DNA of 64,000 bases, taken from the NCBI GenBank assembly GCA_036265355.1, contig DATAPF010000683.1, forward strand, positions 35,457 to 99,456. The letters are read 5' to 3'. This document shows, piece after piece, positions 1-64,000 of this stretch. The translations under genes were made by a program, and so were the position numbers. This DNA comes from Kofleriaceae bacterium (GTDB lineage: Bacteria; Myxococcota_A; Polyangia; Haliangiales; Haliangiaceae). The notes beneath the pieces were generated by a model, which did no database searches, was not told the DNA's origin, and worked only from the letters and a program-made list of their open reading frames with translations. Numbering within the stretch: the stretch's first letter is position 1; each line of letters opens with the position of its first letter.

Positions 1-1
1 G

Positions 2-664
2 GGCGGCGGCCTCACGCTCGCCGGAGGCGACGGCGGCATCGGGGACACCAACAAGACCACCGGCGGCAGCGGCGCCACCGGCGGAACGCATGGCCCGGTG
101 GTCCTGTCGCCGGTGCTGCGGGGCGGCTGCCGCGGCCAGAAGGGCGGCGACGAGCAGCATGGCTTCATGGGCGGCGCCGGCGGTCACGGCGGCGGCGCGC
201 TGTACCTCGCGGCGCGCCAGTCGGTGACGGTGATGCTGACCGGCTCGATCCGCGCGACCGGCGCGGGCGGCGCCGGCGGCCAGTCGCAGTCCGGCGGCGG
301 CGGCGGCGGCTCGGGCGGGATGATCGTGATCGAGAGCGCGTCGATCACGGTCAGCGGCCAGATCAGCGCCAACGGCGGCGGCGGTGGCCAGGGCGGCGGG
401 CGGTTGCTGAACGGGGACAACGTCTCCGGCGTCGCGGGCACCGACGGAGCGCTCGGCACGATCCCGGCGCCCGGTGGGTTCGGCGCCGACAACAACGACG
501 CCCAGTTCAGCACCGGCGGCGTCGGGGGCGCGGGCACGACGGCTGCGGGCCGCGGGACCGACTCGACCGTCGGCGGCGGCGGGGGCGGCGGCGCGGCCGG
601 GGTCGTCCGGCTGCTCGGCGCGACCGCGCTCACCGGCAGCACGATCTCGCCGCCGCCGAGCTGA
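2..664 (+). CDS. Glycine-rich repeat protein, C-terminal fragment (5' end lies outside the window)
   Basis: Frame 2 is open from the first base (GGGLTLAGGDGGIGDTNKTTGG...) into listed ORF 98..664. Gly runs alternate with short strand-like segments (SVTVMLTGSIRATGAGGAGG, MIVIESASITVSGQISANGGGGG). No family recognised. Confidence 0.55.
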   Translation, partial: GGGLTLAGGDGGIGDTNKTTGGSGATGGTHGPVVLSPVLRGGCRGQKGGDEQHGFMGGAGGHGGGALYLAARQSVTVMLTGSIRATGAGGAGGQSQSGGGGGGSGGMIVIESASITVSGQISANGGGGGQGGGRLLNGDNVSGVAGTDGALGTIPAPGGFGADNNDAQFSTGGVGGAGTTAAGRGTDSTVGGGGGGGAAGVVRLLGATALTGSTISPPPS

Positions 665-705
665 CCGGATCGCGGCGGCGACTCGCGGTAGGATGCCGCG
701 CCGCC

Positions 706-1734
706 ATGATCATCGACTGCCACGGTCACTACACCACGGCGCCCCCGGCGCTGGAGGCCTGGCGCAACCGCCAGATCGCCGCCGTCGCGGATCCGGCGCA
801 CGCGCCGTCGGTCGCCGAGCTGAAGATCACCGACGACGAGCTGCGCGCCAGCGTCGCGGACAACCAGCTCAAGCGGATGACCGAGCGCGGCACCGATCTC
901 ACGGTCTTCTCGCCGCGCGCCAGCTTCATGGCCCACCACATCGGCGACTTCCGGACCAGCGCGACGTGGGCGGCGATCTGCAACGAGCTGATCCACCGGG
1001 TGACCCGGCTGTTCCCCGACCAGTTCGCCGGCGCGGCGATGCTGCCGCAGTCGCCCGGCGTCGATCCGGCGACCTGCCTCCCCGAGCTCGAGCGCTGCGT
1101 CACCGAGTACGGCTGCGTCGCGGTCAACCTCAACCTCGACCCGTCGGGCGGGCACTGGACGTCGCCGCCGCTGACCGATCGCCACTGGTACCCGATCTAC
1201 GAGAAGCTGGTCGAGCACCGGATCCCGGCGATGATCCACGCCAGCGCGAGCTGCAACCCGTGCTTCCACACGATCGGCGCGCACTACCTCAACGCCGACA
1301 CCACGGCGTTCATGCAGTGCCTGACCGGCGATCTGTTCAAGGACTTCCCGACGCTGAAGCTGGTGATCCCGCACGGCGGCGGCGCGGTGCCGTTCCACTG
1401 GGGCCGGTTCCGCGGGCTCGCCCAGCAGCTCGGCAAGCCGCCGCTGCCCGACCACCTGCTCGGGAACCTGTACTTCGACACCTGCGTCTACCACCAGCCG
1501 GGCATCGACCTGCTGGTCCGGATCCTGCCGGTCGACAACATCCTGTTCGCGTCCGAGATGATCGGCGCGGTGCGCGGCATCGACCCCGAGACCGGCCACC
1601 ACTTCGACGACACCCGGCGCTACGTCGACGCGTCGCCGTCGCTGACCGCGGCCGACCGCGACCGGATCTTCGAGCGCAACGTGCGACGCGTCTACCCCCG
1701 GCTCGACGAGGCGCTCCGCGCCCGGGGCCGGTGA
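706..1734 (+). CDS. ligJ: Amidohydrolase-2 family hydratase, 4-oxalomesaconate hydratase (LigJ)-like
   Basis: 342 aa with N-terminus [13 protein letters not shown]. Internal motifs ([44 protein letters not shown]) match my recollection of LigJ-type metal-dependent hydratases. It lies directly upstream of a LigK-like aldolase. Confidence 0.7.
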
Positions 1735-1744
1735 AAGGATCGCC

Positions 1745-2446
1745 ATGTCCAGCCCTGCACCCGGCACTCCGATCGGAGTGGTCCACCGCAACATCGCGCG
1801 CGCCGAGCGCGCGGCCGTCGACCGGCTGGCCCGGTCCGGCGTCGCCACGATCCACGAGGCGATGGGCCGCACCGGGCTGCTCCAGCCCACCCTGCGGCCG
1901 ATCTACGCCGGCGCGCAGCTGTGCGGCACCGCGGTCACCGTCCTGCTCCAGCCCGGCGACAACTGGATGCTGCACGTCGCGGTCGAGCAGCTGCAGGACG
2001 GCGACGTCGTGGTTGCGGCGTGCACCGACCAGAGCGACGCCGGGTTCTTCGGCGAGCTGCTCGCGACCTCGTTTCGCGCGCACGGCGCCCGCGGCCTGGT
2101 GATCGACGGTGGCGTGCGCGACGTCAAGGAGCTCACTGCGATGCAGTTCCCGGTGTGGAGCCGGGCGATCAGCGCGCGCGGCACGGTCAAGTCGACGCTG
2201 GGCTCGGTCAACATCCCCGTGATCTGCGGCGGCGCGCTGGTCGCGCCGGGCGACGTGGTGGTCGCCGACGACGACGGCGTCGTGGTGGTGCCGGCTCAGG
2301 CGGCGCACGCGACCGCCGATGCCGCGCAGGCGCGCGCCGACAACGAGGCCGACAAGCGCGCTCGGCTCGCCGCCGGGGAGCTCGGGCTCGACCTGTACAA
2401 GATGCGCGAGGCGCTGGCCAAGGCCGGCCTGCGCTACATCGACTGA
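1745..2446 (+). CDS. ligK: RraA-fold 4-carboxy-4-hydroxy-2-oxoadipate aldolase / oxaloacetate decarboxylase (LigK/GalC-like)
   Basis: 233 aa. RraA-like motifs are present ([54 protein letters not shown]). It starts 10 nt after the ligJ-like stop. Confidence 0.7.
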
Positions 2447-2455
2447 ACCCCACCC

Positions 2456-2623
2456 GTGCAAGCGGATTTCGAACAGAAGAGCACCGACGGGGGAAGCTGG
2501 GCCGCGAACGACGAACAGAAGCTCACAATGGGACTGCGCGCGACGCCCGCTGAGCGACTCGCCTGGCTCGAAGAGATGATTGCGCTGGCGTACCGATCTG
2601 GCGCCTTGCCACGCAAGCGGTGA
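2456..2623 (+). CDS. Possible 55-aa small ORF, below the ORF-track length threshold
   Basis: Hand translation from GTG 2456 to TGA 2621-2623 gives VQADFEQKSTDGGSWAANDEQKLTMGLRATPAERLAWLEEMIALAYRSGALPRKR. Composition is non-artefactual (K, E, W, M, Y) and third-position G+C is fairly high. No clear RBS, and the start is uncertain. Confidence 0.25.
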   Translation: MQADFEQKSTDGGSWAANDEQKLTMGLRATPAERLAWLEEMIALAYRSGALPRKR

Positions 2624-2648
2624 GTGACGGACCGAACGCCCGGAACGA

Positions 2649-4655
2649 TCACAGCGAGTAGAACGCGCCGTCGAGCGAGGTGAAGCACTGCGCGTTCGAG
2701 AACGTGTCGTTCTGCGCGGCGATCTGCACCTCGCCGGAGCCGCCGGCGATGATCAGCGTGCCCTTGGTCGCGTTGCACAGATTGATGGGTATGAAGGCGT
2801 TGTCGGCCGGGACCAGCGCCGGCGGCAGCGTGAACGGAATGTCGCGCGCCCCGTTCGCGATCGCGCCGCTGAGGTGGACGATTCCCGACCGGTCGATCAA
2901 CGCCACGCCCCGGGTGCCGAACGGAGCGCCGAGCCAGCCGTCGATCGGGGCGAGGGCGGTGGAGCCGCCCTGGTCGAGCACGAACGAGGCGCCGTCGAGC
3001 GACGTGAAGCACTGCGCGTTCGCGAGATTACCGTTCTCGGCCTGCACGGTCACGATGCCGGAGCCCCCTGCGATGAACAGCCGACCCTTGGTTGCGCTGC
3101 ACAGATCGACTGTGACGTACACGTTCTGCGCGGGGACGAACGCGGCGGGCAGCGTGAAGGGAGAGCCGTTGCCGCTGGCGATCGCCCCCTTGAAGTGGAC
3201 GACCCCGCCGATGTTCTCGACCGCGGCGTTGCTGGTGCTGAACGGCGCGTTGGTCCAGCCGTTCTGCAGCGCCAGCGGGGTGAAGCCCGTCGCCGACGGA
3301 GCAAACGATGCGCCCTCCAGCGACGTGAAGTCCACCGCGTTCTCGAACCCGCCGCCCTCGGCCTGCACGGACACCACGCCGGTGCCGCCCGCGATGATCA
3401 GCCGGCCCTTGTCGGTGTTGCCCAGGTTGATCGGGATGTAGACGTCGGTCGCCGGCCGCTGTCCGGCCGGCAGCGTGAACGCGACGGCGCTGGTGCCAAA
3501 GCCAAACGCGCCCTTGAAGTAGACGATGCCCTCGATGATGGCGGACGCGGGCGCGGCCTCGATGAGCGGCCCTTTCATCCAGCCATTCTGCAGCGCCAGC
3601 GGCGCGAAGTTCGCGGCCGCGAACGACACGCCGTCGAGCGACGTGAAGCAGGTCTCGTTGGATACTGCGCCGTTCTCGGCCTCGACGCTCACCGCGCCGC
3701 TCGACGAGATCACCAGCCGCCCGCTCGTCGCGTTGCACAGGTCGACCGGTACCCTGACCGTCGCCTCCGGCCGCATCCCGCTCGGCAGTGTGAACGCCTG
3801 GCCGCTGCCGCTGGCGATCGCGCCCTTGAGGTGAACGATGCCGTCGATGTCCTCCGCGGCCGCGTTGCCGGTGGCGAACGGCGCGCTGGTCCACGGCGAG
3901 GTCAGGGGCAGCCCTGTGAAGCCGCTCGCGCTGAGCGCGAACGAGGCCCCGTCGAGCGATGTGAAGCACTGCGCGCTGGAGAACGCGCCCTCGGCCTGCA
4001 CGCTCACCGTCCCGCTGGGCGAGATCATCAGGCGACCGCCGGTCGCGTTGCACATGTCGACTGGCAGGTAGACCATCGTCGCCGGGGCGAACCCGGCCGG
4101 CAGCGTGAACGCCACCGCGCTCGCGCCGTTCGCGATCGCACCCTTGAAGTGGACGATGCCGTTGATCAGCTGGACGGCCGCGGCGCTGGTGCCAAACGGC
4201 GCGCTGGTCCAGCCGTTCTGTAGCGCCAGCGTCACGAACCCGGACGCCGACAGCGCGAACGCCGCGCCCTCGAGCGACGTCAAGCATTGGGCATTGCTGA
4301 ACGCGCCTTCGGACTGCACGGTGACCGAACCGCTGGGCTGGATCAGCAGACGGCCCTTGGTCGCGTTGCACAGATCGACCGGAACGTAGACGTTGGTCGC
4401 TGGCCGGAGGCCGACCGGCAGCGTGAACGCAGGAACGTTGGGGCTACCGCTCGCGATCGCGCCGTCGAGCTCCACGATCCCCGACACCAGGCTGACCCCC
4501 GCATTCCGGTTGCCGAGCGGCCCGTTGGTCCAGCCGCTCTGCAGCGTCAAGGGCGTGAAGGTCGCTGCGCCGGCGGTCGACGCGCTGGCGGCCAGCAAGG
4601 CAGACAACAAGAGCGTAGCGCCAACGCTGCGCAACACCGCACTGGAATTCATCAT
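2649..4655 (-). CDS. Secreted protein made of six tandem beta-sandwich-like repeats of about 105 aa
   Basis: Start moved to ATG 4655 (MMNSSAVLRSVGATLLLSALLAASASTAGA signal peptide), preceded by AAGGAG at 4661-4666. Six repeats share LxLQNGWT..PFG..(A)AV..I.GIVHFKGAIA.G....FTLP.G.RPA..VY.PVDLCNAT.GRL.I...G.V.VQAEG.....AQCFTSLDGASF, each with a conserved Cys pair. Confidence 0.9.
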   Translation of the reverse strand: MMNSSAVLRSVGATLLLSALLAASASTAGAATFTPLTLQSGWTNGPLGNRNAGVSLVSGIVELDGAIASGSPNVPAFTLPVGLRPATNVYVPVDLCNATKGRLLIQPSGSVTVQSEGAFSNAQCLTSLEGAAFALSASGFVTLALQNGWTSAPFGTSAAAVQLINGIVHFKGAIANGASAVAFTLPAGFAPATMVYLPVDMCNATGGRLMISPSGTVSVQAEGAFSSAQCFTSLDGASFALSASGFTGLPLTSPWTSAPFATGNAAAEDIDGIVHLKGAIASGSGQAFTLPSGMRPEATVRVPVDLCNATSGRLVISSSGAVSVEAENGAVSNETCFTSLDGVSFAAANFAPLALQNGWMKGPLIEAAPASAIIEGIVYFKGAFGFGTSAVAFTLPAGQRPATDVYIPINLGNTDKGRLIIAGGTGVVSVQAEGGGFENAVDFTSLEGASFAPSATGFTPLALQNGWTNAPFSTSNAAVENIGGVVHFKGAIASGNGSPFTLPAAFVPAQNVYVTVDLCSATKGRLFIAGGSGIVTVQAENGNLANAQCFTSLDGASFVLDQGGSTALAPIDGWLGAPFGTRGVALIDRSGIVHLSGAIANGARDIPFTLPPALVPADNAFIPINLCNATKGTLIIAGGSGEVQIAAQNDTFSNAQCFTSLDGAFYSL
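2652..4565 (-). repeat. Six in-frame, diverged tandem coding repeats of about 315 bp within the 2649..4655 CDS
   Basis: Repeat units were delimited by eye on the translation (residues about 31-668). Conserved anchors are NGW, GIVH(F/L)KGAI, FTLP, CNAT.GRL, QCFTSL(D/E)GA. Confidence 0.85.
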
Positions 4656-5097
4656 CAAGGCTCCTTGTGAGGACAGGCTCCGAACGGCGCCGGACCACGG
4701 CGAGCGCGGTCCGCGCAGATCGGTCAATATCGTGTGGCGACATCACGATCCATGAGATGGCCTTGTGAATCCATAGGCTGTTCTTGCGGAGTGATGCAGG
4801 TTAGTTAGCTGGAGACGATCGGCCGCGCCTGATCGTCGATCCCCTGCACGGAAGCCGGCGCGCACCGAGTGGCGCGTGGTGGAGCGCCGCGCGGGACGAA
4901 CCCGGGTGGTGCTCATGCCCGCACCGTCCGCGCGTCACGCGCGGTGTCGCCCGGCGGGCGCTCGGGCACGTGAGAAGTCCTCGCGTCGGGCTCCGGAGCG
5001 CGGCCGAGCCCGTATCGCCGGATCACGCGCTCGACGACGTCCGCCGCCGGCGGAGGTTCGCGCGGTCGCGGCACGTCGGGTGCATTCGGACGCTCGG

Positions 5098-5871
5098 ATG
5101 ACCGAGCGCGCGCAGATCCGCACCCGGCTCGACGGGGTCAACGTTCCTTGGGCCGAGCGGCTCGCGACCGCAGTGCTCGGCGGGGTCGCGCTCGCACTCG
5201 GGGCGCGCTGGCTGCGAGCGAGTGCGCAGCGCCGGCCCGCCGGTGGCATGGCGCTGATCGCCGTGGGTGCGATCGCGCTCGGGCGCGCGATCGCTGGTCG
5301 CCCGGTGTACCCCAGCCGCGCACGGCGGCGCGGTGGCGCGCATGCAAGGCGCAGAGCCACCGGCGCGGTCGAGCCGCTGGCGTTCCGCGAGCGGGTCGAG
5401 GTCCGGCTGCGGGTCAACGGCCGCGATCACCAGCTCGCCGCCGACGCGCGGACCACGCTGCTCGATCTGGTGCGCGAGCAGCTGCAGCTGACCGGGACCA
5501 AGAAGGGCTGCAACTTCGGCGAGTGCGGCGCCTGCACGGTCCACCTCGACGGCCGCCGGGTCAACGCGTGCATGGTGCTCGCCGCGGCGGCCGACGGGCG
5601 CGAGGTCACGACGATCGAAGGGCTCGCACTGGGCGGGCGGTTGCACCCGGTGCAGCAAGCGTTCATCGATCATGACGGCCTGCAGTGCGGGTTCTGCACG
5701 CCCGGTCAGATCATGTCGGCGGTCGCGCTGCTCGCGGAGGGCCACGCCGGCTCGGATGAGGAGATCCGCGAGTGGATGAGCGGCAACCTGTGCCGGTGCG
5801 CCGCCTATCCGCAGATCACCGCGGCGGTGCGCGAGGTCGCGGCGGGGCGTCCGGCCGGGAGCAAGGTCTGA
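5098..5871 (+). CDS. Molybdenum hydroxylase (xanthine dehydrogenase/aldehyde oxidoreductase family) [2Fe-2S] small subunit with an N-terminal membrane-hairpin extension
   Basis: The C-terminal half carries both 2Fe-2S motifs (CNFGECGACTV, then CGFCTPGQIM ... CRCAAY). ATG 5098 (MTERAQ...) is chosen over the listed 4876 start, whose upstream part is Arg/Pro-rich junk. The start remains uncertain. The stop overlaps the next start (TGATG at 5869-5873). Confidence 0.85.
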   Translation: MTERAQIRTRLDGVNVPWAERLATAVLGGVALALGARWLRASAQRRPAGGMALIAVGAIALGRAIAGRPVYPSRARRRGGAHARRRATGAVEPLAFRERVEVRLRVNGRDHQLAADARTTLLDLVREQLQLTGTKKGCNFGECGACTVHLDGRRVNACMVLAAAADGREVTTIEGLALGGRLHPVQQAFIDHDGLQCGFCTPGQIMSAVALLAEGHAGSDEEIREWMSGNLCRCAAYPQITAAVREVAAGRPAGSKV

Positions 5872-6857
5872 TGCTGCCGTTCCGATATGCCCGCGCGGCG
5901 ACGGTCGATCAGGCGATCGCGGCCGGCGCGGCGCCCCACACCGCGTTCCTCGCCGGCGGGACCGAGCTGCTCAACTGGCTGCGGCTCGGCGTTGCGGCGC
6001 CGGCCCGGCTGGTCGACATCACGCGGCTCGACGGCCTGGCGCGGATCGAGCCGCTGCCGGACGGCCGGCTGCGGATCGGCGCGCTGGCCGCGCTGAGCGA
6101 CGTCGCGCGGCACGAGCGAGTGGTCCGCGACTATCCGGTGCTGCACCAGGCGATCTTGCAGGCGGCATCGCCGCAGCTGCGCAACCTGGCGACGATCGGC
6201 GGCAACCCGCTGCAGCACACGCGCTGCCCGTACTATCGGTCGGCCGAGCCGCTGCCGTGCAACAAGCGGGCGCCCGGGTCGGGGTGCGCGGCGCGCTACG
6301 GGCTCAACGACCGGCACGCGATCTTCGGCTGGACCGACGACTGCGTCGCGACCCAGCCGTCCGATCCGGCGGTCGCGTTCGCCGCGCTCGACGCGGTGTT
6401 CGCGACCGAGCGCGCCGGCGGCGGCCGCCGGATCCCGGCGACCGAGCTGCATCCGCTGCCGGCGGCCCCGTGGCCGCACCACGTGCTGGAGCCCGGCGAG
6501 CTGATCACCGCGATCGAGCTGCCGCCGCCGGTGCCGCGCTCGGCGTACGTCAAGGTGCGCGAGCGCGCGTCGTACGAGTACGCGACGGTGTCGGCCGCGG
6601 TCGCGATCGAGCTCGACGGCGCGACGATCCGGCGGGCGCGCATCGCGCTGGGCTCGGTCGCGCACCGGCCGTGGCGGCTGACCGCGACCGAGCAGGCGCT
6701 CGCCGGGCTCGACACCGGCAACGCCCGGGCGCTGCGCCGGTCGCTCGACGCGTCGTTCGCGGAGGCCCGGCCGCTGGCGCACAACGGCCACAAGATCCCG
6801 CTCGCGAAGGCCGCGGCGTTCCGCGCGATCGAGCTCGCCCTGAGGACGCTGCCATGA
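5871..6857 (+). CDS. Molybdenum hydroxylase FAD-binding medium subunit (CoxM/PaoB-like)
   Basis: Sequence MLPFRYARAATVDQAIAA...FLAGGTELLNWLRLG...ATIGGNPLQ is typical of FAD-binding subunits. Start is ATG 5871, overlapping the upstream stop by 1 nt. The stop overlaps the next start (ATGA at 6854-6857). Confidence 0.9.
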   Translation: MLPFRYARAATVDQAIAAGAAPHTAFLAGGTELLNWLRLGVAAPARLVDITRLDGLARIEPLPDGRLRIGALAALSDVARHERVVRDYPVLHQAILQAASPQLRNLATIGGNPLQHTRCPYYRSAEPLPCNKRAPGSGCAARYGLNDRHAIFGWTDDCVATQPSDPAVAFAALDAVFATERAGGGRRIPATELHPLPAAPWPHHVLEPGELITAIELPPPVPRSAYVKVRERASYEYATVSAAVAIELDGATIRRARIALGSVAHRPWRLTATEQALAGLDTGNARALRRSLDASFAEARPLAHNGHKIPLAKAAAFRAIELALRTLP

Positions 6858-9043
6858 CGATCGGACAGCCGCTGCCCCGTCCCGACGGCCCGGCCAAGGT
6901 GACCGGCCGCGCGCGTTACACCGCGGATCACACGGCGCCCGGCGTGCTGCACGCGGCGCTGGTCACCGCGACCGTCCCGGCCGGCCGGATCGAGGCGATC
7001 CGGATCGACGCCGCGCTGCGCGAGCGCGGGGTGGTGCGGGTGCTGACCCACCGCGACCTGCCGGACCTCGGCGGCGACGGCGAGGTGTTGATCGGTCCGC
7101 CGTCGGCCCAGAGCTTCCTGCCGCTGCAGGGCGACGAGATCCGCCACGAGGGCCAGCCGGTCGCCATCGTGCTCGCCGAGACCGTCGAGGCTGCGGAGGC
7201 CGGTGCGCGCCGGGTCGAGGTGCGCTACGCCGCGGGCGAGGCGCGGGCGCCGGCGCCGCCGAGCTGGTCGGAGCTCGAGGCGATCGCGGAGCCGCCGAGG
7301 CAGAGCGGGTTCCTGTTCGAGCCGCCCACGTTCGAGAAGCTGGCGCCCGGCCTGCCGGCCGCCGCGGTCGTGGTCGAGGCGACCTATGTCCAGCCGATGC
7401 GGCACCACAACGCGATGGAGCCGGCGGCGGTGCTCGCGAGCTGGGACGGCGACGCGCTGACCGTGCACGACTCGACCCAGCACGTCTACGGCGTGCGGCA
7501 GGTGCTCGCGGCGCGGCTTCGCGTGCCGGTCGATCAGGTGCGGGTCATCGCGCACCACACCGGCGGCGGGTTCGGCGGCAAGGGCTGGGTGTGGCCGCAC
7601 GAGGTGCTGGCGGCCGCGGCGGCGCGGATCGTCGGGCGCCCGGTGCGCCTGGTGCTGCGCCGGGCCGACCTGTACTCGTGCCTGGGCTACCAGCCGCGGG
7701 TCGTGCAGCGGATCGCGCTGTCGGCCGACGCGGCGGGCCGGCTGCTCGGCATCGACCACGCGGTGGTCAACACGACGAGCATCAGCGACGACTACGTCGA
7801 GTACGCGACCGAGGCGTCCAAGGGGTTGTACGCGACCGCGGGGATGCGGCTGTCGCAGCGGGTCGAGCGCGCCCACGTCGCGATGCCCACGGCGATGCGC
7901 GCGCCGGTCGAGGGGCCCGGGACCTGGGCGCTCGAGAGCGCGATGGACGAGCTGGCCCACGCGCTGCAGATCGATCCGCTCGAGCTGCGGCTGATCAACC
8001 ATGCCGAGCGCGATCCGGGGACCGATCGGCCGTGGTCGTCCAAGCGGCTGCTCGAGGCCTACGAGGAGGGCGCGCGGCGGTTCGGCTGGCGCGAGCGGCC
8101 GCGCGGCGCGCGCGACGGCGCGTGGCGGATCGGCCACGGCATGGCGACCTGCACGATGGGGACGTTCCGCAACCCGTCGAGCGCGGTGGTCCGGCTGCGC
8201 GCCGACGGCAGCGCGCAGGTCGAGACCGGCACGCAGGACATCGGGACCGGCACGCTGACGATCGTGCCGCAGATCGCCGCCGACGTGCTCGGGCTACCGA
8301 TCGACCGGATCGCGGTGGCGATCGGCGACACCGCGCTGCCCGAGGCCGGGCCGACCTACGGCTCGTCGTCGACCATGGGGGTCGGGGCCGCGGTGCTGCG
8401 CGCCGCCGAGGACGTGCGCGGCAAGCTCGCGCGGCTGGCCGGCCTGCCGCCGGACGGGGTCGAGATGGTCGGCGGCCGGGTGCGGCGCCGCGGCGAGCCG
8501 GGCGGCGTCGCGATCCGCGACGCGCTCGACGGCGCGGGCATCGCCGAGCTGGTCGGCGCGGGCCGGTTCGACCCCGAGCAGCACGGCGCCGGCCACGCGA
8601 TGCGCGCGTTCGGCGCCGTGTTCGTCGAGGTCGGCGTCGACCTCGAGCTCGGCCTGCTCCGGCTGCGCCGCGCGGTCGGCGCCTACAGCGCGGGCCGGAT
8701 CATCAACCCGCGCACGGCGCGATCGCAGATGATCGGCGGCATCATCTGGGGCTGGGGGATGGCGGCGATGGAGCACAGCCCGTTCGATCCGCGGCTCGGC
8801 CGGTTCGTGTCCAAGGACCTCGCCGGCGTCGCGCTGCCGGTCAACGCCGACATCCCGGCGGACATCACCGTGCACTTCGTCGACGAGATCGACGAGCTCG
8901 CCAGCCCGATCGGCGGGCGCGGGATCGGCGAGCTCGGCGCGACCGGCGTCGCGGCGGCGGTCGCGAACGCGGTGTTCGCCGCGATCGGCCGCCGGATCCG
9001 CGAGCTGCCGATCACGCCGGCCGCGCTGGTCGCACCGCCGTGA
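6854..9043 (+). CDS. Molybdenum hydroxylase molybdopterin-binding large subunit (PaoC/CoxL-like)
   Basis: 729 aa starting MTIGQPLPRPDGPAKVTGRARYTADH. Typical aldehyde oxidase/xanthine dehydrogenase a/b-hammerhead and Moco-binding stretches are present (GGGFGGKG, GTQDIGTG, GIGELG). Gene order small-medium-large matches paoABC-type operons. Confidence 0.9.
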   Translation: MTIGQPLPRPDGPAKVTGRARYTADHTAPGVLHAALVTATVPAGRIEAIRIDAALRERGVVRVLTHRDLPDLGGDGEVLIGPPSAQSFLPLQGDEIRHEGQPVAIVLAETVEAAEAGARRVEVRYAAGEARAPAPPSWSELEAIAEPPRQSGFLFEPPTFEKLAPGLPAAAVVVEATYVQPMRHHNAMEPAAVLASWDGDALTVHDSTQHVYGVRQVLAARLRVPVDQVRVIAHHTGGGFGGKGWVWPHEVLAAAAARIVGRPVRLVLRRADLYSCLGYQPRVVQRIALSADAAGRLLGIDHAVVNTTSISDDYVEYATEASKGLYATAGMRLSQRVERAHVAMPTAMRAPVEGPGTWALESAMDELAHALQIDPLELRLINHAERDPGTDRPWSSKRLLEAYEEGARRFGWRERPRGARDGAWRIGHGMATCTMGTFRNPSSAVVRLRADGSAQVETGTQDIGTGTLTIVPQIAADVLGLPIDRIAVAIGDTALPEAGPTYGSSSTMGVGAAVLRAAEDVRGKLARLAGLPPDGVEMVGGRVRRRGEPGGVAIRDALDGAGIAELVGAGRFDPEQHGAGHAMRAFGAVFVEVGVDLELGLLRLRRAVGAYSAGRIINPRTARSQMIGGIIWGWGMAAMEHSPFDPRLGRFVSKDLAGVALPVNADIPADITVHFVDEIDELASPIGGRGIGELGATGVAAAVANAVFAAIGRRIRELPITPAALVAPP

Positions 9044-9064
9044 TCCGAGGAGGGCCATCGGCCC

Positions 9065-10738
9065 GTGATCAACGACCTCTGGTACAAGAACGCCGTCATC
9101 TACTGCCTCGACGTCGGCACGTTCATGGATGCCAACGGCGACGGGGTCGGCGACTTCAAGGGCCTGATGCGCCGGCTCGACTACCTCGCCGGGCTCGGCG
9201 TCACCTGCGTGTGGCTGATGCCATTCCAGAAGTCGCCGCGGCGCGACGATGGCTATGACATCTCCGACTACTACCAGGTCGACGAGCGGTTCGGCACGCT
9301 CGGCGACTTCGTCGATTTCACCCACGAGGCCAGGCAGCGCGGCATCCGCGTGATGATCGATCTGGTGGTCAATCACACCTCGGATCAGCACCCGTGGTTC
9401 CAGGCGGCGCGGCGCGACAAGCGCTCGAAGTATCGCGATTACTACCTGTGGGCCGACAAGCGCCCCAGGGACGCCGGCGACGGGGTGGTGTTCCCCGGGG
9501 TGCAGAAGACGACGTGGACGCGCGATCCGGTCGCCGGCAAGTACTACTTCCACCGGTTCTACGACTTCCAGCCCGACCTCAACACGCACAACCCCGAGGT
9601 CCAGGACGAGATCCGGAAGATCATGGGGTTCTATCTCCAGCTCGGCGTGTGCGGCTTCCGGATGGATGCGATGCCGTTCGTGATCCAGAGCAAGGGCGCG
9701 GGCAAGCGGATCGTCGAGCACTACACCATGCTGCGCTCGTTCCGCGAGTTCCTGCAGTGGCGGAGCGGCGACGCGATCATCCTGGCCGAGGCCAACGTCG
9801 TGCCCGACGTGTCGATCAACTACTTCGGGGACGACGGCGATCGGCTGCACATGATGTTCAACTTCTGGGTCAACCAGCGGGTGTTCTACGCGCTGGCCAC
9901 CGCGGACAGCCGGCCGCTCCGCAAGGCGCTCGACCAGACCCGCCGGCGGCCGCCGACCGGGCAGTGGGCGAACTTCCTGCGCAACCACGACGAGCTCGAT
10001 CTCGGCCGGCTCGACGACGCCCAGCGCCAGCGGGTGTTCGACGCGATGGCGCCGGCGGCGACCATGCAGCTCTACAACCGCGGGATCCGGCGGCGGCTCG
10101 CGCCGATGCTCGACGGCGATCGCCGGCGGATCGAGGTCGCCTACAGCCTGTTGTTCACGCTGCCCGGCACGCCGGTGATCCGCTACGGCGACGAGCTCGG
10201 CATGGGCGACAACCTGCGGCTCAAGGAGCGCAACTGCGCGCGCACGCCGATGCAGTGGTCGACCGAGCCGCACGCCGGGTTCACCCGCAGCGATCAACCG
10301 ATCCTGCCGGTGATCGAGGACGGACCGTACGGCTTTCACAAGGTCAACGCGGCGGAGCAGCGCCGGGATCCCCAGTCGATGCTCAACTGGACCGAGCGCA
10401 TCATCCGCATGCGCAAGGAGGTGCCGGAGATCGGCTGGGGCAAGTTCACGCTGATCGATGCCGGCCACGACGCCGTGATCGCGATCCGCTACGACTGGCG
10501 CAACAACAGCGTCGTGACCCTGCATAACCTCGGCAGCGAGGCGATCGAGATCCGGCTGCGGCTGGGCGACGCACGGGCGCACACGCTGGTCAACTTGCTG
10601 TCCGAGGACCACAGCGAGGCCAATCGCCGCGGCCAGCACACCATCGTGCTCGAGCCCTATGGCTACCGCTGGTACCGCGTCGGCGGGCTGGGATACCTGC
10701 TCGAGCGCAGCGTGCCGGGGCGCGGGGAGGACCGCTGA
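9065..10738 (+). CDS. treS: GH13 alpha-amylase-family enzyme, trehalose synthase (maltose alpha-D-glucosyltransferase)-like
   Basis: N-terminus is WYKNAVIYCLDVGTFMDANGDGVGDFKGL..LDYLAGLGVTCVWLMPF..SPRRDDGYDISDY. GH13 catalytic regions are DLVVNHTS, GFRMDAMPF, LAEANV, FLRNHDELDL. The length of 557 aa fits stand-alone TreS. GTG start. The symbol is tentative. Confidence 0.75.
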   Translation: MINDLWYKNAVIYCLDVGTFMDANGDGVGDFKGLMRRLDYLAGLGVTCVWLMPFQKSPRRDDGYDISDYYQVDERFGTLGDFVDFTHEARQRGIRVMIDLVVNHTSDQHPWFQAARRDKRSKYRDYYLWADKRPRDAGDGVVFPGVQKTTWTRDPVAGKYYFHRFYDFQPDLNTHNPEVQDEIRKIMGFYLQLGVCGFRMDAMPFVIQSKGAGKRIVEHYTMLRSFREFLQWRSGDAIILAEANVVPDVSINYFGDDGDRLHMMFNFWVNQRVFYALATADSRPLRKALDQTRRRPPTGQWANFLRNHDELDLGRLDDAQRQRVFDAMAPAATMQLYNRGIRRRLAPMLDGDRRRIEVAYSLLFTLPGTPVIRYGDELGMGDNLRLKERNCARTPMQWSTEPHAGFTRSDQPILPVIEDGPYGFHKVNAAEQRRDPQSMLNWTERIIRMRKEVPEIGWGKFTLIDAGHDAVIAIRYDWRNNSVVTLHNLGSEAIEIRLRLGDARAHTLVNLLSEDHSEANRRGQHTIVLEPYGYRWYRVGGLGYLLERSVPGRGEDR

Positions 10739-10744
10739 GCGCGT

Positions 10745-10787
10745 GGATCGCGCGCGCCGCGGTCACCGCGCCGCCGTCGCGCGATCC
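10745..10787 (+). terminator. GC-rich hairpin 7 nt after the treS-like stop (possible factor-independent terminator without a U tract)
   Basis: Perfect 10-bp arms GGATCGCGCG (10745-10754) and CGCGCGATCC (10778-10787). An inner palindrome GCGGTcACCGC sits in the loop. Confidence 0.35.
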
Positions 10788-10834
10788 GGCAAGTCAATCT
10801 TAACGGTGGCGGACGAGTCAGTGCGCCGCGCGAT

Positions 10835-11929
10835 TTGCACAGTGCGGACATCGTGCGTGCACCGAGTCTGCTCGTGATGCTCGTGATCGGGAGTCGACTC
10901 GCCGCCGCGAATCCCGACGCGCCGTCGACCGCGCCCGCCGGCGCGCCGCCCGTCGCCGCACAGCCGAGCGCGCCCGACCCCGGCGAGCCGTCCGGCGCGC
11001 CGGCCGAAGCCCACCCGATCGCGGCGCAGCTCCTGCTCGGCGCCGGGTACACGACGTTCGGGCTGTGGGCGTACGGCGCGTGGTACGCAAAGCACAAGGG
11101 GCTCGGCTACTACAAGTGGGGCGGCGATGATCGCAACTGCCGCTATCCAGGCGGCCCCGGCTTCTTCTCGCTGTGCGAGCTCACCGCGTGGGCCGGCTCC
11201 AACACGTACGCCGGTGGTGCCGACAAGTTCGGCCACGCGTGGTCGACCATGGCGCTGGCGCGCGGCGGCACCGAGTTGCTGTCGCGCTACGGCGGGTTCG
11301 ATCACCTGAAGTCGAGCCTGATCTCCGCCGCGCTGGCCGACACGCTGTTCTTCTTCGTCGAGGTCAAGGACGGCTACTTCTACGAGTTCTCGTACAGCGA
11401 TCTCGGCGCCGACACGCTCGGCGCGATCATCGCGGTGCTGCTCGACAACTTCCCGCGGCTCGACGAGATGCTCGACTATCGCGTCCAGTACTTCCCGAGC
11501 CGGGGCTACCTCGACAACATCAGCGGCGGCAACGGCTACAGCCGGCTCAACATCGCGGAGGACTACAGCGGTGAGACCTACCTGATCGCGTTTCACCTGG
11601 GCTCGATCCACGCGCTGCGCGATGCGCGCCACGGCGCGTGGTCGCGGTTCGTCGATCTCGCGATCGGCTTCGATTCGCGCGGCTACAAGCCGAGCCCGCC
11701 GATGGGCTACCCGCCGTACGAGCACCACCAGGACCTGTTCCTCGGGATCTCGTTCAACGCCCAGGGCCTGTTCGACTGGCTCCTCGAGGACCGCGCGTCC
11801 AGGGCGGCGCGGACCACGCGCTACATCACCCACGGTGTGTTCGAGCTGTTCAACCTGCCGTACACGGCGCTACCCGTGATCGATCACCGCAACGTGCCGA
11901 ACGGTCCTGTGATGATGGGCGGCGCGTGA
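10835..11929 (+). CDS. Secreted/periplasmic protein, DUF2279-like
   Basis: Balanced composition, rich in Y/F/W/K. The central GGADKFGHAWS motif recalls the DKxxH signature of the DUF2279 lipoprotein family. The listed start is TTG 10835. An in-frame GTG at 10853 (VRAPSLLVMLVIGSRLAAA, signal-like) is equally plausible. Confidence 0.7.
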   Translation: MHSADIVRAPSLLVMLVIGSRLAAANPDAPSTAPAGAPPVAAQPSAPDPGEPSGAPAEAHPIAAQLLLGAGYTTFGLWAYGAWYAKHKGLGYYKWGGDDRNCRYPGGPGFFSLCELTAWAGSNTYAGGADKFGHAWSTMALARGGTELLSRYGGFDHLKSSLISAALADTLFFFVEVKDGYFYEFSYSDLGADTLGAIIAVLLDNFPRLDEMLDYRVQYFPSRGYLDNISGGNGYSRLNIAEDYSGETYLIAFHLGSIHALRDARHGAWSRFVDLAIGFDSRGYKPSPPMGYPPYEHHQDLFLGISFNAQGLFDWLLEDRASRAARTTRYITHGVFELFNLPYTALPVIDHRNVPNGPVMMGGA

Positions 11930-11934
11930 TCTGA

Positions 11935-11963
11935 CAGCAGGGGCCGGGCCGACCGGCCTGCTG
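11935..11963 (+). terminator. Hairpin immediately after the DUF2279-like gene
   Basis: Sequence cagca-gg-ggccgg-gccga-ccggcc-tgctg gives 11 paired bases with a 2-nt bulge and a 5-nt loop, 6 nt after the stop. No U tract. Confidence 0.35.
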
Positions 11964-12277
11964 CAGACCTCGAACCTCGCGATCGGGTCAGCGAGCTGTT
12001 CGAGGTCGGCAAGCGGGCCGCGCCGCGATGCCGCCGAGCCTGCGCACCCGCGAGGCGATCGAGTCCTCGGTCGACGCGGTTCTACGAGGACCACACCGGC
12101 ACGCTGTCGGTGCCGGCCGATGCGGTCCTGACCGACGGCGCGCGGTCGGGAGGGTTAGCCGTGGTCGCCGCCGGATCGGCCGCGGCCGCCTTCGCAGCGC
12201 GCCGAGGTCTCACCAGCCGGGGGACCGTGCGCGCTGACGCCCGATGGCCGACGTGCCGTCTCGACATGACTCTGCCT

Positions 12278-12306
12278 CTACAATCGGCCTGATGATCGAA
12301 TTGTAG
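12278..12306. promoter_or_regulatory. Inverted repeat CTACAAT-N15-ATTGTAG in the AT-richer spacer upstream of the WD40 kinase gene
   Basis: Read directly: ctacaatcggcctgatgatcgaattgtag. It lies about 270 nt upstream of ATG 12573. Possible operator; function unknown. Confidence 0.2.
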
Positions 12307-12572
12307 TCAGGTTTGCCAGTGGACAGGCAGCTTCCGGCAAAGCCGGGTTGCCTTCGCAGGCGAGCCGTCGTGCGTCCGGCCACCGGACTCGTGGCTGCGA
12401 CCGTCGTCGAGGCGCGGTCGCGTCGCCTCGGCACACCTCCCGCGAGCCCGGCGAGCGCCAGAGACCCACCCGAGCAGCCTCTAACGTGAGCACTGCAAGA
12501 TGCCACGGCAGCAGGAGCTCTCAGTAGGTAAACGACCTGAGCTTATCCCCTTCACGGCGGAGTCGACGACCG

Positions 12573-15500
12573 ATGGTAGAACGGGTTCTCTCTGGGCGCA
12601 CGCTGGGCGAGTTCATCCTGCGCGAGCAGATCGGCGAGGGTGGCCACGGCGTCGTGTACCGCGGCGAGCAGCCGCTGCTCGAGCGCGATGTGGTGATCAA
12701 GGTGATGCGCGAGCGCTGCTGTGACGAGGTCTCGCAGCGGCGCTTCCTGCGCGAGGTGAAGCTCGCATCGCTGCTCGACCACCCCTACGCGGCGCACGTC
12801 TACGCGTTCGGAGTCGAAGCTCAGGACGGCCTGCTGTGGATCGCGATGGAGCGGGTGCGGGGCGTCCCGCTCGACCGCTGGCTGGAGGCACACGGGCCGA
12901 TGCCGCTCGAGCAGTTCGTGCCGTTCTTCGAGTGCGTCGCCCAGGTGGTCCACGCCGCGCACGAGCAGGGGATCGTGCACCGCGATCTGAAGCCGTCGAA
13001 CATCATGGTCGTCGAGCACGGGGGCCGCCTGTTTCCCAAGCTCCTCGACTTCGGGATCGCCAAGGCAGACCTCGAGGTCACGCTCCCGGTGCCGGCGCGC
13101 TGGCCGGACGGCTCGCTCACCCCGGATCGCGAGCTCGCGGAGCCCGACCCCGACGACGTGGACACGCTGCGCATCCTGCGCCGGCCGCGCTCCGCGCCGC
13201 GCATCCGCGTCGACCCCGACCCCGCTGGATCGTCGGCGACCCTGCCCGGGCTGACGCCGTTCGGCGCCTGCATCGGCTCGCAGCCCTACATGGCCCCCGA
13301 GCAGTGGTGCAACGCCGAGGCCGTGGGTCCGGCGGCCGATGTCTACGCGCTCGGCGTCGTCGCCTACCAGGCCCTGAGCGGGCGCCTGCCGTTCATCGCG
13401 GACACCACCGGCGAGTACTTTCTCCAGCACCGCCATGAACAGGTGCCGTCGCTCGGCGGCAGCTTCCCCTCGGACCTCGATCGTGCCATTCGATGCGCGC
13501 TCGACAAGTATCCCGAGCACCGCCCCGGCAACACGCTGGAGCTGGCCTCGGCGCTGCGGGCGGCGCTGCGGGCGAGCAAGCGCGAGCACCTCCGGGCCTC
13601 GGCGCAGCAGTGGCACGATCAGGCCGAGGTACCGGGCTTGCTGTGGCGAGCCGACGTGCTCGAAGACGCCATGCGCAGCGTCCCCAGGGAGGCGCTCAGC
13701 AACCTGGAGTGCTCGTTCGTCGCCGAGAGCCAGCGGCGGATCCGGCGTACCCGCTGGATCCGGAGGTCGCTCGTCGCGCTCGCCGTGGGGGTCGCGATCG
13801 GCGGGTTCCACTACCGCGCGGTGATGCAGGCACGCATGGCCGACCAGATCGCCACCGAAGCCGAGGTCGAACAGGGCCGGCAAGCGCTGCTCCACGGCGA
13901 ATCGGCAGAAGCGCTGCTCCACCTCGCACAGGCATATCAGCGCGGCGACCACTCGCCGAGCTCGATGTTCATGCTGTCGCACGCGCTGGCCCCGTGGCTG
14001 GCCGAGCGCGCGCGTTTCACGACGGCCTCGGGGCCGATGTGGTCGGCGGCGTTCTCCCCCGACGGTCATCAGATCGTCACGACCGACAGCCGAGGTGCGC
14101 GGGTCTGGGATGCCCAGACCCACCAGCTGCGGTTCGCGCTGCCGCACGGTGATACCGCTTATCAGGCCGTCTACAGCGCCGATGGTACGACGCTCGTCAC
14201 CGCCGGCGGCGACGGCGTCGTCAAGATGTGGAGCGCGGCGACCGGAGCGCTGCTGCGCGCGCTGAGGCCACCGCGACAGGCGACCGGCAGTCCGCCCAGA
14301 TATTTCGCGGTCGGGGTGTCGCCCGATGGCCTCGTCGTCGCGGCGATAGACAGTCAAGGTAAGGTCGCGCATGCATGGGACGCACACACCGGCGCTCTGC
14401 TCGCGGAGATACCCAACGACGGCTCATGGAATCCGGCACTGGCGTTCAGCGCCGACGGCCGCTGGCTCGCGACGAGCGGCGGCGACGACGTTCGCGTGTT
14501 CGACACCCGGACGTGGACGCAAGCGCTCACGCTCTCCGGGCAGCACATTCGCACGCTTGCCTTCGACCCCACAGGGCCGCGGCTCGTCACTGGCTCGTCG
14601 GAAGGCGACGCCTCGATCTGGGCGATTCCGAGCGGTCAGCGGCTCCGACACCTGCGTGACGTCGGTGAGCCGATCGATGTGGTCGCGTTCTCGCCCAGCG
14701 GCGAGCTCGTCGTCACCGCAAGTCGGGACGGTGCGGAGCAGGTCTGGAATGCCGGCTCGGGGCACGTGGTGAGCCAGCTCAACTATCACCGCACCCGGCT
14801 CACATCGGTCGAGTTCGACTCGTCCTCGCAGCGCCTGCTCGCCGCCGGATTGAAGGGCGCCGTGGTCGTCTCCGACGTCGCGCAGGGCCTGCCCATCGCC
14901 GTGCTTGGAGGTGCGGTGAACGCCGTCCGGAGCGCACACTTCGATCCGACCTCGCGCCGTGTCATCGGCGCATCTCTGGACAGCACAGTACGGGTATGGG
15001 ATGCGATCCCACCATATCGCCGCTGGAGCACGTTGCCCATCGGTGTCGACTGCGACACCGCGGAGAGCCTCGAGCCCGATCAACGGTTCATCGCACTCAG
15101 CTGCCAGAACCACGGCACTCACGTCTGGGACACAGCACGCGGCGAGTTACTCGCTGAGCTGCCTGCGGTAACGCTGGTCGACGGAGACTATTACTCAGCA
15201 TTTCCGGCGGTGTCCGCTGCGGGTGATCGCGCCGCCATCGCGCGCGGCCATACCGTGGAGATCTATGCGCTGCCGGGCGCCCACCTCATCCGCACGATCG
15301 CGCACGGTGCACCGGTCAACGCAGTCGCCTTTGCCCCCCTCGGACACGATGTCATCAGCGGTGCCATCGACGGCTCGCTGTTCGTGACGCGGGACGATCG
15401 CGAGCCGCTCGCGCTGCCAGCGTCGGCCCATGGTATCGACGTCGCGGGGTTTCTCGGCGATCGTCGGATCGTGGCAGTCGATGCGAGCCGCCGGCTCCGG

Positions 15501-16100
15501 GTCATCGACACGCAAAGTCATGCAGTCCTCGCAGAGCTCGAGGCCCCCACCCGCGTGAGGTCGCTGCGACTGTCGCCAGGTGGGCGCCTGGTCACGATCC
15601 CGGTGCGAAGCAAACCGGCTCCGCCCGTGCTGTGGGATCTCGAGAGCTACCGTATCGTGGCTCAGCTCGCGGGCCACGCCGGTCGAGTGTTCTCGGCTCG
15701 CTTCGTGCGCGGTGGCCACGACATCATGACCTCCGCTGCGGATGGGACGGCGCGGCTGTGGGACGCCCGGACCGGTCGGCCCAGACAGATATTCTCGGCC
15801 GGCGTCGCTTTCTTGTTCGATGCAACGCTCTCGCCCGATGGTGCCATGGTCGTGGCCGGTGGTGCCGATGGTTCATTGCGATTCTGGGATGCCACCACAG
15901 GGCACCAGCTCTGGGCGCTCCCGGTGCACCGGTCCTACGTGATCGGAATCCACTTCGAGGGCGATGAGATCGTGACGCGCAGCTTCATCGGGGACGTCGC
16001 CCGCTGGTCCATGCTCCAGCCGATCTCGCCGGGGGTGCTCGGCAATCTGACCAGGTGCCAACTATCATTCTGTGATCCCACTATTAAGGTGGGTGAATGA
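12573..16100 (+). CDS. Hanks-type Ser/Thr protein kinase fused to a long WD40 beta-propeller region
   Basis: Kinase motifs are GEGGHGVVY, VVIKV, HRDLKPSN, DFGIAK, APEQ. A hydrophobic segment (LVALAVGVAIGGF) follows, then about 14-16 WD40-like units (..FSPDG..IVT...DG..RVWD..). GGAG lies about 10 nt upstream of the ATG. Confidence 0.95.
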   Translation: MVERVLSGRTLGEFILREQIGEGGHGVVYRGEQPLLERDVVIKVMRERCCDEVSQRRFLREVKLASLLDHPYAAHVYAFGVEAQDGLLWIAMERVRGVPLDRWLEAHGPMPLEQFVPFFECVAQVVHAAHEQGIVHRDLKPSNIMVVEHGGRLFPKLLDFGIAKADLEVTLPVPARWPDGSLTPDRELAEPDPDDVDTLRILRRPRSAPRIRVDPDPAGSSATLPGLTPFGACIGSQPYMAPEQWCNAEAVGPAADVYALGVVAYQALSGRLPFIADTTGEYFLQHRHEQVPSLGGSFPSDLDRAIRCALDKYPEHRPGNTLELASALRAALRASKREHLRASAQQWHDQAEVPGLLWRADVLEDAMRSVPREALSNLECSFVAESQRRIRRTRWIRRSLVALAVGVAIGGFHYRAVMQARMADQIATEAEVEQGRQALLHGESAEALLHLAQAYQRGDHSPSSMFMLSHALAPWLAERARFTTASGPMWSAAFSPDGHQIVTTDSRGARVWDAQTHQLRFALPHGDTAYQAVYSADGTTLVTAGGDGVVKMWSAATGALLRALRPPRQATGSPPRYFAVGVSPDGLVVAAIDSQGKVAHAWDAHTGALLAEIPNDGSWNPALAFSADGRWLATSGGDDVRVFDTRTWTQALTLSGQHIRTLAFDPTGPRLVTGSSEGDASIWAIPSGQRLRHLRDVGEPIDVVAFSPSGELVVTASRDGAEQVWNAGSGHVVSQLNYHRTRLTSVEFDSSSQRLLAAGLKGAVVVSDVAQGLPIAVLGGAVNAVRSAHFDPTSRRVIGASLDSTVRVWDAIPPYRRWSTLPIGVDCDTAESLEPDQRFIALSCQNHGTHVWDTARGELLAELPAVTLVDGDYYSAFPAVSAAGDRAAIARGHTVEIYALPGAHLIRTIAHGAPVNAVAFAPLGHDVISGAIDGSLFVTRDDREPLALPASAHGIDVAGFLGDRRIVAVDASRRLRVIDTQSHAVLAELEAPTRVRSLRLSPGGRLVTIPVRSKPAPPVLWDLESYRIVAQLAGHAGRVFSARFVRGGHDIMTSAADGTARLWDARTGRPRQIFSAGVAFLFDATLSPDGAMVVAGGADGSLRFWDATTGHQLWALPVHRSYVIGIHFEGDEIVTRSFIGDVARWSMLQPISPGVLGNLTRCQLSFCDPTIKVGE

Positions 16101-16123
16101 CTGGTCCTGTCGGCGATTGTAGG

Positions 16124-16129
16124 TATAAT
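16124..16129 (+). promoter_or_regulatory. TATAAT -10-like hexamer 6 nt upstream of the small-peptide ATG (possible leaderless transcript)
   Basis: Sequence aggTATAATgtgcatATG. No Shine-Dalgarno motif precedes ATG 16136, and no good -35 box at canonical spacing was seen. Confidence 0.25.
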
Positions 16130-16135
16130 GTGCAT

Positions 16136-16345
16136 ATGAAGAAAACCATGACCAAGCTGGTGCTGAAACGCGAAATGATCCGGACGCTTGACCGTATGCA
16201 ACTCGAGGGGATTCGCGGCGGTGGCGACGACGCCGCCGCGCGCGCCGATTCGGGGAACGGAGCTGGCTGCCCGGGGCTCATGGACACGGGGAACGGAGGC
16301 GGCTGCCCGGGGCGGCCTGACCACAAGCCGGCGGTTGGTGGATAA
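16136..16345 (+). CDS. 69-aa peptide with a double-glycine-type leader and a duplicated GNGxGCPG core (putative secreted or modified peptide precursor)
   Basis: Sequence is MKKTMTKLVLKREMIRTLDRMQLEGIRGG | GDDAAARADSGNGAGCPGLMDTGNGGGCPGRPDHKPAVGG. The leader follows the Lys-rich, L.L.KE.IR.L....L..V.GG pattern of GG-leader peptides. Start taken at the ATG inside listed ORF 16097..16345. It sits in an AT-richer pocket. Confidence 0.55.
   Translation: MKKTMTKLVLKREMIRTLDRMQLEGIRGGGDDAAARADSGNGAGCPGLMDTGNGGGCPGRPDHKPAVGG
16252..16312 (+). repeat. Two near-identical 25-nt direct repeats with a 36-nt period inside the peptide core
   Basis: ggggaacggagCTggctgcccgggg (16252-16276) and ggggaacggagGCggctgcccgggg (16288-16312) differ at 2 nt. 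They encode GNGAGCPG and GNGGGCPG. Confidence 0.9.
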
Positions 16346-16756
16346 CCTGCACCGGCATGCTGGTCACTGATCGACATCGATCCGTGGACTTCGTGATCGG
16401 CTGCATCCGGCGCGTGCTGGCCCAGACCGGCAACAACGCGACACCATACGCGAGGGCTCGCGCCGCTTGGAATCCGCTGCTTCACAACGCACCATTTCAC
16501 GACTCGCTGCTGCGGATAGACCTGTTGCAGGAGCGCGGCGCGCACATCGGGAGTGTGTTTCACATGCGCATTCCCGCTCGCCCGCTGGGTTCATGTACAG
16601 CGTGCGACGTTCACCGGATGTTGCGCAAGGCGGCTTTCGCGCGCATGGGCCGGCGATCACCAGGCCGCAAGCTCGTGATCCGGAGCAGGCGCAGCACGGC
16701 CAGCGCGCCGAGCAGCTCGCTGTCACCGAGCTTACCGTCGAGCCGCGCGAGGATTC

Positions 16757-19261
16757 TCAGGGCTCATCGTCGGCATCGCTGGCGCCGTAGCCGTCCGGCG
16801 CGCCGATCGGCGGGCCGTCGGGCGGCTCGGCGGGCGGCGCCTCGAGCCGGTGCGGCTCGCGGTCGAGCTCGGCGATCTGCCGCACGGCGTAGGCGAGGTG
16901 GGCGCGCTCGGCGACGTCTGCGGTGCGCGCGGCGGCGGCCGCCGCCCAGCTGCGCAAGGCCTCCAGCTCGGCGCTGGCGATCGCGCGGCTCTGCGCCGAG
17001 GCCGCCGGGCTCTGCGACAGCGCGATCAGGTCGTTCAGCACGACCTGATCGACCACGCGGCCGATCTCGCCGCGCAGGCCGGCCTCGCGCCGGGCCTTCC
17101 AGCTCGCGGCGAGGATCGCGTCGAGCACCTCGGTGAGACCGGGGCTGTCCGGCGTGCGGGCGTGCTGCTCGATCAGCCGCGCGGCGCGCTCGGGGGTGAA
17201 CAGGAACTGCAGCGTGTGCTGGGCGGCGGCCTCGGCGGGGGCGAGCGCATCGAACACCGGCGAGGTCCGGATCTTGAAGTGCTCGCGTCCGCGCGGATAC
17301 TCCGGCGGGCGCGGCGGGATCAGCGACGCGAGCGGCTCGGGCAGCGCGAGCGCGGCGGGCGACAGCGCGGCGAGCACGGCGGTGAGCGCGCGGCGCTGCT
17401 CGGCGGGGGCGACCGGACGGGTCGCGAGCTGGCCGTCGCCGCGCAGCGCGAACGTGTAGTCGACGCCGCCGAGCAGCTTGGCCGCGGCCTCGACCTGGTA
17501 GCGATGCAGCATGTAGAGCGGGACCAGCGCGTCCTCCAGGGTGGCCAGCGGCGCGCGGTCGCGGATGCTGGCCTCGCCGAACCGCGCCAGCGCCGCGGCG
17601 CGGAGCTGCATGATCCGGCCGAGCTCGTCGACCGGGTTGCCGCCGGCGTCCCACAGGTGCGCGACGCTGCTCGCCGAGCCGGCCGGCCGCGCGTCCTGAT
17701 CGGTCAGGAACCGCTGGCCGGCGGTGAACGCAGCGAGCAGCACCTGCTCTCCGGCGGCGCGATCGTCGGTGCCGGGCGGGACCTGCTGGTAGCCCCAGGT
17801 GATCGCGACCTTGTCCCACGCGCCGATCCCGGTCGCGTAGGCCGCCGACGGATCGAGCGCGCCGTCGGGGCGCAGCGCGACCACCGGCGGCGGGTAGTCC
17901 ATCACCGAGGCGCGGCCGACCGTGCTCGCCGCGTAGTTGTGCATCAGGCCGAGCGTGTGGCCGACCTCGTGCGCGGCGAGCTGGCGCAGCCGGGCCAGCA
18001 CGAGCTGCTGCGCCGCCGGCGACGGCCCGGCCGCCGCGCCCTTGCCGTACGGCGCGAGCAGCGCCTCGGCGATCAGGTAGTCCTGGCGCGCGCGCAGCGA
18101 GCCGAGCGAGACGTGGCCCTTGAGGATCTCGCCGGTCCGCGGGTCGATCACCGTCGAGCCGTACGACCAGCCCCGGGTCGCGCGGTGGATCCACTGGATC
18201 ACGTTGTAGCGCAGGTCCATCGGGTCGGCGCCCTCGGGCAACAGCTCGACGCGGAACGCGTTGCGGTAGCCCGCGGCCTCGAACGCGGCGTTCCACCACC
18301 GCGCGCCCTCGAGCAGCGCGCCGCGGACCGGCTCGGGCACGCCGCGATCGAGGTAGTACACGATCGGCCGGACCGGATCGCTGATCGCCGCCGTCGGGTC
18401 CTTCTTCTCCAGCCGGTGGCGGGCGGCCCAGCGCTGCACGATCGGCTCGCTGAACGGCGTCGCGTAATCCTGATACGAGATGCCGAAGAAGCTCGATCGC
18501 GGGTCGTAGGCGCGCGGCCGGAACCCGGGCGGGGGCAGCTCGACGAACGAGTGGTGCTCGCGCACGGTGATCGCGCCGGGCGTCGGGGTGACCTGGCGGA
18601 CCCACGCGCCCGGGTCGTCGCCGGCGAACGTCAGCGTGGCCTCGACCTCGGTGTTGCGCGGGAAGCTCCTGGTGTGGTCGAGCACCAGCGCGCAGCGCGA
18701 GGCGTCGACGTGAAACGCGCCCTGGCCGGTGTGCTTGAGCGTCGCCGGGATGTCGTGGGCGTCGCGCAGGAAGAACTCGGTCGCGTCGACCAGCGCCCGG
18801 CCGCCGGTCTCGGCCGCGACGCTGAACCCCCACAGCGCCGACTCGGCGAACGACTCGCGGACCGCGCGCTCCTCGTCGGGCAGCGCGCCGACCGCGCGGT
18901 ATGCCAGGTTCGATTGCACCAGCAGCACCCGGGGGCCGATCCGCTCGAACCGGACCACCCGGGTCGCGCCGAGCTGGCCGCGATCGAGCCCGATGTCGTT
19001 CGAGCCGATCCCGGCGGGCAGCGCGCTCTGGTAGAGGAACTCCTGCTGCCACTGCCCGATCTCCAGCCACAGCTTGCCGGCGCGCTCGTCCCAGTACAGG
19101 TTGAACAGCCCCGGCATCGCCCGTGCGCCGGCCACCTTGTCGGCGATCGCCGGCATCGCCGGCGCGGCTGCGCCCGGCGGCTTCGGGGCGGTGCGCGGCG
19201 CAGCAGCGGCGGCACAGGCGGCGGTGAGCGCGAGCCAGACGGGGACCGAGCGCGAGAGCAT
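16757..19261 (-). CDS. Secreted zinc-dependent metalloprotease (large, DUF5117/DUF4953-type family)
   Basis: 834 aa with signal peptide MLSRSVPVWLALTAACAAAAA. Zincin motif HEVGHTLGLMHN is followed by SVMDYPPP. The family assignment is from memory of similarly sized zinc-dependent metalloprotease proteins. Confidence 0.85.
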   Translation of the reverse strand: MLSRSVPVWLALTAACAAAAAPRTAPKPPGAAAPAMPAIADKVAGARAMPGLFNLYWDERAGKLWLEIGQWQQEFLYQSALPAGIGSNDIGLDRGQLGATRVVRFERIGPRVLLVQSNLAYRAVGALPDEERAVRESFAESALWGFSVAAETGGRALVDATEFFLRDAHDIPATLKHTGQGAFHVDASRCALVLDHTRSFPRNTEVEATLTFAGDDPGAWVRQVTPTPGAITVREHHSFVELPPPGFRPRAYDPRSSFFGISYQDYATPFSEPIVQRWAARHRLEKKDPTAAISDPVRPIVYYLDRGVPEPVRGALLEGARWWNAAFEAAGYRNAFRVELLPEGADPMDLRYNVIQWIHRATRGWSYGSTVIDPRTGEILKGHVSLGSLRARQDYLIAEALLAPYGKGAAAGPSPAAQQLVLARLRQLAAHEVGHTLGLMHNYAASTVGRASVMDYPPPVVALRPDGALDPSAAYATGIGAWDKVAITWGYQQVPPGTDDRAAGEQVLLAAFTAGQRFLTDQDARPAGSASSVAHLWDAGGNPVDELGRIMQLRAAALARFGEASIRDRAPLATLEDALVPLYMLHRYQVEAAAKLLGGVDYTFALRGDGQLATRPVAPAEQRRALTAVLAALSPAALALPEPLASLIPPRPPEYPRGREHFKIRTSPVFDALAPAEAAAQHTLQFLFTPERAARLIEQHARTPDSPGLTEVLDAILAASWKARREAGLRGEIGRVVDQVVLNDLIALSQSPAASAQSRAIASAELEALRSWAAAAAARTADVAERAHLAYAVRQIAELDREPHRLEAPPAEPPDGPPIGAPDGYGASDADDEP

Positions 19262-19342
19262 GGATACCTCCGCCGCATGCGTATCACCATCGCGCGGCGC
19301 GAGGGGTACGGGGTGTCAGAGCCGGCCGGTAGGGTAGCGCCC

Positions 19343-20317
19343 ATGCAGCTGGTCGAGATCGGACGCAACGAGCCCTGCCCGTGCGGCAGCGGCCGCAAGT
19401 ACAAGAAGTGCTGCCTCGCGGCGCGCGACGCCGCGGTCGCCGCGGAGCCGGAGATGGTGGCTGCCGTCGACCAGGCGATCGAGGACGACGACTGGGAGGC
19501 GCTGCACGACCGCATGGATGCAGGGATGGCCGTGTTCCAGCGCGGCGCGCCCCTGGAGCACGTCCGGTTCCCGCAGGATCAGATCCGCTCGCGCAACCCC
19601 GATCGCGCGGAGATGGCGAAGATGTGCAGCGCCGGCTGGCTCCGCCGCGCCGAGCTGGAGATCGCGCACGTGCTCGACCGCTTCCGGCTCGACGCCGCGC
19701 AGCGCGACGGCCTGCGCCTGGCGGCCTACCTGCTGCGCCGGTTCGGCGCGGTGTCGCCCACGGTCGAGGAGGTCGCCCAGCTCCAGGTCGCCGAGCACAT
19801 GCAGCGCGTGCGGCGGTTCGCCGAGGCGGTGTCCTCCCGCGGGCTCACCATGGAGGAGGTGATGGCCGACATGGACGGCCTGCTCGGCTGGATCGAGCGC
19901 GTCCGGCCCACGGTGCTGTCGTTCGCCGAGTGGTTCGCGCTGCGGATCGCCACCGACGAGCAGATCCACGGGAGATGGCTGTCCGGCATCTCCATGCGGG
20001 TGTGCGAGGCCTGCCTCGACCAGCTCGAGGATCCATCCGGCGAGGATCCGCGCATCTGGCTGCTGCTCGCGGCGTCCACGTTGTTCGTCGATCGCTCGCC
20101 GCTCGGCCGCGTGCTCGCGGAGCTGACCTCGCCGCGCCAGCTGACCGAGTCCGAGCGGATGCTCCATGCAGGGCTCGCCGGCACACAGCCGACCCAGGAG
20201 CTTCGGGGCTTCGTGCCCCGGAGCGTCCGCGAGACGGAAGGCCGCGGGGACTTCGCCGACGCCGCGCTGTTGCGCGCGCTGATCCAGGACGTTCAGAGCT
20301 CGCACGGGTCCAGATGA
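19343..20317 (+). CDS. SEC-C motif domain protein, otherwise uncharacterised and helical
   Basis: ATG 19343 gives MQLVEIGRNEPCPCGSGRKYKKCC (SEC-C metal-binding motif) at the N-terminus. The upstream part of listed ORF 16850..20317 is antisense to the protease and is rejected. An alternative ATG at 19277 lies only 15 nt from the divergent gene. Confidence 0.75.
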   Translation: MQLVEIGRNEPCPCGSGRKYKKCCLAARDAAVAAEPEMVAAVDQAIEDDDWEALHDRMDAGMAVFQRGAPLEHVRFPQDQIRSRNPDRAEMAKMCSAGWLRRAELEIAHVLDRFRLDAAQRDGLRLAAYLLRRFGAVSPTVEEVAQLQVAEHMQRVRRFAEAVSSRGLTMEEVMADMDGLLGWIERVRPTVLSFAEWFALRIATDEQIHGRWLSGISMRVCEACLDQLEDPSGEDPRIWLLLAASTLFVDRSPLGRVLAELTSPRQLTESERMLHAGLAGTQPTQELRGFVPRSVRETEGRGDFADAALLRALIQDVQSSHGSR

Positions 20318-20413
20318 TCGCGATGCGGAACGCACGATGCGCTCGTCGACCCTATATTATTAATGCTTGGGCAAGAGAAGCCAATCGACGATCGACTCTA
20401 TTAGGGTAACACC

Positions 20414-23400
20414 TCACGATATCGGCTCACCACATTCCGGGCGAACGAAGCAGGCTTGCCATCCTCTTTCCAATCCGAACGATCCATCTCCTTGCTGAAT
20501 TGAGAAAAGGTGTTTACATTCATCCCTTTTCATTCCGGGGCAGACTGCTTCGCAAGCTTTGCGCGCACCATCGATGGCCTCCTTTCGGTCCATCGCGTCA
20601 AAGCAGATCGTTGATCTAACCCTGTTGGGACCAGGCCGTGGCCCTGGTGGAGCTGGCACACACGAAGCAGCTGTGTGCTCCGCCGTGCTCCCCACCGTAG
20701 GACCGCCGAACGGGCCGGCCCCAGACTGATAACTGGAGGGTTGAGGGTCGAACATGGGCATGATGACCGGCGCAATCGAAGCTCGGTCCAGCGCGGATGT
20801 GATGCGGAGGAAGGCATGGTTGGGGCGGAAAGGCACCTGGCTGGGTGCGGTTCCGGTGATGTCGAACCAGTTGATGGGGTCGGCAAAGCTGTATGTATAG
20901 AGATTTGACCCACCCGCAAAGCGGCCAGGGTCCTTGCTCGTCCACCGCCCGGTTGCACCATCGTATTCCCTCGCGCCGAAGTGTACGAGTCCGGTGTCCT
21001 TGTCGTACAGGCCACCCGCGAAGCCGAACGGCTGGAAGCCCGGGCTCGAGTCCGTCAGAACCTTGCCCCATGGATCGTAGGTGATCGACTGCATCACGGT
21101 TCCGTCCGAGGTACGGACGACACTTCGGACGCTGCCGAGGTGATCGGTGATGATCGCGTACGTCGCCCCGCCGCGGATGAAGTAGGCGGGCGTGTGCGAC
21201 AGCGGGCCGTAGACGTACCGCGTCGTCACCGTGCCGGATGCGTTTACCTCGGCCGCGACTTGCCGGGAGTTGCGGTACACGAATCGGTTCGTGATCGATC
21301 CGTTGAGCAGTCGAGTGATCCTTCGCCCCAAGGCGTCAAGGCCATACGTTACCGTGCCTCGACCGGCCGGAAGCGCGGCGCTGAGGAGCTGGCCGCGACC
21401 GTCGTAGGTGTACGTCGTGACGCTGGTCCCGGACGTGACAGTGGAAAGCTCACCATTGGCCGTGTACGTGTACGTCGCACCGAAGCCGGCCGTCATCCGG
21501 TCCTGCGCGTCGATGACCGCGCCGCCGTCGGTGCGGTTGCCGTTCGCGTCGTACGTGTACGTTGCGTCGACGACCCCGTTCTTGGTGGTGCCGATCAGGC
21601 GGCTATTCGCGTCGTAGGAGTAGCCGAACGTCGTCGACTTTTCCTTCTTGGTCTCGACGCGCGCCAACGAATCGAAGGTGTACGTCGGCGCGTACACCGT
21701 CGTGCCCGGGGCCGTCACGGTGAGCTTTTTCATCGCGCCGAACGCATCGTAGCTGTACGACCACTGGATGCCATCGACCGACGCATCCGTGGCTTGGCCA
21801 GTCGAGTCGCGCGTGATCGATAGCGCGCCGACGTCGGTGATCAGACCGTCGAGATCGCGGAGCACATGGATGGTCGTGCCGGTGCCGACCCGCTCGCTGG
21901 CGACCCGGAGCTTGGCGTCGTACGTCCACCGCACCACACCCGGTGCGGCACCGGTCGCGGTGACCACCGTCAGCAGGAAGCCATCGTAGCTGTACGCTAG
22001 CGAGTTGCCCGACGGACCGGTGAGGCTCGCCAAGCGGCCTGCGGCGTCGTACGCCGCGCCGATGGTGCTCACGCCGAAGGTCAGCGTTGCCACCCGCCCC
22101 ACAGCGTCACGGCTCACCGCGATCGTCGAGCCATCTGCGCGTGTCTCGCTCGCGAACGCCTGGTCGCCATCGTACGACGTGAGCGTGGCGGGACTACCCG
22201 GTGGCATGTACGACGTCTCGTTGTCGTCGCCGTTGTAGGCCAAGCCGTGTGCCGGCTTTCCCGGTGGCGCAACGCTGGTCGCGTTGTCAGCTGGGTCGTA
22301 TCCAATCGCCAGTGTCCCTCCGTCGGGATGAACCACCGACGTCACACGACCGACGGCGTCGCGCAGCGTCCGCACGGCGTTGCCCTGCGCGTCATGGATC
22401 TCCGCCAGGAACCCGCTGGTCGCGTCGTAGACGGCATCGATGTGGCGCGTGCCCTGCGCGATCGAGGCGACGCGGCCGTGCGCATCGTAGCTGACGGTCA
22501 CCGGCGTGATGCCTGGGACGGTCAGCTGGGTCGTGCGGCCGTGCGCGTCGACGACCGACGACAACACGCGACCGCTCGGGGTGGTCCACGTCGTGGTCCG
22601 CGTCGCCGCATCCCACAGCCGGTCCCACGTGCCGTCGGCATCATCGGTCGACGTGTCGAGCTGGGTCAGCGAGGTCAGCGCACCGCTGCCGTCCGCGAAC
22701 GTCGCGGTCGAGGTCGTGCTCGCCGACGCGATCAGACCGCTCGGCAGCGTGATCGTCTGCTCACCGACGAGCGGCGCGAGCATGCCCCACTGCGGGTCGG
22801 GGTCCTCTCGCACGACGCTGACCGTTCCGTCGGGATAGGTCGTGGTGCTCGTGCCATCGCTGCCGCGCGTCCACGAGAGCTTCGTTCCGTCTTCGTAGGT
22901 CAGCGCGCGCTGCTCGGTGCCGTCGAGAAGGACCTGGAGATCGTGACCGCGCGTGCGGCCGAGCGCCGTTGCCACATCGACGTGCACCGGGGTGCTGGAG
23001 GTGCGGGTCAAGGTCCAGCGCGCCCCGGCGGGGCTGGTGTCGGTCGCGAGCCGACCCTGGGCATCGTAGGTCATCACGTGGCTGCCGCCGCGCGGATCGA
23101 CGAGCTGGGTGAGCCGCCCTCCGGCCTGGTACGACAGCGCGGTCACGCGGCCGAGCGGATCGGTCGCGCTCGCGAGGTTGCCGTCGGCGTCGTAGCTCAG
23201 CGTCATGGTCTGCCCGAACGGGGCGTGGATCGCGGTCGCGCGTCCGGCGCCGTCGCGCTCCAGCGTGACCGCGTTGCCATCGGCATCGGTGACGCTGGTC
23301 AGGTAGCCGTCCGCGTCGTAGCCGAAGCTCTGCACAACCGCGAAGGTCGAGCCGTTCAGCGTCTGCAGGTGGCGGCCGGTGCCGTCGAACACGTACACGA

Positions 23401-26194
23401 AGCTGCCGTCCTGCTCGGGAATCACGATCTGCGTGCCCTGCTCGCGCGGCAGCGGCGCGCCCATGCGCAGCACGCGATCGATGCCCTCGCTCGCGACCAG
23501 ATCGTCCGACGGGCTGACCGTCATCCCGCCGATCGCGCTGATCAGCAGCCGGCGCGTCGGCGTCGGGATCGCGTCGTCGTTGCCACCGCCTGCATGGGTC
23601 GAGATCGTCCCGCGCGGGTTGACCTTGCGGATCACCCCGCCCTGCAGCTCTGCGATGTACACGCTGCCGTCGGGCGCCACCGCCACCCGGAACGGTTCGT
23701 TCAGCGCCGCCTGCTTTGCGGAGCCGCCGTCGCCAGTGGTCGCGGCAATGCCGGTACCGGCGAACGTGTGGATCGTGCCGTCGGGGGTGATCCGGCGAAC
23801 CTTGTGGTACTCGCGCTCGGCCACGTACACGCTCCCGTCGGGCCCGACCGCGATGCCGAGCGGCGTGCCCAGGGTCGCCGCGCGGGCGCTGCCGCCTTCG
23901 CCATCCCCGGCCGTGGTCGCCAGGCCCGCGTAGACCCGCGCGCGGCCGTTGTTGCCGACGCGATAGACGAGCGAGACGTCCTGCACGTAGAGGGTGCCGT
24001 CGTCGGCCAGCGCGAGCTCCTCGGGCCGGTCGAGCAGCACGTCGCTGCCCGTCGCGGTTCCGGCATCGAGCAAGGTGCTGCCGCCGCCGAGGACGGTCCG
24101 GATCGTCCCGCCGGGATCGATGCAGCGCACCTTCGCGACCCCGGTGTCCGCGATGCACAGCGTGCCGTCGCCGCCGAGCGCCAGCCCACGCGGCTCGCTG
24201 AGCTGCGCCGCCGCGGCAGGCCCGCCGTCGCCGGCGGACCCCGCGACGCCGGTGCCCGCGATCGTGGTGATGATCCCCGCCGCGTCGATCTTGCGAACCC
24301 GGTGGTTGGCCGAATCGGCGACGAAGATCGCGCCGTCCGGGGCCGCCGCCACGCCGAGCGGCAGGTTCAGCTGCGCGTCGGTCGCCGGTCCGTTGTCGCC
24401 GGAGAACCCGGTGCCGTTGCCGCCCGCCTGCCGCTCGGTCACCGAGAACAGTCCCTGCGCATGGCGGCGGCGTCCGTCGCCGAAGTGCAGGACCTGGCTA
24501 TCCGGATCGTAGACGTGATGGCTCGACAGCGTCCATCCGCCGAGGCCGAGCGTGCTCGCGTGCCAGACCCCGACCGGGGCGTCATAGCGCCGCGCCAGCG
24601 TGATTTCCTGCCGGGTCGGGTCGGTGGTGAGCGTGGTCTGATCCGGGATCTCGCCGAACGCCGGGGTCTGCAGGTAGACGCCGTCGTAGACCAGCCCGAC
24701 GTTCACGCTCGCGAGCGTGGTTCCCGGCCAGGTCCGTCCGAACGCGTCGAGCCCATTCCACGTGAACGTGTGGGTCAGGTGGGGTGTCACGGTCGCATAC
24801 TCCGCGTGGGTTCGCACGCCGAGCACATCGACGTCCACGACCGCGCGCTTGACCCCGGGCGGCACAGTGTCGCCGGTGATCGGGATCGCGATCGAGAACT
24901 CGGCGGTCCGCCCGGGAACGCGGTCGCTCTCGTAATGAAGCGCCATCCCCGTGCCGACCAGGTCGATATCGTCGCCGAGCGTCTGATCCTCGCACGCGAT
25001 CGTCGACGCGCCGGACATCTCGCAGCGCTCGTCGCTGCGATCGCCGTTGCCGTCTGCCTCGACCGGCCCGTCCGCACCATCCGGGGGCGCCTGGCCGTCG
25101 TTGAAGTCGAGGAACGAGAAATGCGCGAGCGGGACGCGCCAGTACGACGTGCCGGCCGAAGCAAAGCCGGCGAGCGCCGCGAGCTCGCCGGGCGTTGCGC
25201 CAGCGAGATTGTCGGCCACGCCGTCGCCATCACCATCGAGCGCGAGCTGGCCATTCGCTCCTGTCACCACCGCGACGACGCGTCCGCTAGGCTCGGCGCT
25301 CCAGGTGTCGCCGGATGCGACGTAGGTCCCAGAGGGGACTGGCACGCCGACCTTCTTGTGCAGGAAATTATCGACGTAGGAGATGACGTTGGCGTCGAAC
25401 CGCACGGTCTTCGCAGCGCTCGCCTCGTCGAAGCCGAGCGCGGTCGCGTAGGTGTACGCCACGGTGGGCGCGATCTCGCCCGGCATCGCCGATGGGCCGA
25501 GCGCGCCGCGCGTGAACTCGGTGACGCGCAAGGTTCCGTGGGGCAGCGCGGACTGGGTGCCGTCCTGTGCAACTGCGGTCGCATGCACGCCGGGCGGAAA
25601 CAGCACGTGCATCGTCCGCGCTCCGTTGCTGTCGCTTACCGTGTCGCCCGCCGCAACTTGCCACGCCGACGCGCCGTTGAGGTCGACGGCGGTCGTCTTC
25701 GCCGAGGCCGGCAGCAGTGCGACATCGGGCAGCACGGCGTACTTGCCCCATCGCGTTCGAGCCGAGCGCTGCGCGGAGAACCGTCCGGCGGCGTCGATCC
25801 GCAGCGTGACGCGCCCTCCGCCTTGGACCACGAAGTCGAAGCTTCCGCTGGCGGGCGTGGTGATCGCGCCCCACTCGGGATGGCCGGGAATGCTGACCTG
25901 CGCGCCGGCGAGCGGTGCACCGCTCTCGTTGGTGACCCGGCCGCGAATCACCGCGGTCCGCGCGCGCGAGAAGGACGACTGCGCAGCGTTGTGCTGCACG
26001 GCCTGCCCGCGCGCACCGCCCTGGAACAGGAACTCCACCGAGTCGTAGAACGAGACCGCGCCGGTGGCATGGATGGGCGGCGGCCGCAGCCCTTCTGGTG
26101 AGCCGTCGCCGTCCACGTGGGACTCGCTGCATCCACTCGAGACCAATGCGGTCGCCATTGCGAGCGACACCGTTACGCCACTCCTGATCTTCAT
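20414..26194 (-). CDS. Lipoprotein Rhs/YD-repeat protein with NHL propeller (teneurin-like module order) and a 145-aa variable C-terminal tip
   Basis: Lipobox is MKIRSGVTVSLAMATALVSSGC. Next is a carboxypeptidase-regulatory-like segment (VIRGRVTNESGAPLAGAQVSI). NHL-type blades occupy residues about 590-915 (AGTGVAGSAGDGGPAAAAQLSEPRGLALGGDGTLCIAD etc.). Dozens of YD repeats follow (YDADGNLASATDPLGRVTALSY...). The Rhs core ends at GLVHFGAREYDGATGRWTSKDPGRFAGGSNLYTYSFADPINWFDITG, followed by a tail. Confidence 0.95.
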   Translation of the reverse strand: MKIRSGVTVSLAMATALVSSGCSESHVDGDGSPEGLRPPPIHATGAVSFYDSVEFLFQGGARGQAVQHNAAQSSFSRARTAVIRGRVTNESGAPLAGAQVSIPGHPEWGAITTPASGSFDFVVQGGGRVTLRIDAAGRFSAQRSARTRWGKYAVLPDVALLPASAKTTAVDLNGASAWQVAAGDTVSDSNGARTMHVLFPPGVHATAVAQDGTQSALPHGTLRVTEFTRGALGPSAMPGEIAPTVAYTYATALGFDEASAAKTVRFDANVISYVDNFLHKKVGVPVPSGTYVASGDTWSAEPSGRVVAVVTGANGQLALDGDGDGVADNLAGATPGELAALAGFASAGTSYWRVPLAHFSFLDFNDGQAPPDGADGPVEADGNGDRSDERCEMSGASTIACEDQTLGDDIDLVGTGMALHYESDRVPGRTAEFSIAIPITGDTVPPGVKRAVVDVDVLGVRTHAEYATVTPHLTHTFTWNGLDAFGRTWPGTTLASVNVGLVYDGVYLQTPAFGEIPDQTTLTTDPTRQEITLARRYDAPVGVWHASTLGLGGWTLSSHHVYDPDSQVLHFGDGRRRHAQGLFSVTERQAGGNGTGFSGDNGPATDAQLNLPLGVAAAPDGAIFVADSANHRVRKIDAAGIITTIAGTGVAGSAGDGGPAAAAQLSEPRGLALGGDGTLCIADTGVAKVRCIDPGGTIRTVLGGGSTLLDAGTATGSDVLLDRPEELALADDGTLYVQDVSLVYRVGNNGRARVYAGLATTAGDGEGGSARAATLGTPLGIAVGPDGSVYVAEREYHKVRRITPDGTIHTFAGTGIAATTGDGGSAKQAALNEPFRVAVAPDGSVYIAELQGGVIRKVNPRGTISTHAGGGNDDAIPTPTRRLLISAIGGMTVSPSDDLVASEGIDRVLRMGAPLPREQGTQIVIPEQDGSFVYVFDGTGRHLQTLNGSTFAVVQSFGYDADGYLTSVTDADGNAVTLERDGAGRATAIHAPFGQTMTLSYDADGNLASATDPLGRVTALSYQAGGRLTQLVDPRGGSHVMTYDAQGRLATDTSPAGARWTLTRTSSTPVHVDVATALGRTRGHDLQVLLDGTEQRALTYEDGTKLSWTRGSDGTSTTTYPDGTVSVVREDPDPQWGMLAPLVGEQTITLPSGLIASASTTSTATFADGSGALTSLTQLDTSTDDADGTWDRLWDAATRTTTWTTPSGRVLSSVVDAHGRTTQLTVPGITPVTVSYDAHGRVASIAQGTRHIDAVYDATSGFLAEIHDAQGNAVRTLRDAVGRVTSVVHPDGGTLAIGYDPADNATSVAPPGKPAHGLAYNGDDNETSYMPPGSPATLTSYDGDQAFASETRADGSTIAVSRDAVGRVATLTFGVSTIGAAYDAAGRLASLTGPSGNSLAYSYDGFLLTVVTATGAAPGVVRWTYDAKLRVASERVGTGTTIHVLRDLDGLITDVGALSITRDSTGQATDASVDGIQWSYSYDAFGAMKKLTVTAPGTTVYAPTYTFDSLARVETKKEKSTTFGYSYDANSRLIGTTKNGVVDATYTYDANGNRTDGGAVIDAQDRMTAGFGATYTYTANGELSTVTSGTSVTTYTYDGRGQLLSAALPAGRGTVTYGLDALGRRITRLLNGSITNRFVYRNSRQVAAEVNASGTVTTRYVYGPLSHTPAYFIRGGATYAIITDHLGSVRSVVRTSDGTVMQSITYDPWGKVLTDSSPGFQPFGFAGGLYDKDTGLVHFGAREYDGATGRWTSKDPGRFAGGSNLYTYSFADPINWFDITGTAPSQVPFRPNHAFLRITSALDRASIAPVIMPMFDPQPSSYQSGAGPFGGPTVGSTAEHTAASCVPAPPGPRPGPNRVRSTICFDAMDRKEAIDGARKACEAVCPGMKRDECKHLFSIQQGDGSFGLERGWQACFVRPECGEPIS

Positions 26195-26435
26195 TCGCGA
26201 AGCCTCCTGCTGGTCCGGCGTTCCGCGACACGGAACGATGTTCCCGGCGTCGCGAGCGGGTTGGTAGACGATGGCAAACCACGGCCGCCGCCATGGCGAG
26301 GCGCTGCCCTCGACGCAGCGCCGCCCGCGAACTCGGCGATGCTTGCCGCACGTCCTGGTGCTACCCAGGGTTCGGGGGTGTCAGGGCCCGAGCTACCCAA
26401 AGCACCCGTTCCACCGTACATGTGGATGGAACACC

Positions 26436-29400
26436 ATGGCCACGCGCAGCGCACTCGACGAGCCACCGACGGTCCGGAGCCTGCATGGACGCGGGCGCGA
26501 GCTCGCCGAGCTCGATGCCGCGCTCGAGCAGGCGTTTGGTGGGCGCGGGGGTGTGTTTCTCCTCTCCGGCGAGGCCGGCATCGGCAAGACGCGCCTGGCC
26601 GAGGAGCTCGCCGCGCGCGCCGAGGCGCGAGGCGTCGGCGTGTTCTGGGGTCGGGCCTGGGAGGTCGCGGGCGCGCCGGCGTGCTGGCCGTGGACGCAGG
26701 TCGCGCTCACGGCCACGCAGACCGAGGCCGGCGCCGACTTCCTGGCCCGCGATCCCAGCGCGGTCGGCCTCGCGTCCATCCTGGCCCCGGCGCGCTCGAG
26801 CGAGCACGCAGACGATCCGGAGCTCGGAACGGCGCGCCTCGCTCTGGCGATGCTCGCGCTCCTCCAGCACCTCGCCGCGGAGGCGCCCGTCGTCCTCGTC
26901 CTCGACGATCTGCACGCCGCCGACGTGGCCACGCTGACGCTCCTCGGGCAGATCGCGCGCGACCTTCGCCGCCTCGCCGTCCTCGTCATCGGAACGTATC
27001 GCGAGGTGGAGGCGCGGCGCTCGCCCCGCATCGCGGCCCTCCTCGTCCGCGTGGCCAGGGATGGGACGGCGCGGTCCCTCGCCCGTCTCGACCATGACGC
27101 CGTTTCCGGCTGGCTCGCGGCGTCGCTCGGCAATCGCGCGTCGGCGGAGCTCGGCGCGGCCATCTTCCAGGCCAGCGAGGGCAACCCGCTGTTCGTCGAT
27201 GCCCTCGTCCAGCTCGTCGCGGCGCGCGGCGACGCGGTCGCGCTGCCGTCCGGCTTCGTCCTGCCCGACACGATCCAGGAGACCGTGCGCGAGCTCCTCG
27301 AGCGCGTCTCGCCGCCGGCGCGCGCCATCCTCGAGGCCACCGCCGTCCTCGGGCGCGAATGCCAGACTGCCATCCTGCTCGTCGTGTCGGGCGCCGCCCA
27401 CGAGGACGTCCTCGCGGCGGTCGCCGAGGGCGTCGCCGCCGGCGTCCTCGCGCCGCAGGTGACGCCGTTGCGACCGGTGCGCTTCGCGCACGTCCTCATC
27501 CGCGAGGTCATCTACCGCGGCACCAACGCAGCGCGACGGATCGAGCTCCACGCCCGTTGCCTCGCTGCCCTGCGGCGCATTCACGGGGTAGACCTCGACG
27601 CGCACCTCGCCGAGCTGGCCCACCACGCCTTCGAGAGCGCCTCCGTCGGCAGCTGGGCCGACGCCGTCGACCTCTCGTTCCGCGCCGGCCTTCGCGCCCT
27701 CGACCTCCTCGCCTTCGACGACGCGGCCCGGCACTTCGAGCGGACGCTCGCCGCCCTCGATCACGGCGAGCGTCGCGACGACGCCCTGCGCGCCGACGTC
27801 CTCTGGCGGCTGGGGCGGTGCCAGATCTTCCTCGGGCAGCCGCCGCTCGGGCGCGAGACCTGCGAGCGCGCTGCCGCGTGCGCCGAGGCGGCCGGCCGCG
27901 CCGACATCTTCGCCCGCGCCGCGCTCGCGTCGTCGCCCGAGGTCTTCCCCGGACGCGCCGATCACCGCCTGGGCGCCCTCCTCGAGCGCGCGCTGGCCAT
28001 GCCGGGCCACGACGCGGTTCTCCAGATCCAGCTCGCGGCGCGGCTGGCCTCGGCGCTCGTGCCCACGCTCGCGCCGGAACGTCCCATGCAGCTCGCGCGT
28101 GAGGCCATTGCCGCGGCGTGCGAAGTCGGCGATCGCAAGCTCCTCGCAGCCGTGCTGGCCACCGTGCGCTTCGTCTTCATGCCGGCGGCAGCGCTCACCG
28201 AGCGTCTGGACTACGAGCGCATGCTGTTCGGCCTGGTCGGGACGCTCGGCGATCCCATCCTCGAGGCGCAGGCGCGCGGCCGGCTCGCCATGTGCGCGAT
28301 CGAATCGGCCGACCCCGACGCCACGGCCCACGAGCTGCGCCTGCAGCGCGACATCGCCGATCGCCTGCGCCTGCCTTGGCACCAGCTGCGCGGCGCCTGC
28401 ATCCGGCTCCTCTGGTCGTCGCTCCGCGGCGACGACGAAGGCGTGGCCGCGGCCGAGCACATCATCCGCGACCACATCGAACGCGTCGACGAGGTGCGGA
28501 GCCTGATCTTCGTCGAGGCCAACCGGAAGGTGCGCGCCGAGGCCCGCGGCGACGAGCGGACCGCCGCCGACGCCCGGACCCACCTCGAGAGTTTGCTCGC
28601 GCTCGACCCGTTCGGCTCCTGGTGTCTGCCGGTCCTCCGCGCCGCGGCCCTGGCACACGGGGGTCGGAAGGACGACGCGCGGACCGTCTTTCTCCAGTTC
28701 GCGCCCGAGGGACCGGCCGCTGCCTTGCGCGCCATGGGGCCGGCGCTCCTCCTCGACGTGGCGCCGTTCGTCCTCGATCTGGGCGACGCCGGCTGGATGC
28801 AGGAGGTCTACGAGGTGCTGCTTCCGTTCGAGGGCCGAAACTCGGTGAACCTCGTCCTCCTCACCAGCGACGGTCCGATCGCGTACCATCTGGGGCTCCT
28901 CGCACGCGCGCTCGGCCGCGCCGACGACGCCGCGCGGCACTTCGCGGCCGCACTGGCGATGTGCGAGCGCGCCGGATTCACCGCCTGCGCAGCGCGGACG
29001 CGGGCGGCTCTCGGTACGCGCCCGCGACTGCCGGACGCAAGCGCGAGCGCGGGGCCGCCCGAGCTCCGCCGGAGAGGCGACGTCTGGATTCTGCGCCACG
29101 GCGGCCGCGAGCTCCTCCTCGCCGACTCCAAGGGCGTCTGCTACCTGGCCGCGTTGCTCGAGGAGCCCGGTCGTGAGCGGCACGTCCTCGAGCTCGTCGG
29201 CGAGGGCGGGGAAGGCGACGCCGGCCCCCACCTCGACGCCGAGACCAAGGCGAGCTATCGGCGCCGGCTCGACGCGCTGCGCGATGCGCTCGAAGACGCC
29301 GAGGAGCGCGGGGACCGCGAGCGCGCGACGCGCCTGGAGGGGGAGCGCGAGGCCATCGCCGCCGAGCTCGCGCGCGCCGTCGGTCTCGGCGGCCGCAATC

Positions 29401-29552
29401 GCCGCGCCGGCGCGGCCTCCGAGCGCGCACGCATCAACGTGCAGCGGCGCCTGCGCGACGTCCTCGACCGCGTCGCCGAGCTCGACGCCGCGCTGGGCCG
29501 GCACCTCGACCTTCACGTGAAGACCGGCGTGTTCTGCTCGTATCGGCCCTAG
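26436..29552 (+). CDS. STAND-class AAA ATPase (AAA_16-like) with a long helical-repeat region and a conserved C-terminal module
   Basis: Start ATG 26436 (MATRSALDEPP...). The sequence HGRGRELAELDAALEQAFGGRGGVFLLSGEAGIGKTRLAEEL contains Walker A. The Walker B region is VVLVLDDLHAAD. About 600 aa of TPR-like helices follow. The C-terminus (GDVWILRHGGRELLLADSKGVCYLAALLEEPGRERHVLEL ... ERARINVQRRLRDVL ... TGVFCSYRP) recalls a module common at the end of actinobacterial and myxobacterial ATPases. Confidence 0.85.
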   Translation: MATRSALDEPPTVRSLHGRGRELAELDAALEQAFGGRGGVFLLSGEAGIGKTRLAEELAARAEARGVGVFWGRAWEVAGAPACWPWTQVALTATQTEAGADFLARDPSAVGLASILAPARSSEHADDPELGTARLALAMLALLQHLAAEAPVVLVLDDLHAADVATLTLLGQIARDLRRLAVLVIGTYREVEARRSPRIAALLVRVARDGTARSLARLDHDAVSGWLAASLGNRASAELGAAIFQASEGNPLFVDALVQLVAARGDAVALPSGFVLPDTIQETVRELLERVSPPARAILEATAVLGRECQTAILLVVSGAAHEDVLAAVAEGVAAGVLAPQVTPLRPVRFAHVLIREVIYRGTNAARRIELHARCLAALRRIHGVDLDAHLAELAHHAFESASVGSWADAVDLSFRAGLRALDLLAFDDAARHFERTLAALDHGERRDDALRADVLWRLGRCQIFLGQPPLGRETCERAAACAEAAGRADIFARAALASSPEVFPGRADHRLGALLERALAMPGHDAVLQIQLAARLASALVPTLAPERPMQLAREAIAAACEVGDRKLLAAVLATVRFVFMPAAALTERLDYERMLFGLVGTLGDPILEAQARGRLAMCAIESADPDATAHELRLQRDIADRLRLPWHQLRGACIRLLWSSLRGDDEGVAAAEHIIRDHIERVDEVRSLIFVEANRKVRAEARGDERTAADARTHLESLLALDPFGSWCLPVLRAAALAHGGRKDDARTVFLQFAPEGPAAALRAMGPALLLDVAPFVLDLGDAGWMQEVYEVLLPFEGRNSVNLVLLTSDGPIAYHLGLLARALGRADDAARHFAAALAMCERAGFTACAARTRAALGTRPRLPDASASAGPPELRRRGDVWILRHGGRELLLADSKGVCYLAALLEEPGRERHVLELVGEGGEGDAGPHLDAETKASYRRRLDALRDALEDAEERGDRERATRLEGEREAIAAELARAVGLGGRNRRAGAASERARINVQRRLRDVLDRVAELDAALGRHLDLHVKTGVFCSYRP

Positions 29553-29620
29553 GATCTGGTGGACGGCGGGTGGGGTGACCTCGAGGTACTAGCCCGTACG
29601 ACCGCGGGCGGAGGCGCCGA

Positions 29621-30286
29621 TCACTTCGGGTCGGTCGCGGGATAGATCTGGCCGCGGACCTCGCCGTAGAAGGTGTTGGCCCTGGTGTGCAGGTTGAAAT
29701 ACAGCACGCCCTTGCGCGCCAGGTACTCGAGCGCCGAGATCGTCATGGATTGCGTGGGAAAGCCGATCTCGACCGGGCAGCTCTCGGGCAGCGCCGGCTT
29801 GAGGCCCTTCGGCATCTGCTTGATGAACGTGATGTTCTTGTTCGACAGCTCGACGGTCATCTTGCCGGCGGCGAGCAGCTTGGGCAGGCTGCCGAGCTCG
29901 CTGAAGTCGACGATGATCGGGCCGAGCACGCCGGGCGGGCCGCAGTGGATGTGGAACATCACGATGTCGGCCGGGTTGACCCCGGTGACCTCGATGTCGA
30001 CGAAGGCGCGGGTGAGATCCTTGGTGAACCGCAGCTGGCCCCAGCCGCGCGACTTGCGCTGCTCGCGCGGCACCGAGGGCTCCGTGGCCTGCAGGCCGGT
30101 GGCCTTGGTGAGCAGCTTGGGCGCGTCGGACTCGTCGCCCGGCTGCTGCTGCGGGCTCATCCAGCCCTCGTAGACGGTGAACGCGGCGGCGCCCTGCGCC
30201 GGATCCTTGGCGAGCGCGGACGGCAAGCACAGCGCACAGGCGGCAGCAGCGAGGAGCAGGGTCCGCAGGGAGATGGTTCTGGGCAT
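29621..30286 (-). CDS. Secreted CHRD-domain-like protein
   Basis: Start ATG 30286 gives signal peptide MPRTISLRTLLLAAAACALCLPSALA. The motif FHIHCGPPGVLGPIIVDF resembles the CHRD H.H.G..G..GP signature. The upstream part of the listed ORF is Arg-rich junk. Confidence 0.65.
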   Translation of the reverse strand: MPRTISLRTLLLAAAACALCLPSALAKDPAQGAAAFTVYEGWMSPQQQPGDESDAPKLLTKATGLQATEPSVPREQRKSRGWGQLRFTKDLTRAFVDIEVTGVNPADIVMFHIHCGPPGVLGPIIVDFSELGSLPKLLAAGKMTVELSNKNITFIKQMPKGLKPALPESCPVEIGFPTQSMTISALEYLARKGVLYFNLHTRANTFYGEVRGQIYPATDPK

Positions 30287-30458
30287 CCGCCGACCACGGT
30301 AACCGAACCCGATCGCGCACCTGCTGCCGCGTATCGCTCCACGCGCTGCGGTCCTGCGGCGCGCTCGTACGCGGTGCCCGGCGAGGTGAGGCCAGGCGGC
30401 GGCACGAGGAACGCCTGGAGGAACGCCGTGGCTCGTCGCGCCGCAGTAAGCTCGCGGG

Positions 30459-31307
30459 ATGCTGACCAGGCTGTTTGCGGCACGGCGCGTACCGGGTGCG
30501 ACCTGGGAGGACCTGTGTGAGGCGACCGGCACCACGGTGGAGCGGGCCGCGGTGGGCGGCGCACGCACCGACCGCGCCGGCCACGCGTTCGCGATCGGCT
30601 ACACGGCGGCGCTCGAGGCGCTCGCCGGCGAGACCCGCGCCGCGTTCTGCGTGACCGAGGACGGCGGCAACCACCCCCGGGCGATCGAGACCCGGCTGGT
30701 CGACGGCCGGGTCACCGGCGCGAAGCGGTGGGCGACGCTCGCCGACCGCGCGGCGCACCTGCTGGTCGTCGCCCGCGAGGGCAGCGATGCCGCGGGCCGG
30801 CCGCGGCTGCGCATGGTCCGGGTGCGCCGCGATGCGCCGGGGGTGACGCTGGAGGTCGCGACCGCGGCGTTCGTGCCCGAGATCGCGCACGCGCGGGTGA
30901 CGCTCGAGGCGGTCGCCGGCGAGGTGCTGCCGGGCGACGGTTATGCGGACTACGTCAAGCCGTTCCGCACGGTGGAGGACATCCACGTCCACGCGGCGCT
31001 GGTCGGGTACTGGCTCGGGGTGGCGCGGCAGCGCGGGTTCGCGCACGCGCTGATCGAGCGGCTGGCGATGACCGCCGCGGCGCTGGTCGCGCTGGGCGCC
31101 GAGGACGCCCGGGCGCCGGCCACCCACGTCGCGCTCGGCGGTGTGCTCGCGGCGAGCGCGGGGCTGGTCGCGGAGCTCGAGGCGGCCTGGGCCGATGTCC
31201 CGGATGAGGAATGCGACCGCTGGCAGCGCGACCGGGCGCTGCTCGGGGTCGCCGGCAAGGCGCGCCGCGAGCGCCTGGCGCGGGCGTGGCAGGCGCTGTC
31301 GGGATGA
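30459..31307 (+). CDS. Short acyl-CoA dehydrogenase-family protein
   Basis: 282 aa. A middle-barrel-like stretch (GGNHPRAIETRLVDGRVTGAKRWATLADRAAHLLVVAR) and a C-terminal helical stretch (GDGYADYVKPFRTVEDIHVHAA) resemble ACAD folds. Assigned by eye only. Confidence 0.55.
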   Translation: MLTRLFAARRVPGATWEDLCEATGTTVERAAVGGARTDRAGHAFAIGYTAALEALAGETRAAFCVTEDGGNHPRAIETRLVDGRVTGAKRWATLADRAAHLLVVAREGSDAAGRPRLRMVRVRRDAPGVTLEVATAAFVPEIAHARVTLEAVAGEVLPGDGYADYVKPFRTVEDIHVHAALVGYWLGVARQRGFAHALIERLAMTAAALVALGAEDARAPATHVALGGVLAASAGLVAELEAAWADVPDEECDRWQRDRALLGVAGKARRERLARAWQALSG

Positions 31308-31347
31308 CCGGCCCGGCAGCGCGCCCGGGATCCGGCGCTAGCTGCGC

Positions 31348-31608
31348 TCAGAAGCCGAAGCCGCCGCCGGGATCCCCACCGCCGCCGGCGTTCTTGCCGA
31401 TGTCATCGAGGCCGAGCTGCGAAGGCAGGTCGCCCGGGGTCCGGACGAGCGGCGGCAGCGGATCCGGCTTCGGCCAGTCGACCTTCATGCTGTCCTCCAG
31501 CGACATGCCGCGCCGGTCTTCGATGTTCTCGGATTGCCGCCAGCCATCGGTGTTCATGCCGCCATTCACGCCGGCGAGGTCGGTCAGGTCGAGCTCGGTG
31601 TCTGTCAT
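31348..31608 (-). CDS. 86-aa small protein with a GG motif and a YpfJ-N-terminus-like W.QSENIEDRRG motif
   Basis: From ATG 31608: MTDTELDLTDLAGVNGGMNTDGWRQSENIEDRRGMSLEDSMKVDWPKPDPLPPLVRTPGDLPSQLGLDDIGKNAGGGGDPGGGFGF. The listed ORF extends to 31704, but the extra residues look non-coding. The RBS is weak. Confidence 0.45.
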   Translation of the reverse strand: MTDTELDLTDLAGVNGGMNTDGWRQSENIEDRRGMSLEDSMKVDWPKPDPLPPLVRTPGDLPSQLGLDDIGKNAGGGGDPGGGFGF

Positions 31609-31725
31609 GACGCCCCGGCCATGCGATTGCGAGTCCAGATCCAACCGGTCGGGATCACGTCGCGCCGTCGTTGCCGGCGTTGCCGCGAGGACGCAGGGTG
31701 TCACCCCGGGTAGGCGGACGCGGCG

Positions 31726-32109
31726 CTATCGCGGGCGCGGCGCGAGCCGGACCGCGGTGCCGTAGGCGAGCACCTCGGTCGAGCCCTGCATGAACTCGGT
31801 CGCGTCGTAGCGCATCCCGATGATCGCGTCGGCGCCCATCTCCTGCGCGTGCTGCACCATCTGCTGGTAGGCGTCGTGGCGCGCGGCCTCGCAGACCTCG
31901 GTGAACTCGGCGATGTTGCCGCCGCCGAGCGCGCGCAGCGAGCCGAGCAGGCCCTGGCCGATGCCGGTCGCGCGGACCACGATGCCGCGGACGATCGCGA
32001 GGTACTTCACGATGTCCTGGCCGGCGACTTCGTTGCCGGTCGTGACGATCAGCTGCTCGATCGGCTCGGCGCCGATGCGATAGGGGCTCGCGGGTTCGGA
32101 GGTCGCCAT
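31726..32109 (-). CDS. YbjQ/UPF0145 family protein (putative heavy-metal-binding domain)
   Basis: 127 aa. IVTTGNEVAGQDIVKYLAIVRGIVVRA...GGNIAEFTEVCEAARHDAYQQMVQHAQEMGADAIIGMRYD is typical YbjQ-family sequence. Confidence 0.85.
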   Translation of the reverse strand: MATSEPASPYRIGAEPIEQLIVTTGNEVAGQDIVKYLAIVRGIVVRATGIGQGLLGSLRALGGGNIAEFTEVCEAARHDAYQQMVQHAQEMGADAIIGMRYDATEFMQGSTEVLAYGTAVRLAPRPR

Positions 32110-32131
32110 GCCTTCGCTATAGCACCGGGGC

Positions 32132-32434
32132 TCAGCGCGGGCGGCTCGGATCGACGCCCTCGCACCGGGTGAACGCGGCGTACTGCTCGTAGGCGTGGCC
32201 GTGGCCGGTCAGGTGCTCGTTCATGCAGCGGATCGAGCGCGCCAGCTCGCCGTTGTCATGCGCCCGGGCGACGTTCGCGACGCAGGTCTCGATCGTGTGG
32301 TCGCGCTGGGCGTCCGACAGCGTCAGGTTGGGGAACGCCATCTCCCAGCCCATCTCGCGCCGGACGCAGTACTCGCGATCGGTCATGTCGTGGCTGCAGC
32401 CCGCGACGAGCACGGCGAGGACCCACCAGCGCAT
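32132..32434 (-). CDS. Small Cys-containing lipoprotein, uncharacterised
   Basis: MRWWVLAVLVAGC lipobox signal. 100 aa with four further Cys. It ends 22 nt upstream of the ybjQ-like gene. Confidence 0.7.
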   Translation of the reverse strand: MRWWVLAVLVAGCSHDMTDREYCVRREMGWEMAFPNLTLSDAQRDHTIETCVANVARAHDNGELARSIRCMNEHLTGHGHAYEQYAAFTRCEGVDPSRPR

Positions 32435-32506
32435 GGCGTTGGTCTAGCACCCGGGCGGGCGGGTGGCACACGGCGCGTGGCGCCGCCATCCCGGAGCCGC
32501 TCGCGG

Positions 32507-33415
32507 TCACGCGGCGGGCCGGGCGGTGCCGCTGGCGATCGCCCTCTGGAACAGCGCGCGGAGCTCGGTCTCGGCCTTGACCGACGCGACCTGCATCTGC
32601 TGGCCGAGCACCTGCATCTGCTGGCCGAGCTCGCGCATCGGGTGCTCGACGGCCTTCATCTCCTTGCGCAGCGCGCGCTCCTGCTGGCGGAGCTCGTGGC
32701 GCTGGCGGACGAGCTGGTCCTTCTCGGCCGGGGTCAGCGCGTCGCTCTGATCGCGCATCGCGAGCGCGCTCTCGCGCACGGCGAGGGTGCCCTGGCGGGT
32801 GCCGATCACGCTCATCCGCGCGCCGAGCTCGCCCTGCTGCTTGCCGAGCTCCCCCTGCTGCTTGCCGAGCTCGCCCTGCTGGTTGCCGAGCTCGCGGACC
32901 GGCTTCATCGCCGCGTCGATCTGCTGCAGGACGGCGGGATCGCGGATGACGTAGTCCTGGCCGCCGCTGCGGAACCACACGAGCGGCTCCTTGCCGCGGC
33001 GCAGCCGGCGGACGCGCTCGACGTCGCGGCTGTCGCCGGACATCGTGGTGTTGTCGTCGATGAGGTAGACGTAGTTGAGGTCGCGGTCGCGGTGGCGCGC
33101 GGTCGGGGCGCCGGCCGGAGCCGCGGCGGTGGCGGGGGCAGCGGCGGTCGGGGCGCCGGCAGCGACCGGAGCGGCGGTCGGGGCGCCGGCAGCGACAGGA
33201 GCTGCGGCGGCAGCTGGAGCGCGGGCCGCGGCCGGGGCAGCGGCGGCGGCCGGGGCAGCGGCGCGGGCGGCAGCCGGAGCGGGGTGGTCGGCCTGGTCAC
33301 AGGCGGGCGGCGCGCGGTCGTCGGCGCGGCCCGGGGTAGCGGCGCCGGCGAAGCCGAGCAGCGCGAGGAAGCCGATCTCGATCGGCCGGAACAGCGCGTT
33401 GCGCGTGATCATCAT
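32507..33415 (-). CDS. Secreted protein: Ala/Pro-rich linker plus a coiled-coil domain with ELG(K/N)QQG heptad repeats
   Basis: Start ATG 33415 (MMITRNALFRPIEIGFLALLGFAGAATPGRA signal). A low-complexity APAAA linker follows, then LNYVYLIDDNTTMSGDSRDVERVRRL..EPLVWFRSGGQDYVIRDPAVLQQI...ELGNQQGELGKQQGELGKQQGELGARM. This is reminiscent of C-terminal regions I recall in some BlaR1/M56-type proteins. Confidence 0.75.
   Translation of the reverse strand: MMITRNALFRPIEIGFLALLGFAGAATPGRADDRAPPACDQADHPAPAAARAAAPAAAAAPAAARAPAAAAAPVAAGAPTAAPVAAGAPTAAAPATAAAPAGAPTARHRDRDLNYVYLIDDNTTMSGDSRDVERVRRLRRGKEPLVWFRSGGQDYVIRDPAVLQQIDAAMKPVRELGNQQGELGKQQGELGKQQGELGARMSVIGTRQGTLAVRESALAMRDQSDALTPAEKDQLVRQRHELRQQERALRKEMKAVEHPMRELGQQMQVLGQQMQVASVKAETELRALFQRAIASGTARPAA
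32822..32893 (-). repeat. 21-bp in-frame tandem repeat, about 3.4 copies (encodes the GELGKQQ heptads)
   Basis: gccgagctcgccctgctgctt / gccgagctccccctgctgctt / gccgagctcgccctgctggtt / gccgagctcgcg, read directly on the plus strand. Confidence 0.9.
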
Positions 33416-33477
33416 GCCCGGGAGATGCGCGGACGCGCCCACCGGTTGACAGCGATTCGATCCGGTGCCTCTCCGGG

Positions 33478-34734
33478 CTATTCGATCCGCGGCGGCGTGT
33501 AGGTGGCGTCGGGATCGACCGGGACGGCGTAGCTCGAGTCCCACAGGGTGGCGAAGAACCGGGCGAGCTCGCCGGCGATCGCGGGATCATCGACGAGGAC
33601 GCCGACGTTGCGGCTCCGGTAGAAGTAGTCCTTCTCCCAGTTGCCGGTGCCGAGCCAGCCGCGCTTGCCGTCGACCACGAGCGCCTTGGCGTGGGTGACG
33701 CGGGCGAACGGGATGAAGCCGCCGGACCACGCGGGGATCGTGGTGAGCCGGACCGCGATGTTGCGGATCCGGGCCAGCTTCTGCAGGCCGGTGATGGTGC
33801 GCGGGCGCTTGGACCAGTCGGCGAGCAGGAGCTCGACGTGGACGCCACGGGCGGCGGCGCGGACCAGCGGGGCCTCGAGCTCGTCCCACGGCGCGCCGTC
33901 GGCGTCGGCGCGGTAGGTCAGGGCCTCGACCGTGATCGTGGCGGTGGCGGCGTCGAGCAGCTCGACGATGCGCGGCAGGTCCCAGCCGATCCCGGGCGGC
34001 AGCAGGTCGCGCGGGCTGGCGACCAGGGTGATCGGGCCGTGCGCGGGGGTGCCGGGGACCGGGACCTGGGCCTGGGGGGCCGCCTCGCCGCCGGCGCGCG
34101 CCCAGTCGGCGGCGAAGATCGCGGCCAGGCCGCCGACCACGGCGGGGTCGCGGACGCGCGCGCCGAGCTCGTAGATGTGCTCCAGCGAGCGATAGTCGAA
34201 GTTCTGGCTGCCGAAGAACGCCTCGCGATCGTCGACGACGAAGTACTTGGCGTGCAGGATGCCGCCGGTGGTCGGCTTGAGGTCGAGCTGGCGGACCTCG
34301 GCGCCGGCGCGGGCGAGCCGGTCCAGCGTGTCGGGGTAGGTCTTGACGAAGCCGTGCTCGGCGAGGAACCGGACGCGGACGCCGCGCGCGATCGCGGCCT
34401 CCAGCGCCTGGACGACCGGCTCGAGCCGGCTGCCCTGCTGGTTGGAGGCGTAGAACTCGGCGAGATCGATCGACGTGCGCGCGGCGGCGATCATCTCGGG
34501 CCAGACGTCGGCGGCGTCGCGCAGCTCGGGGTGATCGAGCGTGGTCTCGATCGGCGCGGTCTCGACCAGCTCGAACGCGGGCCCGGCGGCGGCCCGGGCG
34601 GCGGCGGCGCGGGCCGGCGCGGCGGGCGCAGGCGCGGGCGCGGCGGCGCCGGGACCCGGGCCGCATGCGCCGAACAGGACGGCGGTGGCGGCGATCAGCG
34701 TGGCGAGCGCGGTGGCGGACCGGGTCGGCTGCAT
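33478..34734 (-). CDS. Phospholipase D-family lipoprotein with two HKD motifs
   Basis: Start ATG 34734 gives MQPTRSATALATLIAATAVLFGAC (lipobox). HKD motifs are LHAKYFVVDDREAFFGSQN and THAKALVVDGKRGWLGTGN. Confidence 0.9.
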   Translation of the reverse strand: MQPTRSATALATLIAATAVLFGACGPGPGAAAPAPAPAAPARAAAARAAAGPAFELVETAPIETTLDHPELRDAADVWPEMIAAARTSIDLAEFYASNQQGSRLEPVVQALEAAIARGVRVRFLAEHGFVKTYPDTLDRLARAGAEVRQLDLKPTTGGILHAKYFVVDDREAFFGSQNFDYRSLEHIYELGARVRDPAVVGGLAAIFAADWARAGGEAAPQAQVPVPGTPAHGPITLVASPRDLLPPGIGWDLPRIVELLDAATATITVEALTYRADADGAPWDELEAPLVRAAARGVHVELLLADWSKRPRTITGLQKLARIRNIAVRLTTIPAWSGGFIPFARVTHAKALVVDGKRGWLGTGNWEKDYFYRSRNVGVLVDDPAIAGELARFFATLWDSSYAVPVDPDATYTPPRIE

Positions 34735-34956
34735 CGCGCGCACGGTAACCCGTCTCCGGCGGGCAGGTGAGCGCGGCATGGCACGGAGCTGGAGCTCGGT
34801 CGCACTCGCGAGCTCCGGCAAGCGCGCGACAGACGGTCGTCAACTATCTCGGCCGCGCCGGTCGACCGGCACAGCGGGCGGCCGCGGGCGGCGGCGCAGG
34901 GCGACGTGGTCCGGAAACCGCGAACGCGCGCCCCGCGGGGATGGCAAGGTGGCCGG

Positions 34957-36486
34957 GTGGAAGCGCTCGACCCGCAGGTCTGCTACCGCGCGCTGTGCAC
35001 CCGCGATGCGCGATTCGACGGCCGGCTGTTCGTCGGCGTGACGTCGACCGGGATCTACTGCCGGCCGATCTGCCCGGCGCGGCCGGCCCGGCTGGAGAAC
35101 TGCCGGTTCTTCACGTCGGCCGCCGCGGCCCAGGAGGCCGGGTTCCGGCCGTGCCTGCGCTGCCGGCCCGAGACCGCGCCGGAGCTCGCGACCTGGCGCG
35201 GCACGTCGAACACCGTGCACCGCGGGCTGGCGCTGATCGCGGCGGGCGCGCTCGACGGCGACGGCGGGGTCGATGCGCTCGCGGCGCGGCTCGGCATCGG
35301 CGAGCGCCAGCTGCGCCGGCTGTTCGACCAGCACCTCGGCGTGTCGCCGATCGCGGTCGCGCAGACCCGGCGCGTGCTGTTCGCCAAGCAGCTGATCCAC
35401 GACAGCCGGCTGCCGATGGCCGAGATCGCGTCGGCGGCGGGGTTCGGCAGCGTGCGGCGGTTCAACGAGACGTTCCAGCAGCTGTTCCGGCGGCCGCCGA
35501 GCGCGCTGCGCCGCAAGGCGGTGGTGGCGCTGCCCGAGGGCTCGGTCGCGGCGATGGGGGTGACGGTCCGGCTGCGCTACCGGCCGCCGTACGACTGGCC
35601 GGCGATGCTCGGGTTCCTGCGCGCGCGGGCGATCGACGGCGTCGAGCGGATCGACGGCGAGCGCTACGTGCGCAGCGTCGCCGAGGCCGGCGCGGTCGGC
35701 ACCGTCGAGGTCGCCCACGTCCCCGAGCGCGACAGCCTGGCGGTGACGATCCGGTTCCCGTGCGTCCGCGCGCTGCCCGCGATCATCGCGCGGGTCCGCC
35801 GGGTGTTCGACCTCGGCGCCGACGTCGCCGCGATCGCCGCGCACCTGGCCCGCGATCGGATGCTGGCGCCGCTGATCGCGCAGCGGCCCGGGCTGCGCGT
35901 GCCCGGCGGCTGGGACGGCTTCGAGCTCGCGGTGCGCGCGGTGCTCGGCCAGCAGGTGACGGTCGAGGCCGCGCGGCGGCTGGCCGGCCAGCTGGTCGCG
36001 CTGTGCGGCGCGGCGGTGCCGGCCGGCTTCGCGGGTCCGGGCGGCCTCGCCGACCCGGCGATCGCGCGGGTGTTCCCCGATCCGGCGCGGCTGGTCGCGG
36101 CGGACCTGTCGGCGCTCGGCATGCCGGCCGCGCGGCGCGCGACGATGATCGCGCTGGCCGAGGCGGCGCTCGCCGAGCCCCGGCTGTTCGAGCCGCTCGC
36201 GACGGTCGAGGACACCGTGGCGCGGCTGTGCGCGATCCGCGGGGTCGGCGAGTGGACCGCGCACTACATCGCCTTGCGCGCGGCGCGCGAGCCCGACGCG
36301 TTCCCGGCGAGCGACATCGGCCTTTTGCGCGGCGCGGCCGGGCGCGGTGGCGTGCGGCCGACGCCGGCCGAGCTCGCGGCGCGCTCCGAGCGCTGGCGGC
36401 CGTGGCGCGCCTACGCGGCTCAGCACCTGTGGACGGCCGACCCCAACCCGAGACCCCGAGCCCCGACGATGGAGACCGAGCGATGA
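34957..36486 (+). CDS. Ada-type Zn-finger / AraC-HTH regulator fused to DNA-3-methyladenine glycosylase II (AlkA)
   Basis: Ada Zn-binding N-terminus is RDARFDGRLFVGVTSTGIYCRPICPAR...GFRPCLRCRP. AraC HTH is LAARLGIGERQLRRLF...IASAAGFGSVRRFNETF. The C-terminal HhH-GPD glycosylase region is IRGVGEWTAHYIALRA. Start GTG 34957 is preferred; the listed GTG 34906 is also possible. Confidence 0.85.
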   Translation: MEALDPQVCYRALCTRDARFDGRLFVGVTSTGIYCRPICPARPARLENCRFFTSAAAAQEAGFRPCLRCRPETAPELATWRGTSNTVHRGLALIAAGALDGDGGVDALAARLGIGERQLRRLFDQHLGVSPIAVAQTRRVLFAKQLIHDSRLPMAEIASAAGFGSVRRFNETFQQLFRRPPSALRRKAVVALPEGSVAAMGVTVRLRYRPPYDWPAMLGFLRARAIDGVERIDGERYVRSVAEAGAVGTVEVAHVPERDSLAVTIRFPCVRALPAIIARVRRVFDLGADVAAIAAHLARDRMLAPLIAQRPGLRVPGGWDGFELAVRAVLGQQVTVEAARRLAGQLVALCGAAVPAGFAGPGGLADPAIARVFPDPARLVAADLSALGMPAARRATMIALAEAALAEPRLFEPLATVEDTVARLCAIRGVGEWTAHYIALRAAREPDAFPASDIGLLRGAAGRGGVRPTPAELAARSERWRPWRAYAAQHLWTADPNPRPRAPTMETER

Positions 36487-37292
36487 AGAATCCCGATCTG
36501 GCGACTGCGTTTCATGCCCTGCACCGCGGCCCCGAGCTGCTGATCCTGGCCAACGCCTGGGACGGCGGCAGCGCGCGGCTGATCGAGAGCCTCGGCGCCC
36601 GCGCGATCGCGACGACCAGCGCGGGCGTCGCGTGGGCCCACGGCTACCCCGACGGCGACGCGCTGCCGGTGCCGCTCGTGATCGCGACCGCGCACGCGAT
36701 CGCGCGGGTGATCCGCGTGCCGCTCACGATGGACATCGAGGCCGGCTACTCCGACGATCCGGAGGCGGTCGGCCGGCTCGCCGGCCAGCTGATCGAGGCC
36801 GGGGCGGTCGGTATCAACCTGGAGGACGGCAGCAAGCCGCCGGACCTGCTGTGCGCGAAGATCGCGCGGATCCGGCGGGTCGCCACCGAGCTCGGCGTCG
36901 ATCTGTTCATCAACGCGCGGATCGACGTCTACCTGCGCGGCCTGGTCGCCGAGCCCGACCGGCTCGCCGAGGCCCGCGGCCGGGCCGAGCGCTACTCGGG
37001 CGCCGGGGCGAGCGGCATCTTCGTGCCCGGGCTCGTCGAGCCGTCGGCGATCGCCGCGATCGCGGGCGCGGTCGAGCTGCCGCTCAACGCCCTGGCCTGG
37101 CCGGGCCTGCCGCCGGCGGCGGAGCTCGCGCGGCTCGGCGTCCGGCGGCTCAGCGCCGGCTCGGCGATCGCGCAGGGCGCGCTGACCCGGACCCGGGCGC
37201 TCGCGACGGCGTTCCTGCGCGACGGCCAGCGCGAGGCGGCCGACGGCGCGCTCACCCACCGCGACATGAACGCACTGCTCACCGGCCGGTAG
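36483..37292 (+). CDS. Isocitrate lyase / PEP mutase superfamily enzyme (2-methylisocitrate lyase / phosphorylmutase-like)
   Basis: MKNPDLATAFHALHRGPELLILANAWDGGSARLIESLGARAIATTSAG...PLTMDIEAGY...GAVGINLEDG are hallmark ICL/PEPM motifs. The ATG overlaps the upstream stop (ATGA at 36483-36486). Confidence 0.85.
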   Translation: MKNPDLATAFHALHRGPELLILANAWDGGSARLIESLGARAIATTSAGVAWAHGYPDGDALPVPLVIATAHAIARVIRVPLTMDIEAGYSDDPEAVGRLAGQLIEAGAVGINLEDGSKPPDLLCAKIARIRRVATELGVDLFINARIDVYLRGLVAEPDRLAEARGRAERYSGAGASGIFVPGLVEPSAIAAIAGAVELPLNALAWPGLPPAAELARLGVRRLSAGSAIAQGALTRTRALATAFLRDGQREAADGALTHRDMNALLTGR

Positions 37293-37295
37293 CCA

Positions 37296-37322
37296 GGGCC
37301 GCGTCGATCCGGGCGGCGGCCC
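37296..37322 (+). terminator. Hairpin directly after the PEP-mutase-family gene
   Basis: GGGCCGC (37296-37302) pairs with GCGGCCC (37316-37322) around a 13-nt loop. No U tract. Confidence 0.3.
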
Positions 37323-37530
37323 GATCCGCAACCGGAACACCGGTACATCTGTGGAATGTGGCCGGGGCAGATCGCCCTGTTCCCTGGTGATCGGGGAACG
37401 GGAGACATGTTCCGCGACATCGAGCACAGCGGCGACCGATCTGCGCGGCGTCCGCGAGGTGCGACTCCCACAGCCAGACGGGCGATCGACGGACGATCGG
37501 TGTCCTGTGCGATGGACGCCGCGATCCACC

Positions 37531-37552
37531 GGTGTCCAGCAAAGTGGACACC
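37531..37552 (+). promoter_or_regulatory. Perfect 8-bp stem hairpin/palindrome in the long spacer upstream of the second kinase gene
   Basis: GGTGTCCA-gcaaag-TGGACACC, read directly. Confidence 0.25.
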
Positions 37553-37849
37553 TCCGAGTTCCACCGGGCAGCGCCATGAGGACGTACTTGCTGGATCTCC
37601 GATGTGTTACACCCGAAGGGTCCCCGCCAGTGCTGGCAGGATGAGAAGCGCGGCTCACATGGATTGCAGACCACCCCGACCGTGCCGCGTGTCGTCACGT
37701 GTCATGGCCGCGGCGGTCGCAGACGGCCAAGCTCGCGAAGCGACGGCGCTGCGCCGGGCGCGCGGCGATGGTCCCGCCGTTGCTATGGGCCTAACGCGTT
37801 CGATGCGCATCCGGAAGAACGGGGAACCGGTGCGTATTGCAGACAGGTC

Positions 37850-37867
37850 GCCCGGCGCGCGCCGGGC
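37850..37867 (+). promoter_or_regulatory. 18-bp perfect palindrome just upstream of the putative RBS of the kinase gene
   Basis: GCCCGGCGCGCGCCGGGC lies at 37850-37867. The purine-rich AAGAGAAGG at 37871-37879 and TTG 37886 follow. Confidence 0.25.
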
Positions 37868-37885
37868 AGCAAGAGAAGGCCATCA

Positions 37886-39529
<1,644 letters not shown>

Positions 39530-39549
39530 CGCTCGCTGAGGGGATAAAG

Positions 39550-40587
39550 ATGAGGCAGTGGATCTCGCGGCCCGCGCGGCTCGCGCACGCACCAGCTACG
39601 CTCGCGTTTGCCCTGGGGATGCTCGCGCCGATCGCGGCGCACGGGCAGGCCAGCCCACAGGCCGAGGCGCTGTTCCGCGACGGCAAGCAGCTGATGAAGG
39701 AGGGCAAGCTCGGCGAGGCATGCGCCGCGTTCGAGGGCAGCGAGCGCGCCGAGCACAACGTCGCCACCGTGCTCAGCCTCGCCGACTGCCGCGAGAAGAA
39801 CCGCCAGTACGCGTCGGCGTGGGCGCTGTTCCTCCAGGCCGACAGCCAGACCCGCTCGGATCCGGCCAAGGCGGCGCTCAACACCACCGCCAAGCGCCGG
39901 GCCCGCGCGCTGGAGTCCCGGCTGTCCTACCTGACGATCAACGTGCCCGACGAGAGCCGGATCCCCGAGCTCGTGGTCACCCGCGACGGCGCGCCGGTCG
40001 ATCCGGCGGAGTGGAACCGCTCGATCCCGGCCGACGGCGGCAGCCACGTGATCGCCGGCAAGGCCCCCGGCCACGAGTCGTGGTCGACCACGGTGACGCT
40101 CCAGCCCGAGACCGACAAGCAGGCGGTCGAGGTGCCCAAGTTCAAGGCGCTGCCCGAGATCGTCAACAAGCCGCCGCGCGACGAGTCGGCGGCGATCCAG
40201 GGGCAGCTGGCTCTGCCGCCCGAGCCGAGCCCGTTCACCCGCAAGCGCAAGATCGGCATCGCGGTCGCGGGCGGCGGGCTCACCATCGGCGTCATCGCCG
40301 GCATCGCCATGTGGTCCAAGGCGAACAGCCTGCACGAGCAGGCGGTCGGGACCTGTCCGCCGATGGCGTGCTCGACGAAGAACGCGCAGGACGCCACCGC
40401 GACCGACAGGACCGCGCACACCTGGCTGACCCGTGCCAACATTGCCTACGGCGCTGCGGGCCTCGCGGTGCTCGCCGGCGGCGTGCTGTGGCTGGTCGGC
40501 AAGCCGGAGTCCCCGCGCGCCGGCGACGTCGTGATCGCGCCGCAGCTCGGCGAGGCGAGCGGGCTCGCCGTGATGGGGAGGTTCTGA
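39550..40587 (+). CDS. Secreted/membrane protein with a TPR-like N-domain, PEGA-like domain and C-terminal TM segments
   Basis: ATG 39550 is preceded by GAGGGG. Signal is MRQWISRPARLAHAPATLAFALGMLAPIAAHG. AEALFRDGKQLMKEGKLGEACAAFEGS is TPR-like. GSHVIAGKAPGHESWSTTVTL is PEGA-like. Hydrophobic stretches are IGIAVAGGGLTIGVIAGIAMW and AAGLAVLAGGVLWLV. Confidence 0.8.
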   Translation: MRQWISRPARLAHAPATLAFALGMLAPIAAHGQASPQAEALFRDGKQLMKEGKLGEACAAFEGSERAEHNVATVLSLADCREKNRQYASAWALFLQADSQTRSDPAKAALNTTAKRRARALESRLSYLTINVPDESRIPELVVTRDGAPVDPAEWNRSIPADGGSHVIAGKAPGHESWSTTVTLQPETDKQAVEVPKFKALPEIVNKPPRDESAAIQGQLALPPEPSPFTRKRKIGIAVAGGGLTIGVIAGIAMWSKANSLHEQAVGTCPPMACSTKNAQDATATDRTAHTWLTRANIAYGAAGLAVLAGGVLWLVGKPESPRAGDVVIAPQLGEASGLAVMGRF

Positions 40588-40588
40588 G

Positions 40589-42760
40589 ATGCGCCGCACC
40601 GGTCCCGCTCCATTCCTCGCGCTGGCCCTCGGCCTCGCCGCATGCAGCCTCCCCGAGTCCGCGTTCCAGGCCACGCCCGACGCGGGCTCCGGCCCCGGCA
40701 GCGGGATGACCGACGTGCTGGCGATCGTCGTGTCCAGCCCGGCGATCGACGTCGATGAGGGCGCGACCACCGACTTCACCGTGCAGCTCAACCACGCGCC
40801 GGGCGCGCCGCTCGAGATCGACCTGTCGGCCGCGTCGCAGAAGATCGGCCTGTCGATGCAGAAGCTGTTCTTCGACGCGAACAACTTCGCGCAGGGCCAG
40901 ACCGTCACGGTCACCGGGGTGGTCGACGACGACACCGCGACCGAGCTCGCCCAGATCGTGCTGTCCGGCGCCGGCGTCGCGGACCTGATGGTCGGCGCGA
41001 CCGTGCACGACCCCGACAAGGTGACGATCGTCGCCGACATCACCGACGGTGCCACGGTCAACGAGGGCAAGTCGAAGGACGTCCACGTCCACCTGTCGCA
41101 CCGGCCCCCCGGCGACGTCGCGGTCAGCGCGACGATGTCGAGCGGGCCGATGACCGTGTCGCCGCCCAGCCAGGTGTTCCACATGGACGACGGCTTCAGC
41201 ACCGACGTGACGTTCACGCTGAGCGCGCCGGTCGACCAGAACGTCGCCAACGAGAGCCAGACGATCACGTTCGCGATCGCCGGCGGCGATCAGCGGATCA
41301 TCCAGGTCACCGACGTCGACAAGGACAGCCTGTCGATCCAGACCTCCCCGCAGTCGATCTCGCACCTGCTCGAGGGCGACGGCGTCACGCTCAACCTGAC
41401 GCTGAGCTTGCAGCCGGCGTCCGACGTGACCGTCCAGGTCGGCACCAGGACCGGCAAGGCGCAGATCAGCGCGACGTCGGTGACGTTCAAGGCGGCGGGC
41501 ACCGACTACATGACGAACCACCCGATCACGATCACCGCGCCGCAGGACGACAACACGACGCCCGAGACCGACACCATCGTGCTGACCATGCTGAACCACC
41601 CGGAGGTCACCGCGATCAACATCCCGGTGCAGATCGACGACGACGACGTCCAGTCGATCCAGACCACCGTGATCAACTCGCTGACCGTGACCGAGGGGAT
41701 GGCCAGGTCGTTCGGCGTGACCCTCAAGTTTGCGCCGATCCCCGGCAGCCCGGTCACCGTGAACCTGTCGACCGCCGATCCCACCGTTGCCACCGCGGGG
41801 GCGCACTCGACGGGTGCCAACTTCTTGACCTTCACGGACATGAACTACAACGATCCGGCGATGCACCAGGTGGACGTGCAGGGCACCCAGGACAGCAACC
41901 TGGTGACCAACTCGACCACGGTGAAGCTGATCTCGGGCACGCTGGAGACCGACGTCGCGGTCGATGTCCTCGACGATGACACCGAGGCGTTCACGCTGAG
42001 CCAGACCACGTCGCTGACGATCCCCGAGGGCACGCCGAAGACGTTCACCGTCGCGCTGGCGTTCCAGCCGACCGCCGCGGTCCACGTGATGCTGACCAGC
42101 ACCAACAGCACCGCGGTCCCGGTGTCACCGGCGACCCTCGACTTCTCGACCACCAACTGGCAGACCCCGCAGACCGTCACGCTCAGCCCGCCGACCGACA
42201 CCAACAACGTGTCGGAGTCCGCGACGATCTCGGTGATCGCGACCGGGATCCCGACCGCCACGCTGATGGTCACCGTGATGGACGCGACCCAGATCAACAG
42301 CTACGGCTACCCGGCGCCGCCGGCGTTCGGCGGTAGCTTCGCGATGCAGCAGGGTCAGGTGATCGCCTACAAGGTCACGGTGCCGAACTCGACGCTCGAC
42401 ACGATGTCGGTCAACGTGCCGACCGCCTCGGCCGACTTCCGCATGGCGCTGTACACCGACAACGGCAACACGCCGGGCGCGCTGGTCAACGCGGCGCAGT
42501 TCCTGCGCCGGACCCTGGTCAACGGCGCCAACACCGTCGACATCGCCGACGTGCCGCTGACCGCCGGCAGCTACTGGATCGCGCTGCGGATCGGCGGTCC
42601 GACCGGGCTGAGCGCGGGGGATGCCAGCCAGACCGGGGTGAGGTGCACGCGGACATTCAATATCAACAGCCTGGATGACGCGTGGCCCGTGAATTTCGGG
42701 ACCGCGGACTGCGTAAATACCAATCTGTTCAACTTCTGGATGACAACGTACCACCAATGA
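40589..42760 (+). CDS. Lipoprotein with five tandem Calx-beta/cadherin-like repeats and a distinct C-terminal domain
   Basis: Lipobox is MRRTGPAPFLALALGLAAC. There are five units of about 100 aa, each of the form ..V.EG....F.V.L...P...V.V........(V/I)SP..L.F....W...Q.V.V....D.....E...I.......V.V.D.D. The ATG lies 1 nt after the upstream stop. Confidence 0.85.
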   Translation: MRRTGPAPFLALALGLAACSLPESAFQATPDAGSGPGSGMTDVLAIVVSSPAIDVDEGATTDFTVQLNHAPGAPLEIDLSAASQKIGLSMQKLFFDANNFAQGQTVTVTGVVDDDTATELAQIVLSGAGVADLMVGATVHDPDKVTIVADITDGATVNEGKSKDVHVHLSHRPPGDVAVSATMSSGPMTVSPPSQVFHMDDGFSTDVTFTLSAPVDQNVANESQTITFAIAGGDQRIIQVTDVDKDSLSIQTSPQSISHLLEGDGVTLNLTLSLQPASDVTVQVGTRTGKAQISATSVTFKAAGTDYMTNHPITITAPQDDNTTPETDTIVLTMLNHPEVTAINIPVQIDDDDVQSIQTTVINSLTVTEGMARSFGVTLKFAPIPGSPVTVNLSTADPTVATAGAHSTGANFLTFTDMNYNDPAMHQVDVQGTQDSNLVTNSTTVKLISGTLETDVAVDVLDDDTEAFTLSQTTSLTIPEGTPKTFTVALAFQPTAAVHVMLTSTNSTAVPVSPATLDFSTTNWQTPQTVTLSPPTDTNNVSESATISVIATGIPTATLMVTVMDATQINSYGYPAPPAFGGSFAMQQGQVIAYKVTVPNSTLDTMSVNVPTASADFRMALYTDNGNTPGALVNAAQFLRRTLVNGANTVDIADVPLTAGSYWIALRIGGPTGLSAGDASQTGVRCTRTFNINSLDDAWPVNFGTADCVNTNLFNFWMTTYHQ

Positions 42761-45294
42761 AATCCCTACCGCTGATCGCTGTCCTGTGTGCGACGTCCAC
42801 GCTCGCGCAGGCCCAGAACAACATGTGCGTGCCGCGCGCGCTCGGCGTGCCGACCCGCGACGGCCCGCCGGACTGGCTCCGGACCCGGACGTCCAAGGTC
42901 AACGGCGCGACCCTGCCACCCAACGACGCGCTCGACGATCCGCGGTGGCTCGGCGCGACCGGCCAGACGTTCGCGCTCGGCAGCGCCAAGGCGCCGCTCC
43001 AGGCGCGCGCGCTGATCAGCACCGAGGATGCGGTCGCCCCGGTGACCAAGTACGTGTACCTGTCGTTCATCGTCGACCTCGACGCCTACGACACCCCGTC
43101 GGCGTCCGAGGTCACGCCGCGCGATCTGTTCCTCGGCTTCCACCGCCCGGGGGCGCCGGCGGGCGGCGAGCGCGGCTACGTGTTCCAGTTCCACCTGACC
43201 GGGCCGGGCGGCGCGCTGTCGACCCACGGCATGGTCACGTCGGCGCCGCCGCCGTGCGACGACTACGCGACCTGCGACGAGGACGCGTCGAGCACGCCGC
43301 ACGACTACTGGCGGGTGTTCCGCGACACCGGCAACACCGCGAGCTACGACTGCAGCGGCCCCGCGGTCGGCGGCCGCGAGCTCGGCGTGCCGGCGGCACC
43401 GGGCACCTCGGCCGCGGCGGCGCCGTGGATGGTGAGCCAGGACGCGGTGCGCTACTGGAAGGTCTCGGCCGGCGATCCGTCGCCGTTCACGCAGAACCGC
43501 TGGGCGGTGCAGATCCGGCTCCCGATGGTCGCGGCCGACGCGAGCAAGACCTCGAACCTTGCCAACGGCATCGAGGAGGGCTCGACGTTCTACTACGAGG
43601 CGACCGGCCGGCTCGCGCACGGCCCGAGCACCGGCACGTTCGCGCCGATCGGCTGGTACCCGCAGACGGCGTCGCTGCGGCCCCCGGTGTGCACCCACAC
43701 CGGCTTCAACACCCTGGTCACCGCCGAGATGAGCGACAACACGGCGGACTGCCCGAACTGCCAGCTCACCAACCTCGCGAAGCTGTCCGACCTCGGGCTC
43801 GGCACGCCCGCGACGTGCGACGGCGGGATCGACATCGACATCGATCACATCGGCGTGCTCAACACCGCGGTGCCGACCGACCCCGAGACGATCGGCCCGG
43901 GCACCGGCTCGCCGCTCAACACGGCGTTCCTCGGCGCGAGCCCGACCTCGGGGACGGTGATCAACCACGTGATCGCGCTGCCGGTGAACACCGCGGCGGG
44001 CACGATCAAGCCGCACCTCCAGGCCCGGTTCCGGCTCGCCGAGTGGGGCTCCGCGCCGTGGTCGGTGCCGGGTGACCTCGGCCAGTGGGCCGACATCCGC
44101 GGCGCCGAGAGCGGGATCTGCGCCAAGCCGCCGACCGGCACCGAACTCTGCGGCGAGAGCGACATGGCTTCCGGCAAGCACGCGCTGATCACGTTCGACT
44201 GGCAGATCGGCAGCGGCCCGAGCGGCGCGAGCGAGTACTGCGAGTTCGGCCTGACCCCGCCGACCGGGACCTGCGGCTCGTGCACCCTCGGCGGCGGCGC
44301 CACCGGGACCCAGGCGACCGGCGGCCTGTGCGTGCCGTCGTTCTACCGGTTCGATCAGTGCATGCTGGTCGAGCTGAACTCGCCCAACGCCCCGGCGACG
44401 TTCGTCCACCAGAGCATCTGGAGCAACATGCGGTTCGGCACGATGTCGACGCTGGCGCACGAGGCGCTGATCGACGCCCGCAAGCTGCCGACCGCGCCGG
44501 GCCAGCTGTACCAGGACATCTACTTCGTGGCGGTGCCGCGCAACATGCCGCAGGTCCTGCCGGCGACGACGACCACCGTCTCGACCGTCCAGACCGCGGC
44601 GCTCAACCTCGCGCTCCACATCGCACAGCCCTACCTCGACGATATCAAGCGCCAGCCGCCGATCCCGGTGGTCGGCGTTCCCCGGCCCAGGCCGTTCGAG
44701 CGCGGCGGCGGCGACAACAACCCGGTCGTCCAGCAGATCCTGCGCGCCCGCGAGGTGATGCCGCCGGCCGACGTGCGCCGGGTCGACGGCCTGCTCACCG
44801 TCGCGCTCGCCCAGAGCCCCAACACCAACCCGAGCTCGACGCTGGTCCACGGCGCGGTCGGCGCGGTCGGGTCGTCGACCGCGGCCGAGCTGGTGCCGAC
44901 CCTCGACATCTATCCGTACTACCAGGTCGACGCCAGGGGCCGGCTGTACTCGCCGATGACCTCGTTCTCGCTGTTCCTCAGCCACGAGAGCACGCTGTCC
45001 GGGATCCGCTACCAGATCGACGGCGCCGACCAGGTCGGCGCGAACGTGTACCACCTGCGGATCCCGATCGGGAACGCGCGCAGGATCCAGGTCCGGGCCC
45101 AGGCGCTGGCCTCCAACGAGGTCCCGCTGCCGCGGGGCAACCCGGCGTGGCCGTGCGCCGGCGGCTGCGCCGCGTGCGGCGGTGTGAACCGGAGCTGCGG
45201 CCTGGTCGCGGCGGTGGGCAGCGGCGGGCCCGGGCTGCTCGCCTGCGTGTGGGTGGTCGGGCGGCGGCGCCGGCAGTCGAAGCGGAAGGGATAG
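42757..45294 (+). CDS. Large Cys-rich secreted protein with a MYXO-CTERM-like C-terminal sorting tail; no recognisable catalytic domain
   Basis: ATG 42757 overlaps the upstream stop (ATGA). Signal is MKSLPLIAVLCATSTLAQAQ. The tail is PCAGGCAACGGVNRSCGLVAAVGSGGPGLLACVWVVGRRRRQSKRKG (Cys/Gly motif, hydrophobic helix, Arg cluster). Confidence 0.85.
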   Translation: MKSLPLIAVLCATSTLAQAQNNMCVPRALGVPTRDGPPDWLRTRTSKVNGATLPPNDALDDPRWLGATGQTFALGSAKAPLQARALISTEDAVAPVTKYVYLSFIVDLDAYDTPSASEVTPRDLFLGFHRPGAPAGGERGYVFQFHLTGPGGALSTHGMVTSAPPPCDDYATCDEDASSTPHDYWRVFRDTGNTASYDCSGPAVGGRELGVPAAPGTSAAAAPWMVSQDAVRYWKVSAGDPSPFTQNRWAVQIRLPMVAADASKTSNLANGIEEGSTFYYEATGRLAHGPSTGTFAPIGWYPQTASLRPPVCTHTGFNTLVTAEMSDNTADCPNCQLTNLAKLSDLGLGTPATCDGGIDIDIDHIGVLNTAVPTDPETIGPGTGSPLNTAFLGASPTSGTVINHVIALPVNTAAGTIKPHLQARFRLAEWGSAPWSVPGDLGQWADIRGAESGICAKPPTGTELCGESDMASGKHALITFDWQIGSGPSGASEYCEFGLTPPTGTCGSCTLGGGATGTQATGGLCVPSFYRFDQCMLVELNSPNAPATFVHQSIWSNMRFGTMSTLAHEALIDARKLPTAPGQLYQDIYFVAVPRNMPQVLPATTTTVSTVQTAALNLALHIAQPYLDDIKRQPPIPVVGVPRPRPFERGGGDNNPVVQQILRAREVMPPADVRRVDGLLTVALAQSPNTNPSSTLVHGAVGAVGSSTAAELVPTLDIYPYYQVDARGRLYSPMTSFSLFLSHESTLSGIRYQIDGADQVGANVYHLRIPIGNARRIQVRAQALASNEVPLPRGNPAWPCAGGCAACGGVNRSCGLVAAVGSGGPGLLACVWVVGRRRRQSKRKG

Positions 45295-45296
45295 CG

Positions 45297-46655
45297 TCAG
45301 CCCGGCGGGCGGCCGTCGCGCGCGGCGCGGGCCTCGGCGGTGTCGGGCACGCGCTCGTTGCGCCGCATCAGGATCGGGATCAGGAACTGCGCGACGGTGG
45401 CGAACACGTTGTGCGCCGGGTCGAGCATCTTGCCGATGCCCTGCGCGGTGATCAGCGCGACGAACACGAGCGTCATGTCGGGCACCGGGTGGACGTGGTA
45501 GCGGCGGCCGAGCGCGAACATCTCGCCGATCAGCTCGCCGTACTCGAGCTTGCCGACGTCCTTGGCGCGGAACCGGGCCGCGAACGCGGACACCTCGACG
45601 CGCAGCGCGTCCCAGTCGACCGTGCCCAGGTAGGTGTGGAACCGCTGGAGGTGGGCGAGCAGGTCGTCGGCGGTGCCCATCGCGATGCACTTGGTCATGT
45701 CGATGAACTGGAGCAGCACGTCGTCGTGCAGCTGCTTGGCGAGGCCGACGTCGAAGATCACCAGCGTGTCATCGTCCTGCACCACCATGTTGCCGGGGTG
45801 GAGGTCGGCGTGCACGAAGCCGTCCTCGAAGCACATCTTGCACATCACCTGGCGCAGCACGTCGGCGAGCCTGGTGGTGCGCCGCGGATCGCGGCCGGCG
45901 GGCAGCGCGTCGATCTTGGTGCCGCGCATGAACTGCATGGTCAGCACGCGCTCGCCGGACAGCTCGGTGATCACCTCGGGGAACGCGACGTCGCTGCGGC
46001 CGGCGAAGTTGGCGCGGAACCGCCGGTAGTTGTCGGCCTCGATCCGCAGATCGGTCTGGGCATGAATTGCCTCGACGAAGTGCCGGGTGTGCTCGACCGG
46101 ATCGTTGGCCCGCCAGCGCGGCCGGAGCGCGATCAGCCGCGCGCCGCCGAGCAGGATCGCCTGATCGCGCTCGACCTGGCGGCGCACGCCTGGCCGCAGC
46201 ACCTTGACCGCGATCTCGCGGCCGTCGCGCAGGTGGGCGCGGTGGACCTGGGCCACGCTGGCCGCGGCGACCGGCGCGGGCTCGAAGTCGGCGAACAGCT
46301 CGCCGAGCGGCCGGCCGAGCTCGGCCTCGACGGTCGCGCGGACCCGGCGGAACGGGAACGGCGGCAAGCGGTCCTGGAGCCGGCGCAGCTGGGTGATGAC
46401 CTCGGGCTCGAACAGGTCGGGCCGCGTGCTCATGACCTGGCCCAGCTTGATGAACGTGGCGCCGAGCGCGGTCATCGCCCAGCGCAGGACGATGCCGCGC
46501 AGCGCGGCGACCGACGGGGCACGCCGGGGGCCCCACACGAACAGGAAGATCGCGAGTCGTAGTGCCCCGTACATCACCCCGCATACCGTCACGACGAGCA
46601 CGAGCCACAGGAAGTGAACGAAGTTGCCCGGCCATCGCAGCACAGCGCGCCACAT
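45297..46655 (-). CDS. ubiB: ABC1/UbiB-family atypical protein kinase
   Basis: Start ATG 46655 (MWRAVLRWPGNF...). Motifs LGATFIKLGQVMSTRPDLF, ASVAQVHRA, IAVKVLRPG, GFVHADLHPGN and VIFDVG are typical ABC1/AarF motifs. The remainder of listed ORF 45297..48905 is antisense artefact. Confidence 0.85.
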   Translation of the reverse strand: MWRAVLRWPGNFVHFLWLVLVVTVCGVMYGALRLAIFLFVWGPRRAPSVAALRGIVLRWAMTALGATFIKLGQVMSTRPDLFEPEVITQLRRLQDRLPPFPFRRVRATVEAELGRPLGELFADFEPAPVAAASVAQVHRAHLRDGREIAVKVLRPGVRRQVERDQAILLGGARLIALRPRWRANDPVEHTRHFVEAIHAQTDLRIEADNYRRFRANFAGRSDVAFPEVITELSGERVLTMQFMRGTKIDALPAGRDPRRTTRLADVLRQVMCKMCFEDGFVHADLHPGNMVVQDDDTLVIFDVGLAKQLHDDVLLQFIDMTKCIAMGTADDLLAHLQRFHTYLGTVDWDALRVEVSAFAARFRAKDVGKLEYGELIGEMFALGRRYHVHPVPDMTLVFVALITAQGIGKMLDPAHNVFATVAQFLIPILMRRNERVPDTAEARAARDGRPPG

Positions 46656-46757
46656 GGTGACACAGCGCGCTGCCGCCGCACATGTGGCGCCGTGGCACAG
46701 GATCCGCGATGAGTTTCCAGGTCTTACGTTGGCCCCGGACTTGCGACGTGCGCGGAC

Positions 46758-47291
46758 ATGGACACGTTCCGGGCCAACATCGAGGACATCCGCCGCCGCG
46801 CGCTCGAGAAGATGGACGACGGTGCCGTCACCGCGTCCTACCGCGCCGATCGCGTCAAGGTGATCGACGTGCTGAACGAGGTACTTGCGACCGAGACGGT
46901 TTGCACGTTGCGTTATCGGAGCCATTATTTCATGGCCAAAGGAATTCACTCGTCCGGAGTGGAAGACGAGTTCCTCGAGCACGCACGACAGGAGCAGGAC
47001 CACGCCGACCGCGTCGCCAAGCGCATCACGGAGCTTGGTGGGAGGCCCAACCTCGACCCCGAGGGCCTCGCGACCCGCAGCCACGCCCAGTACGGCGAGG
47101 GCGAGGATCTGGAGGAGATGATCAAGGAGGATCTGGTCGCCGAGCGGATCGCGATCGCCACCTATTCCGAGATCGTGCGCTGGCTGGGGAACGATGACCC
47201 CACCACGCGGCGGATGATGGAGGAGATCCTCGCGACCGAAGAGGAGCACGCGGACGACATGGCAAAGCTGCTCTCCCGCGTCCGCAAGTGA
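46758..47291 (+). CDS. Bacterioferritin-like (ferritin-like di-iron) protein
   Basis: 177 aa. VIDVLNEVLATETVCTLRYRSHYFMAKG...EFLEHARQEQDHADRVAKRI..LGG.PNL...EEMIKEDLVAERIAI..Y......DPTTRRMMEEILATEEEHADDM aligns by eye with the Bfr helix pattern and metal ligands (E..H pairs). Confidence 0.85.
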   Translation: MDTFRANIEDIRRRALEKMDDGAVTASYRADRVKVIDVLNEVLATETVCTLRYRSHYFMAKGIHSSGVEDEFLEHARQEQDHADRVAKRITELGGRPNLDPEGLATRSHAQYGEGEDLEEMIKEDLVAERIAIATYSEIVRWLGNDDPTTRRMMEEILATEEEHADDMAKLLSRVRK

Positions 47292-47312
47292 TAAGTTTGG
47301 TCTGACAGGCCT

Positions 47313-48848
<1,536 letters not shown>

Positions 48849-48955
48849 GCGCCGCCTCGCCGGCTCGGGTGGCCACCGCGGCCTGCGCCGATCGGCAATC
48901 TTCACTGCACGCTTCCTGTTGCCAGGCGAGCCGGCTCTGCGCTACTCCTCCGGCG

Positions 48956-50218
48956 ATGAGGGGTCTTTCCGGATCGCTGATGGCGCTGGCGCTCGGCGCG
49001 GCCGGCTGCTCGGCGCGCATGGCGGATTCGCCCGACGCCGCGGCGCTGACCCCGATCCGGCACGTGGTCATCGTGGTCAAGGAGAACCACACGTTCGACA
49101 ACTACTTCGGCTCGTTTCCCGGCGCCGACGGCATCGCGCAGATCCCGACCAGCGCGGGCCTGATCGCGCCGCCGCACCCGCCTGACCTCACGCCGCGCGA
49201 CCTGTGCCACAACCACCGCTGCGCGCTGACCGACTACGCGGCCGGCGCGATGAACGGCTGGGAGCAGGTCGCGGGCGCGTCGACCGGCGGCGACAACCTG
49301 ATGTACGGCCAGTACACCGAGGCCGACATCCCCAACTACTGGCAGTACGCGCGCCGGTTCACGCTCGCCGACCGGTTCTTCGCCGACGTGCTCGGCCCGA
49401 GCTTCCCGGGGCACAGCTTCGTGCTCGCCGCCCAGGCGGCGTGGGCGAGCGGCAACCCGGACACCGACCTCGGCCACCCGTACTGGGGATGCGACCAGTA
49501 CCCCAGCGCGCGGGTGACCGTCGAGGATCCGCGCGCAGGTGCACCGGCGCAGATGTTCCCGTGCTTCGACATCCCGAGCCTGCCCGACGTCCTGCCACCC
49601 GGCGTCAACTGGCGGTTCTACGGCTCGAACTTCTACGTGCTCGGCGAGGTCTGGTCGATGTTCGACGCGATCAAGTCGATCCGGATGGGGCCGGGCTGGG
49701 CGCACGTGGTCGACGCGACGACGTTCGACCTCGATGTCGACCACGGCGCGCTGCCCGAGGTCAGCTGGCTGGTCGACCAGGATCTCGACGACGAGCACCC
49801 GGGCTACGGCAGCGTGTGCCTCGGCGAGAACTGGACGGTGGGCCACCTCAACCACCTGATGAACAGCCCGCTGTGGCAGGACACCGTGATCCTGTTCACG
49901 ATGGACGACTTCGGCGGCTGGTACGATCACGTCGCCCCGCCGCGCCAGTACGGGCTCGATCCGGCCAGCCCCTATGGCCTCGGGTTCCGGCTGCCGCTGA
50001 TCGTCATCTCGCCCTATGCCCGGCCCGGCTTCGTGTTCCACGAGGTCAGCGAGCAGGCCAGCATCCCGCGGTTCATCGAGCGCGTGTTCGGCGCCCCGGC
50101 GCTGTCGACGCTCGATCCCGCCGCCCAGGACGGTCAGGCCAACGACCTGCTCGGCGCGTTCGACTTCACGCAGGCGCCGCTGCCGCCGCTGGCGTTGCCG
50201 CTGCGCGCCTGCATGTAG
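48956..50218 (+). CDS. Phosphoesterase-family lipoprotein (phospholipase C / acid phosphatase AcpA family)
   Basis: ATG 48956 gives [18 protein letters not shown] (lipobox). [20 protein letters not shown] is the family signature. [12 protein letters not shown] lies downstream. Confidence 0.85.
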
Positions 50219-50270
50219 CGCCGGTGCGGGTCCGCCATGCCGGCGCCCGACTGATCTCAGCACGCGGCGG

Positions 50271-51854
50271 TCACGGGATCGACTTGATCGGCAGCGCGAC
50301 GCGGAACGTGGTGCCGGCGATCGATGACGACGTGACATCGATCGTGCCGCCGTGCGCATGCACGATCTCGCGCACGATGTAGAGGCCCAGGCCGAGGCCG
50401 CCGGGATGCGCGCTGCCTCGCCCGCGCTGGAACGGGTCGAATAGCGTCTCGATCACGTCGGGCGGGATCGGCGCGCCGCGGAGCGGGTTCGAGATCGCGA
50501 TCGTTGCGACACCGTCGGCGAACGCGAGCTCGACTGTCACCGGGCCACCGGCCTTGCCGTACTGCGCGGCATTGCCGGCGAGGTTCGCGATCACCTGACC
50601 GAGGCGGTCGCCGTCCCACGCGCCCTCGACATCGTCGCCGCGCAGCTCGAACGCGGTGGTCCGGTAAGCGAGCCGTAGCTCGTCGAGCACACCGGCGGTC
50701 AGCGGCCGCAGCCGCACGGCATGGCGCTCGACCGGGATCCCGGTGCCGAGCCGCGCCCGGGTGACGTCGAGCAGCTGATCGATGATCGTCGTCATCCGGC
50801 GCGCGCTGTTCTCGAGCCGCCCGAGCACGCGCTCGTTCGCCGGATCGGTGGTCCGGGCGCGCAGCAGCTCGATCCCGGTGCTCATCGCGGCCAGCGGGTT
50901 GCGAAGGTCGTGACCGACGATGCCAAGCATCTCCTCGTGGAACCGCGTCGTGGCGCGCTCGGCCTCGAACCGGATCGCGGCTTCGAGCGCCAGGCCGGTG
51001 TGCTCGAGGCAGGTCTGGATCGCCACGAGGTCGTCGGCATCGAACGGCTCGGATGGATGATCGCGGGTCGCCGTGATCGCGCCGTGCGCGAGCCCGCGCA
51101 CCGGGATCGCCATCACCGCGAGGCCGCGGAGCCCGCACGCGCGAATGTAGTCGCCGTGGCTGGCCGGAAGCTCGGCGAGCGCCTGCGCGGGAGTGGCGAA
51201 CGCATGGACCGCCGGATCGGTGATGCCGGCGAGCGAGCGCAGCAGCTCCGCGCCGCGCTCGGTGCGGTGCTGTGTGATCGAGCTGCCGGCGCCGGCGCCG
51301 GCGAGCAGGGTCGCGGCGCAGCCATCGCACAGGTTGTCGACCAGCACGCTCGCCAGCGCGCGCAGGATCGCGTCGACGTCGCTGCCGGCCTGGAGCAGCG
51401 CGCGCCCGAGCTTGTTGATCGCGGACATCCGCAGCCGCTCGCGCTCGGCCGCCTGCTTGACCTGATACTCGCGCAGGATCGCCCCGACGCGCGCGCGCAG
51501 CTCCTCGGGCGCGAACGGCTTGGCGACGTAGTCGTTGGCGCCGCTGTCGAGCGCACACACGATGTCCTGGGTCTCGATGCGCGACGCGGTGAGGATGATG
51601 ATCGGGAGCTCCCGGGTGGCCGGGTGGGCGCGGAGGAACCGGCACACCTCGTCTCCCGACAGGCCCGGCATCACCCAGTCGACGATCAGGAGATCCGGCA
51701 GCCTGGGCGTCTCGCACAGCCGCTGGATGACGGTCGCGCCATCGCCGAAGCGCTCGAACTCATACCCGGTGCCGAGCGCGTGCTCGGTGAGCGCCACCTG
51801 GGTCCGACTGTCGTCGGCCAGCCAGATCAGAGGAAGTCTTGACGTTTCAGGCAC
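50271..51854 (-). CDS. Response-regulator receiver - GAF-like - HisKA - HATPase_c sensor kinase (last gene of the che operon)
   Basis: Receiver is LIWLADDS...DLLIVDWVMPGLSGDEV...ANDYVAKPF. H-box is IVGHDLRNPLAAM. The ATPase region is GGLGLGLYIVREIVHAHGG. Start GTG 51854 (8-nt overlap with cheB) is preferred over listed ATG 51914; it remains uncertain. Confidence 0.85.
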   Translation of the reverse strand: MPETSRLPLIWLADDSRTQVALTEHALGTGYEFERFGDGATVIQRLCETPRLPDLLIVDWVMPGLSGDEVCRFLRAHPATRELPIIILTASRIETQDIVCALDSGANDYVAKPFAPEELRARVGAILREYQVKQAAERERLRMSAINKLGRALLQAGSDVDAILRALASVLVDNLCDGCAATLLAGAGAGSSITQHRTERGAELLRSLAGITDPAVHAFATPAQALAELPASHGDYIRACGLRGLAVMAIPVRGLAHGAITATRDHPSEPFDADDLVAIQTCLEHTGLALEAAIRFEAERATTRFHEEMLGIVGHDLRNPLAAMSTGIELLRARTTDPANERVLGRLENSARRMTTIIDQLLDVTRARLGTGIPVERHAVRLRPLTAGVLDELRLAYRTTAFELRGDDVEGAWDGDRLGQVIANLAGNAAQYGKAGGPVTVELAFADGVATIAISNPLRGAPIPPDVIETLFDPFQRGRGSAHPGGLGLGLYIVREIVHAHGGTIDVTSSSIAGTTFRVALPIKSIP

Positions 51855-52860
51855 GATTGGCGATCTCCCGCGCCATCTGGTCGAGCGGCACCGCCTCGGC
51901 GCCGAGGCCGGCATCGAACACGCTGCGCGGCATACCGTACACCACGCAGGTCGATGCCGCCTCGGTGAGCAGGCTGCCGCCGGCGGCGGCGATGCTGCGC
52001 GCCCCCTCGAGCCCGTCGTCGCCCATCCCGGTCAGCACCACGCCGAGCGCGCCGGATCCGACCGCCGCGGCGCCGGTGCGAAACAGCTCGTTGACCGACG
52101 GGATGAACGACTGCATCGGCAGCGCCGCGAGCCGGGCCCGCAGCGCGGTGCCGTCGCGCTCGACATGCAGGTGCATGCCGGCGCGCGCGATCGCGACGAG
52201 CCCGGGGACGAGCTCGAGGCCGTCGTGGGCCTCGACGACACGCAGCGCCGTCAACTTGTCGAGCCGCGCGGCGAGCCCCAGGGTATAGCCGTACGGGATG
52301 TGCAGCACCACGGCGACCGGCGCGCGGAGCTGCGCCGGCAGGCCCGCGATCAGCAGGGTCAGCGCCTGCGGGCCGCCGGTCGAGGTCCCGACCATGATCA
52401 GCTGTGCGGCCGGGCCGCGCGCCAGGCGCGGGCGCTCCACCGGCGCTGCCGGCGCGACCAGCGCGCGCGACACCGCGATCACCTTTGCGACCAGCTCGTC
52501 GCCGAGCTCGGTCAGGCGCTCGCTGGCGAGGGCGGTCGGCTTGGTGATCACGTCCACCGCCCCGAGCGCGAGCGCCTCGCCCCCGAGCTCGGTATCGATG
52601 CTCGAGATGCTGACCACGAGGGCGCGCGGCCGCTTGCGGCCCGCCAGGGCGCGCAGCACGGCGAGGCCATCGACGTCGGGCATCGTCAGATCGAGCGTGA
52701 TCACGTCGGGATCGAGCGCGGCGATCTGGTCGAGCGCGTCGCGGCCATCGCGCGCCGTGGCGACGACGTCGATCTCGCCGCTCGCCCGCAGCACGCGCGA
52801 CAGCACGGTGCGCGCGAACGCGGAGTCGTCGATCACGAGCACGCGCGGCCGGCGGGTCAC
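51847..52860 (-). CDS. cheB: Chemotaxis response regulator protein-glutamate methylesterase CheB
   Basis: GTG 52860 gives VTRRPRVLVIDDSAFARTVL (receiver). The esterase motifs are MVGTSTGGPQAL and GMGDDG. GTGA overlap with the cheR stop. The upstream part of listed ORF 51847..53679 is rejected. Confidence 0.9.
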   Translation of the reverse strand: MTRRPRVLVIDDSAFARTVLSRVLRASGEIDVVATARDGRDALDQIAALDPDVITLDLTMPDVDGLAVLRALAGRKRPRALVVSISSIDTELGGEALALGAVDVITKPTALASERLTELGDELVAKVIAVSRALVAPAAPVERPRLARGPAAQLIMVGTSTGGPQALTLLIAGLPAQLRAPVAVVLHIPYGYTLGLAARLDKLTALRVVEAHDGLELVPGLVAIARAGMHLHVERDGTALRARLAALPMQSFIPSVNELFRTGAAAVGSGALGVVLTGMGDDGLEGARSIAAAGGSLLTEAASTCVVYGMPRSVFDAGLGAEAVPLDQMAREIANRA

Positions 52861-53669
52861 GGGGCGCTCCGGTAGAAGAACGACCGGCCGCGCTCCTCGC
52901 AGACCAGCCGGGTGCCGAACCGCAGCAGCGACTCGGAGGCGCCGACCGCGATCAGGCCGCCGGGCGCGAGGTGCTCGGTGAGCCGGTCGATGACCCGGAG
53001 AATCTGGTCCTCGTGGAAGTAGATCAACACGTTGCGGCACAGGATGACGTCGAACCGGCCCAGCCCCGGCGCCGCGGGACCGACCAGGTTCAGGGCCGAG
53101 AACTGGACGGCGCCACGGATCCGCGGCGCGACGGCCACGCCGTGTGCACCGGCCTCGGTGTAGCGCGCCGCCAGCTCCACGGGATGGCCGTCGCGGAGCG
53201 CGCGGCGGCCGAGCTTGCCCTGGCGCGCGCGCTCGATCACCGCCGGGCTGATGTCGGTCGCGACGATGTCGACGGCGTCGAGCACGCCGCGGGCATCGAG
53301 CAGCATCGCCAGGGTATAGGGCTCCTCGCCGGTCGAGCACGCGGCGGACCACGCCCGGGCCCGCCGGCCGGCGCGGACGATCGGCACGAGCTGGCCGTCG
53401 ACCAGCTCGGTCAGCGCATCGACCTCGCGGAACAGGTAGGTCTCGTGAACGAGCAACGCCTCGACCAAGCTGGCGAGCTCGGCGCCGGTCGCGTCGTCGT
53501 AGCGCAGCCGGTAGTAGTAGTCGAGCAGCGCATCGTGGCCGCGCTCGCTGGCGTGCGCGATCAGCTTGGACGCGAACAGCTCGCGGTCGGCCGCCGCGTA
53601 GTGCAATCCAGCGGTCTGCTCGACGAGGCCCGCGAACACGGCAAACAGCTGGGGCGACAGGCCGGTCAC
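52857..53669 (-). CDS. cheR: Chemotaxis protein methyltransferase CheR
   Basis: 270 aa. Motifs HETYLFRE, AWSAACSTGEEPYTLAM and VILCRNVLIYF are present. GTGA overlap with the upstream HEAT-protein stop. Confidence 0.9.
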   Translation of the reverse strand: MTGLSPQLFAVFAGLVEQTAGLHYAAADRELFASKLIAHASERGHDALLDYYYRLRYDDATGAELASLVEALLVHETYLFREVDALTELVDGQLVPIVRAGRRARAWSAACSTGEEPYTLAMLLDARGVLDAVDIVATDISPAVIERARQGKLGRRALRDGHPVELAARYTEAGAHGVAVAPRIRGAVQFSALNLVGPAAPGLGRFDVILCRNVLIYFHEDQILRVIDRLTEHLAPGGLIAVGASESLLRFGTRLVCEERGRSFFYRSAP

Positions 53670-56008
53670 GGTGGATCACTGCTCATCGCCGCGCAGACCC
53701 GGCGGACCTCGGGATCCAGATCGCCGAGCGCAAGCGCGGTGACCGCCGGGCGTGCCCCGTCGGCGCCGATCCCGATCAGCGCCGCCGCGGCAGCGCGGCG
53801 GACGGCAGGGCTGGAGGACCGGAGCGCCTCGAACAGCGCGCCGGTGGCGAGCTCGTCGCCCATCCGCGCGAGGGCGGCGGTCAACAGGCCGGCGGCGCGC
53901 TCGTCGGCGGTCGCGAGCCGGACCGCGATCGCGTGGACCCGGGCCGCGCCGGGCCGCGACAGCGTCAGGTGCACCGGGTGCTCGAGGTCGATCGCCAGCG
54001 CGAGCTCGACGAGCGCCGCGCTGGCCGGCGGATCGATGCGGTCGCCGAGCAGTGACAGCGCCGCCTCGCGCTCGCCGGGGTCCTCGCCCGACGCCGCGGC
54101 GATCAGCGCCGCGATCGCCTCGGGCTCGGCGCGGCGCCCCAGGCCGGCCAGCGCGATCAGCCGGGTGGCGCCGTCCGGCGAGCCGACGGCCTCGCGCAGG
54201 AAGCCGAGCACCTCGTCGTTCGCGCGCTGCGCCATGCTGGTGAGTGCCGCGCGCCGCTCGTCCAGATCCGACGAGCGGATCGCGGTACACAGCGCCTGCC
54301 ACGCCGCGGGCGTCGCGATCCGCGCGAGCGCCTCGATCGCCGCGACCCGCACGTGTGGCGTCGCGTCGGCCAGCCGGCCAATGACCAGCGCGGTCGTCGC
54401 GCCGTCGCCGATCCGCCCCAGGCCCTGGCATGCGTAGTACCGGACCCACGCGGCATCGTCGGCGAGCCCGCGTTCGAGCACCCGCCGCGCGGCGTCGCCA
54501 CCGCGGTGCCCCACCGCGCGCATGGTCGCGGCCCGGATCGCTTCGCGGGCATCGCCTGCGAGGCGGTCGAGCGCCGGTTCGACCCGGGGATCGATCATCA
54601 TGCCGATCGCGCCGACCGCGAGCTCGGCGATCCGCGGGTCGCGATCATCGGTCGCCTCGAGCACCGGGGCGAACGCCTCGGCGAACCCCATGTACGCGAT
54701 GATCCGCAGCGCGTGGCGGCGCACCGCCGGCGACCCCGAGCGCAGCGCCGCGATCGTCCGCGCCGCGGTGTCCGCCACGCCGAGCGACTGGATCGCGGCG
54801 GTTGCGGCGTGGCCGACCCGCGGGCTGGGGTCGGCGAGCGCGGCGAACAGCTGCGGCACCGCCGACGTATCGCCGATGCGCGCCAGCGCCTCGCAGGCTT
54901 GCGCCCGCACCTCCGGATCGTCGTCGCCGAGCAGCGCGCGCACGCCATCGGCGGCACGCAGGGTGTGGACCACCGGGAGCACGGCGGCGCGAGTCGCCGG
55001 ATCCGCGCTGGTCAGCGCCTCGACCAGCGCGTCATCCCGGTGCCGCGTGATCCGCTGGATCGCGTCGGTCACCGCAAGCCGCGCATCCGGGTCGTCGAGC
55101 AGGCGCGACAGGTCTGGCAGCACGCCGGCATCGCCGATCCGGCCCAGCACCACCGCGATCGCATTGCGCTCGGCGGGGTCGGCCGCGCGCAGCGCCGCGA
55201 CGAACCGCGCGGCGAATGGCCCGATCACGGCGCGCAGCACCTCGCCGGCGTGGTCGGCCGCGCCGTGCCACTCGGCGCGCACGACCAGATCGGCCAGGGC
55301 GAGCGCCACCAGCCGCACGATCGCGTCGCCGGCGCGGCGCAGCAGCGCCGACAGCGGGCGGATCGCCTGGGCGTAGCCGGAGCGACCGAGCGCGCGCGCG
55401 GCCTCGATGCGATAGGTGTCATCGTCGAGCAGTCGCGCGAGCGGCGCCACGACGCGCGGATCACCGGCGCGCGCCAGCACCTGGAGCGCCGGGAACGTGC
55501 GGAAGAAGTTGCGCCGGTCGAGCACGTCGATCAGCGCGTCGATCACGCTGGCACCGCCGATCGCGCCGAGCGCCTCGATCGCGGCGACCGCGACGTTATC
55601 GTCGGGATGCTCGAGCAGCCCGGCGAGCGCGGGCGCGGCCTCGACCGCGCTGCGGCGGCCCAGGATCTGCGCCGCGTCGGCGGCAACCGCCGGGCGCGGA
55701 TCACCGAGCAGCCCCGCGACCTGGGCGCTCGCCGACGCGCCGACCGACGCCGACAGCGCATCGACCGCGGCAGCGATCACACGCTCCGAGGAGCGCTGGT
55801 GGCGCAGCCAGCCGCACAGCGGACCGACCGCGTCATCGCCGAGCGCCGCCAGCCCGGCGACCACGGCGCGGCGGACCGTCCAGCTCGCGTCGGCCAGGCT
55901 GGCGATCAGCTCGCCGACGCTGGCCGCGCCGACCAGCACGAGCCGGTCGATCCGCTCGATCCGGCGGTGCTCGGCGTCGGTCAGGCTCAGGGCGCGCGGT
56001 GAGGTCAT
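53666..56008 (-). CDS. HEAT-repeat (PBS-lyase-like) protein embedded in the che operon
   Basis: 780 aa composed almost entirely of about 31-aa units of the type D(P/A)..VR..A..ALG.IGD..A...L...L.D. ATGA overlap with the mcp stop. Confidence 0.9.
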
Positions 56009-58584
56009 GGCGATCGACCCGGTGGGCTCGGCGGCGCCGCCGATGGAGTCGCCGCCGGGGCGGCCGGCGCCGGCCCCCCGGGAGTCGCCGACAGCGCCGC
56101 GATCCGGTCGGCGTGGTCCGCGGCGGCCGCGCGCAGCGCAGCGCTCTCGCGCAGCACGAGGTCGACATCGCCGGCGCTGGCCGTGGCCGACCGCGCCTGG
56201 GCGCCGAGTGCGGTGGTCAGCTCGCGGCTGCGGCCGCGCAGCTCGCGCATCGCCCGGGCGACCTCGCCGGAGGCCGTCGCCTGCTCCGTGGTCGCCCGTG
56301 CGACCTCCTGCAGCGTGGCGGTCTGGCGCGTGGCGCTCGCCGCCAGGCTGCCGACGACCTCGGCCTGCTCGGCGACCGCACGTGCGGTCTGCTTGGCGAT
56401 CCGCCGGACCTCCCCGGCATCCTTGACCAGCAGCGTCACGGCCTGGGCGTGCTCGGCGGTCGCCGCGGTGATCTCGGTGGACAGCCGGGCGATATCGCGG
56501 ACGCCAGCGTCGATCTCCTTGGCGGCCATGGCCTGCTCGCCGAGCCCGCGCGCGTTCTGCACCGCGGTCTTGCGCGCACCCTCCATCGCGCGCGCGATCT
56601 CGTTGGCGCCCTTGGCCTGCTCGGCGATCGCGACGACGATGCGCTGGGTCGCGGTGGCGACGTCCTGGACGCTGGTCGCGATCCCGGTCACGCTGCGCAG
56701 CTGCTCGGTCATCGCCGCCGTGGTCCGCGCCGTCGCCGTGCGCATCTGGGTCGCGGTGCGCGCCAGCTGGCCGGCTCCGGTCGCCTGCTCCTCCGACGCG
56801 CGGGTCAGCCGCTCGGCGCTCGCGGTCAGCTGCGTGGTGCCCTTGACCAGCTCGCGCAGCGCGCGGGCCTGCTCGCCGGTGGCGTCGCGGGTCTGCTTGG
56901 CCATCGTGCGCATCTCGCCGGCCGACCGGGCCAGGCTCTGGGTCGACTGGGTCTGCTCGGCGCTCGCGCGCGCGATCGTCCGGCTCTCGGTGTCGAGCCG
57001 CGCCGTCGTCGCCGCCACGCTCTGGACGACCCGGGCCTGATCCTCGCTGGCCGTCGCGATGTTCTTGATCGAGCCATCGAGCACATCGACACCCTGCAGG
57101 ATCGCCTCGAGCCCGCCGCGCGCCTCCTCGCCGAGCTGCGCGCCTTCGTCGGCGATCCGCAGGCCCTCGGTGCTCGACGCCACCGCCTCGCGCACCGCGG
57201 TCTGCAGCGCGCGGATGATCTTGGCGACCTCGCCGGCCGATACCGCGGCGCGATCGGCGAGCGCGCGGACCTCCTCGGCGATCACCGCGAACCCGCGGCC
57301 GTGCTCGCCGGCGCGCGCGGCCTCGATGCTCGCGTTGAGCGACAGGAGATTCGTGCGGTCGGCGATCAGGTTGATCGTCTGCACGATGTCGCCGATCTCC
57401 TCCGCGCGCTTGCCCATCTCCTTCATGACCCCGGCGCCGTCGACCATGACCAGGCGGATCTTGGCCAGGCCGGCGATCGTGCGGCCGACCGTGGCGCCGC
57501 CGGCGCGCGCCGAGCCGGCGACCCGCTGCGAGGTCGCGCGGGTGTCCTCGACGACGGCCACGATCTTGCGGGTGACGGCCTCGAGCTGGGTCCCCGCGGC
57601 CGCGTTCGACGATGCCAGCGCGCTGACCTCCTGCGCCGACTGGGCGACGGCCGCCGCCGAGCGCGCGATCTGTTCGACCGCGGCGGCGTTGCCGTCGACC
57701 ACGACCGCGACCTTCTCCGCGGTCGCGGCGACCTCCTCGACCGACGCCGCGATCTCGGCGATGCCGCTCGCGGAGCTGGTCGCCGAGTCCTCGAGCGCGC
57801 CCGCCAGCTCCGACACGCCGCGGATCGAACGGGCGAGCTCCTCGGCGGTGGCCGAGGTCTCCTCGACCGAGCTCGCGGTGTCGGTGGAGTCGGTCACCAC
57901 CTGCTCGAGCGCGGTGGTCAGCGCCTTGAACCCGGCCGCGACGCTGGTCGTGCGATCGCCGACCTGGCGCGCGTCGCTCGCCAGCCGGGTGGACCCCGAG
58001 GACATCTCCTCGATGGTGCTCGCGACCTCCTCGATGGTGCTCGAGGTGTCCTGACCGCGCGCCGCGGCGGCGGTCACTCCGGCGGCGGCCTGGCTCGCCG
58101 AGGCGGCGAGTCGCTGCGCGGTCTCGGCGAGCTCGGTCGTGCTGGTCGCGGTGGTCTTCAGCGTGCGGGCGGTCTGCTCGAGCGCCGTCGCGGTCGACTC
58201 GCTGCTCGCCGCGAGCTGCTCGGTGTCCTTGCGTACCCCGGCGACCGACGCGGCGACCTGCTGGAGCCCGGTCGCGGTGGCCTCGAGCGACTGCAGGGCA
58301 TCGCGGGCGTTCCCCGCGACCCCGGCCTGCGAGCGGGTGAGCTCCTCGCCGGCGCTCGCCGTCTGATCGATGCTCGCGGAGAACTCCTCGAGCGCGGCGC
58401 GCGCCTGCTCGGCGGCGGCTTGCTGCTGGGTCCCGGCGTCGGCGAGCCGGCCGGCGGCCGCCGCGATGTGATCGGCCGCCCCGGCGGAGTGCCGCAGCGA
58501 GCGAACCACGTCATCGACGCTCGACGGGTGGCTCGACGCGTGATCGAGCGTTGCCCGCTCGCGACCGTTGTCCTGGCTGTTCAT
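56005..58584 (-). CDS. Soluble methyl-accepting chemotaxis protein with an exceptionally long helical region
   Basis: The signalling tip [44 protein letters not shown] lies at residues about 400-445 of 859. No hydrophobic TM segment or ligand-binding domain is visible. Nine 28-residue repeats lie C-terminal to the signalling domain. Confidence 0.9.
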
Positions 58585-59012
58585 GACGCGTGCTCCTGTC
58601 CGATCACACGGGGTACATCGACGATGAGAAACAATCGATTCCGCACGCTGACCACGCCGGTGACGAAGCCGCTGGCCTGCTGCTTGATCAGCTCGGGCGC
58701 GTCCTGGAAGCTGGCCTCGTCGAGCTGGATCACGTCGCGCGCGCTGTCGACCAGCAGCCCCACGACGCGCGTGCCGAGCTGGACCACGACCACGCGGTGG
58801 TCGAGCGTATGGTCGGTCGGCGGCAGGCCGAACCGCTTGCGGAGGTCGATCACGGGCACGACCCGGCCGCGGACCTGGACCAGCCCGGCCACGTAGGGCG
58901 GCGCGCCCGGAACGTGGGTCGCCGCCTGGAACGACTCGAGGTGCAGGACCTGCGCCGCCGGGACCACGTACTCCGCGGTGCCGACGCGAAACGCCACATG
59001 GAGCGAGGTCAT
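58581..59012 (-). CDS. cheW: Chemotaxis coupling protein CheW
   Basis: 143 aa. [15 protein letters not shown]...[21 protein letters not shown]...[20 protein letters not shown] is typical CheW. There are ATGA overlaps on both sides. Confidence 0.9.
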
Positions 59013-61063
59013 GAAGCCGGCCTTTCCGCGCCGCGCGTGCTCAGCGCATGGAGATCGAGGACCAGCGTGGGCAGCCCATCGCCCAGATCGGTCGCGCCGG
59101 CGACGCCGGGGACCTTCAGCAGCGCATCGTCGACCGGGCGGACCACGACCTCGTGGCGCCCGAGCATGCGGTCGACCATGAAGCCGACCGGCACGCCCTG
59201 GCGGCGGATCACGATCGCCTTGCGCGCCGCGGCGCCGTCATCGATCGCGAGCAGCGTGCCGAGCGGGCGCAGCGGGATCGGCTGACCGCGCCGCTCTGCG
59301 AGGTAGACCGGCGCGGGCGCGCCCGGCGCGGCCGGCGGCAGCACGTCCTGGCCAGGGCGCAGCTCGAAGATCTCGTCGATCGCCGCCACCGGCACGACGA
59401 AGGTCTGGCGGCCGCAGGCAAACGAGAACACATCGACCACCGCGATCGTCAACGGGACGCGCAGCGTGAACGCGGTCCCCGCGCCGGGCGTGGTCGCGAT
59501 CGCGAGCTCGCCGCCGAGATCCTGGGTCGCGATCCGGCGCACGATGTCCATCCCGAGCCCGCGCCCGCTGGTCCGGGTCGCGACGTCGCGGGTCGAGAAC
59601 CCGGGCGCGGTGAGCACGTCGAGCAGGTCGGCGTCGTCGTCGACCGCGCGGCCGGCGCGCGCCGCGATCGCCCGGCGATCGATGCCGCGACCGTCGTCCT
59701 TGACCACCAGCTCGAGCCGGCTGCCGCCGACGTCGAAGCAGCTCACCGCCACGGTGCCTGCGCGCGGCTTGCCGCGGGCGACCCGCTCGTCGGCTGGCTC
59801 GATCGCGTGATCGACCGCGTTGCGGATCAGGTGAACCAGCGCCGGCAGCAGGCGATCGGCCACCGCCTTGTCGAGCTCGGCGTCGCGCGCGTCGATCTCG
59901 AGCCGGAGCTCCTTGTGCGCGCTGCGCCCGAGGCTGCGCACGAGCAGCGCCAGCGGCTCGAGCACCTCGGCGACCCGCACCATCCGGGCGCGCAGGATCG
60001 CGCGCCGCAGATCGCGCAGCTGGCGAGCCTGGTGGTTCGCGACCTCGCGCAGCGCGCGGACGTCGACCCGGCGCTCGGCGAGCGCTGCGATCTCGCGCTC
60101 GAGCCGGAACCGCGACACGATCAGCAGCGACAGCTGGTCCTGCAGCTCGTCGAGCCGGGCGAGCTCGACCCGCACGAGCGCGCGGCCGAGCAACGCGGCT
60201 CCGTCTTCCCGGCCCACGGTGCCGGCCGCCGCGCTCGGGGCAGGCAGCGCGTCGGTCGGCTCGTCGAGGATGGCGGCTGGCGCGGCCGGCTCGGAGGGCG
60301 GGCTCAGCTCGACCAGACGATCCGTGCTGCTGGCCGCCGCCTGTGCGATCGCGTCGGCCGGCGCAGCGCTCGCGACCAGCAGATCGAACGCGAGGCCCGG
60401 CGCCTGGCCCGGCGTCGCCCGCGGCACCACCTTGACCACGTCGCCGAGCTCGCCCAGCCGTGCGCGCACCGATGCGATCGTGACGCCGCGGCTCGCATTG
60501 GCCTCGCTCGGGACGAACGACACCCGCCACGCCCGCCGCCCGATCTGCCAGCCCGTCGCCACCATCTGCCGCTCGCCCGCGGTCAGCCCGGTGTCCCAGG
60601 CTGGCGCGGTCGGCGAATCGGCGCTCGCCGCGGGCACCGGGGCTCGTGCGGTCGACGCCGCTGCGCCGCCGGCGGCCGCGATCGCATCGAGCAGCTCGGT
60701 CGATACCGGCACCGGCGCCCGCTGCTCGTCGATCGCGCGCACGTGCTCGGCGATCGTCGCGACGCCGCGCAGCGAGACATCGACCGACTCGCGCGCCAGC
60801 GCGCCGCCGGCGCGATCCGCAGTGCGCACCAGGCCCTCGAGTCCGTGCGCCAGCTCGACGATCGGTTCCACACCGATCATCCCTGCGAGTCCCTTGAGCG
60901 TGTGGAGCGCGCGGAACAGATCGCGGACCGCGCGCGGCCGCAGCGTCCCTGCGAGGTTCGCGCCCTCGATCTCGAGCAACGCGGCGTTGGCTGCCGCGAC
61001 GAGCTCGTCCGACTCGGCGATGAACCCCGCCACGAACTCGCGTAGATCGACGCCGTCGCTCAC
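59009..61063 (-). CDS. cheA: Chemotaxis histidine kinase CheA
   Basis: Hpt motif is [15 protein letters not shown]. The HATPase region is [12 protein letters not shown]...DDGRGID...[12 protein letters not shown]-terminal CheW-like domain is present. GTG start overlaps the cheY stop (GTGA). Confidence 0.9.
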
Positions 61064-61455
61064 GCCGGAGCACGATCGGCGGCGCGCTCGGACGAGAGCA
61101 GGCGACGGACCTCGTCGAGGATCTCGGCGGGCGCGAACGGCTTGGCGAGAAAGCTCGACGCGCCGGCGCCGAGGGCCTGCGCGCGGCTATCGTCATCGCC
61201 GCGCGTGGTGACGATCAGGATCGGTAGCTCGCGCAGGCGGTCCTGCGAACGTACGAACTCGACTACCTCGACGCCACCGACGTCGGGCATGTTGAGGTCG
61301 AGCACCATCATGTCGAACGGGGCGAGCGCCAGGCGCTCGATCGCTTCGAGCCCGGTACCGGCGAACTCGAACGCGACCGCGCCGAGCGGCCGAAGACACG
61401 CCGCCACCATGTCCCGCATGAGCTTGCTATCGTCGACGATGAGGAGACGCTTCAT
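61060..61455 (-). CDS. cheY: Single-domain response regulator CheY
   Basis: 131 aa. MKRLLIVDDSKLMRDM...DMMVLDLNMPDVGG...LPILIVTT...FLAKPF carries the receiver signature. Confidence 0.9.
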   Translation of the reverse strand: MKRLLIVDDSKLMRDMVAACLRPLGAVAFEFAGTGLEAIERLALAPFDMMVLDLNMPDVGGVEVVEFVRSQDRLRELPILIVTTRGDDDSRAQALGAGASSFLAKPFAPAEILDEVRRLLSSERAADRAPA

Positions 61456-61479
61456 GATGTCTGGAGAGCCGCCGAGCTA

Positions 61480-61499
61480 GCGACCGCGTGAGCGGTCGC
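61480..61499. promoter_or_regulatory. Palindrome GCGACCGC-gtga-GCGGTCGC 25 nt upstream of the cheY start
   Basis: Read directly. It could be a 5'-UTR hairpin or an operator; function unknown. Confidence 0.2.
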
Positions 61500-61736
61500 G
61501 GCGTCGCAATCGGCCGCACCGTAGCACGCCACAGTCCACGATCCGCTGCGGCAACACCGATCGCGATGCGTGCACGAGCGCTCACCGTGCGAATTCGCCC
61601 GGTGACCGATCTGGTTGGATCGCAGCATCGACCCCCAACACTGGCAAGGAGAAGGCTATCAAGGCCCGGGGCGACCAGGCGAGCCGGCTCACGCTGTGGC
61701 GATTTTCGGGCGTCGACGTGATCCGCATCGACGGGC

Positions 61737-61994
61737 TCAGCGCCGCTCCTCGCGCTCCTCCTGCTTCTCCTCGCCGAACCCCTGCGCGATGTCCGTGGCC
61801 GTGCGGTAGGTCCCGTCGGGTAGCCCGCGGATCGCATCCAGCACCGGTGAATCCGGCGGCAACCGCGAGGCGGCGTACTGCACCACCTCGTCCTTGGCCT
61901 TGGGAAAGTCGATACCCGCGAGGGCCTTCTCGACGTCGGCGGCGCTCACCGCGCGCGGCATCGGCTCGTTCTCTGCTTGTCGTTCGCTTGCCAT
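61737..61994 (-). CDS. DUF2795-family small protein
   Basis: 85 aa. VSAADVEKALAGIDFPKAKDEVVQYAA matches the DUF2795 pattern (..ALKG.DFPA.K..L...A). It has an acidic/basic tail. Confidence 0.75.
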   Translation of the reverse strand: MASERQAENEPMPRAVSAADVEKALAGIDFPKAKDEVVQYAASRLPPDSPVLDAIRGLPDGTYRTATDIAQGFGEEKQEEREERR

Positions 61995-62154
61995 AAGTCA
62001 CCTCGTTTTTCGTGTTCTCCTCGGTGTCGATCGACGCCGAGATCGTCGTCGATGGCCTGGTGGCCACCGCCCCCGAGCCAATGCACCGCGTGAGCCAGCT
62101 CGATCTCCGCAGGCTCGTAGGGGACGAGATGATCCGGCCGCGCCGGCTCGACGA

Positions 62155-64000
62155 CTAGCGCAGCACGCTGCTCGCGTCGGCCTGGGCGATCACCGCATCG
62201 GCGTCGGCCTGGAGCATCAGGCGCGCGGCGACCAGGCGCGCAGCGGCGGCGCGCACGGCCGCGACGTAGCCGGCGTGATCGACGTAGCGCTCCTCGAGCG
62301 ATGGCCGTGGATCGCCGCTGGCCGCGCGCTCAGCGCGGGTCCGCGCGAACGGGATGAAGCTGCCGGTCAGGCCGCACTCCTCGCCCTCGGCGAAGCCGGC
62401 GCGCCGCAGGTTCCAGCCGGTGAAGGTGCCGAGCGGCGCCTCGAGGCCGACGCCGCGCAGCCCGGCGACCTCGTTGCCGTCGCCGTTCACCTGCGGCACG
62501 AGCACGCGGTAGGCCGCATGGCCGGCGCTGCGCGGCGGCTCGTCGATGATCCCGCTCTCCCGGTCGATGTCGAACCCGTGGCCATAGTCCACGCGGTTCA
62601 GCCCGTCGAGGATACCGGAGTACGTGACCCCGGGAATGTCCGGCCAGTCGATCGAGCGTAGCGAGACGGGGGGTGGCGACCCCCGTGGGATCGATCGCTG
62701 CGCCGAGTCGACCAGCGTGCCGCCGCGCAGGGTCGGGATCCGGCTCGCCGGCGGCTCGGCGTCGGACACGACCCAGCTGCGCAGCGCGACCAGCAGCGCG
62801 CGCAGCCCATACTGGTAGAGGTTGGGGTTGCTGAGCTGCTGGCAGATGCCGGCGGCGGCGACCGCGGCCGGGACGTGCTGCGTGCCGGCGAAGTGGAACA
62901 GCCGGACCTCGCCGGGCTGGTGCAGGTCGAACCGGCCGTGCACGTCGGTGGTGTCGAGCGACATCCGGCCCTGCCAGTACTCGGTGGAGCTGACGGTCTG
63001 GATGATCCGCGGGCAGCTGCGGGTCCGGCGACAGCTGTCGAGGATCCCGCCGGTGTCTCCGGCGATGTCGTCGACCGAATCGCCGTAGCCGAACGGCGGC
63101 TGCGCGGTCGGATACAGGTGATCCTCGTGCTGGCCGTAGGCGCGCCCGGGCTGACCGAACCGCACGTTGAGCGGGATCAGCTGCGAGGCCAGGTGCGGAT
63201 TCATGCCGTCGAACACCGCGTTGCCGCGCTCGTCGCGGTTGAACCCCAGCAGCACGAGCGTGCGCAGGAACCGGCCGGCCTGGGACGTGCCGTGGGCGAG
63301 CGCGGTGCGGGTCGCGCCGGCGAGCGGATTGGGCGTGCCCGCGTCGTCGCGCTGGGCGTGGCGCAGGAACGCGATCAGGTCGCGGGTCGCCGCGAACCCC
63401 AGGCCCAGCACGGTCGGGTTCTTCGCCGTGTACAACAGCTCGTAGATGTGGTCGGTGTCGAACCCGTTGCGCAGGCAGATCTGGGTCGTGCTCGGCACGC
63501 CCGGGAACGGCTGGGTGGTGCAGTCGGCGAATGCCCAGTCAGTGGCCGGGATCGCGATCCGCGGATCGGTCTCCTTGACCCGCATGGTGAGCACCGCGTT
63601 GCGGGTGTCGAGGCTGGCGGTCTCGTAGCTGGTGTGGGTCAGGCCGGTGAACGAGCCGCTGCTCAGGTTCTGGGTCGAGGTCGCGGCGCTGACCACGTAC
63701 TCGCCGCGCACGCGGCCGGTGATCTCGGAGCCGTCGGGCCGGTGCGCGACCGGCACGGTCAGGGTCATGCGGCCGCCGCCGGCGGCGACGTCGGCCTGCC
63801 AGCCGCTCCACACCACCGTGTAGCCCTGGCTCTGCAGGAAGCCATCGCCCGCCGACGTCGGCTCGTTGCCGCCGACCGCGCCGAAGTTGAACAGGCCGAG
63901 CGCGACCTTGTTGCCGCGGTTCACCGCGTCGTAGAAGATCGTCGCGTTGCCGCGCGCCGGATCGTGCGGCGCGAGGATGTAGACGTCCATCGCGTACTCG
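62155..64000 (-). CDS. Large uncharacterised protein, possibly alpha/beta-hydrolase-like; the N-terminus probably lies beyond the window
   Basis: Listed ORF 62155..63990. The frame stays open to the window edge upstream of the first Met (..EYA-MDVYILAPHDPARGN). Composition is good. The functional guess rests only on a vague recollection of similar alpha/beta hydrolase domain-containing annotations. Confidence 0.6.
   Translation of the reverse strand, partial: EYAMDVYILAPHDPARGNATIFYDAVNRGNKVALGLFNFGAVGGNEPTSAGDGFLQSQGYTVVWSGWQADVAAGGGRMTLTVPVAHRPDGSEITGRVRGEYVVSAATSTQNLSSGSFTGLTHTSYETASLDTRNAVLTMRVKETDPRIAIPATDWAFADCTTQPFPGVPSTTQICLRNGFDTDHIYELLYTAKNPTVLGLGFAATRDLIAFLRHAQRDDAGTPNPLAGATRTALAHGTSQAGRFLRTLVLLGFNRDERGNAVFDGMNPHLASQLIPLNVRFGQPGRAYGQHEDHLYPTAQPPFGYGDSVDDIAGDTGGILDSCRRTRSCPRIIQTVSSTEYWQGRMSLDTTDVHGRFDLHQPGEVRLFHFAGTQHVPAAVAAAGICQQLSNPNLYQYGLRALLVALRSWVVSDAEPPASRIPTLRGGTLVDSAQRSIPRGSPPPVSLRSIDWPDIPGVTYSGILDGLNRVDYGHGFDIDRESGIIDEPPRSAGHAAYRVLVPQVNGDGNEVAGLRGVGLEAPLGTFTGWNLRRAGFAEGEECGLTGSFIPFARTRAERAASGDPRPSLEERYVDHAGYVAAVRAAAARLVAARLMLQADADAVIAQADASSVLR

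Follow-up and report, generated by a model that had tools for sequence, protein, structure and literature searches.

A Gly-Gly leader peptide gene conserved behind a receptor-type Ser/Thr kinase gene in Kofleriaceae

Bacterial peptide signals that are encoded beside their own sensor kinase include the ComC/ComD pair with its ComAB exporter, PlnA/PlnB, and nisin and subtilin with their autoinduction through NisK and SpaK. In these cassettes, a Gly-Gly-leader or lanthipeptide signal and the membrane kinase that perceives it are encoded side by side, leader processing falls to a C39 ABC exporter, and several private channels can coexist. The prochlorosins are arranged differently. Many divergent ProcA precursors with a conserved leader are scattered in one genome and are served in trans by very few maturases (ProcM), but they belong to class II (LanM), carry a Nif11-family leader and have no paired receptor genes. 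A propeller is part of several receptor kinases and related proteins, such as the receptor Ser/Thr kinase PknD of M. tuberculosis with its NHL propeller, PkwA (PDB 5YZV) and the 14-blade WD40 protein of Nostoc (2YMU). I know of no genetically linked peptide partner for PknD, PkwA or the 2YMU protein, nor of a TM segment in PkwA, and hardly any ligand of a bacterial Hanks-type receptor kinase is known. The class III and IV lanthipeptide synthetases (LanKC, LanL) include a Hanks-like kinase domain, and their genes adjoin that of a precursor with Ser, Thr and Cys. The class I LanAs are marked by the leader motif LxLxKx5L...GG (PMC7268733).

The window, a stretch of 64,000 nucleotides from a Kofleriaceae (Myxococcota) genome, contains a small peptide gene downstream of a gene for a kinase with WD40 repeats (Table 1). 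Like the signal genes of the ComC/ComD type, this peptide gene is conserved beside, and co-oriented with, the gene of a predicted membrane kinase. The sensor would here be a Hanks-type Ser/Thr kinase with a predicted periplasmic double WD40 propeller instead of a polytopic histidine kinase; furthermore, the cassette has no response regulator, its host is Gram-negative, and it is known from its genes alone. The kinase resembles the propeller receptor kinases in its order of kinase, predicted single TM segment and propeller. It lacks the lyase and cyclase domains of LanKC and LanL and has in their place a predicted TM segment and WD40 repeats. In the literature searched I found no description of a kinase-WD40 gene paired with a LanA-type peptide.

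Table 1. Features of the peptide-kinase locus, in coordinates of the window
Feature	Position	Strand	Details and basis
Receptor-type Hanks Ser/Thr kinase gene	12573..16100	+	1175 aa; Pfam Pkinase and WD40
Predicted single TM segment of the kinase	13764..13820	+	aa 398-416, SLVALAVGVAIGGFHY; hydropathy and positive-inside flank, with the Arg cluster RRIRRTRWIRR before it
Spacer, kinase stop to peptide start	16101..16135	+	35 nt; junction comparison with paralogues; kept in orthologues L174 and L175
TATAAT, -10-like hexamer (candidate internal promoter)	16124..16129	+	sequence; identical in L174 and L175
Precursor peptide gene	16136..16345	+	69 aa and stop; sequence, translation, codon-position G+C, metagenomic orthologues
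Leader	16136..16222	+	29 aa, MKKTMTKLVLKREMIRTLDRMQLEGIRGG; LxLx[K/R]x5L box (-22 to -12) and Gly-Gly cleavage motif
Core	16223..16342	+	40 aa, GDDAAARADSGNGAGCPGLMDTGNGGGCPGRPDHKPAVGG; two units and the tail RPDHKPAVGG
Direct repeat, copy 1	16251..16277	+	last two bases of the Ser39 codon to first base of the Leu48 codon; spans Cys45
Direct repeat, copy 2	16287..16313	+	last two bases of the Thr51 codon to first base of the Arg60 codon; spans Cys57

An earlier note on this DNA had described a 69-aa open reading frame in an AT-richer pocket behind the WD40 kinase gene. The frame is present and translates in full, as the leader followed by the core, and the G+C content is 0.51-0.53 at 16000-16224 against 0.63-0.72 on either side. 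By codon position, the G+C of the peptide frame is 0.70/0.55/0.77, versus 0.72/0.51/0.83 in the kinase gene, which is a coding-like pattern. The expectation that the frame should be conserved in relatives holds only in part: none of 60 same-genus reference genomes has an orthologue, and in the two closest genomes (G023 and G042) synteny extends only from the metalloprotease gene rightwards, but 19 orthologues with 62-87% identity are found in metagenomes. Across these 19, the leader is near-invariant, the Cys is invariant, and the hydroxyl residue swaps only between Ser and Thr. The dN/dS of the leaders is 0.3-0.9, a weakly informative figure from very few sites. A profile of the peptide family matches 3712 representative clusters (E<=1e-3), and the best 120 of these are without annotation. 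The same leader recurs in about 49 small open reading frames of the genome. The frame is short and without a Pfam family match, and together with the lack of orthologues in the 60 reference genomes this could point to a chance open frame in G+C-rich DNA. Against this stand the near-invariant leader in the metagenomic orthologues, the reach of the family profile, the conserved place behind a kinase gene and the codon-position G+C. Chance is effectively refuted by this conservation, and the coding-like codon pattern, the orthologues and the recurring leader show that the gene is real.

The peptide had been called an orphan, a view that is contradicted by its conserved pairing with the upstream kinase-WD40 gene and by the LanB, LanC and C39 genes for maturation and export elsewhere in the genome. 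Six paralogous kinase-TM-WD40 genes of this genome have their 3' flank intact, and a leader peptide lies behind five of them. The same holds for 16 of 17 close kinase homologues in other Kofleriaceae MAGs, the 17th being interrupted by a contig end. Further kinase-peptide pairs, tandem triplets included, occur in the genomes G135, G042 and G056, and a kinase-WD40 gene is located directly upstream of the peptide in all six metagenome contigs that were looked up. Stop/start overlaps between the two genes (ATGA, TGATG or TAATG) are common. Within 3 kb downstream there is no third conserved cassette gene, and no other neighbour gene is conserved. Judging from gene order, the peptide is a fixed partner of the predicted membrane Ser/Thr kinase gene just upstream. 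Related leader peptides also adjoin Pkinase-nSTAND1-WD40 and Pkinase-TPR proteins. An FHA gene is found upstream of the cassette in two contexts only and is absent from this window, and in L178 and L179 the cassette has polymorphic toxin and immunity genes as neighbours. The convergent metalloprotease gene, put forward earlier as the only protease nearby, is kept in relatives without the peptide and is missing next to one peptide orthologue; I rejected it as the leader protease.

In the upstream kinase, aa 1-330 form the kinase domain, in which the activation loop has a variable insert of about 70 aa. A juxtamembrane helix, the predicted TM segment and a helical linker lead from there to two WD40 propellers (aa ~480-1150). 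The HRD, DFG and APE motifs are present and are conserved in the family consensus. Pfam recognises Pkinase and WD40 only, with no lyase or cyclase domain, and the matches to NF038150 (81.8 bits, cut-off 650) and NF038151 (33.2 bits, cut-off 575) cover the kinase part only. In the AF2 model (mean pLDDT 77), about 14 beta-blades are predicted over aa 478-1147 with pLDDT 80-95, a number that would suit a double propeller. The closest solved sequences to the WD40 part are 2YMU and the WD40 domain of PkwA (5YZV), and within the family this part has a conserved Cys827 and Cys844. AF2 leaves the TM segment unpacked into any domain (pLDDT <50). An uncharged hydrophobic stretch of 16-19 aa with an Arg-rich N-flank recurs in the paralogues C614, C634, C650, C11 and C167 and in the kinases C151, C162 and C701, though it is not conserved in sequence. 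Hydropathy alone thus predicts a single-pass, N-in kinase, the WD40 part of which would be periplasmic. Mean identity is 58% between WD40 domains versus 45-53% between kinase domains; the WD40 part is thus no more variable than the kinase domain, contrary to what one would expect if it sensed very divergent ligands. A co-variation comparison of peptide core with WD40 and with kinase domain over 11 pairs was discarded as unusable, as its rho of 0.41 was driven by one orthologous trio and several loci have truncated kinase N-termini.

The junction between the two genes bears on the start of the peptide and on its possible transcript. Paralogous kinases terminate in C-A-I-V-x-x directly before a stop codon that overlaps the peptide start. 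Read in the kinase frame, the spacer encodes LVLSAIVGIMCI and then closes with an ATGA overlap onto the peptide ATG; by this comparison it is what remains of the ancestral 3' end of the kinase gene. A further in-frame ATG, at 16097, overlaps the present kinase stop, again as ATGA, is preceded by AAGGTGG, and would give an 82-aa open reading frame. This start is not conserved and was rejected, since the orthologue L174 has an in-frame TAA there, and the peptide begins at 16136, or possibly at the GTG at 16130. A TATAAT hexamer ending 6 nt before the ATG, and the lack of a good Shine-Dalgarno sequence, had suggested a leaderless mRNA. Both observations stand, with AGG alone at -15 to -13, and the suggestion gains comparative support from the family: in 22 of 31 members a -10-like hexamer (TATCGT, TATCAT or TATAAT) ends at precisely this distance of 6 nt from the start codon, and its first T is kept through a GCT codon that makes up 3.2% of the Ala codons genome-wide, which is conservation at a synonymous site. 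The conserved hexamer backs a leaderless peptide mRNA, short of proof. Simple scans gave no -35 partner for the TATAAT and no terminator 3' of the peptide gene.

The leader had been taken for a double-glycine leader, and it has hydrophobic residues at the positions of that motif (I-4, L-7, L-12, I-15) before G-2 and G-1. In addition it carries the LxLx[K/R]x5L box of the class I LanA type (L8-V-L10-K-R12-x5-L18, then G28-G29). L-7 and L-12 occur in 100% of 33 kinase-linked leaders. Right-aligned logos show a common skeleton in these 33 and in 19 other leaders, and this skeleton is also that of leaders adjoining LanB (C635) and LanC (C72). NF038153 matches the leader over model positions 1-32 with 18.8 bits (E 1.4e-3), below the curated cut-off of 22; it matches nine of 15 family members (E<=0.1, best 1.9e-5), and five or six paralogous peptides in the genome score above its cut-off. 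By sequence, the leader belongs to the known LxLxKx5L...GG type of class I lanthipeptides, though it lies under the cut-off of NF038153. With the Bacteroidetes-type, pinensin-related class I LanAs of this model (Walker et al. 2020, PMC7268733) the peptide has in common K-23, L-22, L-20, [K/R]-18, L-12 and Gly-Gly, a core with Ser/Thr and Cys, and a genome with LanB, LanC and a C39 exporter. It differs in the score already given, in a locus without clustered LanB, LanC or LanT, in a Cys-poor core with a distinctive D-[ST]-G-x3-4-C-P unit, in having a receptor Ser/Thr kinase gene instead of biosynthetic genes as its fixed neighbour, and in its myxobacterial host.

The core, 40 and not 39 aa long by translation, contains the units D38-S39-G-N-G-A-G-C45-P-G and D50-T51-G-N-G-G-G-C57-P-G. 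The near-identical repeats that encode them are direct, as noted earlier, but are 27 nt instead of 25 nt long; they match at 25 of the 27 positions and are spaced 36 nt, or 12 codons, apart. A recent duplication is borne out by close orthologues in one-unit (57 aa) and two-unit forms, the one-unit forms lacking repeat copy 2. Since cores across the family hold one to three D-[ST]-G-x3-4-C-P units, a duplicated core is usual in this family. Ser or Thr stands at -5 from Cys in 55% of the units versus 15% in the background, and Pro at +1 in 43%. The pattern [ST]x2-6C is present in 36 of 37 cores, compared with an average of 21 and a maximum of 30 in shuffled cores, while 19 of the 37 have a single Cys. 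In the present core both Ser39 to Cys45 and Thr51 to Cys57 are i+6, placed to form (methyl)lanthionine rings. The kinase-linked cores have few Cys (1-2) and an abundance of Ala, Gly, Asp and Pro, in contrast to the Cys/Thr-rich cores adjoining LanB.

That no maturase or exporter lies nearby can be extended from the window to the whole 113.6-kb contig, which lacks LanB, LanC and a C39 exporter. Elsewhere the genome encodes three LanB and three LanC, all on other contigs than the peptide, and one LanB runs on into an OEP-HlyD-PCAT block lacking its own precursor. There are eight C39-domain matches in the genome, seven of them in large frames of ABC-exporter size, and none adjoins the peptide. 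LanB occurs in six of six cassette-carrying genomes versus none of five good same-genus genomes without the cassette, though common descent confounds this comparison. Related genomes have more stand-alone LanC genes than LanB genes. A search of the genome for a class V-type lyase gave no HopA1 match.

Taken together, the best explanation seems to be that an exported peptide, probably cyclised by thioethers, is sensed by the periplasmic double WD40 propeller of the co-encoded receptor kinase, a tentative reading to which I would not quite give an even chance. The peptide frame and the kinase gene would form a two-gene cassette, with the precursor made either from the kinase transcript or, as a leaderless mRNA, from the internal -10 element. 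The LxLxKx5L...GG leader would direct the precursor to the machinery encoded elsewhere. There LanB and LanC would remove water from Ser39 and Thr51 and link these residues to Cys45 and Cys57 in thioether rings, and the core would be cut off behind Gly-Gly and exported by a C39-peptidase ABC exporter together with its HlyD and OEP partners. The mature peptide with one or two rings would then be sensed in the periplasm by the double propeller, its binding to the WD40 part being the most conjectural step, and the Hanks kinase domain in the cytoplasm would pass the signal on. A genome with several cassettes may have a private peptide-receptor channel in each of them. Several observations speak against this receptor model. 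Conservation in the peptide lies in the leader, and this would be removed before the peptide reaches the periplasm. Leader peptides beside Pkinase-nSTAND1-WD40 and Pkinase-TPR proteins, the sensor repeats of which are usually taken as cytoplasmic, hint at a cytoplasmic relation between kinase and peptide. Moreover, the WD40 domains vary no more than the kinase domains, the topology comes from hydropathy alone, the co-occurrence with LanB is confounded by ancestry, and the NF038153 score is under the cut-off.

The peptide may instead be an ordinary scattered precursor of a class I lanthipeptide, or of another RiPP or bacteriocin, matured in trans like the prochlorosins and acting on other cells as an antimicrobial or metal-binding compound, with the kinase as a co-transcribed regulator or a sensor for immunity or induction and not as a specific receptor. 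The leader class is that of LanAs, about 49 such peptides would be served by only three LanB and three LanC genes, the LanB-OEP-HlyD-PCAT hub lacks a precursor of its own, and the toxin and immunity genes in L178 and L179 would fit as well. I consider this unlikely, though it deserves serious attention, as a near-obligate one-to-one adjacency with stop/start overlap to one kinase family at dozens of loci exceeds what a generic regulator would show, and the kinase-linked cores are unlike those adjoining LanB. A cytoplasmic role would make the peptide a substrate of the kinase. Phosphorylation of the Ser/Thr in D-[ST]-G could be the first step of a split dehydration of the class III/IV/V kind, which a hypothetical lyase and a stand-alone LanC would complete. 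Alternatively, the product could be a phosphopeptide or a regulator. The WD40 part would dock the conserved leader. The exclusive swapping of Ser and Thr would be explained in this way, as would the conservation on both sides of the pair, in the WD40 domain and in the leader; leader peptides next to Pkinase-nSTAND1-WD40 proteins and to a Pkinase-TPR gene beside a LanC gene, and the surplus of stand-alone LanC genes, point in the same direction. The conserved TM-like segment between kinase and WD40 part, the lack of a lyase in the HopA1 search and in the kinase itself (with its NF038150 match far below the cut-off), and the co-occurrence of the cassette with LanB, which needs no kinase, make such a substrate rather improbable. 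Least probable among these readings is an unmodified peptide resembling a class II bacteriocin or a pheromone, its Cys free or, in two-unit forms, in a disulfide. The canonical Gly-Gly layout, the C39 exporters and the two Cys of two-unit cores would agree with it, but Ser/Thr is kept at a fixed distance from Cys even though 19 of the 37 cores have a single Cys, and the leader retains an extra LxLxK box (-22 to -17) that is dispensable for C39 cleavage.

A functional pairing would join the biosynthesis of RiPPs and lanthipeptides to eukaryote-like Ser/Thr kinase signalling, two large fields that are usually kept apart. In that case an entire family of bacterial WD40 receptor kinases would gain a candidate ligand, ribosomal ring peptides would serve Gram-negative social bacteria as signals perceived through receptor kinases, and it would be clear why genome mining finds many "orphan" lanthipeptide precursors far from biosynthetic clusters. 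Each peptide-kinase pair is a small, directly testable hypothesis of ligand and receptor. In its widest form, which I regard as possible but somewhat doubtful, soil Kofleriaceae would possess up to about ten private channels per genome, each made up of a thioether-ring ligand and, encoded directly upstream, its own receptor Ser/Thr kinase, which would cross the membrane once and expose a double WD40 propeller to the periplasm; the lanthipeptide parts would be supplied in trans. Such a system would be a bacterial counterpart of plant peptide/receptor-like-kinase signalling, and may possibly serve kin or social recognition.

Directly upstream of the peptide gene is a gene whose 1175-aa product combines a Hanks kinase with C-terminal WD40 repeats, and leader-type peptide genes recur behind its relatives. 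In the same genome, full-length paralogues of the kinase (45-58% identity) are present on contigs C650, C11, C614, C634 and C383, while two more end at contig ends, and a leader peptide lies on the same strand behind five of the six own-genome kinases with an intact 3' flank. When the C-terminal 300 aa were compared with 185,579 species genomes, 17 close homologues (at least 49% identity) were obtained, all in other Kofleriaceae MAGs; a leader-type ORF begins 0-350 nt downstream of 16 of these, the 17th ending at a contig end, and none was found behind about 60 distant WD40 matches in the same scan. More copies in genomes G135, G042, G056 and G132 show the same pairing, as do all six metagenome contigs looked up for family peptides (two carry orthologues of the window peptide), where the kinase-WD40 gene is again directly upstream. 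At two loci (L156:383-950 and L163:95-798) a single kinase gene is followed by a tandem triplet of peptide genes with near-identical leaders and divergent cores. The distribution of the kinase family is narrow: 6 of 44 same-genus genomes have it, each with 1-10 copies, and it is missing from all 47 genomes compared from 16 other genera in the bacterial family. The peptide, which the earlier note had called an orphan, therefore has a conserved upstream partner, and I consider it very probable that the two genes form a conserved cassette of a receptor-type Ser/Thr kinase and a LanA-type Gly-Gly-leader peptide. This pairing was not found in the literature searched, and each of the database entries listed for the peptide family is a "hypothetical protein".

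No other conserved neighbour gene of the cassette was found. The convergent secreted zinc metalloprotease, singled out earlier as the only nearby protease, is unrelated to the peptide, because it is kept in relatives without the cassette and missing beside one peptide orthologue. An FHA-domain gene diverges from the kinase at two other loci (L176:1953-3059, L179:1902-3095) and is absent upstream of the kinase in the window. On two unrelated metagenome contigs, WHH/Colicin-DNase polymorphic toxin and SUKH/SMI1 immunity genes lie 0.7-0.9 kb downstream of the cassette (L178:7879-9052, L179:8025-10182), and the window has a Rhs/teneurin-like toxin gene about 4 kb downstream. A block in the 410 bp that separate the peptide gene from the 3' end of the protease gene is 80% identical to G023:C108:9718-9941, a contig of another genome, where the upstream genes differ and no convincing ORF covers the block.

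Coordinates of the cassette and its sequence features in the window
Feature	Position	Strand	Description
Kinase-WD40 gene	12573-16100	+	directly upstream of precursor ORF
Activation-segment insert	13068-13277		kinase aa 166-235; 70 aa between DFG and APE
TATAAT, -10-like hexamer	16124-16129		ends 6 nt before ATG
Precursor ORF	16136-16345	+	encodes MKKTMTKLVLKREMIRTLDRMQLEGIRGG then GDDAAARADSGNGAGCPGLMDTGNGGGCPGRPDHKPAVGG
Direct repeats	16251-16277 and 16287-16313		27 nt each, 25/27 identical, 36 nt apart; encode two core units
C-terminal Gly-Gly	16337-16342		...KPAVGG
Block shared with G023	16439-16658		in gap before protease 3' end

All features previously described were recovered: the ORF, its leader, the repeat, the G+C dip (0.51-0.53 around the kinase 3' end and leader), the TATAAT and the missing Shine-Dalgarno sequence, no convincing one lying upstream of the ATG. 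Codon-position G+C of the peptide ORF (0.70/0.55/0.77) is similar to that of the kinase (0.72/0.51/0.83). Among 5.8 billion proteins searched, 19 metagenomic orthologues with 62-87% identity were found, all called from MKK and labelled "hypothetical protein"; judged by these comparisons, the peptide gene is real. The leader of the orthologues is near-invariant and the unit A-D-[S/T]-G-[N/H]-G-x-G-C-P is retained. Since one-unit forms (57 aa, ...GCPLLVDHKPAVGG), two-unit forms and forms with a decayed second unit coexist, the core duplication proposed earlier as recent is real, recent and polymorphic, the first unit being the essential one. Searched against 1.84 billion proteins, a family profile matched 3712 representative clusters (E<=1e-3), and the top matches all carry the same leader with one to three [D/Q]-[S/T]-G-x-C(-P) units; separate internal duplications occurred in other members too (L157, L150, P0038, P0048).

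Hydrophobic residues at -4, -7, -12 and -15 are typical of double-glycine leaders, and the leader has all four, which together with its Gly-Gly end and LxLx[K/R]x5L box upholds its assignment as such. About 49 small ORFs in the host genome (12.0 Mb MAG) share it, and a right-aligned logo gives one skeleton for kinase-linked leaders (n=33) and others (n=19), the latter including leaders adjoining LanB on contig C635 and LanC on C72. Residues 1-29 score 18.8 bits against NF038153 (NCBIfam lant_leader_L1a, class I lanthipeptide leader), short of the cut-off of 22, and of 15 family members the model matches 9. In the Bacteroidetes class I LanAs described by Walker et al. (2020; PMC7268733), the leader has an LxLxKx5L box and ends in Gly-Gly, and the cluster encodes a C39 protease; the same box is present here as L8-x-L10-x-R12-x5-L18 ... 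G28-G29. The peptide by itself adds a new member to a known leader class.

Core statistics were taken from 37 non-redundant kinase-linked cores, whose relatedness inflates the figures. One Cys is present in 19 of these and two in 17. In these related cores 55% of units carry Ser/Thr at -5 from Cys, against a background of 15%; Asp is at -6 in 28%, Gly at -4 in 35% and Pro at +1 in 43%; [ST]x2-6C occurs in 36 of 37 cores against a shuffled mean of 21 and maximum of 30, again inflated by relatedness. That orthologues interchange only Ser and Thr in the unit and never lose Cys argues for a functional role of both hydroxyl and thiol. Such a pattern is the signature of a (methyl)lanthionine ring or, less specifically, of a phosphorylation or glycosylation site. 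Many family cores also end in Gly-Gly (...APGG, ...DWGG, ...AAGG, ...KPGG), which may be a second recognition or processing motif.

The earlier note saw no C39 exporter or maturase in the window, and indeed LanB, LanC and C39 are absent from the whole contig; on other contigs of the genome there are three matches each to LanB and LanC and eight to the C39 domain, the last including seven in large ABC-exporter-sized frames. A HopA1-type lyase had no match in the genome. One LanB gene (C270:2-3013) runs off its contig start and apparently continues on C279:1-7106, followed there by genes for an OEP outer-membrane efflux protein, an HlyD-type adaptor and a C39-ABC exporter; because no precursor gene was found near this block, it is a candidate trans-acting maturation and export hub. 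LanB and LanC occur in all five other cassette-bearing genomes tested and LanB in none of five good same-genus genomes without the cassette, a suggestive co-occurrence confounded by shared ancestry. At C72:5027-9482 a leader peptide precedes a stand-alone LanC, adjoined by a convergent 995-aa Pkinase-TPR gene, with no LanB nearby and an RHS-repeat protein at the contig start.

Kinase stop and peptide start overlap in most of the family, as ATGA, TGATG or TAATG, which implies co-transcription and probably translational coupling. In the window orthologue group the kinase stops 35 nt earlier, and the spacer, read in the kinase frame, still gives LVLSAIVGIMCI*, closing in an ATGA overlap; it is a relic of the ancestral ...C-A-I-V kinase C-terminus. 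At orthologous locus L174 a 22-nt tandem duplication (2127-2148) moves the kinase stop, and the kinase C-terminus in this group is undergoing remodelling. An in-frame ATG at 16097 was rejected as start, as it is not conserved. In 22 of 31 family members a -10-like hexamer and the ATG are separated by exactly 6 nt; the hexamer is mostly TATCGT, sometimes TATCAT, and is retained even where the kinase frame has already closed. Where the hexamer is coding, a GCT Ala codon supplies its first T (at least 12 of 12 cases), GCT being only 3.2% of Ala codons genome-wide, so that selection appears to act on the nucleotide sequence itself. The geometry fits exactly an internal promoter yielding the leaderless mRNA suggested earlier; an A/T-rich unstructured re-initiation site fits too, and a simple promoter scan found no -35 element for the TATAAT.

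The kinase has the catalytic motifs HRD, DFG and APE, conserved across its family, whose most variable part is the activation-segment insert (27% mean identity, pLDDT <50). After an Arg cluster between the kinase and WD40 parts comes a hydrophobic, uncharged stretch (16-19 aa), found in all paralogues without sequence conservation and in related kinases with an extra nSTAND1 NTPase; from this order the protein is predicted to be single-pass and N-in, its WD40 part lying in the periplasm. In an AF2 model (pLDDT 77), about 14 blades are built with high confidence and the hydrophobic stretch stays unpacked. The WD40 part has two invariant cysteines, Cys827 and Cys844, and the closest solved sequences are 2YMU (a Nostoc 14-blade WD40 protein) and the PkwA WD40 domain. 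Leader-type peptide genes also lie directly upstream of Pkinase-nSTAND1-TM-like-WD40 genes, one at C151:39701-45495 and two at C162:14923-20262; these kinases (1858 and 1575 aa) have the LLWRG...Arg-cluster-hydrophobic-helical linker in common with the window's kinase.

Three observations count against the reading as cognate ligand and receptor: variability is no higher in the WD40 domains than in the kinase domains, conservation of the peptide is strongest in the leader, which is lost on export, and sister arrangements involve STAND-type or TPR kinases. They also keep alive the alternative of a cytoplasmic action of the kinase on the precursor, which I nevertheless regard as improbable. That the peptide is simply a RiPP or bacteriocin matured in trans, with the kinase in a purely regulatory role, is unlikely, and an unmodified Gly-Gly peptide very improbable. 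My tentative preference is for the peptide and its own kinase as ligand and receptor: shared machinery would mature and export the peptide, and the periplasmic propellers of that kinase would then sense it. The proposed logic would be that of ComC/ComD and nisin/NisK, but with a Hanks kinase.

Follow-up and report, generated by a model that had tools for sequence, protein, structure and literature searches.

The locus described here raises the question of how a bacterium can carry an exchangeable C-terminal tip on an Rhs protein with no immunity gene beside it. Teneurin-like proteins (TLPs) were characterised in 2026 and presented as effector/immunity pairs, with a small immunity gene directly downstream in 'almost all' of them (PMC13018210). 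The stretch of DNA analysed (the window, 64,000 nucleotides) comes from a 12-Mb, 72% G+C genome of Myxococcota type, and the gene in question, with the modules of its product, lies as follows.

20414..26194, minus strand: TLP gene, 1926 aa (Pfam TTR_TEN1-4, TEN_NHL, TEN_YD-shell; TIGR03696; PDB 9pt5/9ifo)
26129..26194, minus strand: putative signal peptide with lipobox, MKIRSGVTVSLAMATALVSSG/C22, read by eye from the translation
25718..25972, minus strand: transthyretin-like (TTR) domain, residues 75-159 (PF25020, E=1.6e-15)
25004..25024, minus strand: plug site C391...G395-A396-S397, aligned to BiTLP C719...G723/S724 (9ifo/9pt5; PMC13018210)
23585..24427, minus strand: NHL propeller, residues ~590-870 (PF25021, E=1.1e-34; PF01436)
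20930..23398, minus strand: YD-repeat shell, residues 933-1755 (PF25023, E=1e-31; PF05593)
20852..21079, minus strand: Rhs-associated core, residues 1706-1781 (TIGR03696, E=1.1e-19; alignment to BiTLP)

An AGGAGG stands 8 nt 5' of the ATG. The best PDB matches by phmmer were 9pt5 and 9ifo, both named 'Teneurin-like protein' (E=0, 1027 bits), with an alignment in four stretches spanning residues 29-705 and the shell. These are structures of the TLP reference, BiTLP of Bacillus inaquosorum (Raoelijaona et al., Nat Commun 2026; PMC13018210). By its module order of TTR, plug, NHL, YD-shell and Rhs-core, which is that of the bacterial teneurin-like superfold, the product of ORF 20414-26194 is a bacterial teneurin-like (Rhs/YD-shell) protein. 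A lipobox-like LVSSG/C at residues 17-22 was read by eye after a basic and hydrophobic N-terminus. This putative lipobox is in line with PMC13018210, which reports SPII lipoprotein targeting for Myxococcota TLPs, and the protein is probably a lipoprotein at the cell surface.

The plug region aligns to BiTLP residues 698-786, with one extra residue inserted: C391 and S397 match C719, the tether cysteine of BiTLP, and S724 of its N-terminal self-cleavage site G723/S724 (PMC13018210). At the other end of the protein, where the core terminates at residue 1781 (...FADPINWFDITG), R1742, D1755 and D1778 match BiTLP R2103, D2116 and D2140 column for column. From this conservation of the autoproteolysis residues we infer that the TLP would cleave itself.

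Beyond the core lies a tail of 145 aa (residues 1782-1926, window 20417-20851) with seven cysteines, at positions 1845, 1864, 1881, 1885, 1893, 1915 and 1921. It is predicted to consist of two parts, the first of which holds the lone extra cysteine, C1845.

20618..20851, minus strand: tail part 1, residues 1782-1859, Pro/Gly/Ser-rich linker, predicted disordered (pLDDT 41-47)
20432..20617, minus strand: tail part 2, residues 1860-1921, six-Cys domain of ~60 aa (pLDDT 74, single sequence)

The model of the six-Cys domain, made from one sequence, has a beta-alpha-alpha-beta-beta topology. The first-pass annotation had recognised no toxin motif in this seven-Cys tail, and that description holds: neither Pfam nor NCBIfam profiles matched it, and phmmer found no relative among PDB sequences. 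A word search of 5.8 billion proteins recovered the tail solely in the TLP itself, phmmer against 1.84 billion protein representatives gave 0 hits, and a Foldseek search of the PDB with the six-Cys domain gave no match (best E 0.9-1.1). Tail and core motifs were likewise absent from the part of the supplementary sequences of PMC13018210 that the search covered. Defensin, Kazal and PLA2-like folds were considered and found no support from Foldseek or phmmer; a cysteine-stabilised alpha/beta (defensin-like) peptide would have a beta-alpha-beta-beta fold and a helical CxxxC bonded to a CxC of a strand, and here a C-x3-C does lie in a predicted helix, but the end of the tail has C-x5-C, not CxC. 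Kinship with one other Cys-rich tail (G029:C239, 'ECDKEIADAKVFC' vs 'DRKEAIDGARKAC') was rejected, as BLASTP paired the proline run only. The tip is apparently a new, small disulfide-rich domain without relatives, and a new activity may reside in it.

The tail had been proposed to be an exchanged polymorphic tip, marked by lower G+C in the tail, the end of the core and the spacer behind the gene. The compositional discontinuity on which that proposal depended is present. At 0.579, the G+C of 20318-20851 lies below the genome mean of 0.716; among 22,174 equally sized genome windows it ranks in the lowest 0.4%. In the tail, GC3 drops from ~0.88 to ~0.45; along the gene it stays at ~0.85 up to residue ~1739, is 0.70-0.75 over residues 1740-1839 and is 0.38-0.65 from residue 1840, the Cys-rich part. 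The region as a whole is thus low in G+C as described, but the drop at the core end lies mostly in codon positions 1 and 2 and therefore reflects amino-acid composition. The related loci agree with exchange as well, as the tail is not conserved and homologous cores bear alternative tips: four orthologues (P0005-P0008) have cores 70-82% identical to the TLP core and four other, unrelated tails, and nucleotide identity drops from ~0.8-0.9 to ~0.5 at residue ~1780. The fall in GC3, the four other tails on orthologous cores and the break in similarity at the core end together identify the tip as exchanged, and the position of the break indicates that recombination attached the tail precisely where the core ends. 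A conserved delivery and core region with different C-terminal domains attached at one constant junction, a mark of polymorphic toxins (PMC3482391), is therefore found here.

The second mark of such toxins, a cognate immunity gene or orphan cassettes nearby (PMC3482391), is not. The surroundings of the gene are as follows.

20318..20413, no strand: 96-bp spacer, G+C 0.51, no gene (frame analysis; independent assemblies)
19343..20317, plus strand: SEC-C-motif protein, 324 aa, convergent with the TLP gene, a backbone gene (Pfam SEC-C, E=2.7e-10)
20322..29617, no strand: 9.3-kb segment with the TLP gene and an AAA_16/TPR gene (empty sites in relatives G023 and G042)
26436..29552, plus strand: AAA_16/TPR STAND-type NTPase, 1038 aa, divergent from the TLP gene, inside the insertion (AAA_16, E=3e-25)
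29589..31127, minus strand: backbone gene, directly adjoining SEC-C in relatives (comparison with relatives)

The first-pass annotation had found no same-strand immunity gene and no usable start codon in the spacer. Its first point stands, together with the convergent SEC-C gene next to the spacer; its second does not hold literally, since minus-strand starts exist. A GTG at 20335 opens a 339-aa ORF (19316-20335), which is a codon-for-codon mirror of the SEC-C gene and was rejected as a co-oriented immunity gene (G+C by codon position 0.93/0.49/0.73, vs 0.74/0.48/0.94 for SEC-C). The remaining spacer frames close at once and hold no immunity ORF. Two further metagenome assemblies (L040, L041) have the identical 96-bp gap with no gene called within it, and a variant contig (L039) shares its first 44 bp past the TLP stop. 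No terminator or stable structure was found in the spacer (z=0.1). Upstream, a 91-aa ORF that overlaps the TLP start by ATGA was dismissed as junk translation, its GC3 (0.64) being below its GC2 (0.76).

The SEC-C protein itself was also considered as an immunity partner. In the two closest relatives, G023 and G042, the SEC-C stop is joined directly to the position corresponding to window 29618, which identifies the TLP and AAA_16 genes, the only gene content between these points, as a 9.3-kb insertion and SEC-C as unrelated backbone. SEC-C orthologues are 76-77% identical in relatives without the TLP, where the gene adjoins the other flank gene. SEC-C predates the insertion and is therefore no immunity candidate. 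The ends of the insertion have no direct or inverted terminal repeats of at least 8 bp. The start of the AAA_16/TPR gene was set at M56, and the same 1038-aa gene is called in L040 and L041.

Close orthologues were represented by four tail types at four unrelated genomic sites, one of them with just 100 bp of downstream sequence, and a small co-oriented downstream gene was seen at none. The stop is followed by a convergent histidine kinase 6 bp away (L035), a 703-aa DUF3160 gene (L036), a convergent rhomboid at 58 bp (L037) or a convergent fragment (L038). The small same-operon immunity gene typical of TLPs is thus missing both here and in the close orthologues, and, on these gene arrangements, its absence is common to the close sub-clade and not peculiar to this locus. 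Elsewhere such genes are frequent: two of three sister-clade TLPs have one (164 aa at +3 nt in P0009, 133 aa at -4 nt in P0010), the count among assorted Rhs loci is 36 of 47, and the other Rhs gene of the same genome has such an ORF at +10. A rule that Cys-rich tips go without immunity was rejected, as six of the seven Cys-rich tails of other Rhs loci in a rough survey have a downstream ORF; disulfide richness alone therefore does not explain the missing gene. No conserved upstream partner gene was found across the orthologous loci. Scans of genomes and metagenome contigs for further members of the close sub-clade, made with query peptide patterns that were too general, returned only distant Rhs/TLP loci of at most 45% identity, which served as a baseline only.

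A conventional antibacterial toxin could still be tolerated if its immunity factor were encoded elsewhere in the genome, or if protection were of a non-protein kind such as envelope modification. Of nine TLP C-terminal domains (CTDs) assayed in E. coli, three proved toxic, with cognate immunity demonstrated in one case (PMC13018210), and an unlinked gene could be missed in a genome that is 94.6% complete in 714 contigs. However, in polymorphic toxins the immunity gene moves together with the tip, and the exchanged segment here stops 44-96 bp past the stop codon. The four different tips of the sub-clade all lack a partner at their four loci, and neither the genome nor the window yielded a further tail copy or an orphan tip/immunity cassette. 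We regard such remote or non-protein protection as unlikely.

Another way to need no immunity is to carry no active cargo. The sub-clade might use the scaffold otherwise, for instance to adhere or to make contact between cells as animal teneurins do, with a vestigial tail that drifts neutrally; a signalling or adhesion role was left open in the TLP paper (PMC13018210). Between two natural variants, dN/dS is 1.29 in the tail (12 non-synonymous to 3 synonymous substitutions) and 0.16 in the shell (Fisher p=0.004); the GC3 of the tail is unadapted to the genome and its sequence is an orphan. The dN/dS value fits diversifying selection and equally fits relaxed constraint on a decaying tip, as 15 substitutions are too few to tell drift from positive selection. 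Against decay, four independent assemblies show an uninterrupted reading frame, the seven cysteines are all retained between the variants, the sole indel is in frame, the plug site and the R/D/D catalytic residues are preserved, and a compact fold is predicted from the single sequence.

The cysteine count argues in the same direction. Tails of 92 TLP homologues have a median length of 137 aa, close to the 145 aa here, in keeping with the short hypervariable CTD (~15 kDa) that follows the core in TLPs. The number of cysteines is odd in 86 of the 92 and zero in none, and among unrelated tail clusters of uniform parity 67 of 71 are odd (p=9e-16). This pattern matches the disulfide between cargo and plug, C719-C2216, in the cryo-EM structure of BiTLP (PMC13018210); it suggests that a bond seen in one structure is a general design rule, and it bears on how cargo is retained and released. 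The present tail obeys the odd-Cys rule. In this protein, two cysteines of the plug (C391, C401) and seven of the tail may take part in disulfides. Taken together, we consider a decaying tip improbable.

The cargo might instead never be released. The second catalytic motif is DITG, compared with DPxG(L), and members of the close sub-clade have DLTG, DLEG or DITG; with autoproteolysis lost, the tip would remain covalently held within the shell until triggered from outside. R1742, D1755 and D1778 nevertheless all align to the catalytic residues of BiTLP, sister-clade proteins with DLTG or DQTG retain immunity genes, and the shell gave E. coli no protection in a published chimera test (PMC13018210), so that we give this explanation little credence. 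The 714-contig assembly and the abrupt change in G+C might suggest a chimeric join in a metagenome-assembled contig, but such an artefact is effectively refuted by the same gene, tail and flanks in L040 and L041 (1925/1926 aa identical) and by a variant in the third assembly, L039, which is 97.4% nt-identical and bears this tail as well.

We therefore favour, with moderate confidence, the reading that the tail is the polymorphic C-terminal cargo of a lipoprotein-anchored bacterial TLP, and that this cargo is disulfide-dependent, extracytoplasmic and harmless to its producer. The TLP would be exported via Sec/SPII and fold in the envelope, where it would cut itself after about T1782 and keep the ~15-kDa cargo inside the YD shell. 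By analogy with C719-C2216 of BiTLP, the odd, seventh cysteine of the cargo probably links it to the plug. Activity would reside in the ~60-residue domain, whose six cysteines could form three disulfides, so that it would fold only outside the cytoplasm. Most likely no immunity protein would be needed: either the cargo would never come into contact with a sensitive compartment of the producer, or its target, in the envelope or on the surface of prey or other organisms, would be missing from the producer.

A cargo harmless to its producer would imply that the sub-clade serves predation or inter-species attack or binding, and not kin discrimination. More tentatively, a sub-clade of Myxococcota TLPs may have given up toxin-immunity pairing altogether, with freely exchanged tips, including the previously unseen six-Cys mini-domain, that act on other organisms (prey bacteria, fungi, protists) and only outside the cytoplasm of the producer. 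If so, these TLPs would not be toxins for kin discrimination but weapons of predation or inter-species conflict, or ligands. The exchange of tips in a sub-clade without immunity genes indicates that effector/immunity pairing is not obligatory in TLPs. The sub-clade offers tractable cases for studying what a TLP does where self-intoxication plays no part, from the delivery of cargo to the choice between warfare and communication.

Compared with BiTLP-type TLPs, the protein shares the order of TTR, TIP/FN-plug, NHL, YD-shell and Rhs-core, the R/D/D residues, the plug Cys/Ser, a polymorphic CTD of ~15 kDa and, putatively, the SPII signal of Myxococcota TLPs. It differs in the absent downstream immunity gene, present in 'almost all' TLPs, in DITG in place of DPxG, and in a tail with none of the CTD folds listed for TLPs (protease, nuclease, ART, HINT, OMP-like; PMC13018210). 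T6SS Rhs effectors (RhsA, RhsP, Tse5, Tre23; PDB 7q97, 8h8a, 8cp6, 7pq5; E 1e-11 to 1e-37) likewise combine a YD shell, an aspartyl-autoproteolysis Rhs core and an enclosed polymorphic C-terminal toxin. Their N-termini are PAAR/VgrG-linked, they reside in the cytoplasm until fired and they come with an adjacent immunity gene, whereas the present TLP has predicted Sec export and a lipid anchor, TTR and NHL modules, and no adjacent T6SS or immunity gene.

A working precedent for an Rhs cargo without immunity is provided by the insecticidal Tc (ABC) toxins. In these, TcC or TcB-TcC forms a self-cleaving Rhs-type cocoon around an unfolded, hypervariable cargo, and, since the producer lacks the target, the system is not known to require an immunity gene. 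The Tc cargo is an enzyme for the eukaryotic cytosol and requires the TcA injector. The similarity to our protein is weak (PDB 4igl, 6h6e; E ~1e-4), TcA and TcB genes are absent here, and a six-Cys disulfide domain is ill-suited to a cytosolic target.

Metazoan teneurins (PDB 6fb3, 7bam, 8r50), from which the adhesin or ligand idea of the first-pass annotation derives, have the same superfold (E ~1e-82 to 1e-86). They lack a cleavage motif, and their C-terminus leaves the shell and forms two domains, ABD and Tox-GHH, whereas the present TLP retains the catalytic residues and has a tail (~15 kDa) short enough for enclosure. Should the tentative view of the sub-clade be correct, its members would stand as a living intermediate, with bacterial Rhs toxins on one side and, on the other, animal teneurins, which use the scaffold in a non-toxic, ligand-like way.

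A single long open reading frame on the minus strand (20414-26194), established from the ORF listing and its translation, encodes a protein of 1926 aa. Its top matches among PDB sequences were 9pt5 and 9ifo, the 'Teneurin-like protein' of Bacillus inaquosorum (E = 0, 1027 bits), followed by animal teneurins (E ~1e-82 to 1e-86) and then by T6SS Rhs proteins. Together with the domains listed below, these matches identify it as a bacterial teneurin-like protein (TLP).

Domains of the TLP
Residues 75-159, TTR_TEN1-4 (Pfam)
Residues ~590-870, NHL/TEN_NHL (Pfam)
Residues 933-1755, TEN_YD-shell (Pfam)
Residues 1706-1781, Rhs-associated core (NCBIfam)

Raoelijaona et al. 2026 (PMC13018210), who characterised the family, report Myxococcota as the commonest hosts, with SPII lipoprotein signals on their TLPs; they describe the C-terminus as a hypervariable domain of ~15 kDa enclosed within the shell, and an immunity gene as following the TLP in 'almost all' cases. 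Here the N-terminus begins MKIRSGVTVSLAMATALVSSGC, which reads as a lipobox-type signal, and AGGAGG lies 8 nt 5' of the ATG. The 1926-aa length is backed by JGI calls and by this Shine-Dalgarno/lipobox start. The public NCBI protein for the gene (P0126) is shorter, at 1312 aa, its first residue being an internal Met within the NHL domain; this deposited annotation appears to be N-terminally truncated.

The tail is a TLP cargo tip without known relative. The core closes with ...YSFADPINWFDITG at residue 1781 and is followed, as noted in the first-pass annotation, by 145 aa (residues 1782-1926, 20417-20851) with seven Cys and no recognised toxin motif; neither Pfam nor NCBIfam gave a match. A word search of 5.8 billion proteins with the tail only recovered its own cluster alone, phmmer against 1.84 billion representatives gave no match at E≤0.001, and PDB sequences gave none at E≤10. 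The own genome holds no second copy of the tail and just one further Rhs core. With single-sequence input, AlphaFold2 predicted tail residues 1-78 to be disordered (Pro/Gly/Ser-rich) and residues 79-140 to form a compact beta-alpha-alpha-beta-beta domain (mean pLDDT 74 when folded alone). This predicted domain holds six Cys, with C-x3-C in the long helix, and the seventh lies in the linker. Foldseek of the predicted structure against the PDB returned nothing better than E 0.9. Since TLP residues R1742, D1755 and D1778 align with the catalytic R2103, D2116 and D2140 of the B. inaquosorum protein (BiTLP), and C391 and S397 with its plug residues C719 and S724, self-cleavage would be expected after about T1782, despite a DITG cleavage motif in place of DPxG. 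Such a non-DPxG variant is also present in relatives that have retained immunity genes.

The architecture of the TLP is that of a classical polymorphic toxin, with a tip swapped at the core boundary. A word search with residues 1300-1926 recovered four metagenome orthologues (P0005-P0008), the cores of which are 70-82% identical to that of the TLP. They follow it through ...DP(V/I/L)N..D..G and for a further one to three residues, and are unrelated to it beyond that point. In each of the four, nucleotide identity measured over 45-nt windows is 0.8-0.9 until residue ~1780 and about 0.5 from there on. Alignment with more distant TLPs of related genomes also ends at residues 1781-1787. The exchanged tip proposed in the first-pass annotation is borne out by these alternative tails on related cores, by the break in identity and by a fall in third-position G+C (GC3).

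Tails of the four orthologues, and what lies 3' of the stop
P0005 (locus L036), glycine-zipper-like tail; co-oriented 703-aa DUF3160 gene, 157 bp away
P0006 (L035), glycine-zipper-like tail; convergent 1351-aa hybrid histidine kinase, 6 bp away
P0007 (L037), five-Cys tail; convergent rhomboid, 58 bp away
P0008 (L038), charged tail; convergent gene fragment, 10 bp away, in 100 bp of sequence only

Mean G+C across the 12-Mb genome is 0.716 (sd 0.042). At 20318-20851 it is 0.579, and among 22,174 genome windows of that size only 0.4% reach so low a value. GC3 is about 0.85-0.9 up to residue ~1739, 0.70-0.75 at residues 1740-1839 and 0.38-0.65 from residue 1840, the Cys-rich part. The expected discontinuity was thus present in the tail and spacer; the low G+C also ascribed to the late shell mainly reflects amino-acid composition (first and second positions). 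GC3 drops deepest relative to the own core in Cys-rich tails (TLP, 20417-20632; P0007; and G029:C239/L023), at 0.45-0.61 vs 0.91-0.92, and little in Gly-rich or enzyme-like tails. This hints that disulfide-rich tips come from a separate, lower-G+C source pool.

The tip has no linked immunity gene, and the locus is a recent insertion. As noted before, the TLP stop is followed by a 96-bp spacer and a convergent SEC-C gene.

Features around the TLP stop
19343-20317, convergent to the TLP, SEC-C gene
20414-26194, minus strand, TLP gene
20322-29617, 9.3-kb insertion containing the spacer, the TLP gene and, divergent from it, a gene for a 1038-aa AAA_16/TPR STAND-type protein

The only long minus-strand ORF in the spacer (19316-20335) is a codon-for-codon mirror of SEC-C and not a gene (G+C by codon position 0.93/0.49/0.73 vs 0.74/0.48/0.94 for SEC-C). 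The spacer showed no terminator-like site and no unusually stable fold. Two further metagenome assemblies of this organism have the identical order of AAA_16, TLP, 96 bp and SEC-C, with no gene call in the gap, which rules out a chimeric contig. In the two closest relatives, genomes of the same genus (G023 and G042; loci 89-91% identical in nucleotides), SEC-C orthologues are 76-77% identical. G023 matches 16781-20321, then has 10 bp, then continues from 29618; in G042 the backbone alignment stops at 20310 and homology returns only from about 30246. Relative to both, 20322-29617 is an insertion placed where two convergent backbone genes meet stop codon to stop codon, and no terminal repeats were found at its ends. 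SEC-C is therefore a backbone gene and was rejected as TLP partner, and since the inserted segment ends 92 bp past the TLP stop, there is no room for an immunity gene. The TLP and the STAND-type gene may have arrived or may act together; AAA_16 genes are absent beside the orthologous TLPs at other loci (0/4 for P0005-P0008). In a variant contig (L039, 97.4% identical; region 1941-2355), the TLP stop is followed by a G+C-rich palindromic insert of 43 bp; shared sequence ends 44 bp past the stop, and an IstB-like (IS21 helper ATPase) fragment on the opposite strand comes next.

Absent immunity is a trait of the sub-clade. The four orthologues each lie in a different neighbourhood, with no conserved upstream partner among them. 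Upstream of P0006 (L035:7590-7844), an 84-aa lipoprotein-like ORF has a very Cys-rich end, ...CLSHCQTGDLDCVDCCRCLAHGGSAPACCE, and is not conserved at the other orthologue loci. Among sister-clade TLPs (51-53% identical), P0009 and P0010 are followed by co-oriented genes of 164 and 133 aa at +3 and -4 nt, respectively, and P0012, with a nine-Cys tail, has a convergent neighbour. More distant TLPs of related genera are followed by small, plausible ORFs whose GC3 is low in the manner of a tail. As a rough yardstick, a survey of 47 assorted Rhs/TLP loci gave 36 with a downstream ORF on the same strand (at least 60 aa, start -25 to +120 nt from the stop). The other Rhs gene of the own genome (G000:C240, about 3790-11200, minus strand), a 2468-codon frame open from stop to stop with a tail of about 250 aa, has a co-oriented 335-aa lipoprotein-like ORF 10 nt past its stop, the canonical arrangement that is absent at the TLP.

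Relative to L039, 22 synonymous and 10 non-synonymous substitutions fall in the shell (dN/dS 0.16) and 3 and 12, respectively, in the tail (dN/dS 1.29); Fisher's test gave p=0.004. The tail retains each of its seven Cys, and the sole indel is in frame. Selection on the tail is relaxed or diversifying, either fitting the data equally. The Cys count is odd in 86 of 92 homologue tails of at least 40 aa, drawn from proteins P0005-P0123 (1 in 46 tails, 3 in 22, 5 in 8, 7 in 8 and 9 in 2), and none lacks Cys. Clustering left 72 unrelated tail families, of which 71 are uniform in parity and 67 of these odd (binomial p=9e-16); a looser 47-locus set gave 38 odd vs 9 even. A cargo-to-plug disulfide, C719-C2216, was seen once, in the BiTLP structure, and passages of PMC13018210 do not draw a general rule from it. 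The pattern fits one Cys per cargo being kept for a plug disulfide analogous to this one, and suggests that the bond is a general rule among TLP/Rhs homologues. The seven Cys of the tail, as 6 + 1, obey the odd rule and thereby support a genuine enclosed cargo.

These results confirm the earlier observation of a tip without a co-oriented immunity gene and support its interpretation. In the most likely reading, the active part would be a three-disulfide mini-domain that folds only outside the cytoplasm. The producer would export the TLP unfolded via Sec, with the cargo enclosed by the shell, so that an antidote may be unneeded, all the more so where the producer lacks the target. The TcC cargo of Tc toxins, which is not known to have an immunity gene, is a precedent for such an immunity-less cargo. 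Less probably, immunity is encoded elsewhere, the tip is vestigial on a scaffold used for adhesion, or release of the cargo has been lost.

Follow-up and report, generated by a model that had tools for sequence, protein, structure and literature searches.

A teneurin-like protein (TLP) gene of a Kofleriaceae myxobacterium with the teneurin domain set, a cargo of no recognisable kind and no immunity gene next to it

Does a large Rhs/YD gene from a Kofleriaceae bacterium encode a protein built like the extracellular part of the animal teneurins, and if so, what does that protein carry at its C-terminal end? In animals, teneurins are receptors essential to the wiring of the nervous system, and their origin is believed to lie in a bacterial YD toxin. 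Bacterial proteins that have the entire teneurin superfold are living relatives of the teneurin ancestor. Bacterial teneurin-like proteins (TLPs) were described first by Jackson et al. 2018 (PMC5851990), and their structure and function were characterised by Raoelijaona et al., Nat Commun 2026, with the TLP of Bacillus inaquosorum (BiTLP, PDB 9IFO/9PT5; PMC13018210). We analysed one gene of this kind in a stretch of 64,000 nucleotides, referred to here as the window. Its architecture is already published for bacterial TLPs (PMC5851990; PMC13018210), so the window protein is a real but ordinary new member, in which nothing is unusual except an unrecognisable cargo and the lack of an adjacent immunity gene.

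Domain order and closest structures

The gene is a single open reading frame of 1926 codons plus stop on the minus strand of the window (20414..26194); past the upstream in-frame stop, no start codon comes before the ATG at 26194. A sequence-only reading had placed one large ORF here without stating its strand, and every motif it quoted is found in the 1926-residue product: LVSSGC at residues 17-22, VIRGRVTNESG... from residue 82, STIACEDQTLG... from 397, LGLGGWTLSSHH from 549, and DPINWFDITG at 1772-1781, followed by a tail of 145 residues. The best sequence match in the PDB is the cryo-EM structure of BiTLP (9pt5/9ifo; E=0, 1027 bits), whose alignment is contiguous across residues 29-705 and 905-1782. 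The features of the gene, from its N-terminal end, are as follows.

26129..26194, minus strand: putative signal peptide with lipobox, residues 1-22, MKIRSGVTVSLAMATALVSSG|C22 (pattern read from the translation)
25718..25972, minus strand: transthyretin-like (TTR) domain, residues 75-159 (Pfam TTR_TEN1-4, E=1.6e-15, 57 bits against a cut-off of 27)
25058..25717, minus strand: TIP ('teneurin insertion protein') domain, residues about 160-379 (profile match to BiTLP)
24440..25057, minus strand: FN-plug domain, residues about 380-585 (profile search and residue alignment)
23459..24439, minus strand: six-bladed NHL beta-propeller, residues about 586-912 (Pfam TEN_NHL, E=1.1e-34; NHL, E=2.7e-19)
21080..23458, minus strand: teneurin-type YD-repeat shell, residues about 913-1705 (Pfam TEN_YD-shell and RHS_repeat)
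20849..21079, minus strand: Rhs-associated core, an aspartyl self-cleavage module, residues 1706-1782 (NCBIfam Rhs_assc_core)
20417..20848, minus strand: variable C-terminal cargo (CTD), residues 1783-1926 (the tails of relatives diverge from its start point)

At the N-terminus, K2 and R4 are followed by hydrophobic residues 6-19 and then S-G-C, as read from the translation rather than by a signal-peptide predictor. The proposed lipobox is present as a motif and is conserved across the clade, with an equivalent Cys behind a hydrophobic stretch in relatives P0002-P0006 and P0008-P0010, and the mature protein is predicted to begin with a lipidated C22. The segment that had been called TTR-like scores above the cut-off of the teneurin-specific Pfam model, is also matched by CarboxypepD_reg (E=7e-8), and aligns to the TTR region of BiTLP.

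Between TTR and plug lies a separate, highly conserved domain of about 220 residues, the TIP, that the sequence-only reading had missed. When the PDB was searched with a profile of residues 160-379, BiTLP residues 480-705 were matched at E=1e-95 and no other entry, teneurins included, scored below E=0.9; no Pfam family matches the region. In the AlphaFold model, beta-strands make up most of the TIP and pLDDT is above 85 over most of it, and its mean column identity is 58% in a 12-sequence alignment. The published survey finds a TIP in 96% of TLPs (PMC13018210).

The plug was identified with a profile of residues 380-590 built from 19 sequences. Against 177,635 distinct PDB sequences this profile matched only BiTLP (E=5e-71) and animal teneurins (E=5e-35 to 8e-27), the latter at their FN-plug positions, which bears out the plug-like region proposed earlier. 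Pfam FN-plug_TEN1-4 matches 14 of the 19 family members (best 9e-12), while the window protein by itself scores weakly with that model (E=0.0075, 16.9 bits, under the 27.8 cut-off). The multi-bladed propeller had also been called correctly: its TEN_NHL match is above the model's cut-off, and in the AlphaFold model it has six four-stranded blades with pLDDT of about 85-97.

The long YD-repeat shell is likewise as had been described. TEN_YD-shell matches residues 933-1755 well above its cut-off (E=1e-31, 110 bits against 50), RHS_repeat matches in 9 stretches (E=7.8e-37), and the shell is colinear with teneurin-4 residues 751-1601 and BiTLP residues 1248-2144. The Rhs core does end in DPINWFDITG, and Rhs_assc_core spans residues 1706-1781 at E=1.1e-19.

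We modelled residues 23-1000 with AlphaFold (pLDDT 85.5, pTM 0.79) and searched with the model by Foldseek. The TLP and 12 entries for animal teneurins took the first 13 places, at E=2e-57 to 6e-35 and with query-normalised TM-scores of up to 0.57; the teneurin structures reached E=5e-50 and a TM-score of up to 0.57, and the matches ranked after these were isolated NHL domains only. By phmmer, animal teneurins come second after BiTLP (E=6e-86 to 3e-64), with the shell colinear over residues 931-1757, whereas T6SS Rhs structures in the PDB are far weaker, at about E=1e-37 to 1e-19 (best 8e-37), and align only to C-terminal residues 1525-1781. The protein therefore stands nearer to teneurins than it does to ordinary Rhs proteins, as had been supposed, and the Pfam teneurin models, the plug profile and Foldseek all agree on the arrangement of TTR, plug and NHL in residues 80-915. 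The teneurin module order that had been claimed stands as far as TTR, plug, NHL, YD shell and cargo follow one another in that order, and it needs amending in that the bacterial-only TIP is inserted between TTR and plug.

Compared with the metazoan teneurins (Ten1-4, Ten-m; PDB 6FB3, 7BAM, 8R50), the window protein shares the superfold of TTR, FN-plug, six-bladed NHL and YD shell. It differs in the TIP insertion, which teneurins lack, in having a lipobox where teneurins have a type II membrane helix, a cytoplasmic domain and EGF repeats (neither Ten_N nor EGF domains were matched by Pfam in the window protein), in keeping the Rhs self-cleavage motif, and in being without the external ABD/Tox-GHH C-terminal domains. 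With BiTLP and the other TLPs it shares the full order of TTR, TIP, FN-plug, NHL, YD shell, Rhs core and short variable cargo. Its putative lipoprotein-type signal would correspond to the SPII signals reported for Myxococcota TLPs, whose genes occur in more than 20% of Myxococcota species (PMC13018210). Unlike other TLPs, it lacks Ig, PKD or other adhesin domains at its N-terminus, and the TTR follows almost directly behind the lipobox. The locus is a minimal Kofleriaceae example, consisting of lipobox, TTR, TIP, plug, NHL and shell, and it confirms the published picture without changing it.

Self-cleavage residues and a proposed export route

TLPs cleave themselves and carry variable cargos averaging about 15 kDa, and the catalytic R/D/D, the plug Cys and the plug Ser of BiTLP have been shown by experiment (PMC13018210). 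The window protein has all of these residues. A residue alignment to 9pt5 pairs R1742, D1755 (in DPGR) and D1778 (in DITG) with the catalytic R2103, D2116 and D2140 of BiTLP, and self-cleavage is predicted after T1782; the second cleavage motif is DITG here and not the DPxG of other TLPs. In the plug, C391 aligns to BiTLP C719, and G395-A396-S397 aligns to the BiTLP self-cleavage site G723|S724, with S397 at least 90% conserved among 38 homologues. The cargo may be disulfide-linked to C391, a link of the kind that exists in BiTLP.

With this domain composition, fold and set of conserved residues, we think it probable that the gene encodes a TLP of the Rhs/YD polymorphic toxin class that is Sec-exported, lipid-anchored, cleaved and released in the following way. 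Sec export would be followed by lipidation at C22 and a cut by signal peptidase II, giving a 198-kDa envelope lipoprotein, which by analogy would probably sit on the outer membrane or cell surface. The YD repeats would form a closed shell sealed on its N-terminal side by the FN-plug, with the NHL propeller alongside. The Rhs core would then cut after about T1782 and leave a 15-kDa fragment trapped in the shell, and the plug probably cuts itself as well, at G395-A396/S397. Contact with another cell would then lead to release of the cargo, which would act on its target. Encapsulation, both cleavages and toxicity of the cargo are carried over from the published homologue BiTLP and may be expected to hold here, while lipidation, surface exposure, delivery and the action of this particular cargo are steps that we infer.

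We know of no delivery machinery for any TLP. SitA proteins are polymorphic toxins that, like the window protein, bear a lipobox and variable C-terminal toxin domains; they are small, without a YD shell or self-cleavage, and have SitI immunity genes. Myxobacterial SitA lipoprotein toxins reportedly pass between cells by outer-membrane exchange, a finding credited to Vassallo et al. in 2017. One could speculate that a SitA-type exchange carries the window TLP to a neighbour cell; no TraA/TraB genes were found in the window.

The cargo and its downstream neighbourhood

The sequence-only reading had noted a short variable tip, and the 145-residue tail past DPINWFDITG does vary, in that relatives 76-83% identical over 93% of the length bear unrelated tails. 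The cargo itself is 144 residues long (15.3 kDa) with 7 Cys. A single-sequence AlphaFold model gave pLDDT 58 overall and 68-87 over CTD residues 81-140, and it predicts about 80 disordered residues followed by a Cys-rich beta-alpha-alpha-beta-beta domain of about 60 residues. This model had no match in the PDB by Foldseek (best E=1.0).

The cargo is unrelated to any class described for TLPs. No Pfam family matched it at E<=10, and phmmer against 1.84 billion representative proteins gave no match at E<=1e-3, in a set clustered at 50% whose representatives may carry other tails. A word-indexed search of 5.8 billion clusters also returned nothing, and as it missed the protein's own cluster as well, we give this result little weight. 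Six cargo peptides scanned against metagenomes gave 148 pattern matches, none of them confirmed, and phmmer against the tails of 123 homologues found members of the same cluster only.

The DNA that codes for the cargo has foreign codon usage: its GC3 is 0.59 against 0.77-0.94 in the remaining gene, and its GC content by codon position (0.61/0.59/0.59) has no position pattern. Between the window gene and one sister allele, the cargo has 11 amino-acid-changing and 3 silent codon differences, and the preceding 500 shell codons (residues 1283-1781) have 10 and 22. This gives a pN/pS of about 1.05 in the cargo against 0.16 in the shell (Fisher p=0.004), an estimate that for the cargo is built on 14 codon differences between two sequences. 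Such fast change fits diversifying selection and fits decay equally well. The cargo frame is open across 145 codons in both alleles, and 7 of 7 Cys are kept.

An immunity gene follows almost all TLPs (PMC13018210), and among other TLP loci in our set, 29 of 54 have an ORF starting between -60 and +30 nt from the stop. Downstream of the window TLP there is no co-directional gene. The next gene encodes a SEC-C motif protein on the plus strand (19343..20317), convergent with the TLP gene and ending 96 nt from its stop codon, and a scan of this convergent gap found no terminator. We ruled out the SEC-C protein as an immunity protein, because its gene is convergent and its codon usage is native (GC3 0.94), and because the sister allele L003 has a different sequence beyond the first ~90 nt downstream, an IS21-type IstB-like IS fragment. 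A 339-aa minus-strand ORF at 19316..20335 was rejected as an antisense shadow of the SEC-C gene (GC1 0.93, GC3 0.73), and a 40-aa ORF at 20401..20523 that overlaps the end of the TLP gene was set aside as unsupported, being open in L003 with a different C-terminus. Elsewhere in the window, a MYXO-CTERM-like tail of the ORF at 42682..45294 was not confirmed by NCBIfam.

The lack of a downstream immunity gene extends to the closest clade. The three closest relatives with readable flanks have no small co-directional downstream gene either, and their next genes are a convergent hybrid histidine kinase 6 nt off, a convergent rhomboid 57 nt off, and a gene for a DUF3160 protein longer than 700 aa. 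Since the cargo has no known match and no adjacent immunity gene, it is more likely that the target would be prey or non-kin rather than siblings, or that the cargo is harmless to its producer.

Alternative readings and close relatives

YD shells around a self-cleaved variable toxin, with an Rhs core motif, are also found in T6SS Rhs effectors (Pseudomonas protegens RhsA 7Q97, Tse5 8CP6) and in the TcB-TcC cocoons of Tc toxins, so one could read the window protein as an ordinary T6SS Rhs effector or as the BC part of a Tc-type toxin, with its teneurin likeness being generic YD-repeat similarity. The RHS_repeat and Rhs_assc_core matches and the alignments to T6SS Rhs structures speak for this. 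However, those alignments cover only the last ~250 residues, whereas the teneurins and the TLP align over the whole protein, and the T6SS Rhs and Tc families have another plug and lack TTR, TIP, FN-plug and NHL. Their delivery runs via PAAR/VgrG on the T6SS or via the TcA injector, without Sec export or a lipid anchor. The window protein has a putative Sec/lipoprotein signal in place of a PAAR or VgrG-binding N-terminus, with no Pfam match to PAAR. Neither the 60 PDB sequence matches listed nor the best 50 Foldseek matches include a Tc structure, and a scan of 29 neighbouring ORFs in the 64-kb window turned up no gene for a T6SS, a VgrG, a chaperone or a TcA. We give this reading almost no credence. 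It is also improbable, if somewhat less so, that the gene is a decaying remnant, in which recombination or deletion swapped the toxin-immunity module for foreign DNA that is open by chance, leaving a protein without current function. The cargo without codon-position GC pattern or homologues, its pN/pS of about 1, the missing immunity gene and the IstB fragment just downstream in the sister allele would all suit a remnant. Yet the other 1780 codons are intact, with the low pN/pS over 500 compared codons; 145 open codons at about 60% GC would arise by chance in roughly 1% of cases by our estimate; and AlphaFold builds a compact domain in the last ~60 residues from a single sequence. The full-length protein is also recorded from several samples with at most two residues different: an exact-sequence look-up returned no record, and each of the copies on record has one or two residue differences.

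A third reading deserves more weight than these two, although we still consider it unlikely. The scaffold could be the working part, with the TLP serving as a surface adhesion or recognition molecule like the animal teneurins and the C-terminal fragment being a drifting, non-toxic leftover; no immunity gene would then be needed, because the fragment is non-toxic. This would agree with purifying selection on the shell alongside the fast-changing cargo, with the absence of a small co-directional gene at the window locus and in its three closest readable relatives, and with a cargo that is half disordered and without detectable homologue or fold, and the published work leaves a communication or adhesion role for TLPs open (PMC13018210). 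Against it, the Rhs self-cleavage residues are intact, whereas animal teneurins lost the self-cleavage motif on ceasing to be toxins (PMC13018210). Among five close relatives there are four unrelated tails that switch exactly at the cleavage site, which is a signature of toxin-tip swapping and not of neglect. The cargo frame stays open in two alleles with every Cys kept, and the selection estimate comes from only 14 codon differences in two sequences. We continue to favour a toxin of the TLP class that is exported, cleaved and released.

A scan of species-representative genomes found 278 relatives, using an 11-sequence alignment, as the 38-sequence alignment was too diverse for this purpose. 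Within this family, the five full-length proteins that are 76-83% identical or closer might form a small Kofleriaceae-like clade in which the scaffold is conserved and the toxin-immunity logic is missing, representing either a lineage part-way from toxin to adhesion, on the route that led to the animal teneurins, or a predator weapon against targets that the producer lacks; we offer this as a tentative conjecture that is doubtful at present. The locus could serve as a test case for two questions. One is how a cargo enclosed in a shell gets out of a TLP that is lipid-anchored, given that no injection machine is known. The other is whether a TLP can function without a self-protecting immunity protein, which, if true, would point to targets outside its own kind or to a non-toxic, adhesion-type role.

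A teneurin-like protein with an additional bacterial module

The product encoded at 20414..26194 had been described, in a sequence-only reading, as a 1926-aa Rhs/YD lipoprotein with the module order of the teneurin ectodomain. Translation bears out the ORF, on a strand that had not been specified, and all of the quoted motifs are where they had been placed.

20414..26194, minus strand: gene of the bacterial teneurin-like protein (TLP), a single ORF of 1926 codons
Residues 17-22: lipobox, LVSSGC
From residue 82: TTR-like segment
Residues 397 and 549: two plug motifs
Residues 1772-1781: DPINWFDITG, with a 145-residue tail after it

The ATG at 26194 is the earliest possible start past the upstream in-frame stop. 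The window has ~72% G+C, and third-position GC (GC3) in its true reading frames is about 0.85-0.96. A 40-codon ORF in another frame (20401-20523, minus strand) overlaps the final 110 nt of the gene; it is open also in L003, a sister allele of the 3′ end of the gene, with a different C-terminus there, and it is probably not a gene.

Above the curated Pfam cut-offs, we find TTR_TEN1-4 at residues 75-159 (E=1.6e-15), TEN_NHL (E=1.1e-34) and TEN_YD-shell at residues 933-1755 (110 bits, cut-off 50). There are matches, too, to RHS_repeat and, at residues 1706-1781, to the NCBIfam model Rhs_assc_core. On this protein alone the Pfam FN-plug model scores weakly (E=0.0075, under cut-off), and it matches 14 of 19 homologous segments. 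A profile of residues 380-590 and 18 homologues, run against the entire PDB sequence set, matched only TLP (5e-71) and animal teneurins (5e-35 to 8e-27), the latter at their plug positions. The teneurin-like order of TTR, plug, NHL and YD shell therefore stands, but with one additional bacterial module that had been missed, because residues 160-379 form a separate domain between TTR and plug (mean column identity 58% in a 12-sequence alignment). The sole PDB match of its profile is residues 480-705 of the Bacillus inaquosorum TLP (BiTLP), at 1e-95, with no teneurin matched in the PDB and no Pfam family. We identify this region as the TIP domain, which 96% of bacterial TLPs have between TTR and plug and which animals lack (PMC13018210).

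Among PDB sequences, the top match is the BiTLP cryo-EM structure 9pt5/9ifo (E=0, 1027 bits), with contiguous alignment across residues 29-705 and 905-1782. Animal teneurins rank next (6e-86 to 3e-64, with a colinear shell, 931-1757), whereas ordinary T6SS Rhs proteins reach 8e-37 at best and align to the last ~250 residues only. Because teneurins score far above T6SS Rhs proteins and the shell is colinear, the teneurin likeness is specific rather than that of any YD-repeat protein. Residues 23-1000 were modelled with AlphaFold2 from a 38-sequence alignment (mean pLDDT 85.5, pTM 0.79), and the model has a six-bladed propeller at about residues 585-912. In a Foldseek search of the PDB with this model, the bacterial TLP ranks first (2.4e-57) and the next twelve entries are all animal teneurins (4.9e-50 to 5.7e-35; query-normalised TM-scores reach 0.57, with alignments of about 990-1050 columns), after which come isolated NHL domains only (~1e-19). 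Since the sequence ranking and Foldseek both favour TLPs and teneurins, we find neither a missing TTR/plug/NHL arrangement nor a closer kinship to ordinary Rhs proteins.

We conclude that the observation is real, that its architectural reading is correct and that the protein is a member of a previously published family. The architecture was described in bacteria by Jackson et al. 2018 (PMC5851990) and Raoelijaona et al. 2026 (PMC13018210), with the modules TTR, TIP, FN-plug, NHL, YD shell and variable cargo; TLPs are encoded in >20% of Myxococcota species, are predicted SPII lipoproteins in Gram-negatives, and carry a cleaved, shell-enclosed cargo, several of which poison E. coli (PMC5851990; PMC13018210). 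The sequence-only interpretation is in effect this published picture.

Near-identical proteins (≤2 residues different) are recorded in JGI and Logan assemblies, and a Kofleriaceae bacterium MAG (Myxococcota, Haliangiales) has an annotated partial copy whose tail is identical. Four relatives share 76-83% identity over 93% of the protein and then have unrelated tails, the divergence beginning exactly past the DxxG motif. A scan of one genome per species detected 278 relatives. Contig-scan loci L004-L083 (34-51% identity across residues 23-1000) carry the labels Planctomycetota, Nitrospira, Chloroflexota (Dehalococcoidia, Ardenticatenaceae), Gemmatimonadota, Verrucomicrobiota, Oligoflexia, Binatia and others; six phyla are named in the 2026 paper (PMC13018210), and some of the MAG labels (e.g. 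Enterobacteriaceae, Rickettsiales) may be binning errors.

Cleavage residues and the variable cargo

Residues aligned by sequence with BiTLP, and the role of the BiTLP residue (PMC13018210)
R1742: R2103, catalytic Arg, mutation of which lowers autoproteolysis
D1755 and D1778: D2116 and D2140 respectively, the catalytic residues of the aspartyl protease
T1782: L2144, final residue before the cut
C391: C719, plug Cys, disulfide to cargo
G395-A396-S397: G723/S724, self-cleavage site in the plug

S397 is conserved in ≥90% of 38 homologues. Were the chain cut after T1782, the released fragment would have 144 residues and 15.3 kDa, a predicted size that fits the published TLP cargo average of about 15 kDa.

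This cargo has no Pfam match, no fold match in the PDB and zero matches among 1.84 billion representative proteins. A word-indexed protein search with the 145-aa tail missed the product's own cluster (P0001), so word-indexed negatives for short, low-complexity queries are untrustworthy. In single-sequence AlphaFold prediction, the N-terminal ~80 residues are disordered and the end is a small Cys-rich beta-alpha-alpha-beta-beta domain (pLDDT 68-87). GC3 is 0.59 in the cargo versus 0.77-0.94 in the remainder of the gene, and thus the cargo DNA looks imported. Measured against one sister allele, L003 (97.4% identical in nucleotides across the final 1941 nt), the cargo has 11 amino-acid-changing and 3 silent codon differences (pN/pS about 1.05), versus 10 and 22 in the preceding 500 shell codons (pN/pS 0.16), a significant contrast (Fisher p=0.004), though one drawn from few events.

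The downstream flank and the likely mechanism

Nearly all TLP genes have a matching immunity gene next downstream (PMC5851990; PMC13018210). There is no co-directional gene downstream of the TLP gene in the window, where the sole same-strand ORF is an antisense shadow of the convergent next gene.

19343..20317, plus strand: SEC-C motif protein gene, 324 aa, ending 96 nt from the TLP stop codon

Codon usage of this gene is native (GC3 0.94), and its product carries a SEC-C metal-binding motif at the N-terminus, CPCGSGRKYKKCC (Pfam SEC-C E=2.7e-10), followed by a helical body without assigned family. The three closest relatives with readable flanks have no small co-directional gene downstream either, and their neighbourhoods all differ: a convergent hybrid histidine kinase 6 nt off, a convergent rhomboid gene 57 nt off, and a DUF3160 gene of >700 aa. 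Among TLP loci that are more distant, by contrast, 29 of 54 show an ORF of ≥60 aa whose start falls between -60 and +30 nt relative to the stop, in many cases with overlap; these counts come from a rough ORF heuristic instead of proper gene calling.

In L003, from a second sample, the same tail is followed (1941-2355) by a 43-nt GC-rich insertion and no SEC-C gene, and past the insertion lies a frameshifted IstB-like (IS21 helper ATPase) fragment. This means that a mobile element has rearranged the locus in one strain or more.

Starting from domain composition and residue conservation, we infer that the mechanism is most likely the published one, in which a Sec-exported, lipid-anchored, self-cleaving shell would use its variable cargo against other cells. 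Because the immunity gene is absent and the cargo is an orphan that changes fast, we retain two minority readings: that the scaffold serves adhesion or recognition in this clade, or that the cargo acts only on organisms unlike the producer. The authors of the 2026 paper left open a role of TLPs in cell-cell communication (PMC13018210).

Other genes in the window

We found no secretion-system, VgrG, PAAR, chaperone or TcA genes within the 64 kb. The neighbours include an AAA_16 ATPase, a CHRD protein, metabolic genes and two-component systems, together with the following.

12573-16100, plus strand: Ser/Thr protein kinase fused to a long WD40 beta-propeller region, 1175 aa
16757-19261, minus strand: DUF5117 and Met-zincin (DUF4953, E=1e-62) protein, 834 aa, two genes downstream of the TLP gene
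40589-42760 and 42682-45294, plus strand: two large secreted-looking proteins, 723 and 870 aa, GC3 0.96
56005-61186, minus strand: chemotaxis-type cluster of a 1011-aa methyl-accepting protein, then a CheA-like kinase (Hpt, HATPase, CheW)

Kinase-WD40 fusions of this type are typical of myxobacterial signalling proteins, and the Met-zincin protein is probably a secreted metalloprotease. Neither of the two secreted-looking proteins has a Pfam or NCBIfam match. At its C-terminus the 870-aa protein has a Cys-rich stretch and a hydrophobic segment, then an Arg/Lys tail, which together resemble a MYXO-CTERM sorting signal, unconfirmed by NCBIfam; the 723-aa protein starts with a lipobox-like LAAC, and the region encoding both has a marked positive AT skew.

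Follow-up and report, generated by a model that had tools for sequence, protein, structure and literature searches.

The window, a 64,000-nucleotide stretch of DNA from a Kofleriaceae bacterium, encodes an 859-aa soluble methyl-accepting chemotaxis protein (MCP). We read it, with a probability of roughly 0.7, as a sensor-less chemoreceptor of the Che7/Mcp7 type that forms one antiparallel coiled-coil hairpin of ~58 heptads per arm with glutamine layers in its core. The arms are predicted to be nearly twice as long as those of the longest catalogued receptor class, and the C arm carries a 28-residue repeat whose conserved EQ pairs look, from residue phase and conservation, like structural core layers and not like methylation sites.

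Results

The 859-aa protein is a single-tip MCP in a Che7-type operon

Pfam returned MCPsignal for the 859-aa protein (154 bits against a cut-off of 34.6, best stretch at residues 385-531) and nothing else above cut-off, while no NCBIfam model reached its cut-off either for this protein or for the HEAT-repeat protein encoded next to it. The protein belongs to PF00015 and has the CheA/CheW-binding tip of that family. The tip motif AGEHGRGF occurs once and puts the turn at E427, and the tip could be aligned to those of TM1143 (2CH7) and Tsr (1QU7). No transmembrane segment was found, the maximum 19-residue Kyte-Doolittle value being 1.29. These results bear out the sequence-only reading, which had placed the tip at residues about 400-445 and had seen neither a transmembrane helix nor a sensor domain. 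Residues 21-834 are proline-free, ten of the 11 prolines being confined to residues 835-859, and the C-terminal tail has a pLDDT below 50 in both AlphaFold2 (AF2) models.

The gene stands in an operon with the order cheY-cheA-cheW-mcp-HEAT-cheR-cheB, in which the seven genes are linked by ATGA or GTGA overlaps (Table 1). The mcp gene starts within an ATGA that also holds the cheW stop, the HEAT gene shares an ATGA overlap with mcp and is translationally coupled to it, and cheB starts with a GTG at 52860 that overlaps the cheR stop. For cheA, the NCBIfam CheA models matched below their cut-offs. The canonical tip, together with CheA and CheW encoded alongside, argues for a true MCP.

The same gene order is found in the M. 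xanthus Che7 system (cheY7-cheA7-cheW7-mcp7-cpc7-cheR7-cheB7, locus tags 6965-6959), and the partner proteins have corresponding sizes, with CheY7 of 125 aa, CheA7 of 683, CheW7 of 148, CheR7 of 273 and CheB7 of 348 (PMC3945109). M. xanthus Mcp7 (MXAN_6962; ABF86943) is a cytoplasmic protein of 821 aa with MCPsignal at 317-534 (PMC3945109); like the 859-aa MCP, it has no HAMP, transmembrane or sensor domain, carries MCPsignal in mid-protein and is encoded beside a HEAT gene, whereas the 859-aa MCP comes from an uncultured soil organism. Since gene order and protein sizes match Che7, the protein belongs to a family that is already known but whose structure has not been described. Its probable orthology to Mcp7 rests on synteny, on sizes and on a Hyalangium homologue; a search with the Hyalangium orthologue recovered neither M. 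xanthus Mcp7 nor any named Myxococcus protein. All M. xanthus MCPs have been classed as 40H except DifA and McpK (44H), which makes Mcp7 40H, and the same paper mentions neither long arms nor a 28-residue repeat in Mcp7 (PMC3945109).

Table 1. Genes of the operon and parts of the 859-aa MCP, with positions in the window.
Feature	Positions	Strand	Evidence
cheB methylesterase (receiver + CheB_methylest)	51847..52860	minus	Pfam and NCBIfam
cheR methyltransferase, 270 aa	52857..53669	minus	Pfam CheR, E = 4.3e-43
HEAT-repeat protein (Cpc7-like), 780 aa	53666..56008	minus	Pfam HEAT_2, E = 1.8e-81, 10 stretches
Soluble MCP (Mcp7-like), 859 aa	56005..58584	minus	ORF and Pfam MCPsignal
Pro/Ala-rich C-terminal tail, residues 833-859, probably disordered	56008..56088	minus	Prolines and pLDDT
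~12 tandem 28-residue units, residues 507-834	56083..57066	minus	Stacked alignment and autocorrelation
C arm of hairpin, residues 428-832 (405 aa, ~58 heptads)	56089..57303	minus	AF2 helix and heptad register
Nine units first flagged, residues 541-792, EQ/EH at 543 to 767	56209..56964	minus	Pair positions
Signalling tip, residues 403-445, turn at E427	57250..57378	minus	Invariant columns in family alignments
N arm of hairpin, residues 23-427 (405 aa, ~58 heptads)	57304..58518	minus	AF2 helix and heptad phase
N-arm consensus match, residues 279-288, E284 at position c	57721..57750	minus	Strict consensus
N-arm consensus match, residues 237-246, E242 at position c	57847..57876	minus	Strict consensus
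Two overlapping N-arm matches, residues 181-197, E186 and E193 at position c	57994..58044	minus	Strict consensus
N-arm consensus match, residues 104-113, Q109 at position c	58246..58275	minus	Strict consensus
cheW, 143 aa	58581..59012	minus	Pfam CheW, E = 1.7e-35; 4-nt overlaps with cheA and mcp
cheA, 684 aa (Hpt, HATPase_c, CheW-like)	59009..61063	minus	Pfam
cheY-like single-domain response regulator, 131 aa	61060..61455	minus	Pfam Response_reg; GTGA overlap with cheA

The C arm carries about twelve 28-residue units

EQ pairs stand at residues 543, 571, 599, 627, 655, 683, 739 and 767 and an EH pair at 711, with a spacing of exactly 28. Between residues 505 and 834 all nine pairs (9/9) fall in one phase modulo 28, while shuffled sequences (n = 20,000) contained a mean of 2.05 pairs and never more than four in one phase, confirming the regular spacing first noticed in the sequence-only reading. 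BLOSUM autocorrelation of the C arm gave peaks at lags of 28, 56, 84 and 112 residues (z = 9.3-10.2). In a stacked alignment, degenerate units carrying DQ515-516, AQ795-796 and DH823-824 extended the array to ~12 units at residues 507-834; the nine pairs counted by the sequence-only reading stand, but the array is longer than the nine units that it gave. The consensus of the unit is xxIxRAxxEQAxxGxxEIARxxxxxRxxA, which makes four heptads, and the mean pairwise identity between units is 25%.

In alignments, unit 1 matches the IAAAIEEQ of TM1143 (canonical motif IAxAxEEQ) and the SDEQSRG of Tsr, and the C-terminal 331 aa of the protein match positions 91-170 of the MCPsignal model. Judged by such matches, each unit is best taken as a diverged copy of the canonical C-arm motif A-x-x-E-Q-x-x-G, and the module as a whole would copy A-x-x-E-Q-x-x-G-x-x-[EQ]-[ILV]. 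Unit i of the Myxococcota orthologues matches unit i of the 859-aa MCP. Tandem Repeats Finder (TRF) found no 84-nt period in the DNA, the repeat being detectable at the protein level only, and a recent expansion or slippage of the array was therefore rejected. The extra length would instead derive from an old tandem duplication of the 4-heptad, 28-residue module, which is present in 4-5 copies in ordinary ~64H-type receptors, in 8 copies in relatives of ~690 aa and in ~12 copies here; the N arm would have been lengthened equally, by its own heptad modules bearing EE or EQ pairs. Long-class transmembrane MCPs (about 58H-64H; P0157, P0211 and P0031) share with the 859-aa MCP the tip, the EE-rich N-arm heptads and, from tip+89 on, the same 28-residue C-arm module (EQxxGxxQI). 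However, they have only 4-5 modules and arms of ~230 residues, against ~12 modules and 405 residues here, and they add transmembrane, HAMP, sensor or C-terminal domains, none of which is present in the 859-aa MCP.

One heptad register runs through both arms

Large hydrophobic residues (ILMVF) occur only at positions where the residue number modulo 7 is 2 or 5, from residue 30 to residue 835 and without a shift, and the EE and EQ pairs between residues 59 and 486 all lie in one register. In the AF2 monomer, of which two models were made at modest confidence (pLDDT 66-71, pTM 0.28-0.35), residues 23-832 are helical apart from paired breaks. Two equal antiparallel heptad arms (405 + 405 residues) thus flank the tip. 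Residues 23-427 would descend to the CheA/CheW-binding tip and residues 428-832 would return, and a second copy would pair with this hairpin in a four-helix bundle, as analogy with solved MCPs and the heptad phase suggest. These results uphold the proposals that the repeats extend the signalling hairpin instead of forming a separate domain and that the N-terminal region pairs with them, the N-terminal ~400 residues being a matching arm of equal length; the noted EE spacings of 56 and 42 residues (185 to 241 to 283) are also correct.

Helix limits and register give a heptad total of ~116 (~116H), or ~60 nm if the hairpin is straight. This total lies outside the catalogued range of 24H-64H; the MiST / Alexander & Zhulin scheme has 12 heptad classes, the longest being 64H, and the paper that describes it also mentions the MAC family (MAC1/MAC2) (PMC6943060). 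The suggestion that the receptor goes beyond the 64-heptad catalogue is hence borne out, but the AF2 helix limits replace the proposed ~50 heptads per arm with ~58. With class-specific profile HMMs, the tip core of the 859-aa MCP could still score as one class, as happened to the M. xanthus MCPs (PMC3945109).

The top Foldseek matches were MCP structures (2CH7, 3ZX6, 1QU7 and McpB models). The best solved relative, both by sequence (E = 1e-22, residues 278-566) and by fold (TM-score 0.62 on the target), is the cytoplasmic domain of Thermotoga maritima TM1143 (2CH7, 44H), which spans only residues ~265-578, the 859-aa MCP extending ~240 residues further in the N arm and ~255 in the C arm. DosM-like receptors (V. 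cholerae DosM and matches of 640-670 aa such as P0029) turned up in the same searches and are likewise soluble, all-helical and unusually long. However, they are long through two hairpin tips per chain, whereas the 859-aa MCP has its single tip at 427.

The breaks in the AF2 helix could mean that the hairpin bends back on itself at an elbow roughly midway along, as the arms of SMC proteins and MukB do, which would give a shorter (~30 nm) and thicker bundle. In each model the breaks in the two arms are indeed level with each other (177-184 with 666-676 in one, 225-254 with 602-644 in the other, so that i + j is ~854), and SMC, MukB and Rad50 arms, the MukB elbow included, are also among the Foldseek matches. 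However, the level of the break shifts with the alignment used, and the break in the first model falls where alignment coverage ends, as most of the best database matches span residues ~180-640 of the query. Folding back is also to be expected of a monomer prediction, in which the lone chain has its dimer face exposed. The heptad register, checked from residue 30 to residue 835, is uninterrupted and has no stutter at either break, and neither place shows a conserved hinge of Gly or Pro. The paired breaks were thus mostly rejected as a real hinge, and we consider an elbow unlikely.

The repeated EQ pairs look like core layers

In each unit, the Gln shares its heptad phase (position d) with unit columns 3, 17 and 24, which are I, L, V or M. 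In an alignment of 15 homologues, the unit Gln at residues 516-684 is Q in 12-15 of 15 sequences, the remainder being H with one exception, and never E, while the position of the preceding Glu holds E or D and hardly ever Q. Free exchange of E and Q was observed in the same alignment at the known and candidate sites 186, 193, 305, 557, 564, 606 and 662; column 186, for example, has E6/Q9 and column 193 E10/Q5. Column 242 has E12/Q3. Scanning with the strict methylation consensus [ASTG][ASTG]xx[EQ][EQ]xx[ASTG][ASTG] gave five matches, all in the N arm and all with the acceptor at position c (Table 1), and none in the C-arm EQ units. Of 15 homologues scanned, 8 match the consensus at the E284 site (tip-143). 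The protein combines these sites, predicted by sequence, with a cognate CheR and CheB.

The sequence-only reading had likened the nine EQ/EH pairs to CheR/CheB substrates, in which Gln would be deamidated and then methylated, the array serving as a very large methylation memory. The operon does include cheR and cheB, the units come close to the loose motif A-x-x-E-Q-x-x-[small]-[small], and a few homologues match the strict consensus, with a Q acceptor, at the tip+117 or tip+229 unit. HMMER, by way of one inserted gap, also places E543-Q544 on Tsr 492-493 (1QU7). However, the ungapped register sets Tsr E493 on E543 and not on Q544, the unit Gln lies in the hydrophobic phase and does not swap with E as freely exchanged sites do, and no C-arm unit of the 859-aa MCP fits the strict consensus. 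An invariant Glu can nonetheless serve as a methylation site, Tsr E493 being an example. Overall, the attribution of the EQ pairs to CheR and CheB did not hold up, and we regard it as quite unlikely. As core layers, the unit Gln at position d would instead form polar layers spaced four heptads (~4.2 nm) apart, with the preceding Glu at surface position c. The best candidate methylation sites would be N-arm residues 109, 186, 193, 242 and 284, together with the E/Q-swapping columns in both arms.

Both arms vary together among homologues

The tip lies at the midpoint in 15 full-length soluble homologues of 660-899 aa, and N- and C-arm lengths were correlated over 16 homologues (r = 0.97). The homologues fall into length classes of about 660-713, 809-859 and about 897 aa, with heptad totals of about 96H, 116H and 124H, and come from Myxococcota, Chloroflexota, Acidobacteriota, Verrucomicrobiota and Bacteroidota. 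The short class has no counterpart of residues 1 to ~85 and ~765-859 of the 859-aa MCP and is thus trimmed equally at both termini. Between residues 118 and 763 (~645 aligned) no homologue has an indel of at least 5 residues; L013, of the short class, has a single 5-residue gap at 113-117. Taken together, the equal arms, the like trimming of both termini and the matched levels of the AF2 breaks support one continuous hairpin. It is very improbable that the N-terminal ~180 and C-terminal ~190 residues are instead independent domains, such as a helical-bundle sensor and a separate tail: Pfam matches there are weak and sub-threshold (PilJ, BAR_3) and few database sequences cover them, but the arms are equal in length, the ends are trimmed together across phyla, the heptad register and the 28-residue unit run on to residue ~832, and the only non-helical segments in AF2 are the paired breaks.

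The nearest cultured relative found was Hyalangium versicolor (46% identity over residues 1-852), and the other closest relatives in genomes were Polyangiaceae MAGs. A search with residues 573-834 only returned two short fragments, its word prefilter probably having been swamped by low-complexity words. As orthologues commonly have this length, it is a family trait and not a one-off. The possibility raised beforehand, that a common length would mark an unremarkable and already classified receptor, was correct as to the length but not as to a classified heptad class.

A HEAT gene also follows the MCP gene in loci L001, L005-L010 and L012, and the mcp-HEAT pairing was seen in loci of Myxococcota, Anaerolineae and Acidobacteriota. 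Beside the long relatives in Bacteroidota and Verrucomicrobiota the HEAT gene is absent, which indicates that length is not strictly tied to it. Two MCP-PAS-HEAT fusions (P0269 and P0272) were rejected as Rosetta-stone evidence; the stretch that joins their parts is Arg-rich, out-of-frame junk, so they were judged to be assembly frameshifts.

Discussion

The operon suggests how such a receptor may work. The tip would control the co-encoded CheA and CheW, and the single-domain CheY would relay the output to the HEAT-repeat protein whose gene directly follows mcp, as for CheY7 and Cpc7 of M. xanthus, whose interaction is cited in PMC11514114. As the protein has no sensor domain, input is likely to arrive at the long bundle or at the HEAT protein when bound to it. 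CheR and CheB may tune the stability of the bundle, with Glu and deamidated Gln at c positions as the residues that are methylated. A further arrangement, which is a speculative and rather unlikely one, is that buried Gln layers divide the ~60-nm bundle into a segmented rod of ~12 individually conserved 4-heptad modules, with the HEAT solenoid bound along it.

The EQ motif conserved in the C arms of MCPs is apparently a structural core layer, which matters for the prediction of methylation sites from sequence. The family also indicates that a chemoreceptor hairpin can nearly double in length with both arms kept matched. The geometry of chemoreceptor arrays is set by receptor length. If the segmented rod with its HEAT solenoid is real, it would amount to a new kind of cytoplasmic chemosensory assembly, whose rod serves as the input surface and at the same time as the register of adaptation, and its array geometry would be unlike any imaged so far.

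The 28-residue array of WIN

WIN, the MCP encoded in the window, carries EQ or EH pairs at residues 543, 571, 599, 627, 655, 683, 711, 739 and 767, a spacing of exactly 28. All nine pairs within residues 505-834 share one phase modulo 28, and 20,000 shuffles gave a mean of 2.05 pairs with at most four sharing a phase. BLOSUM autocorrelation of the C arm (residues 428-832) peaked at lags 28, 56, 84 and 112 (z 9.3-10.2). Stacking WIN in rows of 28 revealed additional degenerate units with DQ515-516, AQ795-796 and DH823-824, indicating an array of ~12 units over residues 507-834. The exact spacing described in the sequence-only reading was confirmed and extended by these results. Identity among the units averages only 25%, and no repeat was detectable at the DNA level in the array.

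Coordinates of the mcp operon, the array and HEAT-repeat genes at related loci (L-numbers)
Feature	Location	Strand	Remark
cheY	61060-61455		
cheA	59009-61063		
cheW	58581-59012		
mcp (WIN)	56005-58584	minus	859 aa
Nine EQ/EH units	56209-56964		WIN residues 541-792
HEAT-repeat gene	53666-56008	minus	780 aa; 4-nt overlap with mcp
cheR	52857-53669		
cheB	51847-52860		
Hybrid histidine kinase	50271-51914	minus	immediately downstream of cheB, same strand
HEAT-repeat gene after MCP, L001	5260-7614		
HEAT-repeat gene after MCP, L005	11448-13931		
HEAT-repeat gene after MCP, L008	4366-7098		
HEAT-repeat gene after MCP, L009	3957-6788		
HEAT-repeat gene after MCP, L010	10830-13070		

Unit 1 aligns to both IAAAIEEQTAAVDEI in TM1143 and IASASDEQSRGIDQV in Tsr, the conserved C-arm motif that MCPs share in general; the C-terminal 331 residues of WIN alone match MCPsignal model positions 91-170. 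The same unit, EQxxGxxQI, recurs four to five times at 28-residue spacing in ordinary long transmembrane receptors, P0157, P0211 and P0031 (P-numbers are database hits), so there is nothing novel in the repeat itself. The unusual aspect of the WIN array is its copy number: the Myxococcota type has 11-12 units, and relatives of ~690 aa have 8. In the Hyalangium and Polyangiaceae orthologues, the closest counterpart of a WIN unit is the unit with the same number (11 of 12 units for Hyalangium, identity 28-60%), indicating that the array is old and its units are individually conserved.

A probable single continuous hairpin

MCPsignal was the only Pfam family above cut-off in WIN (154 bits, best stretch 385-531), and from its only tip motif, AGEHGRGF, the turn of the hairpin maps to E427. 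No TM segment was found in WIN (19-residue hydropathy maximum 1.29), proline is absent from residues 21-834, and ten of the 11 prolines lie in the C-terminal tail (835-859). Large hydrophobics fall only at residue modulo 7 = 2 and 5 in every block of 30-835, indicating that both arms share a single, stutter-free heptad register (a = 2, d = 5). AF2 runs on two different alignments predicted helix over 23-832 (pLDDT 71 and 67), giving predicted arms of 405 residues or ~58 heptads each. The predicted length would be ~60 nm if straight, at 0.15 nm per residue, or ~68 nm when scaled from the published lengths of heptad classes 36H (210 Å) and 44H (260 Å) (PMC2577667). The longest of the twelve heptad classes in MiST3 is 64H (PMC6943060).

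The tip was central in all 15 full-length soluble relatives, with flanking lengths of, for example, 423/425, 425/415, 419/412, 409/400, 418/418, 457/442, 350/338, 356/342 and 328/332, and N and C arm lengths correlated across 16 homologues (r = 0.97). Relatives of 660-713 aa, which do not have WIN 1-~85 and ~765-859, are trimmed equally at both ends. No indel of ≥5 residues occurred in any homologue, from five phyla, over WIN 118-763; the relative at L013 has one 5-residue gap at 113-117. Both AF2 models broke both arms at matched levels (i + j ~854): one pairs 177-184 with 666-676, the second 225-254 with 602-644. The breaks probably do not represent a real hinge, because their positions shift with the alignment and the first pair lies at its coverage edge, most hits spanning query ~180-640. 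Foldseek returned MCP structures first (2CH7, 3ZX6, 1QU7 and McpB models), followed by SMC/MukB arms. Taken together, these independent sequence and model-based lines support the proposed single hairpin, longer than the catalogued classes, and WIN would dimerise into a four-helix bundle.

The EQ pairs and methylation

Sites of CheB/CheR action are usually marked by E/Q swapping. In an alignment of 15 sequences, the unit Gln at 516, 544, 572, 600, 628, 656 and 684 is Q in 12-15 sequences, its replacements are H in all but one case and never E, and the residue before it is E or at times D, and hardly ever Q. The Gln column shares the heptad phase of columns 3, 17 and 24 (I/L/V/M), i.e. position d. 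Columns that swap E/Q freely at position c were found in the N arm (186, 193, 242, 249, 305, 347) and the C arm (501, 508, 557, 564, 592, 606, 662). The strict consensus [ASTG][ASTG]xx[EQ][EQ]xx[ASTG][ASTG] matched WIN five times, in the N arm only, with all acceptors (109, 186, 193, 242, 284) at position c. By ungapped count from the aligned Tsr Q466/WIN Q516, Tsr site E493 falls on WIN E543, not Q544, so that every unit has its Glu where the canonical acceptor lies; this Glu may be a methylation site. As judged from these patterns, the EQ pairs, or at least their Gln, are probably not methylation sites. We infer a structural motif in which a polar Gln layer lies buried at every fourth heptad, with conserved Ala beside it, and candidate adaptation sites would be at other points of both arms. 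Of the sequence-only reading, the repeats are confirmed, the very long hairpin is supported and the methylation/deamidation array is not.

Other receptors among the hits

Soluble 640-670-aa DosM-like MCPs with two tips (~200 and ~500) form a large family dominating the mid-range of the homologue list (P0021-P0120, e.g. P0029 from Syntrophomonas curvata, 649 aa). A globular domain resembling periplasmic solute-binding proteins follows the C arm in the long-class P0157, P0171, P0175 (C-terminal ~250 aa), P0186 and P0194 (~500 aa), mostly transmembrane receptors, P0194 being without a TM-like segment; the domain would lie on the cytoplasmic side, an unusual C-terminal sensor placement. The long-class TM MCPs P0211 (~775-830) and P0031 (~755-816) have at their C-terminal end a motif rich in Cys, CWD..C...C.AY....RCWL..GTWCKG......A...C..C.AF, which may be a module that senses metal or redox state. 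P0004 (894 aa) is a membrane-bound relative that has TM segments and an N terminus of the CHASE3 type; its C arm spans 347 residues with at least five EQ units, indicating that super-long (~96H) hairpins also occur on transmembrane receptors.

The Che7-type operon and its relatives

Seven genes from cheY to cheB are linked by 4-nt ATGA/GTGA overlaps. Gene order and protein sizes match those of Myxococcus xanthus che7 (locus tags 6965-6959; CheY7 125 aa, CheA7 683, CheW7 148, CheR7 273, CheB7 348), whose Mcp7 is a cytoplasmic protein of 821 aa with MCPsignal at 317-534 (PMC3945109); the HEAT-repeat protein Cpc7 is a partner of CheY7 (PMC11514114). The Che7/Mcp7 family to which WIN belongs is not new and has been studied in part. 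All M. xanthus MCPs but DifA and McpK were placed in class 40H, with no comment on Mcp7 length (PMC3945109). The hybrid histidine kinase (receiver, HisKA and HATPase_c) may be part of the same signalling module. A 1226-aa Arg-rich frame antisense to mcp (55216-58896, plus strand) and several like it opposite the che genes were rejected as genes, being artefacts of the 72% GC of the window (mcp GC3 95%).

Searching 1.84 billion representatives exhaustively yielded very few full-length WIN relatives, most strong matches being fragments or ~64H-type receptors over residues ~180-640. Scanning GTDB species genomes placed full-length relatives, all soluble with a central tip, in nine genomes: Hyalangium versicolor (848 aa, 46% identity), two Polyangiaceae MAGs, two Anaerolineae MAGs, three Acidobacteriota and Oleiharenicola lentus. 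Soil metagenomes contain the window's own sequence. Arg-rich out-of-frame stretches were seen in many relatives from high-GC metagenomes (P0001, P0006, P0008, P0269, P0272, P0273, P0274); frameshifts truncate the MCP or artificially fuse the downstream HEAT gene, so database family lengths are unreliable. A large HEAT-repeat (Cpc7/PBS-lyase-like) gene of 750-940 aa directly follows the long soluble MCP at L001 and at the loci checked in Myxococcota, Anaerolineae and Acidobacteriota (L005-L010, L012). The HEAT protein bears an N-terminal PAS domain at the Acidobacteriota locus L012 and in P0269/P0272. At the Verrucomicrobiota locus cheR-cheB follow the MCP in place of the HEAT gene, and Bacteroidota relatives (~897 aa, arms 457/440) lie in a different che cluster.

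No description of a ~116H modular architecture was found in the literature searched. WIN combines this length with ~12 four-heptad modules and a periodic, presumably buried core Gln, and the long-hairpin architecture is a family-wide trait found in several phyla.
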